Below, one piece after another: positions 1 to 32,000 of a stretch of DNA of 32,000 nucleotides (positions are counted from its first letter, which is position 1; each line of letters begins with the position of its first letter). The notes beneath the pieces are model-generated. The model made no database searches. It was not told the DNA's origin and was given only the letters and a program-made list of their open reading frames with translations. This DNA comes from Moraxella nasovis (GTDB lineage: Bacteria; Pseudomonadota; Gammaproteobacteria; Pseudomonadales; Moraxellaceae). The stretch covers positions 120,001-152,000 of the forward strand of contig NZ_CP089976.1 of the NCBI RefSeq assembly GCF_022701215.1, given 5' to 3'. Made by a program: the position numbers and the translations under genes.

Positions 1-985
1 GAATTTCAAGTAAACCAAAAATAGAAACACCAGCAGCAATCCCACGTTGTAGCTTTTGATTGACGTCCGTTAAGGCTTTTACAGGGCGAGCCAATAAACC
101 TGCGGCGATTAAAAAGGATGCAAATTTCCCTGCCGTCATACCGCCAAGCACTTCAGGACGTAGCGACAGCCAAATCACAAAGCACATACCAATCGCCATC
201 AATAGCTGAATGAGTGGCGAGTTAATGGCAGCAAGCACGGTAATTTTCATGCCTTTTTCTAAGTTATCCTTAGATGCCTTGATAAAGCGAGCCAATTCAT
301 AATGCTGACCGCCATAGTTTTTGACGACATGATAGCCTGTAATCGCCTCATTGGTGATGTGGCTAACTGATGAGATAGAGTCTTGAATATCAATGGATAA
401 GCTGGCAAATTTCGTAGAAACACGCTTAATCAATAAAAAAATCGGTGGCACAACAATAAGCAACACCAAAGTAAGACGCCAATTGCTATAAAATAAATAA
501 CCAATCAACGCAATGACGGTTAATCCATCTTTTAACAGCGTGGTCAAAGATTCTGTGCTGGCAGCTGTAACTTGCTCAACATCAAAAATCAGCTTAGATG
601 AAATTTTTCCAGAAGGATTGTTAAGATAAAAAGACGATGGTAGTTTTAGCAGTTTCTCAAACACTTCAACTCTAAGCTTATGCACCAAGCTTCGCGCCAT
701 TAATGCAGAATAATAACCACCCAAAAAAGCACCAAGCCCACGAAAGATGAATAATAAAATCACCAAAAAAGGAAACCAAAATTTTCGGGTTTGGTCGTCA
801 TTATTGATGGCATCAATGATGTATTCAAACAGCTTAGCCGAAGAAACTTCCGCTGCAGCTCCAATCGTAAATCCAACAATCACCAAAACAAATGCCCACC
901 AATACGGCGTTAAATAGCCGATTAGACGCAAAAATACTGCAAATTTATCATTTGAATTAAACGATGTAGGCGTAGGCTCTGTCAT
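1..985 (-). CDS. msbA: MsbA-like lipid A/lipid exporter ABC transporter, N-terminal transmembrane half (3' end of the gene runs off the window)
   Basis: The minus-strand frame is open from the window edge to the ATG at 983-985. It is absent from the ORF track because it has no in-window stop. My translation starts MTEPTPTSFNSNDKFAVFLRLIGYLTPYWWAFVLVIVGF and continues with ABC-exporter TM-domain features (e.g. ...ARPVKALTDVNQKLQRGIAAG, compare E. coli MsbA ...LTNVNAQFQRGMAA). Confidence 0.8.
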   Translation of the reverse strand, partial: MTEPTPTSFNSNDKFAVFLRLIGYLTPYWWAFVLVIVGFTIGAAAEVSSAKLFEYIIDAINNDDQTRKFWFPFLVILLFIFRGLGAFLGGYYSALMARSLVHKLRVEVFEKLLKLPSSFYLNNPSGKISSKLIFDVEQVTAASTESLTTLLKDGLTVIALIGYLFYSNWRLTLVLLIVVPPIFLLIKRVSTKFASLSIDIQDSISSVSHITNEAITGYHVVKNYGGQHYELARFIKASKDNLEKGMKITVLAAINSPLIQLLMAIGMCFVIWLSLRPEVLGGMTAGKFASFLIAAGLLARPVKALTDVNQKLQRGIAAGVSIFGLLEI

Positions 986-998
986 ATTATCGCTACAA

Positions 999-2039
999 TT
1001 AAAGTGAGACATTAAGCTGAGCTAACAGTGCACGCAACTCTTCATCATCATGAAAAAAAATCTCCAAACTGCCCTTACCTGTCTTATTTTGTTTAAGCTT
1101 AGTGCTTGCACCAAGCATATCAGAGATTTTTTGATTTAGACGAGTTATCTCGTGTGAATTGACACTGTCAGACTTTAAAGGTTCAGGGTTTAGGATAGAT
1201 TTGACCAGTTTTTCGGCATCTCTGACCGTCATCTTAGCGTCAATGATTTTTTTGGCGATGATGGGCTGCTGCTTCGTGGAGAGTGCCAATAACGTGCGTG
1301 CATGACCCATATCAAGCTGATTGGCTGTCATGTATTCTTTGACGGTGTCATGTAAGTTATTAAGACGTAAAAGATTGGTTACCGTCGCTCTGGCTTTACC
1401 AACAACATCGGCAATCATCGCATGACTCATGCCAAATTCGGTATGAAATCTTTGCAAGGCAACCGCCTGCTCTAAGACGTTCAAATCTTCACGTTGGATA
1501 TTTTCAATGAGTGCCAAGGCAATGGCGATCTCATCAGACAGCACTCGCTCTATGGCAGGGATAAGTTTTAGACCTGCGATTTTTGCTGCTCGCCAGCGTC
1601 TTTCGCCTGCGATGATTTCATGCGTTACTTGATCATTGTTCTTATCTTCGCTGGATAATAACGGGCGAATGACGATAGGCTGCATGACACCGTGCTGCTT
1701 AATAGATTCTGCAAGCTCATTAAGAGCGACTTCATCCATCACTTTGCGTGGTTGATACTTGCCAGACTGTAAGCGATGTGGATCAATATCAATCAACTTG
1801 ACCTGCTCGCCATCTACTGTGATATTGATGTTTTCAAGCTTTTTGGGCTTAGTGGTCTTTTTGGCAGATTTTTCTAAGCTGGCCTTTAACTCTTGAGATT
1901 TTGCAATTTGGGGCTTTTCTTCTTTAGTGGGTGAGTTTTTGTCGTCAAGACTTACCGCTTGAGCGATTTTTTTCTCGGTTTTTACACTATTAATCAGTGC
2001 ATCTAAGCCACGTCTGGCACCAAGTCCACGTTTTTTCAT
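999..2039 (-). CDS. parB: Chromosome partitioning protein ParB (Spo0J family)
   Basis: 346-aa ORF with N-terminus MKKRGLGARRGLDALI and the ParB box IIAGERRWRAAKIAGL, followed by an HTH region. It lies immediately downstream of parA. Confidence 0.95.
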   Translation of the reverse strand: MKKRGLGARRGLDALINSVKTEKKIAQAVSLDDKNSPTKEEKPQIAKSQELKASLEKSAKKTTKPKKLENINITVDGEQVKLIDIDPHRLQSGKYQPRKVMDEVALNELAESIKQHGVMQPIVIRPLLSSEDKNNDQVTHEIIAGERRWRAAKIAGLKLIPAIERVLSDEIAIALALIENIQREDLNVLEQAVALQRFHTEFGMSHAMIADVVGKARATVTNLLRLNNLHDTVKEYMTANQLDMGHARTLLALSTKQQPIIAKKIIDAKMTVRDAEKLVKSILNPEPLKSDSVNSHEITRLNQKISDMLGASTKLKQNKTGKGSLEIFFHDDEELRALLAQLNVSL

Positions 2040-2108
2040 GCTTGATTCTCGCTATATTTTGGCAAATCTATCATCAAAATCATCATTGTAGCACATTTTT
2101 GGCGTGAT

Positions 2109-2924
2109 TTACCATGCAAAGGCGGTGCTGATTTGTGCTTGAGACTGGCTTGGTTCATCAATGCGGTTTAGCACTTCATTCATAAGCTGGTGATAAGCTC
2201 TAGCACCTTTTGATGATTTCTCATAGCCAAATATCGACTGCCCAAAGCTTGGGGCTTCTGCCAGACGTACATTTCTTGGGATAATCGTCTGATACATAAG
2301 ATTGCCAAAGTGCTTTTCAAGCTCATCAGAGACATCTTGGGCAAGCGTATTACGACCATCAAATAAGGTTCGCACGACGCCACGCACATATAAGTCAGGG
2401 TTTAGCTCGCTTAGTTTTTTGATGGTGTCAATCAAGTCCACCACGCCTTCTAGAGCATAATACTCGCACTGCATTGGAATGATAACGCCTTTTGTTGCAC
2501 AAAAAGCATTTACTGTTAAGATAGATAGGCTTGGTGCACAGTCAATCACCACAAAATCATAGTCCATCTTACCTTTTGTAGTAGCTTTTTTAATAGCGTT
2601 TTTTAGTAAAAATGGAGCATCTTCAACTTCTGCTAATGCCATATCAATCCCCGCCAAATCACGGTTTGCACCCACTACATCAATCCCAGAAGATGAAGGG
2701 GTGATGGCTTTTGCTAATGACACGTCATCAATTAGCACATCCGCTGCCGTGTACGTCAGTGCATTTTTATCCACGCCCACACCTGTTGTGGCGTTGCCTT
2801 GTGCATCTAGGTCAATAAGTAGCACTTTTTTATGGGCGATATAATGTAAAGCTGCGGCAAGATTAACAGCGGTTGTGGTTTTACCCACCCCACCTTTTTG
2901 ATTGGCGATTGCGATGATTTCCAT
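2109..2924 (-). CDS. parA: Chromosome partitioning ATPase ParA/Soj
   Basis: 271-aa ORF with the deviant Walker A IANQKGGVGKTTT and ParA/MinD family layout. It is paired with parB. Confidence 0.95.
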   Translation of the reverse strand: MEIIAIANQKGGVGKTTTAVNLAAALHYIAHKKVLLIDLDAQGNATTGVGVDKNALTYTAADVLIDDVSLAKAITPSSSGIDVVGANRDLAGIDMALAEVEDAPFLLKNAIKKATTKGKMDYDFVVIDCAPSLSILTVNAFCATKGVIIPMQCEYYALEGVVDLIDTIKKLSELNPDLYVRGVVRTLFDGRNTLAQDVSDELEKHFGNLMYQTIIPRNVRLAEAPSFGQSIFGYEKSSKGARAYHQLMNEVLNRIDEPSQSQAQISTAFAW

Positions 2925-3017
2925 AAATATTCTGCTTAACTATTTTATTTTTTAGCTGTGATTGGTCAATGTTTATTTAAATGAAGCGTGGCTTTGTAAA
3001 GTAAATTTAATGCTAAA

Positions 3018-3710
3018 TTATATACTTTGTAAATACACCACACAGCGATCGTCACCAAGCTTTGGCACGTTGATAGACTTAGTGCTAATCTGCCATTGCC
3101 GAAGATTTAACCCTTCAACATCAGTAAGCTCTTCATGACTTGGTAGCTTGCCTTTCATGGCATATAACACACCATCACTTGCCAAACAAGGCTCAGCAAG
3201 ACAAACAAAATCTGATAGGCAAGCAAATGCCCTTGAAGTAATGACGTCATAGCTACCCTTAAACATCTCATGATGATTCTCGATACGGCTGGCAACTGGC
3301 GTTACGTTTGATAACCCAATCTCACTGATAATCTGGCGAATAAATCGCACTTTTTTGCTGTTACTATCAAGAGCGGTAATCTGCCAATCAGGGCGTAAAA
3401 TTGCAATAATGACAGATGGCAGCCCCGCCCCTGTTCCAATATCTAAAAGCCTGATGTCTGACTTATCCGCCAATGGCAAATCAGGCACGATTGCCATACA
3501 GTCAAAAATATGCTTGACTAAGGCTTGATGTGGACTGGTAATGGCTGTTAGGTTATAAGCCTTACCCCATAGCAATAAACCGTCTAAATAACGAAGCAAG
3601 GCTTGTACTTGTTCATCACTAAGATGTATGCCAAGCAAACTTGCAGCGGCGATGATTTGTTCGTAAAAATCATCGGCAAAGGGGGCGATTTTTGAGAATT
3701 GTTGCGTCAT
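3018..3710 (-). CDS. rsmG: 16S rRNA (guanine527-N7)-methyltransferase RsmG (GidB)
   Basis: 230-aa ORF with the SAM-binding motif LLDIGTGAGLPS. It sits in the classic gidB-parA-parB arrangement. Confidence 0.9.
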   Translation of the reverse strand: MTQQFSKIAPFADDFYEQIIAAASLLGIHLSDEQVQALLRYLDGLLLWGKAYNLTAITSPHQALVKHIFDCMAIVPDLPLADKSDIRLLDIGTGAGLPSVIIAILRPDWQITALDSNSKKVRFIRQIISEIGLSNVTPVASRIENHHEMFKGSYDVITSRAFACLSDFVCLAEPCLASDGVLYAMKGKLPSHEELTDVEGLNLRQWQISTKSINVPKLGDDRCVVYLQSI

Positions 3711-3833
3711 GTGTTTATGATAAATGCCGTCTTTGATAAATGTCAGAAATTACCTATTTTATCATGCTTTAATCTGCTAAAATAGCGTTAATTTATACCA
3801 TGATAATTTAACAAATTAACTGCCAAGATTTTT

Positions 3834-6287
3834 ATGACTAAACCTGACAACGTCATTGACCAATCATCATTTTATCAGACACTAAAAGATAAGCATAGAC
3901 TTACACCACAAGATGCCAAAAGCTACACAAACCCAGACAACTTAACCAAGGCTTCGACATTTGATAGCACCTTTGGTCAAGCTCGTGCGGTTAAAGCCAT
4001 CAATACCGCACTTGACATTAAGGCTCGTGGTTATCACGTTTTTGCCGTCGGCGAAAATGGGCTTGGCAAGCGTGCCATGGTTACCAATCTGCTAAAAAAT
4101 CGCGCCAATAACGAGCCAACGCCCCCTGACTTAGTTTATGTGCATTGCTTTGACAATCCAAGAAAGCCTGTCGCCCTAACTTTGCCCAGCGGTCAAGGTA
4201 ATACATTTGCTAAGGACGTGCATAAACTTTGGCACACCTTTTATAAAAAGCTTTTGGTAAAATTTGGCAGTATCGGTTATCAAAACACCCTTCAAGCGAT
4301 TAAAGCAGATGGTCAAGCCCAAGAACAGCTGCTCATTGACACCCTAAATAACGCCGCTAAGCCACATAATCTGACACTGCTACCAAACGACTTGGCACTG
4401 CACCAAAGTGCAAAACTAACCGTCATTGATGACAGTATCACCGTCAGCAAATCCGCCCAAACACGGCTACAAAAACAGCTTAATAAGACGCTTATCGCCT
4501 TAGATGACTTAGAAGAACAAATCAACGGACGTATCGATGAGCTACATAAAACAATCGTACAAAAGCTCTGTGAGCCGTTATTTTCACCACTTTTTGAAAA
4601 ATACACAGATAAACCAATCGCCACTTATTTACGCAATTACCAAAATGACATCATCCAAAATGTATTATTTATCGTTGATAATGATGAAAACTTTTTGAAT
4701 AAAACGGTAAATAATATACCCTATCGCTACTTTGTCAACGTACTCGTCAGCCACAGCGACCATCAGCACGCACCCATCATTTATGAAGATATGCCAACTT
4801 ATGCCAACTTATTAGGACATATTGAATACACCACAGAGCTTGGGACGGTGATGACTGATGCTAGCATGATACGAGCAGGAGCTTTACATCGTGCTAATGG
4901 TGGCTATCTACTACTAGAAGCTAGTAGTTTACTTGAGCATCCTTATGCATGGCAAGGGCTAAAAAGTGCCTTGCAATCTCAAAAAATTCGCATGGCAAGC
5001 CTTGAACAAATGCTTACCATGACAGGCTCTGTCTCGCTTGAGCCTGAAGAAGTCGCTCTTGATATAAAGGTCATTTTACTTGGTGAGCCTGATTTGTATT
5101 ATGAACTTTTAGAATTTGAGCCAGAATTTAACGCCCTATTTAAGATTCGTGCCGACTTTGCAGAGACTACCGAACGCAATCTTACAAGCCAAGCTGCCTT
5201 GATTGGCAAAATGACAGACATGATTGCTAAGCAAAAACTGCCTAAATTTGACGACTTGGCATTTGCAGTGATTTTAGATGAACTTTCGGTGCTTGCCGAT
5301 GATAAGCATAAATTTGACTTGCATAGCGATAGACTAATGCAGCTGCTTGTAGAATCATCACGCCATGCTCTGTTAGATGGTAGTGCTTTTGTCAAATCAC
5401 AACACGTTAAATCCACACTTGCCGACATGACCGAACGCAAGGGCTATTTACAAGAGCTGTATTGGCAAGAAATCAAAACAGGCTCTCAAATCATCAAAAC
5501 CAATGGGAAACAAGTGGGACAAATCAACGCCTTAACCGTTGTGGCTTATGCTGATAGCGAGTTTGGCATGCCAGCACGGCTAACTGCCCTAATCGCCCCT
5601 AAATTTGGCTCAGGTGAGATATTAGACATTGAACGAGATGTGGAGCTTGGTGGCAGTTTACACGCCAAAGGTATGCTGATTATGACAAGCTATTTACGCT
5701 CATTATTTAGCGAATTTGTGGAGCTAAACTTTAGTGCGTCCTTAGCATTTGAACAAAGTTACGCCCATATTGATGGCGACAGTGCCACCCTTGCTGAAGC
5801 GTGTGCCTTGTTATCTGCCCTAGCAGATGTTCCCATCTTTCAAAACCTTGCCATTACAGGTAGTATGAATCAATTAGGCGAAGCCCAAGCTGTGGGCGGT
5901 GTCAATGCTAAAATTGCAGGGTTTTTTGATGCATGTGTCGAACAAGGGCTTGATGGTACGCAAGGCGTGATTTTACCCCAAACTAACGTCACCAATCTAA
6001 TGCTAAGAGATGATATCGTGGACGCAGTGGCAGATGGTAAATTTCACCTATATGCTGTAAATCACATCAACGAAGCCTTAAGTTTATTGACTGGTATTGA
6101 TATTAATACCAAGACCAAAAAAGGTCTATATAAGAAAAAAAGCCTGTTTGGTAAAATTTTAAATCGGCTTTATGAATGGGAAGATAAAGAAGATGAAAAA
6201 GCCGATAACAGTAAAGACCAAAACAAAGAACCTAAAAACGACATTAAAGACATTAAAAATGACACACAGGTAGAAAAATCATCATGA
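3834..6287 (+). CDS. Lon-like ATP-dependent protease family protein (AAA-like N-terminal region plus S16 Lon protease domain)
   Basis: 817-aa ORF with a Walker-A-like VGENGLGKR. The C-terminal Lon proteolytic domain has the Ser motif HIDGDSATLAE and a downstream Lys (GGVNAKIAGFF). The last ~45 aa are a K/D/E/N-rich low-complexity tail. Confidence 0.85.
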   Translation: MTKPDNVIDQSSFYQTLKDKHRLTPQDAKSYTNPDNLTKASTFDSTFGQARAVKAINTALDIKARGYHVFAVGENGLGKRAMVTNLLKNRANNEPTPPDLVYVHCFDNPRKPVALTLPSGQGNTFAKDVHKLWHTFYKKLLVKFGSIGYQNTLQAIKADGQAQEQLLIDTLNNAAKPHNLTLLPNDLALHQSAKLTVIDDSITVSKSAQTRLQKQLNKTLIALDDLEEQINGRIDELHKTIVQKLCEPLFSPLFEKYTDKPIATYLRNYQNDIIQNVLFIVDNDENFLNKTVNNIPYRYFVNVLVSHSDHQHAPIIYEDMPTYANLLGHIEYTTELGTVMTDASMIRAGALHRANGGYLLLEASSLLEHPYAWQGLKSALQSQKIRMASLEQMLTMTGSVSLEPEEVALDIKVILLGEPDLYYELLEFEPEFNALFKIRADFAETTERNLTSQAALIGKMTDMIAKQKLPKFDDLAFAVILDELSVLADDKHKFDLHSDRLMQLLVESSRHALLDGSAFVKSQHVKSTLADMTERKGYLQELYWQEIKTGSQIIKTNGKQVGQINALTVVAYADSEFGMPARLTALIAPKFGSGEILDIERDVELGGSLHAKGMLIMTSYLRSLFSEFVELNFSASLAFEQSYAHIDGDSATLAEACALLSALADVPIFQNLAITGSMNQLGEAQAVGGVNAKIAGFFDACVEQGLDGTQGVILPQTNVTNLMLRDDIVDAVADGKFHLYAVNHINEALSLLTGIDINTKTKKGLYKKKSLFGKILNRLYEWEDKEDEKADNSKDQNKEPKNDIKDIKNDTQVEKSS

Positions 6288-6988
6288 CAGTTCAAAATAA
6301 GCCAAAGGTTGCCAAAACTTCCATAACCCCGCCTTCTCGCAAAATGAGCAAGGCAAAAGTTTATCAGTTTTTCCTAAAATTATCCCAAACGATCGATGAG
6401 CCTGTTACTGAGCTAAATTATTCATCTACCTTTGAGCTGCTCATCGCCGTCATGCTCTCTGCCCAAGCCACCGACAAAAGCGTCAATATCGCCACCGACA
6501 AGTTGTTTAAAGTGGCAAACACCCCACAAGCAATCTTAAACTTGGGCGAAGATGGTCTAAAAAGCTACATCAACAGCATCGGACTGTACAACTCAAAAGC
6601 CAAAAATGTCATCAAAACTTGTGCCGATCTCATCAATGAACACCAAGGCGAAGTGCCAAACACCAGAGCTGAACTTGAAGCCTTAGCAGGTGTCGGACGT
6701 AAAACTGCCAACGTGGTCTTAAATACCGCCTTTGGCGAGCCTGTGATGGCAGTAGATACGCATATTTTTAGAGTTGGCAACCGCACAGGGCTTGCCACAG
6801 GTAAGACCGTGCGAGCCGTAGAAGATAAGCTTATGACTGTAATACCGTCACAGTTTTTGGTAGATGCCCATCACTATCTAATACTGCATGGGCGTTATAC
6901 CTGCACCGCACGCCACCCTAAATGCAATGAATGCCCCGTGTTTGATGAGTGTAATTTTAAGGATAAGAAAAAGTGGGCAGAGATTTAA
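6284..6988 (+). CDS. nth: Endonuclease III (DNA-(apurinic/apyrimidinic site) lyase)
   Basis: Strong resemblance to E. coli Nth (ELNYSSTFELLIAVMLSAQATD, HhH-GPD LAGVGRKTANVVL, 4Fe-4S cluster C-x6-C-x2-C-x5-C: CTARHPKCNECPVFDEC). The ATG at 6284 overlaps the upstream stop (ATGA). Alignment to E. coli Nth suggests the real start may be the ATG at 6344 (MSKAKVYQFF). Confidence 0.93.
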   Translation: MTVQNKPKVAKTSITPPSRKMSKAKVYQFFLKLSQTIDEPVTELNYSSTFELLIAVMLSAQATDKSVNIATDKLFKVANTPQAILNLGEDGLKSYINSIGLYNSKAKNVIKTCADLINEHQGEVPNTRAELEALAGVGRKTANVVLNTAFGEPVMAVDTHIFRVGNRTGLATGKTVRAVEDKLMTVIPSQFLVDAHHYLILHGRYTCTARHPKCNECPVFDECNFKDKKKWAEI

Positions 6989-7172
6989 TAACGATTAAAA
7001 AAAATAACTTCATAAAGTTTGAAAACAATTAAATTAAGTATAACTTTACTCAAGGAGTTATAGCATGGCTTTTCTTTAAGTTTAAAAAATATATAAATAA
7101 ATCAAATACAAGCGGTAGATATATACTTAAAAAGAAAAACACAAATTGGCAAAATATTAACCCAAAACTTTT

Positions 7173-7207
7173 AAAAAAATCGGACAGCACCGCCATCCGA
7201 TTTTTTT
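7173..7207. terminator. Bidirectional rho-independent terminator between convergent nth and aldB
   Basis: AAAAAAATCGGA (7173-7184) and TCCGATTTTTTT (7196-7207) are perfectly complementary around an 11-nt loop, with an A-run on one side and a T-run on the other. Confidence 0.6.
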
Positions 7208-7234
7208 ATGTTATGGTTTGATATGATTTTTAAA

Positions 7235-8749
7235 TCAAAAAAATCCCATTGCTTTTGGAGAGTAGCTTACAAGCAAGTTTTTGGTCTGCTGGTAGTGAGA
7301 TAGCATCATTTTATGAGTTTCACGTCCGATACCTGATTTTTTGTAACCACCAAAGGCAGCGTGAGCAGGATAGATGTGATAGCAGTTTGTCCACACACGT
7401 CCCGCTTGGATTGCTCGCCCTGCGCGATAAGCGGTTGTGCCATCACGAGTCCACACGCCTGCACCAAGTCCATACATGGTATCGTTGGCAATTTTCATCG
7501 CCTCATCAAAGTCTTTAAACGTGGTAACCGTCAGCACAGGACCAAAAATCTCATCACGGAACACCTGCATATCGTTTGTGCCTTTAAAGACAGTAGGCTC
7601 GATATAAAAACCGCCGTCTGGATTTTCCTTACGTTCGCCACCACCTGTCAAAAGCTCCGCACCCTCTTTTTGACCGATGTCAATGTATTTTAGGATTTTT
7701 TGTTGCTGCTCGTCAGACGCTTGAGCCCCTATCATGGTGTCAGTATCTAACGGATGTCCTGTTTTTATGTTTTTTACTCTCTCAATGGCTTTTTTGATAA
7801 ACTCATCAGCGATGGACTCATGAACTAGTGCACGAGATGGGCAAGTACACACCTCGCCTTGGTTTAAAGCAAACATGGCAAAACCTTCTAAGGCTTTATC
7901 CAAAAATTCATCATCTTTATCCATCACGTCTGCAAAGAATACATTAGGCGATTTACCACCAAGCTCGAGCGTAACAGGAATGATGTTTTGGGTGGCATAT
8001 TCCATGATTTTTTGCCCAACTTCGGTTGAACCTGTAAACGCCACTTTGGCAATGCGTGGACTGGTTGCAAGCGGCTTACCCACTTCCACACCGCCACCAT
8101 TGACGATGTTTAGCACGCCTTTTGGTAGTAAATCTTCAATCAATTCTACTAAAAACATGATACTTACAGGCGTTTGTTCAGCAGGTTTTAGCACAATGCA
8201 GTTACCCGCTGCCAATGCAGGAGCGATTTTCCATGCTGCCATTAAAATCGGGAAATTCCAAGGGATAATCTGCCCCACCACGCCAATCGGTTCATAAAAA
8301 TGGTATGCCACAGTATCGTGGTCAATATCGCTGATACCCCCTTCTTGGGCTCGAAGACATCCAGCAAAATAGCGAAAATGATCAATCGCCAAAGGAATGT
8401 CGGCAGCAAGCGTCTCACGCACAGGCTTGCCATTTTCCCATGTTTCGGCAATAGCAAGTACTTCTAAATTTTCTTCTAGGCGGTCAGCAATCTTAAGCAG
8501 TAGATTAGAACGCTCTTGTACTGATGTCTTACCCCACGTATCAAACGCCTTATGAGCTGCATCTAAAGCAAGCTCTACATCTTTATGGTTAGAATTTGCA
8601 ACCTTAGCAAACGCTTTACCATCAACTGGTGAGATATCATCAAAATACTGACCATCAACAGGGGCGACCCACTGCCCACCGATAAAATTGTCGTATTTTT
8701 CCTTAAAAGTAACTTTTGATCCTTTAGTATTTGGGTTGGCATAACGCAT
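7235..8749 (-). CDS. aldB: NAD(P)-dependent aldehyde dehydrogenase (AldB/AcoD type)
   Basis: 504-aa ORF, near-colinear with E. coli AldB as I recall it ([58 protein letters not shown], ...[13 protein letters not shown]). Confidence 0.92.
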
Positions 8750-8852
8750 AACAATTTCCTTGTGTTAGTGAATTTATCCGCCCAGCTTCATGTCAAGCGG
8801 ATACGTTTACCATAACTGAAATAACGCCAAAAAGCAAACTATTTTTCATACT

Positions 8853-8881
8853 TTGACAAGCATATTTTGTTTATTTAAAAT
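8853..8881 (+). promoter_or_regulatory. Candidate sigma70 promoter in the aldB/apt divergent spacer
   Basis: TTGACA (8853-8858), 17-nt spacer, TAAAAT (8876-8881). It lies ~200 nt upstream of apt in a very AT-rich spacer, so a chance match is quite possible. A TATAAT at 9049-9054 is an alternative -10 closer to apt. Confidence 0.3.
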
Positions 8882-9084
8882 TGTAATTTATTGATTAACT
8901 AAATTTGTTAAATAAAAGTTTTATAATCTACCGCATTTGACGTGTAGCATTTTATTTTGATATAGTTTTATCGCCATACATACTTTCATACATGGTGTTT
9001 TAGTTTAATATAATAATACTTCATGTTTCGTCTTGCTTGATTTTAGGCTATAATGGTCTGCATTTTGATTAAGGTTTTATTGAT

Positions 9085-9597
9085 ATGAAAAGCAACCATC
9101 CGTTTTGGCAAATTATCCACACCATTCCTAATTTTCCCAAAGAAGGGATTGATTTTTATGACATCACCCCGCTTTTATACAATCACGTCAGTGAGCTTAT
9201 CGATGCACTGCTTGCAGAACTTTCACCAAGCTTATTAGAACAAATTGATTGCTTTGCAGTAACTGAAGCTCGTGGCTTTGTGATTGGAAGTCTGCTATCA
9301 GGACGCACAGGAAAACCGCTTATGCTGATTCGCAAAAAAGGCAAACTGCCACCCCCTGTTTTTAGCGAAAGCTATGGGCTTGAATATGGTGAAGACACGC
9401 TAGAGATTAAGGCAGATTTGCCTATCTCTAACGTATTACTGGTTGATGATGTGCTTGCTACAGGTGGCACGCTAAAGGCAAGTAAAATTCTATGTCAAAA
9501 GGCAGGACATACCGTTTTAGGTGCTTTGGTGCTATTAGATCTTACCAAGTTGCATGGGGATATTGGCATGCCATCTTATCATGTCATGAGTGCCTAA
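9085..9597 (+). CDS. apt: Adenine phosphoribosyltransferase
   Basis: 170-aa ORF with IHTIPNFPKEGIDFYDITPLL (compare Apt [21 protein letters not shown]) and the PRPP-binding loop VLLVDDVLATGGT. Confidence 0.9.
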   Translation: MKSNHPFWQIIHTIPNFPKEGIDFYDITPLLYNHVSELIDALLAELSPSLLEQIDCFAVTEARGFVIGSLLSGRTGKPLMLIRKKGKLPPPVFSESYGLEYGEDTLEIKADLPISNVLLVDDVLATGGTLKASKILCQKAGHTVLGALVLLDLTKLHGDIGMPSYHVMSA

Positions 9598-9603
9598 AAA
9601 AAA

Positions 9604-9631
9604 TAAACCCCAATGAGCTGGGGTTTATTTT
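9604..9631. terminator. Rho-independent terminator between convergent apt and the permease gene
   Basis: TAAACCCCA (9604-9612) pairs with TGGGGTTTA (9619-9627) around a 6-nt loop. It is followed by TTTT and preceded by an A-run. Confidence 0.65.
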
Positions 9632-9646
9632 ATGGGTAAAAACATC

Positions 9647-10960
9647 TTAAATCGCGTAGCCTAACGCATAAAATGCCACAAGCACCACAGCAATCACAAC
9701 TGTGCCGATATTAAGCTTGTTAAATTCACCACAAATGACTCGCCCAAGCACCAAAGAGCCAAACCCTAGCATAATACCAGTTACGATATTTGCTGTCAGA
9801 ACAATAAACACCGCACAGACAAGCCCACTCATCGCACCAATAAAGTCATCAAAGTCAAGCTTAGAGACATTACTTAGCATTAATAAACCCACATACATCA
9901 AAGCAGGAGCCGTCGCATAAGATGGCACAAGAAAAGCAAGTGGCTGAAGTACAAGCATAAATAAAAACAGCACGCCCACGACGACGGCAGTCAGACCTGT
10001 CTTACCACCCACCGCAGTTCCTGCAGCTGACTCAATGTAAACGGCTGCAGGAGCAGTTCCTAGCACTCCTGAGAATATGCTTGACATAGAGTCAGCTGTC
10101 AATGCCTTACCACCGCCTATGATTTGCCCATCTTTATCCAGCAAATTTGCCTGTCCTGCTACGGCACGAATTGTGCCTGTCGCATCAAAGATAGCTGTCA
10201 TTACCAGTGCAAACACCGCAGGTAAAATCGCTGTATTTAACGCACCCATCACATCCATCGCACCAAAAAGCGACTGACTGCCAAAACTTGGTAGCTTAAA
10301 TACCGCACCATCAAAGCGAACGTTTGGATCAAATATTAAGCCGATTACTGTAATAGCGATAATCACCCATAAAATACCACCTTTAATGCGGCGACGCTCA
10401 AGACCAATGATAGCTGCCAAACCAACAAGCGACATAATGACTGCAAACGAAGTAAACTCACCCATCTTTACAGGTAAGCCTGCGTCATTTGAGACAACCA
10501 AACCTACACCATTAGCAGCGATCAGTAATAAAAATAGCCCAATCCCAATGCCTGCCCCATGTGCAATAGAGCTTGGTAAATTACGCAAAATCCAAGCACG
10601 AATGCCTGTTACTGAGATTAGCGTAAAGACCACCCCCATTAAAAATATTGCCCCCAATGCCACAGGAATACTGATGCCTTGACCAATCACCAGACTGTAC
10701 GCTGTAAATGCTGTCAGACTAATGGCACAGCCAATAGCCATTGGAACATTTGCCCAAAGCCCAATTAAGATAGAGCCAAGCCCTGCCACAAGACAAGTTG
10801 CAATAAATACCGACTCAGCAGGAAAGCCTGCATCGCCTAGCATACTTGGTACGACGATTACCGAATATACCATTGCTAAGAATGTCGTAAGTCCTGCTAC
10901 GACTTCTTGACGGATAGACGACCCGCGAGATTGTACTTGAAAATAAGAAGATAAAGACAT
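9647..10960 (-). CDS. NCS2-family purine permease (adenine/guanine/hypoxanthine transporter, AzgA-like)
   Basis: Polytopic membrane protein whose N-terminus [28 protein letters not shown] is typical of AdeP/GhxP-type permeases. The track ORF extends to 11065, but the ATG at 10958-10960 (MSLSSYF...) has an upstream AAGGTG and gives 437 aa, the same length as the paralog at 13079-14392. Confidence 0.9.
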
Positions 10961-11211
10961 AAAATCACACACCTTAAATACAAAAAGACGATCGCAAGAC
11001 CGTCTTGGTAGATGATAAGCCAGACGATCTGCCAAGCTTGCCATAAAATGGCGGTATTTTACCAAAATTTAGCGTTTTTTGATACATATTTGTAACACCA
11101 TTTTGTAACAACTGACACATTTGGTAATCATCAAAGCAATCTTTATGGTTTTATGATATAGTCAGCTTATCTTATCCACTAAATGACACAACACAACCAA
11201 AGATTATAGTT

Positions 11212-11712
11212 ATGAATAATACACACGAAACCATCTTTTTACCCACCTTTACTAGCACCATCGTCTCTGGTAATGCCAAAGACGGATTTCAAACCGTATC
11301 AAAAAGCCTAGCAGATTATGTCGCACAATCTGACAAGGGGTTAATTTTATACTTTTACCCAAAAGATAACACCGCAGGGTGCAGCACTCAAGCTACTGAT
11401 TTTAGCACACACTTACAAGCCTTATCTGACTTAGGTTATACGGTGCTTGGCGTCTCAAGGGACGGTATTGGCTCACACGAAAACTTCATCACCAAAAAAG
11501 AGTTGAGTATTCCCCTAATTAGCGATACTGACGAGATGCTTTGCCAGCATTTTGACGTTATTAAAGAAAAAATGATGTACGGTAAGACGCACTTAGGCAT
11601 TGTTCGTTCTACTTTTGTTTTTGATAAAACTGGCAACATGACACACAGCTTTAGAAATGTCAAAGCCAAAGAACATGTCGCCCACTTAATGACAGCTCTA
11701 ACAAAAGCATAA
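11212..11712 (+). CDS. bcp: Thiol peroxidase / peroxiredoxin Bcp
   Basis: 166-aa ORF with the peroxidatic Cys motif LYFYPKDNTAGCSTQA and Bcp-like length. Confidence 0.9.
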   Translation: MNNTHETIFLPTFTSTIVSGNAKDGFQTVSKSLADYVAQSDKGLILYFYPKDNTAGCSTQATDFSTHLQALSDLGYTVLGVSRDGIGSHENFITKKELSIPLISDTDEMLCQHFDVIKEKMMYGKTHLGIVRSTFVFDKTGNMTHSFRNVKAKEHVAHLMTALTKA

Positions 11713-11731
11713 TTAGTGCTTTACGATAGCC

Positions 11732-12940
11732 ATGAAAGTCTTACATCTATCTTCTTCGCTAAAGCATGATGAATCCGAGCGTGGCATCTACCCTATTACG
11801 CACGCTTTAATGAAAGCAGGTCATGAATCCATCGTGATTGGGGCTGCCGACCCAAGCGATGAATTGGTGTTGCGTTTTTTACGAGATGGCACACAGTATT
11901 ATCAGTTAGCCATGCCAAAAAAGTCATGGCTATCTTTACGTCATGTCTTTAAGCTTAGACAAATCATCGCCCACCAAAAGCCTGACATCGTTCACGTTCA
12001 CTCTCGCACGCCTGCTTGGGTATTGCATTGGGCATTACGCGCCATGCCGACTGAAGACAGACCGAAAATTGTGGCAATGTTTTATGGGTTTTATCCTTTA
12101 AATTCATACACAAAGGTTTTATTTGATGCCGATGTCATTATCACTGCATCACACAGCATTGATACCCACCTTAAAACAAAACTGGCAGCTAAAAAGCAAG
12201 AGCTTGGCGTGGATCGATGTGATTTTGATATTGTGGAGGTAAGGCGTGGCGTAGATGTGCGAAAATACCCCTACCGCCATCACTCATCTGTTCATTGGCT
12301 GCATTCTGTTTTTGCTCAGCATCCAGAGCTTGAGCATAAAAAATGGCTTATTTTCCCAACACCAATCGGTCACGAATACGGTCATGAATGGTTGATTGAC
12401 GTTTTAGGCAACTTACAAGATGATTATGATAACATTCACGCCATTATCATGGATGACGACTTTACCAATCTTAGCAGTCAAGATGTCAGCCATGAAGAAT
12501 TCGTCCAACGCCTAAATGCACTTAACCTTCGCCATCGAGTGACATTCATCGGTCGTAGACCCACCGACACCAAAGAGTGGCTCGCTTCTGCCAATGTCGT
12601 CTTATGCCTTGCCAATCGTCCAGAGAGTATTGGCATGACCGCCTTACAAGCCATTCATCTTGGAACACCTGTCATTGGTTGGGCGACAGGAGCAAGTGGC
12701 GATATTTTGACTAACCTTTACCCCCAAGGACTCATTAAACAAAAAAAAGCGATCGACTTATGTAAATCTGTGCGATATCATCTCACCAACCCCCTTCGTC
12801 CTGCTATGACGCACGAATATGTTGTAGAGCAGATGATTGCTGAGACTTTGGCAGTATATCAGTCGCTTATGCCAAATTGTAAGCTCGTCTATAAAGATAA
12901 GCACGACCATTTGGTATGTATAAAAGCAGAAAACGACTGA
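11732..12940 (+). CDS. Glycosyltransferase, GT-B fold (family 4-like)
   Basis: 402-aa ORF whose C-terminal half has the GT4-type donor-binding region ...NRPESIGMTALQAIHLGTPVIGWATGASGDIL (the E-x7-E position reads E-x7-Q). Acceptor and pathway are unknown. Confidence 0.7.
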   Translation: MKVLHLSSSLKHDESERGIYPITHALMKAGHESIVIGAADPSDELVLRFLRDGTQYYQLAMPKKSWLSLRHVFKLRQIIAHQKPDIVHVHSRTPAWVLHWALRAMPTEDRPKIVAMFYGFYPLNSYTKVLFDADVIITASHSIDTHLKTKLAAKKQELGVDRCDFDIVEVRRGVDVRKYPYRHHSSVHWLHSVFAQHPELEHKKWLIFPTPIGHEYGHEWLIDVLGNLQDDYDNIHAIIMDDDFTNLSSQDVSHEEFVQRLNALNLRHRVTFIGRRPTDTKEWLASANVVLCLANRPESIGMTALQAIHLGTPVIGWATGASGDILTNLYPQGLIKQKKAIDLCKSVRYHLTNPLRPAMTHEYVVEQMIAETLAVYQSLMPNCKLVYKDKHDHLVCIKAEND

Positions 12941-12967
12941 TATTCATCATACTTATGCCATCATAGT

Positions 12968-12990
12968 GCCGCACTTAGGCGGTTTTTTTA
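12968..12990 (+). terminator. Weak rho-independent terminator after the glycosyltransferase gene
   Basis: GCCGC (12968-12972) and GCGGT (12979-12983) form a 5-bp stem including one G-U pair, with a 6-nt loop, followed by T7. Confidence 0.45.
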
Positions 12991-13078
12991 TCGTCAAAAC
13001 TGTGTTAAAATCCAACAGAAAAACAAACCTATCTAATTTGTTTTTCATTGCTTTTACCCTCTTATTTTTGGAAAACCA

Positions 13079-14392
13079 ATGAAAAATTCCTCTTTCATCC
13101 ACCGATTTTTTAAATTATCACAAAATCACACAAACCCAAAGACAGAAATTATCGCAGGTATTACCACCTTTTTTACGATGGTTTATATCGTCTTTGTCAA
13201 TCCATCCATCTTAGGTGTCACTGGCATGGATACGCAAGTCGTCTTTGTGACTACTTGCTTAATTGCAGCCTTTGGTACGATAGCCATGGGGCTGTTTAGC
13301 AACCTGCCCATTGCTCTAGCCCCCGCCATGGGATTGAACGCCTTTTTTGCGTTCGTGGTGGTTTCTAAACTTGGCTATTCATGGCAAGTGGGTATGGGGA
13401 CTATATTTTGGGGGTCAGTTGGATTGTTTTTACTGACCATTTTTCAGGTTCGGTATTGGCTGATGACCAGTGTTCCGCTGTCGCTGCGTGTCGGCATAGG
13501 AGCTGGCATTGGGCTATTTATCGCACTGATTGGACTAAAAAATATGGGGCTTGTGGTGGCAAACGAAGCCACGCTTGTTACTGTTGGCAATTTACATTCA
13601 CCCACATTATTAATGGGCGTGCTTGGGTTTTTTATTATTGTCGTGATGGCGGCGATGGGACGACATTCAGGAGCTTTAGTTTCAATCATCATCGTTACCG
13701 CACTGGCATTAATGTTTGATGATAGTGTACAGCTTAGCGGACAAATTTTATCCATGCCGCCAAGTTTAAGCCCTGTTGTTGGTCAAGTGGATATTGCTGG
13801 AGCGTTTGATACTGCCTTGCTTGGTATTATCTTTTCATTCATGTTAGTAAACTTATTTGACTCATCTGGCACGCTCATCGCTGTTACCGATAAGGCAGGC
13901 ATTAGCGACGAACAAGGGCGATTTCCCAAGATGAAGCAGGCTTTGCTTGTAGATAGCACAAGTGCCATGGCAGGTTCATTTATGGGGACATCTGCCATCA
14001 GTACATATATTGAAAGTGGTGCTGGCGTGTCTGTTGGCGGTCGTACAGGTCTAACCGCTGTCGTGGTTGGTGTGTTATTTTTATGCACCATTTTTTTATC
14101 GCCATTGGCTGCCATCGTGCCAGCTTATGCCACCGCAGGTTCACTTGTATTTGTAGGCATTTTAATGACTTCAAGCCTTGTTAAAGTTGCTTGGGACGAT
14201 CTAACCGAAGCAGTACCCGCTTTCATCACCGCCGCTATGATGCCTTTTACCTATTCTATCACCGAAGGTATTGCTTTTGGTTTTATCAGCTACTGCATTA
14301 TGAAAGCTGCCACAGGTCGCCTAAAAGAGCTAAACGCCCCTGTTATCATTGTTGCCTTGCTGTTTTTGGTTAAATTTGCTTGGATTGGGTAA
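13079..14392 (+). CDS. NCS2-family purine permease (second AzgA-like paralog)
   Basis: 437-aa polytopic ORF with N-terminus TEIIAGITTFFTMVYIVFVNPSILG and C-terminal blocks ([29 protein letters not shown]) parallel to the 9647-10960 paralog. Confidence 0.9.
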   Translation: MKNSSFIHRFFKLSQNHTNPKTEIIAGITTFFTMVYIVFVNPSILGVTGMDTQVVFVTTCLIAAFGTIAMGLFSNLPIALAPAMGLNAFFAFVVVSKLGYSWQVGMGTIFWGSVGLFLLTIFQVRYWLMTSVPLSLRVGIGAGIGLFIALIGLKNMGLVVANEATLVTVGNLHSPTLLMGVLGFFIIVVMAAMGRHSGALVSIIIVTALALMFDDSVQLSGQILSMPPSLSPVVGQVDIAGAFDTALLGIIFSFMLVNLFDSSGTLIAVTDKAGISDEQGRFPKMKQALLVDSTSAMAGSFMGTSAISTYIESGAGVSVGGRTGLTAVVVGVLFLCTIFLSPLAAIVPAYATAGSLVFVGILMTSSLVKVAWDDLTEAVPAFITAAMMPFTYSITEGIAFGFISYCIMKAATGRLKELNAPVIIVALLFLVKFAWIG

Positions 14393-14407
14393 TTAGCTTA
14401 CCAAATA

Positions 14408-14432
14408 TAAACCCTGCAACTAGCAGGGTTTA
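14408..14432 (+). terminator. Rho-independent terminator after the second permease gene
   Basis: TAAACCCTGC (14408-14417) pairs with GCAGGGTTTA (14423-14432) around a 5-nt loop. The T-tail is imperfect (TTAATC). Confidence 0.55.
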
Positions 14433-14553
14433 TTAATCAGTTATTAAGATAACAGTTAGCCTGACAAATCTTACAACCAGCCATCTTTTTATACGTATCA
14501 AAGCAAGTTAATTGTAGCCATGCGATGAATTTGTCATAAAAAGTCATTTGCTA

Positions 14554-14575
14554 TTTTCTTGGTGTTTTCTTGGTG
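14554..14575. repeat. 11-bp perfect tandem duplication TTTTCTTGGTG x2
   Basis: 14554-14564 equals 14565-14575. It lies immediately 3' of the stop of the small minus-strand ORF at 14576-14734. Confidence 0.85.
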
Positions 14576-14734
14576 TTATTTCTTATCATGCTGATGGGCG
14601 ATTTGACTAATCTGTACCGCCTGCAAAAGACCCAATTCTTTAAATTCTTGACGCAATTTTTTGACCGCTTGCGTTTGGTCTTTGGTGTCTGCCAATATTT
14701 CAAGATAACGGCTGACATATTTGGTTTTATCCAT
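14576..14734 (-). CDS. Small hypothetical protein (52 aa), or the C-terminal part of a homopolymer-split ~84-aa membrane-anchored protein
   Basis: My translation is MDKTKYVSRYLEILADTKDQTQAVKKLRQEFKELGLLQAVQISQIAHQHDKK. The composition is helical and protein-like, unlike the overlapping K/R-rich 77-aa track ORF. It is below the track length cutoff. Confidence 0.35.
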   Translation of the reverse strand: MDKTKYVSRYLEILADTKDQTQAVKKLRQEFKELGLLQAVQISQIAHQHDKK

Positions 14735-14828
14735 TGCTTGCCATAAATTTTTTTAATTGCCGTCTTATGGCAAAATTTTGCCACGTCATCACAATGACAA
14801 CGCCTAACACCACATATTCATATTTCAT
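14727..14828 (-). CDS. Small hypothetical membrane peptide (33 aa), or the N-terminal part of the split gene
   Basis: AAAGGAT lies 6 nt upstream of the ATG at 14826-14828. My translation is MKYEYVVLGVVIVMTWQNFAIRRQLKKFMASNG. The frame ends 8 nt after the start of the 52-aa ORF (ATGGATAA overlap), and an A7 tract (T7 on the + strand, 14748-14754) lies just upstream of the junction. Confidence 0.3.
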   Translation of the reverse strand: MKYEYVVLGVVIVMTWQNFAIRRQLKKFMASNG

Positions 14829-14870
14829 ATTACTTATCCTTTAAAAATATCAAAACCCAACCAAAACCAT

Positions 14871-15680
14871 CTAAAACTGATACTTATCAAAGCGTATCGC
14901 ATCATTACTTATGCTTTGTGCTGGTGTTTGATTTGCCAAATAAGGGGCTAGTATTGGACGTTTGACAATCACTTTGCCGTTATCTGTTAATTGGTTTTGG
15001 GCAATGTGCAAAAATCGCATTTCATCATCAAGGCTTGGCGGATTTGCCAATTCATGCAAAACCTGCATATTTTTGCCCACTTTGGCGGTATAGCTGTCGC
15101 TTGGGAACATGGGGTCAAGATAAATCACATCGGCTTTTGGTAAATGTATCATAAAATCTTGATTTAAAAAATTAGCGTGATGAATCGTAATTCGGCTTAA
15201 TAATTTTTGCCAATTTGGGTTGTCATTCATCATCTGTTTTTCAAACAATAACAACAACGCAATCAATGGATTTTGTTCAATCAACACAACCTTTGCCCCA
15301 GTACTTGCCAAAATCAAACTGTCATGCCCAAAGCCTGCCGTGCCATCTATGACATTCATGCCATCGGTCAATTTGCACGCCTGCAAAATCAGCTCCGACT
15401 TTCGCCCTGCGGTAACGATACGTTTGGTAAGAGATTGCCAGTTTAGATGTGATTTGATTAAATTGCCATTATCTAGTTTTATCAAGGTTGGTGTATTTTT
15501 AACGATTGCAACGATGGTCGTATTTGGATTGTCATTGATAGTTGTCATGATAAATTTATCGGATAATTTGCTTAATGCGACAAATGATAAATCCAATGAC
15601 GAATCATGGCTGTTTTTGATCAGGTTTAATTTATCAAAGATGGTTTTGTCGTGATGTGTGCCGATGACTGCAATGTTCAT
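14871..15680 (-). CDS. rsmJ: 16S rRNA (guanine1516-N2)-methyltransferase RsmJ-like SAM-dependent methyltransferase
   Basis: 269-aa ORF with VIDGTAGFGHDSLILASTGAKVVLIEQNPLIALLL, matching the RsmJ (YhiQ) core VVDATAGLGRDAFVLAS...ERNP, plus the downstream DVIYLDPMFP motif. Confidence 0.82.
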   Translation of the reverse strand: MNIAVIGTHHDKTIFDKLNLIKNSHDSSLDLSFVALSKLSDKFIMTTINDNPNTTIVAIVKNTPTLIKLDNGNLIKSHLNWQSLTKRIVTAGRKSELILQACKLTDGMNVIDGTAGFGHDSLILASTGAKVVLIEQNPLIALLLLFEKQMMNDNPNWQKLLSRITIHHANFLNQDFMIHLPKADVIYLDPMFPSDSYTAKVGKNMQVLHELANPPSLDDEMRFLHIAQNQLTDNGKVIVKRPILAPYLANQTPAQSISNDAIRFDKYQF

Positions 15681-15707
15681 GTTTAAGCTTCATTTTAAGT
15701 TTTAATT

Positions 15708-16550
15708 TTAGCCTTGAAATTGATAACCAAACCCAAAATACGCAAGCAACACAAGCACGCCTGTGATGATACGTAGCCAAGCAAAAATCATAAAATCATG
15801 ACGAGACACCCAAGCCACCATCAACCGAATGCACAAAAGTGCCACCACAAAAGACACCAGCGTCCCTACGCCCAAAACCGCCCAATCTTGGGTGCTTTGT
15901 AGGCTGTCTTTTTTGTCTATGAGTTCAAGCAACCCTGCCCCCACGATGACAGGAATGCCCAAAAAGAACGAAAACTCAGTGGCAGCACGGCGAGACGCAC
16001 CCACCCACAACGCCCCAATGATGGTCGCCCCAGAACGGCTTGTGCCGGGGATTAGGGCAAGGCATTGAGCCAGTCCGATTTTTAGGGCGGTTTTGATGTC
16101 TATTTGTTCAGCTTCATGTGCGGTGATGGGGCTTGGGTGCTTTTCAACATAGATGATGAGCATTGCCCCGACAATGAGCATGGTCGCCACCACCAGTGGG
16201 TGAAACAACACACCTGTGATGTAGTCTTTGGCGGTAAAGCCGACAATCATGACAGGCAATGTGGCGATGATGAGTGAGACCCCAAGCCTGCGTGGATTGG
16301 CAAGACCTTCTGCCTTGCCTATGATTAGCCCCATCAAGGCGTGCCGCAGCCTACCCCAATAATCATAAATCACCGCCAAAATCGCCCCAAGCTGAATGAA
16401 GACAATGAATAAATCTTGCTTATCTTTATCCCAAAAATCTAAGATATCCGCCGATAAAATCAGATAGCCTGTGCTAGAAATCGGTAAAAACTCAGCAATG
16501 CCTTCTACAACGCCCATGATGATGGCTTTTAGAAATAAGATGATGTCCAT
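15708..16550 (-). CDS. uppP: Undecaprenyl-diphosphate phosphatase
   Basis: 280-aa polytopic ORF with BacA/UppP signatures GVVEGIAEFLPISSTGYL and LIPGTSRSGATI. Confidence 0.95.
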   Translation of the reverse strand: MDIILFLKAIIMGVVEGIAEFLPISSTGYLILSADILDFWDKDKQDLFIVFIQLGAILAVIYDYWGRLRHALMGLIIGKAEGLANPRRLGVSLIIATLPVMIVGFTAKDYITGVLFHPLVVATMLIVGAMLIIYVEKHPSPITAHEAEQIDIKTALKIGLAQCLALIPGTSRSGATIIGALWVGASRRAATEFSFFLGIPVIVGAGLLELIDKKDSLQSTQDWAVLGVGTLVSFVVALLCIRLMVAWVSRHDFMIFAWLRIITGVLVLLAYFGFGYQFQG

Positions 16551-16573
16551 GATAAGCTCTTTTTTATGTTATT

Positions 16574-16825
16574 TTAGTAATTGCAATAATAGGTAATGAT
16601 GTCGTCTAAGCCGTCTTGATGTTCATTCAGGATAATTTTAGATACAAGCATATTCGTAAATTGTTCAATATCGTCTTCGCTTTGAAATTTGTTCAAAAAT
16701 TCTGTATCATTCTCCAAATTATCAAAATAATACAAAATATCTTCACGAATGGTATCACCATAAGAACCATTCTTAAATTTTAAACATTCAAAAAATATGG
16801 CTTGTTTTTTACTAAAAGCTAACAT
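16574..16825 (-). CDS. Small acidic hypothetical protein (83 aa), translationally coupled to the upstream nuclease gene
   Basis: The start ATG (16823-16825) overlaps the nuclease stop TAG (16819-16821) in ATGTTAG. I count 16 D/E against 7 K/R. I recognise no family. Confidence 0.6.
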   Translation of the reverse strand: MLAFSKKQAIFFECLKFKNGSYGDTIREDILYYFDNLENDTEFLNKFQSEDDIEQFTNMLVSKIILNEHQDGLDDIITYYCNY

Positions 16826-17592
16826 ATTTCACGCTCTAAATGATATTCTTTAATAGGTTTGGATTGAAGAATCACTTCTTTAAAAGCCAGATTATTGACA
16901 GGATTATCAATCGTCAAAAATAGTGGGATATCATCTAAATTCATCACTAGGGTTAAAATATAATCATGCTTATATTCGCACGCTTTGATGTATTCATTTT
17001 CGGTTAATCGGATTTTACCTTTATTTTGGCGAACACCTTTAATTTCTGCTAAATAATTATTGGTATTGGTGCTAATTTGAAAATCATAACCATCACCAAA
17101 TAGCCTTGCATCTTCTAAAATGCCATTACCAAAAATCTCTATTGTACGGTAGTTATTGATAAAATATAGTTCAGCTTCCAACCCAGTCTCTTGCATTTTT
17201 TTAAATTTAGATTGGGTAATTGGTTCTATTTTGTCTGCAATTAACAAATCACTTACTGCATAATTATTTTTTAAAATAAGTTTTACAATATTAGCATAAT
17301 TGACCACATTTTCATGACCAAATAAACTATCAATCAAAATTTTGCGGTGTTCATAAACTTCCTTTTTCTGCCACCAACCTTGCCTGCCATTATCAAAATA
17401 AGGGTCAAATAAATCTTGGCGATTTTTAACTACGCTTTTGGTCTGCACAATGCCTAAATCTACAAAATATTGATAAAATTGCTCTTTGCTTTTACAGTTA
17501 AATTGTTTGATAAATTCATGATTAAATTTTGCTAAGCCGTAGCCTAGCAAATTTAACAATTCATAATGTTCGTGTTTATTGGCATTATTCAT
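16819..17592 (-). CDS. Putative restriction-type endonuclease, PD-(D/E)xK fold (DUF3883/NOV_C-like C-terminal domain)
   Basis: 257-aa ORF. The C-terminal half has the pattern E(AELYF)...GDGYDFQI-x11-AEIKGV...IRLTENEYIKA...YILTLV, typical of the DUF3883 nuclease core (GYD...E-x-K...NE). Its ATG overlaps the stop of the upstream methyltransferase fragment (ATGA), and it sits in an R-M context. Confidence 0.72.
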   Translation of the reverse strand: MNNANKHEHYELLNLLGYGLAKFNHEFIKQFNCKSKEQFYQYFVDLGIVQTKSVVKNRQDLFDPYFDNGRQGWWQKKEVYEHRKILIDSLFGHENVVNYANIVKLILKNNYAVSDLLIADKIEPITQSKFKKMQETGLEAELYFINNYRTIEIFGNGILEDARLFGDGYDFQISTNTNNYLAEIKGVRQNKGKIRLTENEYIKACEYKHDYILTLVMNLDDIPLFLTIDNPVNNLAFKEVILQSKPIKEYHLEREIC

Positions 17593-18017
17593 ATATAATT
17601 TAGCTTATTTTCCAAAATATCCAAAATTACTTTAAAGGTATTGCCTTTATCATGACTAACAAGATTTTTGACATTTTCCAAAAACACTACTTTTGGGCGG
17701 TGTTTTTCTATGATTTTTTCAATATCAAAAAACAGTGTGCCACGACTATCGGAAAAACCTTTTTGGTAGCCTGCAATAGAAAAGGCTTGGCAAGGAAACC
17801 CTGCACATAATATATCAAAATTTTGTGGAATTTTAGACTTAACTTCATCAAGTGTAATATCGCCAAACGGTACAATACCATGATTAGCAAAATACGTTTT
17901 TTGAGCATTACTATCTATCTCGCTAGCAAAAACACATTCGCCACCAAGCTCTTTTAAGGCAAAGTGAAAACCACCCACACCTGCAAACAAATCAATAAAA
18001 GTAAAATTTTTCATCAT
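17589..18017 (-). CDS. C5 DNA cytosine methyltransferase, N-terminal fragment only (motifs I-VI, M.HhaI-like)
   Basis: 142-aa ORF with motif I FIDLFAGVGGF, SEID, GDIT, motif IV GFPCQAFS (Cys codon 17790-17792), RGTLFF and motif VI ENVKN. It stops at ...ILENKLNYI, where M.HhaI reads MNELDYSF. Motif VIII, the TRD, and motifs IX and X are absent. Confidence 0.85.
   Translation of the reverse strand: MMKNFTFIDLFAGVGGFHFALKELGGECVFASEIDSNAQKTYFANHGIVPFGDITLDEVKSKIPQNFDILCAGFPCQAFSIAGYQKGFSDSRGTLFFDIEKIIEKHRPKVVFLENVKNLVSHDKGNTFKVILDILENKLNYI
17965..18017 (-). repeat. Direct repeat copy 1 (first 53 nt of the 142-aa methyltransferase ORF)
   Basis: 52/53 nt identical to 18835-18887 (offset 870 bp; single mismatch 17979 A vs 18849 G). 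Identity collapses to roughly half immediately outside. Confidence 0.9.
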
Positions 18018-18059
18018 CTTTTCTTCAAATAATTTTTTGATACCATATATAATAGTTGC

Positions 18060-18887
18060 TTAAAATTGAAATTTGGCATTTTCATTTCTCAGAGTTTGTT
18101 GAATTTGTTTGATAATAGCAACCAAAACATTGACCGCCACGCTATTGCCAAATTGTTGGTAGGCTTGCGATTGACTAGAAACAATTTTAAAATCATCACC
18201 AAAGCCCAAAATTCTAGCGCACTCGCGCGTAGATAATTTGCGTACAGTATCGCCTACTTTATAAAGTCCTGTTTTTGAGCCAACACCGCCACCATAAGCT
18301 GATAGCGTAATGGCGTGTCCTAAGGGGTGATAAATGCGTTCACCTTGTCCGCCTTTGCCAACTCTGCCGATTTGAATGGGTTTATTTGGCAAGATTTCTA
18401 AGCCAAACATATCAGATTGACCATCAATGGATCTGGTAAAAACAATGTCATCACGGTGGACAATTTTAGCAATAGGATTATTTTCCAAAAAGTCTTGCAA
18501 ACTTACCTGTTTATCGCTTGGTTTTGGAAAGGTAAACTCTTTGATATTTAAACCTTTATGAAAGCACACAAAATAAATCCGCTCACGATTTTGTGGTAAT
18601 TCAAAATCAGACGCATTTAAAATTTGATAATAAACATGATAATTAAGCTCATCTAAAATACTTAATACCGTTTTTAGCGTATTACCTTGATCATGCTGTG
18701 GAATGTCGTTCTCGTGAATGTCTGTGATATCGCCAAATGGTTCAATATGAAAATTCGCCTGATAAGTCTTTTGGGCGTGTTTATCCCATTCGGACGCAAA
18801 GACGCATTCTGCACCAAACTTGGACAATGCCAAATGAAAACCACCCACGCCTGCAAACAAATCAATAAAAGTAAAATTTTTCATCAT
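18060..18887 (-). CDS. C5 DNA cytosine methyltransferase homolog of M.HhaI (GCGC-type TRD) with in-frame loss of catalytic motifs IV-VI
   Basis: 275-aa ORF with motif I FIDLFAGVGGF, SEWD and GDIT. IPQHD then joins directly to QGNTLKTV, so PCQ and ENV are missing. After that come PQNRERIY (VIII), the TRD GKGGQGERIYHPLGHAITLSAYGGGVGSKTGLY (M.HhaI: GKGGQGERIYSTRGIAITLSAYGGGIFAKTGGY), RKLSTRECARILGF (IX) and QFGNSVAVNV (X). Confidence 0.85.
   Translation of the reverse strand: MMKNFTFIDLFAGVGGFHLALSKFGAECVFASEWDKHAQKTYQANFHIEPFGDITDIHENDIPQHDQGNTLKTVLSILDELNYHVYYQILNASDFELPQNRERIYFVCFHKGLNIKEFTFPKPSDKQVSLQDFLENNPIAKIVHRDDIVFTRSIDGQSDMFGLEILPNKPIQIGRVGKGGQGERIYHPLGHAITLSAYGGGVGSKTGLYKVGDTVRKLSTRECARILGFGDDFKIVSSQSQAYQQFGNSVAVNVLVAIIKQIQQTLRNENAKFQF
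18835..18887 (-). repeat. Direct repeat copy 2 (first 53 nt of the 275-aa methyltransferase ORF)
   Basis: 52/53 nt identical to 17965-18017. Both encode MMKNFTFIDLFAGVGGFH. Confidence 0.9.
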
Positions 18888-18899
18888 ATTTTAAATTTG

Positions 18900-19583
18900 C
18901 TACTTCTTGCCCTGCTCCGCTAGCGTCTTCCACGCATTGTTGCGTAGATACACAGGCAAGGCGTTTTCGGCAGTTACCGCCCTGCCGTCCAAAAACAGCG
19001 GATAGGCAAGGCGTGCGATATGACTTGCATTTGGGCGTATGTTTAGCTTTTTGGCATCAGCTTGAATCAAATCCACGCCATCACCTACCACCACATCACT
19101 TGCCACAACGCCATCATAATCTAATAAATACTCATCTTGGGCAATGATTTTGCCATCTTGGATAATAAAATCGCCTGCATAAACTTGGTTTTGGCGTGCG
19201 TCCATGACAGCGGTGATGGTCGTGCCATTTGGCAAATTTTCGCCATCATGTGCCATCAGTGCCAATGCCAAAAGACTAGATATGCCAATGCAAGGGGCAT
19301 CATTGGCGACCGATAACGCCTGCACAAGGGCGGTATTGATACGAATACCGCTAAACGCCCCTGGCCCACGATTAAACGCCCACGCTCCCACGTCCGACAC
19401 CGTTAGCCCCACACTTTGTAAGGCTTTGTCCAGCATCGGTAAAATAATCTCAGTCTGCCCACGCCCCCCTGCTACGGTCTTAGTGTACAGAATGTCGCCC
19501 TCTTGCAAAATGGCAATAGAGCATTGTTCAAAAATCGTATCAAAAGCGATGATGGTCGCTTTGTTTTTTGGGGTATTTGGCAT
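18900..19583 (-). CDS. tsaB: tRNA threonylcarbamoyladenosine biosynthesis protein TsaB
   Basis: 227-aa ORF with an ASKHA-fold TsaB pattern (IIAFDT...CSIAIL, AFNRGPGAFSGIRI) and TsaB-like length. Confidence 0.88.
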   Translation of the reverse strand: MPNTPKNKATIIAFDTIFEQCSIAILQEGDILYTKTVAGGRGQTEIILPMLDKALQSVGLTVSDVGAWAFNRGPGAFSGIRINTALVQALSVANDAPCIGISSLLALALMAHDGENLPNGTTITAVMDARQNQVYAGDFIIQDGKIIAQDEYLLDYDGVVASDVVVGDGVDLIQADAKKLNIRPNASHIARLAYPLFLDGRAVTAENALPVYLRNNAWKTLAEQGKK

Positions 19584-19597
19584 GGCTGTTATCGCCC

Positions 19598-19656
19598 AAT
19601 GGTTAAAGGTAGTTGAATGGTTAAAGGTAGTTGAAAATGGTCAAACATGGTCAAAC
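19598..19656. repeat. Two adjacent perfect tandem duplications upstream of tsaB (18 bp x2, then 10 bp x2)
   Basis: AATGGTTAAAGGTAGTTG at 19598-19615 and again at 19616-19633. ATGGTCAAAC at 19637-19646 and again at 19647-19656. All four units share ATGGT(T/C)AAA. Confidence 0.9.
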
Positions 19657-19690
19657 AACGAAAAACACCCAAACCCAGTTGGGTGTTTTG
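19657..19690 (-). terminator. Rho-independent terminator downstream of ffh
   Basis: AACACCCAA (19664-19672) pairs with TTGGGTGTT (19679-19687) around a 6-nt loop. On the minus strand the hairpin is followed by TTTTTCG. Confidence 0.65.
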
Positions 19691-19722
19691 TCGGTTTTGG
19701 GTCGTTTTGGTTGCCTTCATGA

Positions 19723-21258
19723 TTAAAAGCGTTTTTTAAAATTAGGAAATTGCCCCTCCATCTCCTGCATCTGCTTTTGCATCTCTTCCATGCTTGGCAT
19801 ATTGTTCGGATCAAGCCCCAAATCTGTCATGGATTTTCGCAGTTGGGTGGTGTCCATATTTGGCTGAGCCTGAGCCTGACCGCCAAACAAAGGACCGCCA
19901 GACATACCTTTGGTTAGCCCTTGTACCGCTTTCATCATTTTGCCAATGCCATCAGGACGGCTGATCATTTTCATCATTTTTGCCATTTGCTTGTGCTGTT
20001 TTAGCAGGCGGTTCACGTCTTGGATTTGCTTGCCAGAACCAGCAGCGATACGGCGTTTACGGCTTGGGGTGATTTTGTCAGGATTTTGACGCTCAAACGG
20101 TGTCATAGAGTGAATGAGTGCCTCCATCTCTTTGACCTTCTCCTCAGGTTTCGCCTCTTCCATCGCCTTTTGAATATCAGCACCACCCATACCCGGCATT
20201 TTATCCAAAAAGCCTGCCATACCGCCTAGACTTTTCATTTGCTCAAATTGATTGAGCAAATCATCTAAGTCAAACTCACCGCCTTTTTGTAGTTTTTTTG
20301 CCATGCGTTCGGCTTGTTCACGGTCAATTTTACTCTCCACCTCCTCAACCAATGACAGCACATCGCCCATACCCAATATACGCTGAGCGATACGTTCTGG
20401 GTGAAACAGTTCAAGTGCATCTAGCTTCTCGCCACGACCCAAAAACTTAATCGGCTTACCAGTGATCGCTTTTACAGACAATGCAGCACCGCCACGAGCA
20501 TCGCCATCGGTTTTGGTGAGAATCACACCTGTCAGTGGCAACGCATCATTAAACGCCTTGGCGGTATTGGCAGCGTCTTGACCTGTCATACTATCTACAA
20601 CAAACAAAATCTCAGCAGGATTGACCGCTGCTGCCAAGCCTTGAATCTCATCCATCATCTCATGGTCAACGTGCAATCGCCCTGCTGTATCAATGATCAA
20701 AATGTCTTGAAACTGCACCTTAGCCTGCTCTATGGCATGACGAGCAATGTCTATGGGTTTTTCGTTGCTATGCGATGGTACAAAACTTGCACCCACCTGA
20801 GAAGCGACCTGCTCCAACTGCTTGATGGCTGCTGGACGATAAACGTCCGCCGAGACCAACATGACTTTTTTCTTTTGTTTTTCGTGTAGGTATTTGGCAA
20901 GTTTGCCTGCGGTTGTTGTTTTGCCAGCACCTTGTAGACCTGCAAGCAGATAAACCATCGGCGGTTTGCCTGTCATCTGCAAGCCTTGATTGGCAGAACC
21001 CATCATCTCAGACAGCTCGTCATAGACGATTTTAACAAAGGCTTGACCCGGCTGTAATTCCTTTAACACATTTTGACCAAGGGCTTTTTCTTTGACTTTC
21101 GCAACAAACTCTCGGGCGACAGGCAAGGCAACGTCCGCTTCTAACAATGCCATACGCACTTCACGCAAGGTATCTTTGATGTTATCTTCATTCAAAGTCC
21201 CTGAGCCTGCAATATTTCGCAAACTACCAGACAATCGTTCGGTTAAAGTATCAAACAT
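19723..21258 (-). CDS. ffh: Signal recognition particle protein Ffh
   Basis: 511-aa ORF with an N-domain, the SRP54 GTPase motifs GLQGAGKTTT, DTAGR and TKTDGD, and a Met-rich M domain. The C-terminal Q/M-rich extension is longer than in E. coli. Confidence 0.97.
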   Translation of the reverse strand: MFDTLTERLSGSLRNIAGSGTLNEDNIKDTLREVRMALLEADVALPVAREFVAKVKEKALGQNVLKELQPGQAFVKIVYDELSEMMGSANQGLQMTGKPPMVYLLAGLQGAGKTTTAGKLAKYLHEKQKKKVMLVSADVYRPAAIKQLEQVASQVGASFVPSHSNEKPIDIARHAIEQAKVQFQDILIIDTAGRLHVDHEMMDEIQGLAAAVNPAEILFVVDSMTGQDAANTAKAFNDALPLTGVILTKTDGDARGGAALSVKAITGKPIKFLGRGEKLDALELFHPERIAQRILGMGDVLSLVEEVESKIDREQAERMAKKLQKGGEFDLDDLLNQFEQMKSLGGMAGFLDKMPGMGGADIQKAMEEAKPEEKVKEMEALIHSMTPFERQNPDKITPSRKRRIAAGSGKQIQDVNRLLKQHKQMAKMMKMISRPDGIGKMMKAVQGLTKGMSGGPLFGGQAQAQPNMDTTQLRKSMTDLGLDPNNMPSMEEMQKQMQEMEGQFPNFKKRF

Positions 21259-21426
21259 AATTATTCCAAAGTTAAATCATTTCAAAGTTAAATTTAAAAT
21301 CAAACAGCAAGACTGCTACAAATCCCCCCTATTTTATGATAAATTATGCAATTATGCCAATTTTAATTAAAAGTATGGGGAAAAATACGTCATTTGTGGC
21401 GTTTTTATCCAAATTTAGGGGTTGTT

Positions 21427-22218
21427 GTGCTAATTATTTATTTATTGACCGCATTGATTTACGCCATCACAGGTCTGACCTTATACCAAAAACTCATCAA
21501 ACAGCAACCCATCAATAAAACCGCTGTTATTTTGGTGTTATTGCTTGGGGCAGGATTGCACGGTCTTTTATTGTATCCACAAGTCATTACCTTGTATGGG
21601 CTAAATTTCAACATCTTTAATAGCATCAGTCTGATTAGCCTGTTTTTTTTGGTGTTTTTTGTGTTATTTAGCCTATATCGTCCAATTTTAAGTCTGGGCA
21701 TACTCGCTACACCCACCGCCTTGATTGGGCTGAGCATGGGGTATTTTGGGCGTGCCAGTTATGAACCTTTAACCCACCTAAGCCCCTTATTACAAATACA
21801 CATATTGCTTTCTTTTTCTGCGTACTGCGTGCTACTGATGGCAACCGTGCAAGCTGTCATTTTACGCCTACAAATCCGAGAGCTTAAACACAAGACCATA
21901 CACAGATTTTGGGTAAGCAAATTACCAAGCCTACAAAGCATGGAAAGCCTACTGTTTGACATGATATTGGTGGGTTTTGTGATTTTGAGCATTGCACTTG
22001 GGCTTGGCGTGGTTGCCACTTATAATATCATGGCACAGCACATCGCACATAAGCTATTTTTTAGTCTGCTGTCATGGCTTGTTTTTGGTATTTTTATTGT
22101 GGGTCATTATCGTCAAGGCTGGCGTGGAAAACGTGCGGCAAATTTTACCATCTATGGATTTATCCTGCTTGCCATTGGGTTTGTCGGTTCAAAAGCAGTA
22201 CTTACCTTGCTGACATAA
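21427..22218 (+). CDS. ypjD: Inner-membrane cytochrome c assembly family protein (YpjD/CcsA-like)
   Basis: Polytopic ORF divergent from ffh, as ypjD is in E. coli. The track ORF starts at a TTG (21394). The GTG at 21427, preceded by AGGGG, gives 263 aa. The start is uncertain. Confidence 0.75.
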   Translation: MLIIYLLTALIYAITGLTLYQKLIKQQPINKTAVILVLLLGAGLHGLLLYPQVITLYGLNFNIFNSISLISLFFLVFFVLFSLYRPILSLGILATPTALIGLSMGYFGRASYEPLTHLSPLLQIHILLSFSAYCVLLMATVQAVILRLQIRELKHKTIHRFWVSKLPSLQSMESLLFDMILVGFVILSIALGLGVVATYNIMAQHIAHKLFFSLLSWLVFGIFIVGHYRQGWRGKRAANFTIYGFILLAIGFVGSKAVLTLLT

Positions 22219-22315
22219 GTTTTGTTATTAGCGTTTTTATTTCATCGCTTGGGCACACCTTTATGTCTTTTGTAGGTCTTTGTTTTATATCTATCCGACA
22301 TCAATCCATCAAATC

Positions 22316-22340
22316 AAAAAGCCCAACTCAGGGCTTTTTT
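22316..22340. terminator. Bidirectional rho-independent terminator between the convergent ypjD-like and PepSY genes
   Basis: AAAAAGCCC (22316-22324) pairs with GGGCTTTTT (22331-22339) around a 6-nt loop, flanked by A and T runs. Confidence 0.65.
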
Positions 22341-22370
22341 GAATGATACTAGGTGCTTATCAAATATAAG

Positions 22371-22958
22371 TTAGTCATCGTATTTAACTTGGCTTTTTAA
22401 TATCGCACCGTTTGACGCATCTATCAAAATTTGATAAGGATAATCGCCGATGATGTCCACTTCGTATTTCGCCCCTGTGATTTCATGGTCCAAACTGATT
22501 TCACGCACCACACCCTTGCCTAGATTTTGGGCGATTGTCAATGCGTCTGCCAAACTTAGCTTGACATTTGGCAATACGTTTAGGTCATATTCTTTTTGGA
22601 TAGATAGTACTTCGCCTGTGCGAGCATCAATCCAAACTTGATATTCGTGCGTGGTGCTAATGGTCTCAATGGTATAAACCATCGCAGAAGCCGTAGCACT
22701 GTGTGCAATCAGCCCTTGTACTTCTAAATTCACCGCCCTACCGCCTGTCTTGGTCTCGGCGATGGCGACTGCCTTAGCAATGTCAAATAAGCCTTGCTTG
22801 CTTTGGATATTGGCATATTGACCCACAGGCTGAGTATTGATGTTGGCATTTGTGCTTAGGGCAGACTTAGTGGCAGGGGCGATGACCTGCTCACCATTAC
22901 TACACCCTGCCAAAATCGCAAGCGTCACGGTAGCGATGGTTAAGGTTTTTAATTTCAT
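22371..22958 (-). CDS. Lipoprotein with tandem PepSY-like domains
   Basis: 195-aa ORF with a signal peptide and lipobox (LAILAGCS). It has two repeated modules of the type ...AIA.....G..V.....E.....YEV.I (FDIAKAVAIAE...YTIE...YQVWIDARTGEVL and LADALTIAQ...GAKYEVDI...ILIDASNGAIL). Confidence 0.72.
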   Translation of the reverse strand: MKLKTLTIATVTLAILAGCSNGEQVIAPATKSALSTNANINTQPVGQYANIQSKQGLFDIAKAVAIAETKTGGRAVNLEVQGLIAHSATASAMVYTIETISTTHEYQVWIDARTGEVLSIQKEYDLNVLPNVKLSLADALTIAQNLGKGVVREISLDHEITGAKYEVDIIGDYPYQILIDASNGAILKSQVKYDD

Positions 22959-23316
22959 GATTGGTCTCCAATATGGATTGGGTGAATTTGGTATGTTTAA
23001 TTTACCTAATAGCTTGGGTTGTCTTAGATTTGGATTGTTAATGAAATGCTATCACCAAGTTTTCTATTTGGATTAAAGATTATCAAATAAAGTCAAGGTG
23101 CTAAACAATACTAACCATCTTACCACTTGTTTACTCAAGTGTCTATGACAACCTAAAATACTTAGGATAAAATAAGACAACAAAAGAGCAACTGTTTTAA
23201 CCGCTGTTTTTAACTGCCAATTACCAACAATCGCCCAAACAGACAAAACCATCTGGTCGATTGATAGAATATTGACGTAAAATTTGCTGGTTGTTTATCC
23301 GATGAGATGTGCGTTT

Positions 23317-24168
23317 TTAGATACCAGCTTCTTTTTCGGCAGCTTCTACCGTTTGGCGAATGAGTGTATTGATGGTCATTGGACCTACGCCACCTGGTAC
23401 TGGCGTGTACGCAGATGCAATATTTTCAATACCATCAAGCTCAATATCGCCACAGCCCCCTGTATCGCTTGGGTGAAATCCTGCATCAACAACGACAGCA
23501 CCTGACTTAATCCAGTCTTTTTTGATGAGTTCTGGCACGCCCACCGCACCGATGACAATGTCTGCTTGGCGGATATGCTCTTCAAGATTTTGTGTGCGTG
23601 AATGGCAAATGGTAACGGTGCAATTGGCATTAAGTAGCATAGCTGCCATCGGCTTGCCCAAAATCGCACTACGCCCCACCACCACAGCGTGCTTGCCAGA
23701 CAGATTGATGTCATAATGTGCCAACAGGTGCATGATGCCTTGGGGTGTACAAGAGCCATAAGCAGACTCACCCATCGCCATACGCCCATAGCCAAGACAG
23801 GTAACGCCGTCCACATCTTTGGCAAGGCGGATCTGATCAAAACAAGCACGCTCATCAATTTGTGCTGGCACAGGGTGTTGTAGTAAGATGCCATGAACAT
23901 CAGGATTGGCGTTCAATTCATCAATCTTTGCCAATAGCTCCTTGGTGGTTGTCTCACTTGGCATCTCCACACGAATGCTGTCCATGCCGATTCGCTTGCA
24001 AGCATTGCCCTTCATACGCACATAAGTTGCACTGGCAGGGTCATCACCCACCAAAATGGTCGCCAAAATCGGCGTGCGTCCTGTTTTTTGTTTTAAGGTT
24101 GCCACTCGTGCCGACAGTTCATTTTCAATAGAACTTGCCAATGCTTTACCGTCTAATATCTGTGCCAC
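23317..24168 (-). CDS. folD: Bifunctional methylenetetrahydrofolate dehydrogenase/methenyl-THF cyclohydrolase
   Basis: 283-aa ORF with a GTG start preceded by AAGGGGG. It has [25 protein letters not shown], the Rossmann [11 protein letters not shown] and the C-terminal [11 protein letters not shown]. Confidence 0.95.
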
Positions 24169-24266
24169 ACTTACCCCCTTTTGGTTTTGTCAATAAAATA
24201 TAAAAAAGGCGTTAATTTTATCATACCATTAGAATTTTTGAAAATTTCACGCTATTACTGGTTGAT

Positions 24267-24971
24267 TTATGGCGATTTTTTAACCTTACCGAACTGCCAG
24301 TTATACAGCTGTTGCAAATTCTGATCGCCTGCCACCAACTCGATTTTCATCTGCTGTGGTGTGAAGTCTTTTGGCATGATAAAACGCCCTTGAATCTTAG
24401 CAACCCCATCAATCTGATAGCTAGACGGCTCAAGCGGAATCTGCACCATGCTGGTTGAGTTTAACAAGGTAAGCTTAGGTATCATGCGTGCTGCTTGACC
24501 ATTTACATCGACCATAGCCACATCAAAGCGGTACTCATACGCATCGCCTTCTAAAGGTTCAATGTGTGCCGATAAGATTTTAAGGGCAATGCCACCATGC
24601 TCAGCAGCAGATGATTTTAGGATGTCATTTAACTGTTGGAGCTGGGCATTTTTAGCTTGCAAAGCGTCATAATTTGCCTGAAGCTGGTATAAATTAGTCG
24701 ATGTAATATCACGTTCTTGGGTGATTTGGCTAACTTGCAGACGAAGTTGATTATTATCTGCACGAAGCTTAGCAGCGTCTTCAGCACTCAGATGAGCACC
24801 ATCTGTCTTCATCGCTGCTGTTACGTTATGAGCCCCTTGTCTAAAGCCTACTTTATAACCAATCACCGCAACGACAGCACATGAAAATAATAATGCCGCC
24901 AAAAACAGTGCTATGATTTGACCGATCGCACCTTGATAAATGATAGAGTTTTTTAGGTTCTTAGCTAACAT
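24267..24971 (-). CDS. Hypothetical membrane-anchored coiled-coil protein
   Basis: 234-aa ORF with one N-terminal TM helix (IIALFLAALLFSCAVVAVIGY), then a heptad-like Q/L-rich segment (LRADNNQLRLQVSQITQERD...LQANYDALQAKNAQLQQLNDILK) and a beta-rich C-terminal domain. I cannot assign a family from sequence alone. Confidence 0.65.
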   Translation of the reverse strand: MLAKNLKNSIIYQGAIGQIIALFLAALLFSCAVVAVIGYKVGFRQGAHNVTAAMKTDGAHLSAEDAAKLRADNNQLRLQVSQITQERDITSTNLYQLQANYDALQAKNAQLQQLNDILKSSAAEHGGIALKILSAHIEPLEGDAYEYRFDVAMVDVNGQAARMIPKLTLLNSTSMVQIPLEPSSYQIDGVAKIQGRFIMPKDFTPQQMKIELVAGDQNLQQLYNWQFGKVKKSP

Positions 24972-25058
24972 AGAAATATTGAGTTACTGTAAAATGGCGA
25001 CATTATAGCAAATACTGCTCTAGTATTAATGAAATTTTTACACTCAAACACAAAAATA

Positions 25059-27227
25059 TTAAAAATCATTCAATTTAATGCGTTTTAATCGCAATGCATT
25101 TGCCAAAACCGAAATGGAGCTTAACGCCATCATCGCTGCTGCATATATCGGCGTAAGCACGCCGACTGCCGCAAAACCAATGCCGACAATGTTATAAATA
25201 AATGCAAAAAACAGGTTTTGTTTAATGTTTTTTAAAGTTAGCTTGGCAATTTTATAAGCATAATAAGCGTGTGCAATCGACTTACCCGCCAATATGGCAT
25301 TTGCTGAATGCTTGGCGACATCTGTACCTTCGCCCATAGCGAAACTTACGCTTGCCATTTTCATCGCAGGCGTGTCATTCACCCCATCACCAATCATAGC
25401 CACACGATATTGCTGTTTAAGACTGGCAACTTTTTTAGCTTTATCGGTAGGTGATAGCCCCCCAAATACATGCATAATCCCAAGCTCACCTGCCACATCA
25501 TCAGCCACGCTTTGTTTATCACCACTTAATATCGCCACCGATACTTGTTCGGCTTCAAGCTTTTTAATGACAGCTTTAGCGTGCTGATCAAGCTCATCTG
25601 TCATTGCAATCATTGCAATCAGTGTGTCATTTATCGCAACCATCACAATGCTTGCAGAATCCCAGAAGTTCTCTTGGGTTATCAAGCCTTCTAGCACCTG
25701 CTCAAAGTCTTTGGCATTGACAAACTTAGGTGAGCCGACCTTAACCACGCCTACGCCCATAATCTCACCTACCACGCCTTGACCAACAAGATTATTTGCG
25801 TGTGTTACGGTGTAAAGCTCAATGGCTTTATCTTTTGCTGCTTGCACAATGCTTGTCGCTAGCGGATGATTGGCGTGCTGCTCAAGACTTGCGGCAATAC
25901 CAAGCACTTCATCACCCGTCTTACTTTTATCAAACAGATGAATACTACGAATGCTTGGCTTACCAAGCGTTAATGTTCCTGTCTTATCAAACGCCATCAT
26001 ATCAATGCTGCCAGCAAGTTCAAGACTAGGAGCGTCTTTAAATTGCACGCCGTGTGATGTTGCAACGCCCATACCCGCCATAATGGCAACTGGCGTCGCA
26101 AGCCCCAAAGCACAAGGGCAGGCAACGACAAGCACAGCAACCGCTCTCATGAGTGCAGCATCAAACTGCGACAGCCACAGATAATTCGCCACAAAAACAA
26201 GTAAGGCAATGACCACAACTGCTGGCACAAACACGCCTGCCACTTTATCAGCAAGGCGTGCAATATTTGCTTTAGAACCATAAGCTGCTTGTAATGCTGA
26301 CATCACATCACCCAACGCCGTATCACGTCCCATTGCCGTCGCCTGATACTCAAAGCTGCCATCCATAATAACGCTGCCTGCAAGCACAGTATCGCCTTGC
26401 TGCTTAGTGATAGCACGGCTTTCGCCTGTTAAGTGAGCTTCATTGGTAATGCCAACGCCCTTTGTAATCGTGCCATCTACGGCAATTTTATCCCCCATAC
26501 GACCCAGCAAAACATCGCCTATATTTAGCGTATCAATAGAACGCTCTTTCCAAGAATCGCCCACCTTTACCGACACAGTACTTGGTAATAACTCCATGAG
26601 CAGTGCCATACTGTCTAAGCTTTGTTTTTTGGTACGCATTTCAAGAAATTTACCCAAGCTGATGAACAAAATCACCATAACAGACGCTTCAAAGTACACA
26701 TGATGCCCGTCAGCCCATTGCCAAACATATAGCGAATACAGCCAAATGACGCTTGTACCGAGTGCCACAAGCACATCCATATTAGCAAGACCGCCTTTAA
26801 GTGAATCGTAAGCCCCTTTATAAAAACGCCACCCAAAGCCAAATTGCACTATCGTTGCAAGAATAAACTGCACCCAAATCGGTGGCATGAGTGCATGCGA
26901 GCCTACCATCATGCCAAGCATACCCACCCAAAATGGCAACGATAAAACCGCTAATGCTAAAATCTCCCATGGTGCTTTTGTGGCGGTGCCTAACGTCTCA
27001 TCAGTATGATTGTCATTTATTGGCTTGGCTTGATAACCAGCTTTTTTAATCCACTCACAGATCTGTTCATCGCTGACGCCATCAGCTTGTATGCTTGCAG
27101 TTTCGCTTGCAAAATTAACCAAAGCTTGGGTAACGCCTGCTTTTTTATTTAAGACTTTTTCAATGCGTGTGGCACAAGCAGCACAGCTCATGCCATCAAT
27201 TTTAAAGCTTTGTTCGTGGGTTGCCAT
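25059..27227 (-). CDS. copA: Copper-translocating P1B-type ATPase
   Basis: 722-aa ORF with one N-terminal HMA domain (GMSCAACATRIEKV), TGES, the CPC metal site (ACPCALGLATP), the phosphorylation site DKTGTLT and the hinge GDGVNDTPA. Confidence 0.93.
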   Translation of the reverse strand: MATHEQSFKIDGMSCAACATRIEKVLNKKAGVTQALVNFASETASIQADGVSDEQICEWIKKAGYQAKPINDNHTDETLGTATKAPWEILALAVLSLPFWVGMLGMMVGSHALMPPIWVQFILATIVQFGFGWRFYKGAYDSLKGGLANMDVLVALGTSVIWLYSLYVWQWADGHHVYFEASVMVILFISLGKFLEMRTKKQSLDSMALLMELLPSTVSVKVGDSWKERSIDTLNIGDVLLGRMGDKIAVDGTITKGVGITNEAHLTGESRAITKQQGDTVLAGSVIMDGSFEYQATAMGRDTALGDVMSALQAAYGSKANIARLADKVAGVFVPAVVVIALLVFVANYLWLSQFDAALMRAVAVLVVACPCALGLATPVAIMAGMGVATSHGVQFKDAPSLELAGSIDMMAFDKTGTLTLGKPSIRSIHLFDKSKTGDEVLGIAASLEQHANHPLATSIVQAAKDKAIELYTVTHANNLVGQGVVGEIMGVGVVKVGSPKFVNAKDFEQVLEGLITQENFWDSASIVMVAINDTLIAMIAMTDELDQHAKAVIKKLEAEQVSVAILSGDKQSVADDVAGELGIMHVFGGLSPTDKAKKVASLKQQYRVAMIGDGVNDTPAMKMASVSFAMGEGTDVAKHSANAILAGKSIAHAYYAYKIAKLTLKNIKQNLFFAFIYNIVGIGFAAVGVLTPIYAAAMMALSSISVLANALRLKRIKLNDF

Positions 27228-27430
27228 GTCGGTCGCCTTTTATTATAGGTTTATTTATAGATAAGCATAAAGCATAAAAAAACAAGCCAAACTTACCTTT
27301 TAAATTGGGTTTATTGTGATTAATAGCATATTATTAACAAATCATAATTTGTACGAATAAAAATTTGTATGAATGATAAGATGGATAAAAACTTTTATGC
27401 CTCCCAATATCCACCGCTGCCATAAATCAC

Positions 27431-27468
27431 AAAAAAAAATGACCAATGTCTTACTAAGACTTATCGGT
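27431..27468 (-). terminator. Candidate rho-independent terminator downstream of argC
   Basis: The minus strand reads ACCGAT-AA-GTCT TAGTA AGAC-ATTGGT (6+4 bp stem with an AA bulge and one G-U pair), followed by CA and T9 (A9 on the + strand, 27431-27439). Confidence 0.5.
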
Positions 27469-27541
27469 TATTTATCATTTGGCTTTGTGTATGGGATTAT
27501 TATGCTTTTATAAATAGTACCAAGCCTAAACTACTTTTGCC

Positions 27542-28606
27542 TTATGGGCAGCTTGGCACAACATTAAGCCCCATTGATTCATCTAAGCCAAACATGATAT
27601 TCATATTTTGAATCGCTTGACCTGCTGCACCTTTTACCAGATTATCTTGCACAACCAACACAGTCAATGTATCGGTATCATTATCTTGATGCACGCCAAT
27701 TCTTAAGTAATTTGATGCTCGGCTCATGGCGGTTTTTGGAAGCAGTCCTTTTGGCAGTACATCAACAAAAATCTCATTTTTATAGACTTGCTCAAAAACG
27801 CCTTGCCAATCTACCGCTTTACCAAAATCGGTCAAGTGCAGATGAATGGTGCTAAACATTCCCCTTATCATAGGTACCAGATGTGGCACAAAGCGTATTT
27901 TTTGTTGAAATTTTGAGCCCAAAAGTTTATGAACGCCCTGCTCAATCTCTGGCAAATGGCGATGCCCTGCTACACCATAAGCACTAAAATTATCACCGCT
28001 TTCAGCAAAGTTTAGTTCAAGCTTGGCATTTCGCCCCGCACCAGAAATACCTGATTTGGCATCAATGATAATGTGCGACTCAATTAAGGGTTTATCTTGG
28101 GTATTTTGGGTGTCAATAACAGGCTTTAAGCCCAAAATTGCTGTGGTGGGATAACAGCCAGGATTGCCAATCACCATGGCTTGTTTTACCTGCTCTCGAT
28201 TTACTTCAGGCAGACCATACACCGCTGATTTTAAAAGATTAGGGCAGTCATGTGGCATGCCATACCATTTCTCAAAAGCTGCCAAATCCTGCAAGCGAAA
28301 ATCTGCTGCCAGGTCAATCACCTTGACACCATGCTCGGTTAATGCTACTGCATCTTTCATGGCGACCCCATGCGGTGTGGCAAAAAACACCACATCACAC
28401 CGCTTTAGCTCATCAATGCAGGCGTCGCTAAACACGACATCTACAAGCCCACGCAAACTTGGAAAAATCTCACTAATATGACGCCCCGCTTGACTACGTG
28501 ATGTTAAAAGCTCAATGTGTGCGTTTGGATGATTGACCAAAAGACGAATCAGCTCCACTCCTGTGTAGCCCGTACCACCGACAATAGCTACTTTGATTTT
28601 TGTCAT
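27542..28606 (-). CDS. argC: N-acetyl-gamma-glutamyl-phosphate reductase
   Basis: It has MTKIKVAIVGGTGYTGVELIRLL, the active-site GNPGCYPT and ArgC-like length. The track ORF begins at an upstream TTG (28624). The ATG at 28604-28606 is preceded by AGGAT and gives 354 aa. Confidence 0.93.
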   Translation of the reverse strand: MTKIKVAIVGGTGYTGVELIRLLVNHPNAHIELLTSRSQAGRHISEIFPSLRGLVDVVFSDACIDELKRCDVVFFATPHGVAMKDAVALTEHGVKVIDLAADFRLQDLAAFEKWYGMPHDCPNLLKSAVYGLPEVNREQVKQAMVIGNPGCYPTTAILGLKPVIDTQNTQDKPLIESHIIIDAKSGISGAGRNAKLELNFAESGDNFSAYGVAGHRHLPEIEQGVHKLLGSKFQQKIRFVPHLVPMIRGMFSTIHLHLTDFGKAVDWQGVFEQVYKNEIFVDVLPKGLLPKTAMSRASNYLRIGVHQDNDTDTLTVLVVQDNLVKGAAGQAIQNMNIMFGLDESMGLNVVPSCP

Positions 28607-28824
28607 GATAAATCCTAAAAACAAAAAATTATCAAAAATATAACAAATTTAACCAAAAACTGCCACGATTTTCATCAGCTTTCTTGGTAATTTACTAATA
28701 GATGGGGTTTTTTGGCTTTCATCTATCCATATTTCTAAAATTTTTGATGTTTTTTATGCTTAGCACTTGATAAAATCTCATTTTGCGTTATGCTATCGTG
28801 TTTAAACTTTTTATAAAATCTGTC

Positions 28825-29433
28825 ATGTGTAATTCATCTTATCAAAACGATTCAAACTTAGACCTTCATACGACCGCTGACCACTATGCTAACATCATCA
28901 AAAGCTGTGGTGAAGACTTAGAGCGAGAAGGCTTACTTGATACGCCCATGCGTGCTGCTAAGGCATTTCAATATCTAACACGTGGCTATCATCAGACGCT
29001 AGACGTCGTAGCAAATGACGCCATCTTTCCATCGGATAATCCTGAACTGGTTTTGGTTCAAAATATTGAATTTTATTCACTGTGTGAGCACCATATTTTG
29101 CCATTTTATGGCGTTGCTCATGTTGGTTATTTGCCAAATGGCAAGGTGCTTGGACTTTCTAAGGTTGCACGCCTTGTGGATATGTACGCACGCCGCCTAC
29201 AAATCCAAGAAAACCTTACCAAGCAAGTTGCCACCGCCATTCAAGAATTAACCGACTGTCATGGCGTAGCTGTCGTTATGGACGCTAGCCATATGTGTAT
29301 GATGATGCGCGGCGTTAGCAAACAACAATCCACCACTCGCACCATGAGTATGCTAGGTCAGCTCTCAGAAGATGCCCAAGCTCGCAATGAATTTTTATCC
29401 GCCATTCCACGAAGACCACCTGCGTTTGGCTAA
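28825..29433 (+). CDS. folE: GTP cyclohydrolase I (FolE type 1)
   Basis: It has [11 protein letters not shown], the zinc/active-site region [22 protein letters not shown], and [15 protein letters not shown]. The track ORF starts at a TTG (28783). The first in-frame ATG is at 28825 (202 aa). The start is uncertain. Confidence 0.9.
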
Positions 29434-29477
29434 TTTTTACTTTATCACTACCATTAATCCATCAAAAGGATCGCATT

Positions 29478-30611
29478 ATGAGCAATAAAATGACTGTGGG
29501 TTTGGTCGGCTATCGTGGCATGGTCGGCTCAGTACTTATGAATCGCATGGTTGAAGAAGGGGATTTTAACCACATCACACCGATATTTTTCTCAACAAGC
29601 AACCCAAATGGTCAAGCACCCAACTTTGATGGTGTAGCTCCAAGCACCCTAAAGGACGCTCACGACTTAACCGAGCTTGCCAAGTGCGACGTAATTATCA
29701 CCTGCCAAGGCGGTGATTACACCAAAGCCATTCATCAGCCCTTAAGAGATAGTGGCTGGAATGGTTATTGGATTGATGCGGCAAGTAGCTTACGCATGGA
29801 TGATAATGCCATCATCATCTTAGATCCTGTAAATCGTGATGTGATTGATACTGCCCTAGCCAGTGGCAAAAAAGACTTTATTGGTGGTAACTGCACGGTC
29901 AGTCTAATGCTTATGGCGATTGGCGAACTGTTTCGCCGTGACTGGGTGGAATGGGTCTCAGCCATGACTTACCAAGCTGCCAGCGGTGCTGGTGCAAATA
30001 ACATGAGAGAGCTTATCACAGGTATGGGCGTGCTGCACGATAGTGTTGCCGAAAAGCTTACTGACCCAGCTTCTGCCATTTTACAAATTGATCAAGCCAT
30101 TGCTGATACACAGCGTAGCGATACTTTCCCCACCAAGCATTTTGGTGCAGTATTAGCAGGTAGTCTAATTCCTTATATTGACAGCCAGCTTGACAACGGT
30201 CAATCTCGTGAAGAGTGGAAAGGACAAGCTGAAACCAATAAAATCCTAGGCAAGAACGATAGCAATCTTATCAATATCGATGGTATCTGCGTGCGTATCG
30301 GTGCGATGCGTTGCCACAGCCAAGCCTTAACCATTAAATTAAAAAAAGACATACCGCTTCATGAGATTGAACAAGCACTCATTGACAGCAAAAACCCTTG
30401 GCTTGATGTCGTGCCAAATGATAAAGCTGACAGCATGGAACGCTTAACACCTGTTGCAGTGACCGGCACATTAGGTATTGCTGTCGGTCGCTTACGCAAA
30501 ATGAACATGGGCAGCGAATACTTGACGGCGTTCACGGTGGGCGATCAGCTACTTTGGGGGGCTGCTGAACCACTTCGTCGTATGCTTGCCATCATTCAAG
30601 GACGTATCTAA
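29478..30611 (+). CDS. asd: Aspartate-semialdehyde dehydrogenase
   Basis: 377-aa ORF with [18 protein letters not shown], the active-site Cys in [12 protein letters not shown], and the gammaproteobacterial long Asd form. Confidence 0.95.
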
Positions 30612-30622
30612 CCTAAGCCAAC

Positions 30623-30651
30623 AAGCACATCGCCTACGGTGTGCTTTTTTT
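30623..30651 (+). terminator. Rho-independent terminator after asd
   Basis: AAGCACA (30623-30629) pairs with TGTGCTT (30640-30646) around a 10-nt loop, and the T-run continues to 30651. Confidence 0.7.
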
Positions 30652-30681
30652 GATAATCTCTAAATTTATACCATTTATCTT

Positions 30682-31704
30682 ATGAAATACCAAGACAACA
30701 CAACTTATATTATTTATGCAGGTGGCACTTTTGGCAGTCATGGTGTGCCTTTATCACCCTTGCAAGCTGACATTTTTTTACCCACGTTAAAAGACACACT
30801 AGACCACACCTTTCCCCAGCTATCTATTGATATTCTACCAAACAACTGTGTTAAAGATAGCAGTTCACTCACACCTGCTGACTTTGTACATTTTTATGAA
30901 TTAATCTTAACTTCTTATACCAAAGGGGCTAGGCATTTTGTCTTAATCACTGGTACAGATAGCCTAAGCTATTTGGCAGCATTTTTAGCAAATGCCTTTC
31001 ATGATTGCATGGATATGACGCTTGTCGTTACAGGCAGTATGCAGCCTTTATTTATACCTGACAACCCCGTTCATACCATCAATGCAGATAGTGACGCTTT
31101 GGCAAATCTATCAGGTGCTTTAGCTGTGGCACAAAGCTTATCGCATGGCGTATTTGTGCAGTTTAATGGTCATACATTTTTCGCTGATAACACCCAAAAA
31201 ATTAACAGCCAAGACAAGGACGCTTTTATCGGTACAGTCATAACCGAGAATAATAAACCTAAACCTAAGCCATACCACGCCAAAACTTGGCAAAACAACC
31301 GGTTGGCATCGCTAAATGCCCTACAAAGCCAAGCTAAGCATACGGTCATTTATCCTATTTTCGCTCTACCAAATGACGCTTGCGTATTAGATTATCAGCT
31401 AAATCATCTCCCAAAAGATACCAAAGCAGTCATCATGATTGCCTTTGGTGCTGGTAACTTGCCTTACAATTCATCACTCGCTGACACGCTCCAAAGCCTA
31501 GCTGATAATGATATCAAGGTTATATGTACCACACAATGCCCATTTGGCGGAGTTAGCACCGATTATGCTGCAGGCTCTTGGCAGTACCAGTATGGGGTTT
31601 TAAGTGGTCATGTGCTTAGCATTGCTGCAATTTTTGGGCGTGCATTATGGCTTAGCGTGAATAATCAGCTCAACGCCAACCACTGGCAACAGGGTCTAAA
31701 CTAA
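30682..31704 (+). CDS. Asparaginase-family protein (type I L-asparaginase-like)
   Basis: 340-aa ORF. The N-terminal IIYAGGTFGS matches the asparaginase TGGT(I/F)(A/G) nucleophile motif, and VLITGTDSLSY matches the HGTDTM block. Confidence 0.78.
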   Translation: MKYQDNTTYIIYAGGTFGSHGVPLSPLQADIFLPTLKDTLDHTFPQLSIDILPNNCVKDSSSLTPADFVHFYELILTSYTKGARHFVLITGTDSLSYLAAFLANAFHDCMDMTLVVTGSMQPLFIPDNPVHTINADSDALANLSGALAVAQSLSHGVFVQFNGHTFFADNTQKINSQDKDAFIGTVITENNKPKPKPYHAKTWQNNRLASLNALQSQAKHTVIYPIFALPNDACVLDYQLNHLPKDTKAVIMIAFGAGNLPYNSSLADTLQSLADNDIKVICTTQCPFGGVSTDYAAGSWQYQYGVLSGHVLSIAAIFGRALWLSVNNQLNANHWQQGLN

Positions 31705-32000
31705 TGATGCCCCAAACTTACGCCATAGGTATCGAGTTTATCGGCACCAATTATCGGGGCTGGCAACGCCAAGAAGAAGTCATCGGCGTGCAGGCAGTAA
31801 TAGAATACGCTCTTACAAGAATCGCTAATGAACCCATTGAGCTAATCGCAGCAGGTAGAACAGATGCAGGCGTCCATGCAGGCAATATGATTGCCCATTT
31901 TTGTACACACGCCAACCGCACCCCTTATAATTGGCTTCGTGGTGCTAACAGCTTACTTCCTGACGACATTGCCTTGCGGTGGCTTGTACCTATGCCAAGC
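31704..32000 (+). CDS. truA: tRNA pseudouridine(38-40) synthase TruA, N-terminal part (runs off the window)
   Basis: The ATG at 31704 overlaps the upstream stop (TAATG). My translation is MMPQTYAIGIEFIGTNYRGWQRQ...AAGRTDAGVHAGNMIAHF, which contains the TruA catalytic Asp motif GRTDAGVHA. Confidence 0.85.
   Translation, partial: MMPQTYAIGIEFIGTNYRGWQRQEEVIGVQAVIEYALTRIANEPIELIAAGRTDAGVHAGNMIAHFCTHANRTPYNWLRGANSLLPDDIALRWLVPMPS

Follow-up and report, generated by a model that had tools for sequence, protein, structure and literature searches.

An island of restriction-modification origin, apparently composite and partly degraded, between tsaB and uppP of Moraxella nasovis

Introduction

Restriction-modification (RM) systems normally shed the endonuclease before the methylase, since a nuclease that has lost its methylase is lethal to the cell. 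RM gene units have reportedly been regarded by Kobayashi and co-workers as mobile elements in naturally competent bacteria, inserted without the help of mobility genes.

In the HhaI/HinP1I type II RM systems (M.HhaI, PDB 1MHT family; R-HINP1I, PF11463), which are directed to GCGC, a C5-cytosine methylase is paired with an endonuclease. Solitary restriction endonucleases with distant methylases have also been recorded (57/272; Ershova et al. 2012, PMC3488263). YenY4I and McaZI, which depend on 5mC/5hmC, use DUF3883 as their catalytic domain and combine it with PUA and/or DUF3427 reader domains in fusions of 600 aa; they are often solitary or located in defence islands (PMC6765204). Among the C5-methylases, M.AquI and M.EcoHK31I are natural two-subunit enzymes, and fragment complementation has been documented for M.HhaI, M.BspRI, M.BsuRI, and M.SssI; the known productive splits fall after motif VIII and before the recognition domain (PMC3404938). 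Type II toxin-antitoxin and nuclease-immunity pairs are compact cassettes of two overlapping genes, in which a conserved enzyme is combined with interchangeable, unrelated small acidic partners.

Here we describe a locus of M. nasovis, found in a stretch of 32,000 nucleotides that was analysed as a whole (the window), and compare it with these systems.

Results

Anatomy and insertion of the island

The gap between tsaB and uppP was filled by four co-directional minus-strand open reading frames (ORFs) of 275, 142, 257, and 83 aa, designated M275, M142, R257, and p83, respectively. The four ORFs of the initial annotation and their lengths were confirmed, and the short spacers and two gene overlaps that it had described (12 nt at 18888-18899 and 23 nt at 16551-16573; ATGA at 17589-17592 and 7 nt at 16819-16825) can be read directly in the sequence. 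The features are as follows.

18900-19583, minus strand: tsaB, core gene upstream of the island (Pfam TsaD; orthologues 45-76% identical at 28 loci).
18888-18899, minus strand: left 12-nt spacer, CAAATTTAAAAT; core sequence, not island.
18888-18893, minus strand: TAAAAT, a 6-bp direct repeat at the two ends of the island (left copy), read from the sequence.
18060-18887, minus strand: M275, HhaI/HinP1I-type C5-cytosine methylase with an in-frame deletion (PF00145, M.HhaI match).
18690-18695, minus strand: CATGAT (His-Asp), the deletion scar in M275, from comparison with the intact relative L045.
18014-18079, minus strand: 21-codon stub ORF, which in its first ~10 codons preserves the 5' end of an otherwise deleted endonuclease gene of the HinP1I type.
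17589-18017, minus strand: M142, 5' remnant of a second C5-methylase lineage (PF00145 profile positions 1-132).
16819-17592, minus strand: R257, intact nuclease of two domains, the N-terminal one helical (residues ~1-135) and the C-terminal one of the DUF3883/NOV_C PD-(D/E)xK family.
16574-16825, minus strand: p83, a small protein, acidic and helical, whose translation is coupled to that of R257 through the 7-nt overlap.
16571-16576, minus strand: TAAAAT, right copy of the direct repeat, overlapping the p83 stop codon.
16551-16573, minus strand: right 23-nt spacer, core uppP ribosome-binding region, not island.
15708-16550, minus strand: uppP (BacA), core gene downstream of the island (Pfam BacA, E=1e-79).

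The junction was compared with that of related genomes, a check that the initial annotation had proposed. In all 27 informative Moraxella/Psychrobacter species other than M. nasovis, tsaB, uppP, and rsmJ were adjacent with a tsaB-uppP spacer of 27-642 nt, and none of the four genes was present at the junction; hence, the island is an insertion. The left spacer was similar to the bases that directly follow the tsaB stop codon in the relatives (TTAACCAATTTTAAAATGAAAT...), and the right spacer, AAAATAACATAAAAAAGAGCTTATC, matched AAAATAACAAAAAAGAGAACATTT of M. caviae and ..AAATAAAGAGTAATATT of other species. The G+C content was 32% in the island segment versus 49% in the flanks. When calculated in windows, it dropped to 0.28-0.40 within the island versus 0.44-0.54 in tsaB and uppP, as had been estimated by eye. 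The values for the individual genes were 0.373 (M275), 0.326 (M142), 0.300 (R257), and 0.274 (p83), versus 0.491 for tsaB and 0.485 for uppP, and GC3 was 0.23-0.31 in the island genes versus 0.50-0.54 in tsaB/uppP. The empty sites together with this foreign composition bear out the earlier view of an RM-derived, horizontally acquired island.

Also in agreement with the initial annotation, we found no integrase or transposase ORF within the island segment, no tRNA in the 32-kb window, and no meaningful terminal inverted repeat at the island, where the 6-bp TAAAAT direct repeat was the only repeat observed. The island is thus not a genomic island mobilised by an integrase or transposase. The TAAAAT pair is possibly a target duplication or microhomology, or has arisen by chance in AT-rich DNA. 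An origin from a phage or plasmid was rejected, as no phage match and only one distant plasmid match (25% identity) were obtained. Like the RM units described by Kobayashi and co-workers, the island lies ORF-precise in an intergenic spacer with a short end repeat and without integrase, transposase, or tRNA; by this analogy, its insertion without mobility genes appears ordinary, with nothing obviously different from those units.

Two methylase pieces of different lineages

Both C5-methyltransferase pieces recognised earlier matched Pfam PF00145. M275 matched the profile at positions 1-~60 and 117-323, a custom HMM at positions 2-67 and 120-325, and M.HhaI with an E value of 1e-75, HhaI residues 74-122 being absent. 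Motifs IV-VI (from PCQ to ENV) were deleted, whereas motifs I-III, motifs VIII-X, and the recognition domain were intact; the alignment covered HhaI 123-321 including both recognition loops (GKGGQGERIY...TLSAYGGG), as expected for the HhaI-type recognition domain of a GCGC system. All 119 others among the best 120 M275 homologues listed had lengths of 308-361 aa, and the deletion was seen in the M. nasovis genome alone among the matches listed. In L045, CACGAT and CACGAT/AAA flank the ~156 nt missing from M275. Hence, an in-frame deletion of 52 codons between two His-Asp codon repeats removed the catalytic Cys (PCQ) and the ENV motif from the methylase.

The DNA homology between the island and L045 ran through ATGCCA..TAAGCAACT and then ended, and the ORF downstream in L045 showed a Pfam R-HINP1I match (26 bits). 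The nearest full-length M275 relative (P0122) is followed by an R-HINP1I ORF, and another relative (P0123) is paired with R-HINP1I. To the contents listed in the initial annotation should therefore be added the last remains, a stub of 10 codons, of a HinP1I-type endonuclease gene that has been deleted; the junction between this unit (unit 1) and the following one (unit 2) is at about 18045-18052. M275 belongs to the methylase family of the HhaI/HinP1I systems, whose endonuclease genes accompany its nearest intact relatives and persist in the island as the stub; the island differs from them in having a methylase devoid of motifs IV-VI and no more of the HinP1I-type endonuclease gene than this stub. 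Unit 1 is accordingly best described, as judged by these alignments, as a dead HinP1I/HhaI-type (GCGC) system.

M142 contained motifs I-VI including PCQ and ENV, and was devoid of motifs VIII-X and the recognition domain. It was 86% identical over residues 2-135 to a 141-aa fragment of Moraxella sp. K23 and had the signatures IPQxFD and LExKLxY in common with L065/L093, and its lineage was 65% identical to that of M275 across the shared N-terminus. The M142 lineage appears to be that of the methylase natively located upstream of the DUF3883 nuclease. Hence, the earlier description can be refined in that the two pieces represent two lineages and not the halves of one gene. PCQ and ENV (motifs IV and VI) were present in M142 and not in M275, neither ORF contained the full C5-methylase motif set, and no other C5-methylase was found within the window. 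The island therefore encodes no complete methylase, and the cognate enzyme of a classical type II RM system, with all motifs and a recognition domain, is not among its products. We also considered whether the native methylase lineage is circularly permuted, motif X having moved into its 93-aa N-terminal extension; this was rejected as no significant match was obtained.

The nuclease R257 and the small protein p83

The assignment of the 257-aa protein as a PD-(D/E)xK nuclease was substantiated: residues 141-226 matched PF13020 (NOV_C/DUF3883) with 54.6 bits against a gathering cut-off of 22.1. R257 retained 87 of the 87 columns that were invariant across 15 homologues, D161, D167/D170, E183, and K185 among them. 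The Pfam score and the catalytic acidic and Lys residues thus characterise R257 as a DUF3883/NOV_C nuclease, and an endonuclease with a presumably intact catalytic fold adjoins the methylase pieces, as in type II systems; it could nevertheless carry an inactivating substitution invisible to sequence analysis. In the AF2 model, the C-terminal domain was beta-rich, with weak matches to nuclease folds (all E >= 0.014), and the N-terminal 135 aa were all-helical in a low-confidence model. Residues 1-135 gave no Pfam match to a modification-sensing domain (SRA, PUA/EVE, DUF3427, or winged helix), even at E<=1. No match to R257 was obtained among PDB sequences and profiles.

Neither sequence nor profile comparisons revealed any similarity of R257 to R.HhaI or R.HinP1I. 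A relationship to GCGC enzymes was rejected; the tblastn similarity to HinP1I-like proteins was weak and the hhalign probability was 0.7%. Known defence systems were likewise rejected, PADLOC giving weak matches only, to the C-terminal DUF3883 region of TmtA.

The 83-aa product is a small acidic protein, as first noted, with a pI of 4.24 and no Pfam family. Its predicted model contained five helices (pLDDT 71), and no match was found in any family or fold library searched. Nothing was obtained for R257 and p83 in NCBIfam and PHROGs, and neither showed homology to known toxin or antitoxin families. A word-index search gave only two p83 homologues; the family was hence collected from ORFs in the fetched loci, and dN/dS for p83 was 0.09-0.42.

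Distribution of the nuclease family

R257 had 1,959 homologues. Besides R257, 76 distinct nuclease versions were collected from other Moraxella and metagenome contigs, several of them Bacteroidota, at many chromosomal sites; 75 of the 77 were intact. A small ORF overlapping the 3' end of the nuclease gene was almost always present and was of two unrelated types, namely an acidic type homologous to p83 (46 of the 77 distinct loci) and a Zn-ribbon type (13). No overlapping small ORF accompanied an apparently intact nuclease in ~10 of ~65 informative loci (e.g., L040, L047/48, L105, L114, and L115), which argues against an essential antitoxin. The order fragment-nuclease-small ORF was found between a prmB-like MTase gene and aroC (L030), between tauE and coaBC (L033), and between ksgA and NUDIX in Weeksellaceae (L036); it is listed also for L040, between valS and GmrSD, where the methylase fragment contains stops and p83 is absent.

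In the upstream methylase remnants, the deletions ended at 12 or more different points; where no remnant was found, the upstream neighbours were housekeeping genes. Most remnants kept the 5' end of the methylase ORF and often its last codons too. A homing-type insertion of the nuclease cassette at a fixed methylase site was rejected, as the junctions vary and the remnants are mostly internal deletions. A full methylase was clear in only one of ~60 informative loci (L067), the others having remnants or none, and the linkage to a functional methylase typical of type II systems is thus not seen across the homologues. Another candidate was the 366-388 aa MTase of L029/L030 as a replacement DNA methylase; it was discarded since it is of the MTS/NPPY type and precedes aroC in both genomes, and is most likely a housekeeping PrmB/rRNA-type methyltransferase.

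In close pairs of which both members were without a functional methylase, dN/dS of the nuclease, computed on a single alignment, was 0.04-0.16. The nuclease and the small ORF consequently form a conserved core that is under purifying selection even when the methylase is truncated or gone. In this respect also the initial annotation can be refined: the nuclease and small protein of the island are a recurrent, widespread module, mostly without a working methylase.

In L067, 57 nt separate an intact HhaI-type methylase from the intact nuclease downstream of it, and a stub of R.HinP1I, 19 codons long, continues into the start of DUF3883. This arrangement suggests a second independent replacement of a HinP1I-type endonuclease gene. 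The ancestral gene order appears to have been a translationally coupled methylase-nuclease operon.

Discussion

We are confident of the anatomy and history of the island as a composite, partly degraded RM insertion. As an explanation of the whole, a composite degraded RM island with a nuclease under the control of a small partner is the best that we can offer, with about an even chance of being correct. Unit 1 is what remains of a HinP1I/HhaI-type GCGC system, of which the endonuclease gene was cut to ~10 codons and the methylase lost motifs IV-VI. Unit 2 is a mobile operon of a C5-methylase 5' remnant, the DUF3883 nuclease, and the overlapping small acidic protein. The nuclease, presumed to have been originally partnered with a C5-methylase, would have been swapped twice into HinP1I-type GCGC systems. 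Natural transformation followed by illegitimate or homology-facilitated recombination probably brought the island to this site.

The nuclease and its small partner are encountered together in many bacteria with no working methylase beside them; hence, the pair is probably not an ordinary RM system. The overlap of R257 and p83 and their recurrent co-occurrence are observed, and the neutralising role of p83 is putative. Our best guess is that p83 restrains R257: the coupled partner, acidic helical or Zn-ribbon, would restrain or regulate the nuclease and allow the pair to outlive the methylase as a nuclease-inhibitor (toxin-antitoxin-like) defence or addiction module. This mode of control is proposed tentatively. 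The same reserve applies to the joint claim that R257 belongs to an uncharacterised family of type-II-like restriction enzymes, was formerly partnered with a C5-methylase, and is now restrained by the small partner. As in type II toxin-antitoxin pairs, R257 and p83 form a compact overlapping cassette between housekeeping genes, and the family combines a conserved enzyme with unrelated small partners; they differ from such pairs in the absence of family homology, the toxin-first order, the putative nature of the neutralisation, and the existence of partnerless members.

R257 resembles the solitary restriction endonucleases in being an intact RM-derived nuclease without a linked functional methylase, although those genes are sporadic (PMC3488263), whereas the present case is family-wide and involves a coupled small ORF and repeated independent methylase truncations. 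It is conceivable, if rather unlikely, that R257 is an ordinary GCGC-type enzyme, p83 being an accessory, and that an unlinked methylase protects the host; the island methylases would then be redundant and free to decay. Such separated enzymes are on record, as cited above, the window covers 32 kb of the genome, and a GCGC methylase is found beside lspA in other Moraxella. The methylase was upstream in the ancestral operon, and R257-family genes lie directly behind HhaI/HinP1I-type methylases at two independent loci, the L067 methylase being intact. Furthermore, GCGC was extremely depleted in the core of the window (5 observed versus 91 expected), and a similar depletion in the M. lacunata/bovis/nonliquefaciens group suggests long-standing GCGC restriction pressure in the clade. 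However, GCGC was not avoided in many nuclease contigs (K23 62/54, L040 83/74, L060 28/28, and L117 20/15), and its avoidance in Moraxella is bimodal regardless of the island; we therefore rejected it as a marker of nuclease specificity. In addition, more than half of the informative loci, across phyla, were without a complete methylase within 4 kb, which is unusual for type II, and no second HhaI-like methylase from the 2.03-Mb M. nasovis genome was present among the best 120 homologues, a list too short for exclusion.

It is improbable that no part of the island, R257 and p83 included, functions in M. nasovis and that its contents have simply escaped disruption so far. In favour of this view are the demonstrable death of unit 1, the lack of a methylase in cis, and decayed members elsewhere (L040, and L047/48 without p83); against it, R257 retains every invariant column including the catalytic D/E/K residues, both overlaps and both the R257 and p83 ORFs are intact, and purifying selection acts on the nuclease family in lineages without a methylase.

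Equally improbable, in our estimation, is a more elaborate proposal, in which the methylase fragment, the DUF3883 nuclease, and the small protein would form an undescribed RM-derived three-part defence or addiction module that spreads by displacing the HinP1I-type endonuclease genes of resident systems. The fragment would be a non-catalytic SAM-binding regulator or sensor under purifying selection, and an interchangeable small inhibitor, of the acidic helical or the Zn-ribbon type, would control the nuclease in place of DNA methylation. The dN/dS values of the remnants were low, at 0.06 for M142 versus the K23 fragment and 0.03-0.2 among Weeksellaceae alleles with one common truncation. The nuclease-inhibitor model does not explain these values, and the signal may have been imported by mosaic recombination.

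R257 shares the PD-(D/E)xK family PF13020 with YenY4I and McaZI (PMC6765204), and a type IV enzyme that cuts 5mC-modified DNA would need no methylase. Its incompatibility with neighbouring C5-methylases would account for the death of both methylases adjoining R257 and for the recurrence of methylase loss; moreover, the family is mostly solitary, and the homologue L098 adjoins a DUF2075/SLFN-type helicase, as McaZI does. Nevertheless, we consider such an activity quite improbable. R257 is a 257-aa protein in which no modification reader was found, its N-terminal domain being predicted to be helical, in contrast to the 600-aa fusions; and unlike YenY4I and McaZI its family appears ancestrally operonic with a C5-methylase, an intact GCGC methylase still preceding an intact nuclease in L067.

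That M142 and M275, adjacent intact frames jointly carrying all ten motifs, assemble into an active GCGC methylase shielding the host from R257, as documented two-subunit enzymes and complementing fragments might suggest (PMC3404938), is very improbable, since M142 breaks off after motif VI and before motif VIII, within the catalytic sheet, and not in or after the variable region as in M.AquI, motifs I-III are duplicated instead of the motif subsets being non-overlapping, the pieces are of mixed ancestry with only 65% identity, M142-type fragments occur in K23 and L033 without an M275-type partner, and the M275 deletion is confined to M. nasovis among the matches listed.

In this family, the usual order of loss in RM systems is repeatedly reversed, in two phyla: the methylase has been eroded by at least 12 different deletions, and selection has kept the nuclease and its tightly coupled small protein. 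Should the small protein indeed restrain the nuclease, a restriction enzyme would here have turned naturally into a toxin-antitoxin-like module, and the standalone DUF3883 proteins, which are uncharacterised and number 621 clusters at 50% identity, would gain a testable function.

Transcription probably enters the island from tsaB and continues by read-through into uppP. The only minus-strand terminator-like match between the two genes was a weak one, with a 5-bp stem inside R257, and the 23 nt before uppP are the conserved ribosome-binding region; a reliance of uppP on read-through through the island is therefore plausible. This core cell-wall gene has lost its own upstream region in M. nasovis and probably relies on transcription across foreign DNA.

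Insertion between tsaB and uppP

The initial annotation placed four minus-strand ORFs between tsaB and uppP, with two overlaps and flanking spacers of 12 and 23 nt. When read in the sequence, the ORFs, overlaps and spacers were all exactly as claimed.

18060-18887, minus strand: M275, a C5-methylase ORF of the HhaI/HinP1I type
17589-18017, minus strand: M142, a second C5-methylase piece
16819-17592, minus strand: R257, a DUF3883 nuclease
16574-16825, minus strand: p83, a small acidic protein, locus tag LU293_00725

R257, M275 and p83 each have a 100% identical M. nasovis counterpart among NCBI proteins.

The suspected drop in G+C was confirmed by windowed analysis (0.28-0.40 inside the segment versus 0.44-0.54 in tsaB and uppP). 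Per gene, G+C was 0.27-0.37 and GC3 was 0.23-0.31 in the island, versus 0.49 and 0.50-0.54, respectively, for tsaB/uppP. Pfam assigned both methylase pieces to PF00145 and R257 residues 141-226 to PF13020 (NOV_C/DUF3883), and p83 (83 aa) matched no Pfam family. As previously noted, no integrase, transposase, tRNA or terminal inverted repeat was found at the island.

A TsaB scan with one genome per species returned 28 Moraxella/Psychrobacter loci, of which 27 extend past tsaB. The empty sites sought by the initial annotation were observed in all of these: the order was tsaB-uppP-rsmJ (27/27), the tsaB-uppP spacer was 27-642 nt, and the four island genes were present in none (0/27), which marks the segment as an insertion. 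The window's 23 nt 5' of uppP (AAAATAACATAAAAAAGAGCTTATC) agree with the ribosome-binding region of uppP in relatives, most closely that of M. caviae, and the 12 nt 3' of the tsaB stop resemble the post-tsaB sequence of the M. lacunata/bovis group. Because both spacers resemble core sequence, the foreign DNA spans the first start codon to the last stop codon. A 6-bp repeat was observed at the two junctions.

18888-18893: TAAAAT, first copy
16571-16576: TAAAAT, second copy

Removal of the island with one TAAAAT copy leaves a 32-nt spacer similar to those of two related loci (L014 and L015); the repeat could be chance in AT-rich DNA. Among restriction-system units of naturally competent bacteria, such an insertion is nothing out of the ordinary. 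The proposal of a horizontally acquired, restriction-modification-derived island is supported, with three refinements: two methylase lineages, a stub of a deleted HinP1I-type endonuclease gene and a recurrent nuclease module. Among the scanned loci, BMPS01000030.1 (L023) is labelled Streptomyces cinereus JCM 3040; however, it is probably a contaminant contig, since its G+C is 45% and its tsaB-uppP-rsmJ layout and coordinates are the same as those of Moraxella osloensis loci.

Expression

A strong bidirectional terminator-like hairpin was observed upstream of tsaB.

19662-19689: hairpin with an 11-bp stem, between ffh and tsaB

This hairpin would cut off transcription coming from ffh before it reached the tsaB-island-uppP string. 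On the minus strand from tsaB to uppP, the scan gave a handful of weak promoter-like matches, and the sole terminator-like match was a weak 5-bp stem inside R257 (16982-16965). Only 23 nt of native sequence are left before uppP. Judged from these sequence features, the simplest reading would be read-through into uppP from tsaB or from promoters inside the island.

A dead HinP1I/HhaI-type system

The alignment of M275 with M.HhaI (E=1e-75) falls into two blocks, which span HhaI 11-73 and 123-321; on the HhaI-type methylase HMM, M275 covered positions 2-67 and 120-325. It lacks HhaI residues 74-122, which bear the catalytic Pro-Cys and ENV motifs, and keeps the recognition loops (GKGGQGERIY...TLSAYGGG). 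Since the other top homologues listed are all 308-361 aa (119/119), the deletion is specific to the M. nasovis genome. In P0122, the closest intact relative (88% identity in aligned columns), CAYGAT (His-Asp) repeats flank the 156 nt missing from M275. The ORF after P0122 matches Pfam R-HINP1I, and P0123, another homologue located between lspA and uvrC, is also paired with R-HINP1I. Furthermore, DNA homology between the window and the P0122 locus runs past the M275 stop into the first ~10 codons of the endonuclease gene.

18690-18695: single retained copy of CAYGAT
18079 down to about 18050: retained endonuclease 5' end, ATGCCA...TAAGCAACT, where homology to the P0122 locus stops
18014-18079, minus strand: 21-codon ORF MPNFNFKQLLYMVSKNYLKKR*, stub of the deleted HinP1I-type endonuclease gene

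The stub ORF overlaps the M275 3' end and, with its stop codon, the M142 start. From the end of homology after ~10 codons and the M275 lesion, we conclude that the endonuclease gene was deleted and the methylase crippled; this unit is dead.

M275 and M142 share a 170-nt direct repeat (D1) with 76% identity overall. Their first 57 nt (18831-18887 and 17961-18017) differ at just 3 positions, whereas the same stretch of M275 has 7 differences from L045, the P0122 locus and otherwise the closest relative. Gene conversion between these tandem paralogues is possible.

A recurrent nuclease module

M142 contains motifs I-VI only (Pfam profile 1-132); its identity is 65% with the matching part of the M275 lineage but 86% with a 141-aa fragment from Moraxella sp. 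K23. Homologues of R257 in other Moraxella (77-85% identity) showed the same layout of fragment, nuclease and overlapping 82-aa ORF at other core-gene sites.

PrmB-like methyltransferase / aroC: K23, L030; also L029, without the fragment
tauE / coaBC: L033
after valS: L040

The layout recurs after ksgA in Weeksellaceae homologues (66-68% identity). A further 80 loci came from a metagenome scan. The nuclease was intact in 75 of 77 distinct sequences, and the ORF overlapping its stop encoded an acidic helical p83-family protein in 46 and an unrelated Cys4 Zn-ribbon protein (57-73 aa) in 13; the median pI was about 4.3-4.4 for both types. At nine loci with a 63-73 aa Zn-ribbon ORF that is not p83-like (L051, L055, L057, L062, L072, L080, L082, L083 and L087), the nucleases are 86-91% identical to those with an acidic partner.

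Defence-type neighbours of the homologues were also observed: a solitary RE_NgoFVII_C protein (L036-L039, 6347-7165), GmrSD (L040, 6135-8219), a response-regulator-Mrr_cat fusion (L071, 39-947) and a DUF2075/Schlafen-type helicase (L098, 1878-3728). The last echoes the McaZI neighbourhood (PMC6765204).

Methylase remnants and selection

Two local HMMs, one for HhaI-type methylases and one for the lineage native to the site before the nuclease, showed that the upstream remnants have many different end points or are absent altogether. The extents on the HhaI-type HMM were as follows.

3-77, 5-80, 5-98, 4-106, 5-110, 5-112
3-135/139, 5-176, 5-207, 5-82+270-294

Some remnants consist of the N-terminal extension alone and others of the C-terminal tail alone; L067 is the only locus clearly with a full methylase. 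Where no remnant is present, housekeeping genes lie upstream (anmK, groEL, polA, dnaE, hisS, methylmalonyl-CoA mutase and others). At many junctions, the final methylase codons (..KLVA*, ..YMQAS*) survive just before the nuclease start; hence, the deletions are mostly internal, preserving the operon 5' end and the nuclease translation-initiation region.

The native upstream lineage has a conserved 93-aa N-terminal extension (L036, L049, L051, L065, L070, L073 and L096) without a Pfam match. Its ORF stops (..LYMQAS*) exactly at the expected start of motif X, which was found nowhere in the ORF. Methylase C-terminal pieces (recognition domain and motif IX region) lie 3' of the nuclease or small ORF, and not upstream, at three loci, which points to a rearrangement.

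L105:2275-2376
L112:5026-5322
L113:962-1141

In close pairs of which both members are without a functional methylase, nuclease dN/dS was 0.04-0.16, indicating purifying selection; p83 evolves faster (0.09-0.42). Unexpectedly, dN/dS was also low in methylase fragments: 0.06 for M142 versus the K23 fragment, and 0.03-0.2 for either half of the 196-aa ORF among Weeksellaceae alleles with one common truncation. L036 and L038 share 100% identity in their nuclease and p89 genes and 99.5% over the 190 nt upstream, whereas their methylase-fragment parts have 25 differences in 309 nt (8%), mostly at synonymous sites. This pattern indicates a sharp recombination mosaic inside the truncated gene, and on that basis the low dN/dS of the fragments may be imported from functional alleles.

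The nuclease and its control

R257 comprises an N-terminal helical region (~1-135, low model confidence) and a C-terminal alpha/beta domain, whose PDB matches were weak and non-significant (SwaI, the SPARDA nuclease domain and Hjc; best E = 0.014). Residues D161, D167/D170, E183 and K185 are invariant in 15 homologues, and DUF3883 is a known PD-(D/E)xK family (PMC3424549). Neither sequence nor profile comparison linked R257 to R.HhaI or R.HinP1I, and none of the PADLOC restriction models matched it. An all-against-all HMM search (E<=1e-3) yielded 621 clusters at 50% identity; nearly all full-length matches were standalone proteins (about 245-275 aa), and short fragments made up many of the other matches. 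No relatives were found in phages and virtually none in plasmids.

L067 has an intact HhaI-type methylase and, after it, a 19-codon R.HinP1I-type stub (..GSYTAKGGFQNE) that runs straight into the DUF3883 nuclease start. The stubs in the window and at L067 therefore place a DUF3883 nuclease in the position of a HinP1I-type endonuclease gene at two independent loci, which suggests either functional substitution, compatible with methylation of GCGC, the HhaI/HinP1I target, or repeated invasion of this gene. Its place in an operon with a C5-methylase and its swaps into GCGC systems make a type-II-like ancestry of R257 probable.

No complete methylase is encoded on the island, and R257 and p83 are intact members of a mobile pair that is under selection and can do without a linked methylase. 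We infer that restraint of R257 would have to come from something besides a cis methylase. The small partner, which is near-universal, translationally coupled, acidic and interchangeable, is the best candidate for this role, tentatively and at less than an even chance. Protection of the host by an unlinked methylase is conceivable but rather unlikely. That the island is a wholly inert relic, as its first unit is, appears improbable for a segment containing this intact, selected pair. Two modification-dependent enzymes, YenY4I and McaZI, have DUF3883 as their catalytic domain (PMC6765204); a modification-dependent R257, set beside its probable type-II-like ancestry, is quite improbable. Complementation between M142 and M275, which has precedent in principle (PMC3404938), is scarcely credible given the split point, duplicated motifs and mixed ancestry. 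What is unusual here is an intact DUF3883 nuclease and small-protein pair outliving its methylase in many lineages.

Palindrome avoidance

In the window core (1-16550 and 18900-32000), avoidance of GCGC is extreme, with 5 occurrences versus 91 expected (Markov). Other short palindromes were also avoided (observed/expected: GGCC 2/110, CGCG 7/49, CCGG 5/30, GATC 31/136 and TCGA 21/71), which suggests long exposure to several restriction specificities. Since GCGC depletion also occurs in relatives that lack the island and many contigs with the nuclease do not show it, it bears on clade history and is uninformative about R257 specificity. The Moraxella species of the tsaB loci show a bimodal depletion of GCGC and CGCG: 0-2 GCGC/CGCG sites per 12 kb, versus about 40 expected, occur in M. 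lacunata, equi, caprae, bovis and nonliquefaciens, and counts in M. bovoculi, M. caviae and M. osloensis come close to the expected number. All these species show GGCC depletion.

Follow-up and report, generated by a model that had tools for sequence, protein, structure and literature searches.

Gene organization of the locus

The window, that is, the whole stretch of 32,000 nucleotides of Moraxella nasovis DNA that was analysed, contains an island of 30% GC whose minus strand bears a gene pair encoding a 257-aa nuclease and an 83-aa acidic protein, together with two incomplete methylase genes. The features are given below in order of position.

16574..16825, minus strand: acidic helical protein of 83 aa, uncharacterised family (open reading frame, AF2 model, dN/dS)
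16819..16825, minus strand: 7-nt overlap ATGTTAG, with the start of the acidic-protein gene within the last codons and stop of the nuclease gene (translational coupling; from the sequence)
16819..17592, minus strand: two-domain nuclease of 257 aa (open reading frame; 100% identical to P0001, NCBI name only 'DUF3883 domain-containing protein')
16915..17172, minus strand: C-terminal DUF3883/NOV_C PD-(D/E)xK nuclease domain, aa 141-226 (PF13020, E 1.1e-14)
17188..17592, minus strand: N-terminal domain, aa 1-135, putative module for recognition or reading (unmatched in Pfam, NCBIfam and PADLOC; phmmer relatives)
17589..18017, minus strand: 142-aa N-terminal remnant of an m5C methylase, motifs I-VI (PF00145, positions 1-132 of 324)
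18060..18887, minus strand: 275-aa M.HhaI orthologue with an HhaI-type target-recognition domain and an in-frame deletion (phmmer against the PDB)

The initial annotation had described the nuclease and the acidic protein as overlapping, translationally coupled reading frames, and this layout holds. Indeed, the 3' end of the nuclease gene reads ...GAA ATA TGT TAG and contains the ATG of its downstream neighbour (ATG TTA G), while the start of the nuclease gene overlaps in turn the stop of the 142-aa remnant (ATGA). The pair is also conserved elsewhere, a point on which the initial annotation had made its reading depend: 59 of the 80 related nuclease loci carry a small acidic ORF at the identical -6 offset. 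A scan of the island for promoters and terminators gave nothing above shuffled expectation.

The nuclease domain

The assignment of the 257-aa ORF to DUF3883, with a nuclease core, proved right: PF13020 matches residues 141-226 with 54.6 bits, above the Pfam gathering cut-off of 22.1 bits. The active-site motif is G-D167-G-Y-D170 ... E183-x-K185, and none of D167, D170, E183 and K185 varies in 81 of 81 sequences. In the AF2 model the C-terminal domain has a PD-(D/E)xK fold with block-mean pLDDT mostly of 78-91, and the best Foldseek matches are Hjc (probability 0.99), the SPARDA nuclease, SwaI and MspJI. As judged from motif and model, this domain is a predicted DUF3883 PD-(D/E)xK nuclease, with the D...(D/E)-x-K residues placed on a restriction-endonuclease-like fold. 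The protein has no match in NCBIfam or PHROGs, PADLOC returned only the C-termini of TmtA (1e-7), and a search of PDB sequences at E<=10 gave only noise; a look-up of the exact protein in the assembly index was also negative.

Relatives of the nuclease are encoded in 357 species genomes from at least 8 phyla and are under strong purifying selection, with dN/dS of 0.06-0.17 at dS up to 1.5-2.7. None was found in the phage collection, and the plasmid collection yielded a single distant match.

The modification-dependent enzymes YenY4I and McaZI have DUF3883 as their catalytic domain, and some enzymes of this kind adjoin a type II enzyme and a C5-methylase or lie between the two (PMC6765204). The nuclease of the window resembles the YenY4I/McaZI-like DUF3427-DUF3883 enzymes in having a C-terminal DUF3883 PD-(D/E)xK domain preceded by a distinct recognition module, and in that a cognate methylase is not needed (PMC6765204). 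Unlike them, it has an N-terminal domain that is neither PUA nor DUF3427 and belongs to no Pfam family, it is accompanied by a co-translated small partner, and its activity is a prediction; it is also smaller, at 257 aa against 336-601 aa (PMC6765204).

The N-terminal domain

The initial annotation had also proposed that a separate N-terminal domain may provide specificity, which is supported by the modularity of this domain across effectors. The stretch of ~130 aa has no match in Pfam, NCBIfam or PADLOC and carries the invariant motif K-N-R-x-D-L-F-D-P-x-F-x-N-x-R-x-G-W-W-Q-K. A phmmer search against 1.8e9 representatives gave 155 matches in several architectures. In particular, homologues form the N-terminus of a McrB-like GTPase (P0376; McrB match NF008457, E 7e-40) and the C-terminus of a TIR protein (P0374), and another belongs to a REase-like nuclease (P0293). 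The AF2 model of the domain is helical, with low confidence in the conserved 52-92 loop. From these sequence relations the domain is modular and plausibly gives specificity, and it may be a DNA-recognition module, although the domain has no characterised member.

The defining feature of Type IV enzymes is a specificity domain joined to a nuclease, and McrB homologues bear small exchangeable DNA-binding modules (PMC11090510). In P0376 the homologue occupies the N-terminal reader position of this one McrB-like GTPase, where it would be the exchangeable module. The nuclease of the window differs from McrBC in that it has no GTPase and carries reader and nuclease on one chain, and its N-terminal domain has no sequence relation to the reader domain of E. 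coli McrB (DUF3578). As a side observation, a derivation of the first helix of the nuclease, LLGYGLAKF, from methylase motif X (LLAYNLAKR in L105) was considered, the resemblance spanning only ~10 residues.

The methylases and the putative mobile cassette

That neither methylase ORF is self-sufficient, as first proposed, is confirmed. The ORF of 275 aa, orthologous to M.HhaI, matches it in two blocks (E 1.3e-75, phmmer against the PDB), query 4-66 to HhaI 11-73 and query 61-265 to HhaI 123-321; it lacks HhaI residues 74-128, which comprise the catalytic PCQ and ENV motifs. The 142-aa ORF covers less than half of the PF00145 profile and is 66-75% identical to the methylases that abut the nuclease at other loci. 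An HhaI-type methylase is absent from all 80 other loci. The HhaI-type gene is thus a neighbour unique to the window and not natively linked to the nuclease, whose native abutting methylase, as indicated by sequence identity, is of the family of the 142-aa remnant, an m5C type other than HhaI.

Methylase ORFs that abut the nuclease are 3'-truncated in 28 of 28 cases, with motif X missing, and about half of the nuclease loci have no methylase within 5 kb. Because the nuclease is nevertheless held at low dN/dS across these loci, it would be independent of methylation. The fullest version of the cassette has the order m5C methylase, nuclease, small protein and type II endonuclease, the last being a separate NgoFVII-family gene (here c3; PADLOC REase_II, 1e-243) that is absent from the window. 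A homing-type insertion of the nuclease gene inside a methylase was considered and rejected, as only in two Runella loci is the cassette followed by any of the downstream methylase half, there a fragment; successive deletions with a fixed end at the nuclease start fit better.

These observations bear directly on the proposal that the HhaI-like methylase has its cognate endonuclease in the 257-aa protein. In favour of a classical type II enzyme, cognate either to that GCGC methylase or to the methylase from which the 142-aa remnant derives, the gene follows methylase genes directly, its start overlaps a methylase stop, and the protein has a PD-(D/E)xK core; R.HhaI, of ~258 aa, is moreover of similar size and an HhaI-type methylase lies nearby. 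However, the nuclease has no sequence match in the PDB, and R.HhaI and R.HinP1I, whose structures we take to be solved and therefore present there, are not among the Foldseek matches listed, in agreement with the lack of resemblance to R.HinP1I noted at the outset, when similarity to R.HhaI could not be confirmed. PADLOC assigns REase_II to the neighbouring NgoFVII-family gene and not to the nuclease, no other locus pairs the nuclease with an HhaI-type methylase, and the nuclease stays under strong selection where every abutting methylase is truncated. The proposal is therefore not upheld, and a classical type II role in either form is highly improbable.

A second role tied to methylation would be that of a Vsr-like very-short-patch repair nuclease serving m5C methylases. 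The nuclease gene abuts the 3' end of an m5C methylase, the typical position of vsr, it recurs unusually often next to m5C methylases of various types, intact Eco47II-type systems among them, and its conserved aromatic GWWQ loop could conceivably intercalate. On the other hand, it persists where any methylase is missing, it coexists with a true Vsr at one locus (L087), it has no Vsr Pfam match, and McrB-like GTPase and TIR effectors carry its N-terminal domain as well, so that the probability of this role is close to negligible. The same frequent association with m5C methylases, in particular with the intact Eco47II-type systems, does not sit easily with an enzyme of broad 5mC dependence.

The acidic protein and its family

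The count of 16 D/E against 7 K/R first given for the 83-aa ORF is correct and corresponds to a pI of 4.24 (4.2-4.3). By our own estimate, 83 open codons at 30% GC would arise by chance with a probability of ~0.001, given ~8% random stop codons. Relatives form 401 clusters of 85-93 aa, all named 'hypothetical', and evolve under purifying selection (dN/dS 0.1-0.5). The AF2 model, built with database homologues, has five helices with a pLDDT of 90.4 and a pTM of 0.80. The ORF is thus a real protein of an undescribed family, modelled with confidence as a helical bundle.

Searches of Pfam, NCBIfam, PADLOC and PHROGs gave no match to this protein, and the protein and its family profile gave only noise against PDB sequences. 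Foldseek found no match for the model at E<1 in the PDB and BFVD, and no HTH Pfam match appeared at E<=1, in line with the initial view that the protein resembles neither a C protein nor Vsr. No relative was found in the phage or plasmid collections. An anti-restriction origin of the pair in phages or plasmids was dropped, as neither protein occurs in phages, the acidic protein does not occur on plasmids and the nuclease has the one distant plasmid match.

The acidic protein is not exclusive to the nuclease. It adjoins McrB and McrC at two loci where the nuclease is missing (L133, L136), and an m5C methylase with a REase_II enzyme (PDLC03508) at L105. Among metagenome loci centred on the acidic protein, the nuclease is missing in about half, and dN/dS of the acidic protein there is ~0.13; in Flavobacterium-type contigs it is under strong selection in an operon that has no nuclease gene.

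Likeness to DNA mimics such as Ocr, ArdA and T4 Arn lies in small size, strong acidity and association with restriction enzymes. The model has no significant fold match to them in the PDB or BFVD, where their structures are presumably included. Unlike these mimics, the acidic protein is encoded by the host next to the nuclease that it would inhibit.

Exchange of the small partner and its possible targets

The place of the acidic protein can be taken by an unrelated Zn-ribbon protein (c4), and one or both small proteins are present in 68 of 80 nuclease loci. Of the 12 that have neither, ~10 encode a full-length nuclease with all invariant residues, which argues that the nuclease is not intrinsically lethal. 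Nucleases 97% identical to each other are accompanied by the acidic protein in one genome and the Zn-ribbon protein in another, and no nuclease residue was found to track the type of partner. In full cassettes, the acidic protein occurs only with type II enzymes of the c3A type and the Zn-ribbon protein only with those of the c3B type, while methylase and nuclease are 90-97% identical throughout; the recombination break between the two cassette versions lies at the junction of the nuclease and the small gene.

The initial annotation had suggested that the pair could be a toxin-immunity or DNA-mimic inhibitor module. In a toxin-immunity, toxin-antitoxin or abortive-infection system, the nuclease would be a host-damaging DNase that the acidic protein binds and neutralises until a trigger arrives. 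In colicin DNase/Im and barnase/barstar pairs the small partner is encoded immediately downstream of the nuclease. The acidic protein is likewise small, acidic and stably folded in the model, and its gene lies directly downstream with an overlapping start, as in colicin E9 DNase-Im9, barnase-barstar and reversed-order toxin-antitoxin pairs, where the small (~85 aa) acidic helical protein is translationally coupled. Like an addictive module, the pair also survives where the methylase and type II enzyme next to it have decayed, and the adjacency of a small partner is conserved. Against this, the acidic protein has no fold or sequence similarity to nuclease/immunity pairs, having no significant Foldseek match in the PDB and hence none to a solved immunity protein. 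Unlike in such pairs, either protein is found where the other is missing, with the acidic protein still under selection, and its swap for an unrelated Zn-ribbon protein leaves the nuclease unchanged. Moreover, dN/dS near 0.07 over deep divergence is not what one would expect of a toxin that is permanently masked. The toxin-immunity and DNA-mimic readings are somewhat weakened by the partnerless nucleases (~10%), the Zn-ribbon swap, the selection on the acidic protein where the nuclease is missing and the lack of a PDB fold match; we consider a host-damaging DNase held by an immunity protein unlikely, while still the most serious of the alternatives.

Alternatively, the acidic protein may serve the NgoFVII-family enzyme, or restriction nucleases generally, as a non-HTH analogue of a controller or a 'safety catch', of which the copy in the window would be a functional leftover. 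The strict pairing with c3A, mirrored by that of the Zn-ribbon protein with c3B, and the position of the recombination break favour such a target, as does the canonical NgoFVII-family system of a Priestia plasmid, in which an HTH controller occupies the position of the small gene. In full cassettes the acidic or Zn-ribbon protein likewise lies directly upstream of the NgoFVII-family gene. Wherever an intact c3 ORF stands beside a dead methylase (L009, L032, L081-86), one of the two small proteins is always present, and the acidic protein is likewise encoded after McrC and after a different type II enzyme. However, purifying selection on the acidic protein persists in lineages that had lost c3 before diverging (the window against M. 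catarrhalis; four Acinetobacter loci), the pairing with c3A could be obtained from physical linkage alone, and the start overlap couples the acidic protein to the nuclease and not to c3. A classical controller is impossible for an acidic protein that has no HTH by Pfam or Foldseek and that, unlike C proteins, persists where the R gene is lost. A principal role in serving c3 or other nucleases is accordingly given a rather low probability, below that of the immunity reading.

A proposed methylase-independent restriction-type nuclease

Weighing these data, the explanation to which we give about an even chance is that the 257-aa protein is a self-standing, methylase-independent defence nuclease of restriction type, similar to Type IV enzymes, and that the pair originates from a mobile cassette, with the acidic protein as a modulator of nuclease activity. 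The nuclease has the architecture of Type IV enzymes, a specificity domain and a nuclease domain, and is kept where a functional methylase is missing. Its Type IV-like behaviour and a dependence on DNA modification are suggested by analogy of architecture. The N-terminal domain would recognise a DNA feature and the DUF3883 domain would cut. The nuclease would have reached M. nasovis within a horizontally mobile cassette, the type II endonuclease of which would have been lost, and the methylase of which would have been worn down to the 142-aa stump that would still supply the upstream start and translational coupling; the unrelated HhaI-type methylase gene upstream would be itself inactivated. 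The acidic protein would be made in step with the nuclease through the overlapping start, and its family would consist of accessory proteins found beside several unrelated restriction nucleases. We would guess that it serves to modulate nuclease activity, most likely as a restraint.

If this explanation is correct, the nuclease would represent a widespread restriction-type enzyme built on a DNA-reading domain that is absent from databases, and the reuse of this domain by McrB-like, TIR and other effectors would add a new specificity module to the Type IV and defence toolbox. In parallel, the acidic protein would define an unannotated family (~400 clusters) that stands beside at least four unrelated restriction nucleases, and a host-encoded regulator acting on restriction enzymes at the protein level would constitute a new level of control in addition to those of methylation and C proteins. 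The recurrent combination of a truncated methylase with an intact nuclease would also make a conflict between methylases and a methylation-sensing nuclease directly testable.

A more elaborate version of such a conflict, which we hold to be very unlikely, is that the nuclease and its small partner form a mobile module that colonises and disarms m5C restriction-modification operons. The nuclease would sense the resident methylation, with survival only of cells that lose the methylase, while the acidic protein (with c3A) or the Zn-ribbon protein (with c3B) would neutralise the orphaned type II endonuclease. Disarming of this kind would explain the truncation of every methylase that abuts the nuclease as well as the deletion in the HhaI-type gene; neutralisation of the orphaned endonuclease would render the loss of methylation non-lethal and would explain both the strict pairing of small proteins with c3 types and the occurrence of intact endonuclease ORFs next to methylases that are dead.

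A low-GC island with four ORFs

Between tsaB and uppP lies a 2.3 kb stretch (16574-18887) with a GC content of around 30%, versus around 42% in the surroundings, that carries four ORFs, all on the minus strand:

18060-18887, minus strand: methylase ORF, 275 aa
17589-18017, minus strand: methylase ORF, 142 aa
16819-17592, minus strand: DUF3883 ORF, 257 aa (c0)
16574-16825, minus strand: small acidic ORF, 83 aa (c1)

The last three of these overlap: ATGA combines the stop of the 142-aa ORF with the start of c0, and the 7-nt ATGTTAG the stop of c0 with the start of c1. c1 contains 16 D/E and 7 K/R, with a pI of 4.24. The ORF pair, its overlap and the acidity of c1 had been described correctly in all details in the initial annotation. 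c0 is 100% identical to an NCBI Moraxella nasovis entry titled just "DUF3883 domain-containing protein", and neither gene has a characterised relative in the databases searched. There is about an even chance that c0 is a defence nuclease of Type IV-like character that needs no methylase and carries a new reader domain, and that the co-translated c1 represents a new family of small acidic proteins associated with restriction.

In Moraxella catarrhalis (L001) and M. nonliquefaciens (L064), the cassette is found at other chromosomal sites, with neither uppP nor tsaB nearby; in the latter, c0 is frameshifted, c1 is absent and the methylase is down to 43 codons.

Conservation of c0 and the fuller cassette

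A scan for c0 relatives, with one genome per species, gave 357 positive genomes, and the best 80 of these were used for locus analysis. They share 58-82% identity and belong to Bacteroidota, Moraxellaceae, Campylobacterota, Patescibacteria, Cloacimonadota, Streptococcus, Treponema and others. None of these best 80 of 357 loci has an HhaI-type methylase; the methylases abutting c0 belong to the family of the 142-aa ORF (66-75% identity). In the fullest cassettes the order is methylase, c0, small protein and c3, a protein of 352-400 aa that does not occur in the window and is mostly fragmentary across cassettes. Judging from its NgoFVII-type B3-like DNA-binding domain, the match of its c3A form to a PADLOC type II REase model (E 1.5e-243) and the annotation of plasmid homologues as NgoFVII-family or PLD restriction endonucleases, c3 is the type II enzyme of the cassette.

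The c0-abutting methylase ORFs are 3'-truncated in 28/28 loci (L003-L080), as also in the window (17589-18017), at many differing break points and always with loss of motif X, and no intact ancestor was seen among them; within these loci, methylases at a distance of a few kb are complete. c0 is intact, with a dN/dS of 0.06-0.17 at dS up to 1.5-2.7. Since c0 is conserved without a working methylase, it is not a classical type II endonuclease. The proposal that c0 is the cognate enzyme of the HhaI-like methylase is thus wrong, given also the lack of that methylase type in the 80 loci and the presence of a separate c3.

Domain architecture of c0

The initial call of a DUF3883 nuclease domain was borne out by a Pfam match to PF13020 (NOV_C/DUF3883) at residues 141-226 (E 1.1e-14, well over the cut-off). 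D167, D170, E183 and K185 are unvarying in 81 homologues, and TmtA C-termini are the sole PADLOC matches. The AlphaFold model (mean pLDDT 69; C-domain blocks mostly 78-91) has an alpha/beta core whose top PDB matches are Hjc (probability 0.99), the SPARDA nuclease domain, SwaI and MspJI. No link to R.HhaI or R.HinP1I was found by sequence or by fold in the PDB comparisons. In the modification-dependent enzymes YenY4I and McaZI, catalysis resides in a DUF3883 domain, and some such enzymes have a C5-methylase and a type II enzyme as neighbours (PMC6765204).

Residues 1-135 have zero matches in Pfam, NCBIfam and PADLOC and are the best-conserved region of the protein, with the near-invariant motif K56-N-R-x-D-L-F-D-P-x-F-x-N-x-R-x-G-W-W-Q-K76. 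With phmmer, 155 relatives of this domain, in several architectures, were found among 1.8 billion representative proteins:

P0376: N-terminus of a McrB-like AAA+ GTPase (NF008457 McrB, E 7e-40; 32% identity over 103 aa)
P0374: C-terminus of a TIR protein
P0293: ahead of another restriction-like nuclease (PADLOC REase_II)
Proteins of 230-430 aa without known domains

A nuclease combined with a specificity domain is the defining feature of Type IV enzymes, and the DNA-binding modules of McrB homologues are small and exchangeable (PMC11090510). Together with the DUF3883 precedents, these architectures assign c0, by analogy, to the reader-plus-nuclease enzymes of the Type IV kind; the reader domain of c0, we infer, would sense a DNA modification.

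The first helix of c0 (LLNLLGYGLAKF; residues 10-24, window 17520-17565, minus strand) is similar to the motif-X helix of an m5C methylase (PPLLAYNLAKRI; L105, 575-1936). The likeness covers just around 10 residues and may be due to chance; motif X is the part absent from all c0-abutting methylases.

The two methylase ORFs

Orthologous to M.HhaI and equipped with an HhaI-type target-recognition region, the 275-aa ORF has lost HhaI residues 74-128 (motifs IV-VI), and with them the catalytic PCQ and ENV motifs, through an in-frame deletion. Two His-Asp dipeptides flank the join (IPQHD/QGNT), and the deletion looks microhomology-mediated. The 142-aa ORF comprises the N-terminal 40% of an m5C methylase other than the HhaI type. 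It supplies motifs I-VI, and the 275-aa ORF motifs I-III and VIII-X plus the HhaI-type recognition domain. Complementation between detached m5C methylase halves is known, so that GCGC methylation may survive in M. nasovis despite both ORFs being incomplete.

The first 52 nt of the two ORFs (18836-18887 and 17966-18017, minus strand) are identical at 51/52 positions, and beyond this point they are clearly more diverged (roughly two-thirds identical), which suggests gene conversion, or integration of one gene through recombination in the conserved motif-I region.

The small acidic protein c1 and its alternative c4

c1 is a real gene product. A small acidic ORF starts at the exact -6 offset in 59/80 c0 loci, bearing out the translational coupling initially noted and showing the pair to be conserved, and c1 evolves at a dN/dS of 0.1-0.5, also in pairs where methylase and c3 are both missing. 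By profile search, its family comprises 401 clusters, every one of 85-93 aa and unnamed. The confident AlphaFold model (pLDDT 90.4, pTM 0.80) is a five-helix bundle. No relatives were found in Pfam, NCBIfam, PADLOC, PHROGs, PDB sequences, PDB folds or viral folds, nor was c1 found in phage or plasmid collections.

With family HMMs, c1 was detected in 53 of the 80 loci and c4 in 19 (49 c1 only, 15 c4 only, 4 both, 12 neither). c4 is an unrelated acidic protein of 61-73 aa with a CPxC...CxxC pattern, probably a zinc ribbon, that substitutes for c1 at the identical overlapping start or comes after it (e.g., L004, L006, L007, L009, L010, L014, L018, L022, L025, L033, L048, L052, L055, L071, L075). 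c1 occurs only with the c3A type of NgoFVII-family enzyme and c4 only with c3B.

The initial suggestion that c1 is the immunity protein of c0 agrees with the gene layout and coupling, with the acidity of c1 and with the persistence of the pair after neighbouring genes have decayed. However, around 10 of the 12 loci devoid of c1 and c4 keep a full-length c0 with every invariant residue, and c0 proteins that are 90-97% identical are accompanied by c1 in some genomes and by c4 in others, the partner type tracking the downstream enzyme and no position of c0. Moreover, among 49 metagenome loci retrieved with the c1 profile, 22 contain c0 and another 22 have space for c0 yet lack it. An obligate, specific pair is hard to reconcile with these data, and the immunity reading is somewhat weakened. 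One indirect hint that c1 might restrain nucleases comes from full-length c3 ORFs beside clearly dead methylases (85-273-aa remnants; L009, L032, L081-L086), accompanied by c1 or c4 in every case; a Chitinophagales contig type of this kind recurs in 139 index blocks. Possible explanations are a methylase encoded elsewhere, a missing required partner or a neutralised enzyme.

c1 in the absence of c0

Copies of c1 without c0 lie directly after McrB and McrC (L133, 3938-4207), before them (L136, 1615-1884), or directly after an m5C methylase and another type II endonuclease (PADLOC PDLC03508; L105, 3006-3275). In a third setting, found in around 17 Flavobacterium-type contigs among L097-L137 (e.g., L100, 4001-4495), c1 and c4 form a pair that has an upstream region of its own and adjoins a ribosome hibernation factor gene; a C-protein-like HTH gene and a DUF2075/SLFN-type helicase (PADLOC PDC-S41) are oriented divergently to it. 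For these free-standing copies of c1, the median dN/dS is 0.13. These genomic contexts and this constraint mark c1 as an accessory protein of restriction loci at large rather than one tied exclusively to c0.

In Flavobacterium sp. MDT1-60 (L087), a c1-c4 pair lies downstream of Vsr, M, R.Eco47II and c0, again adjacent to a ribosome hibernation factor gene.
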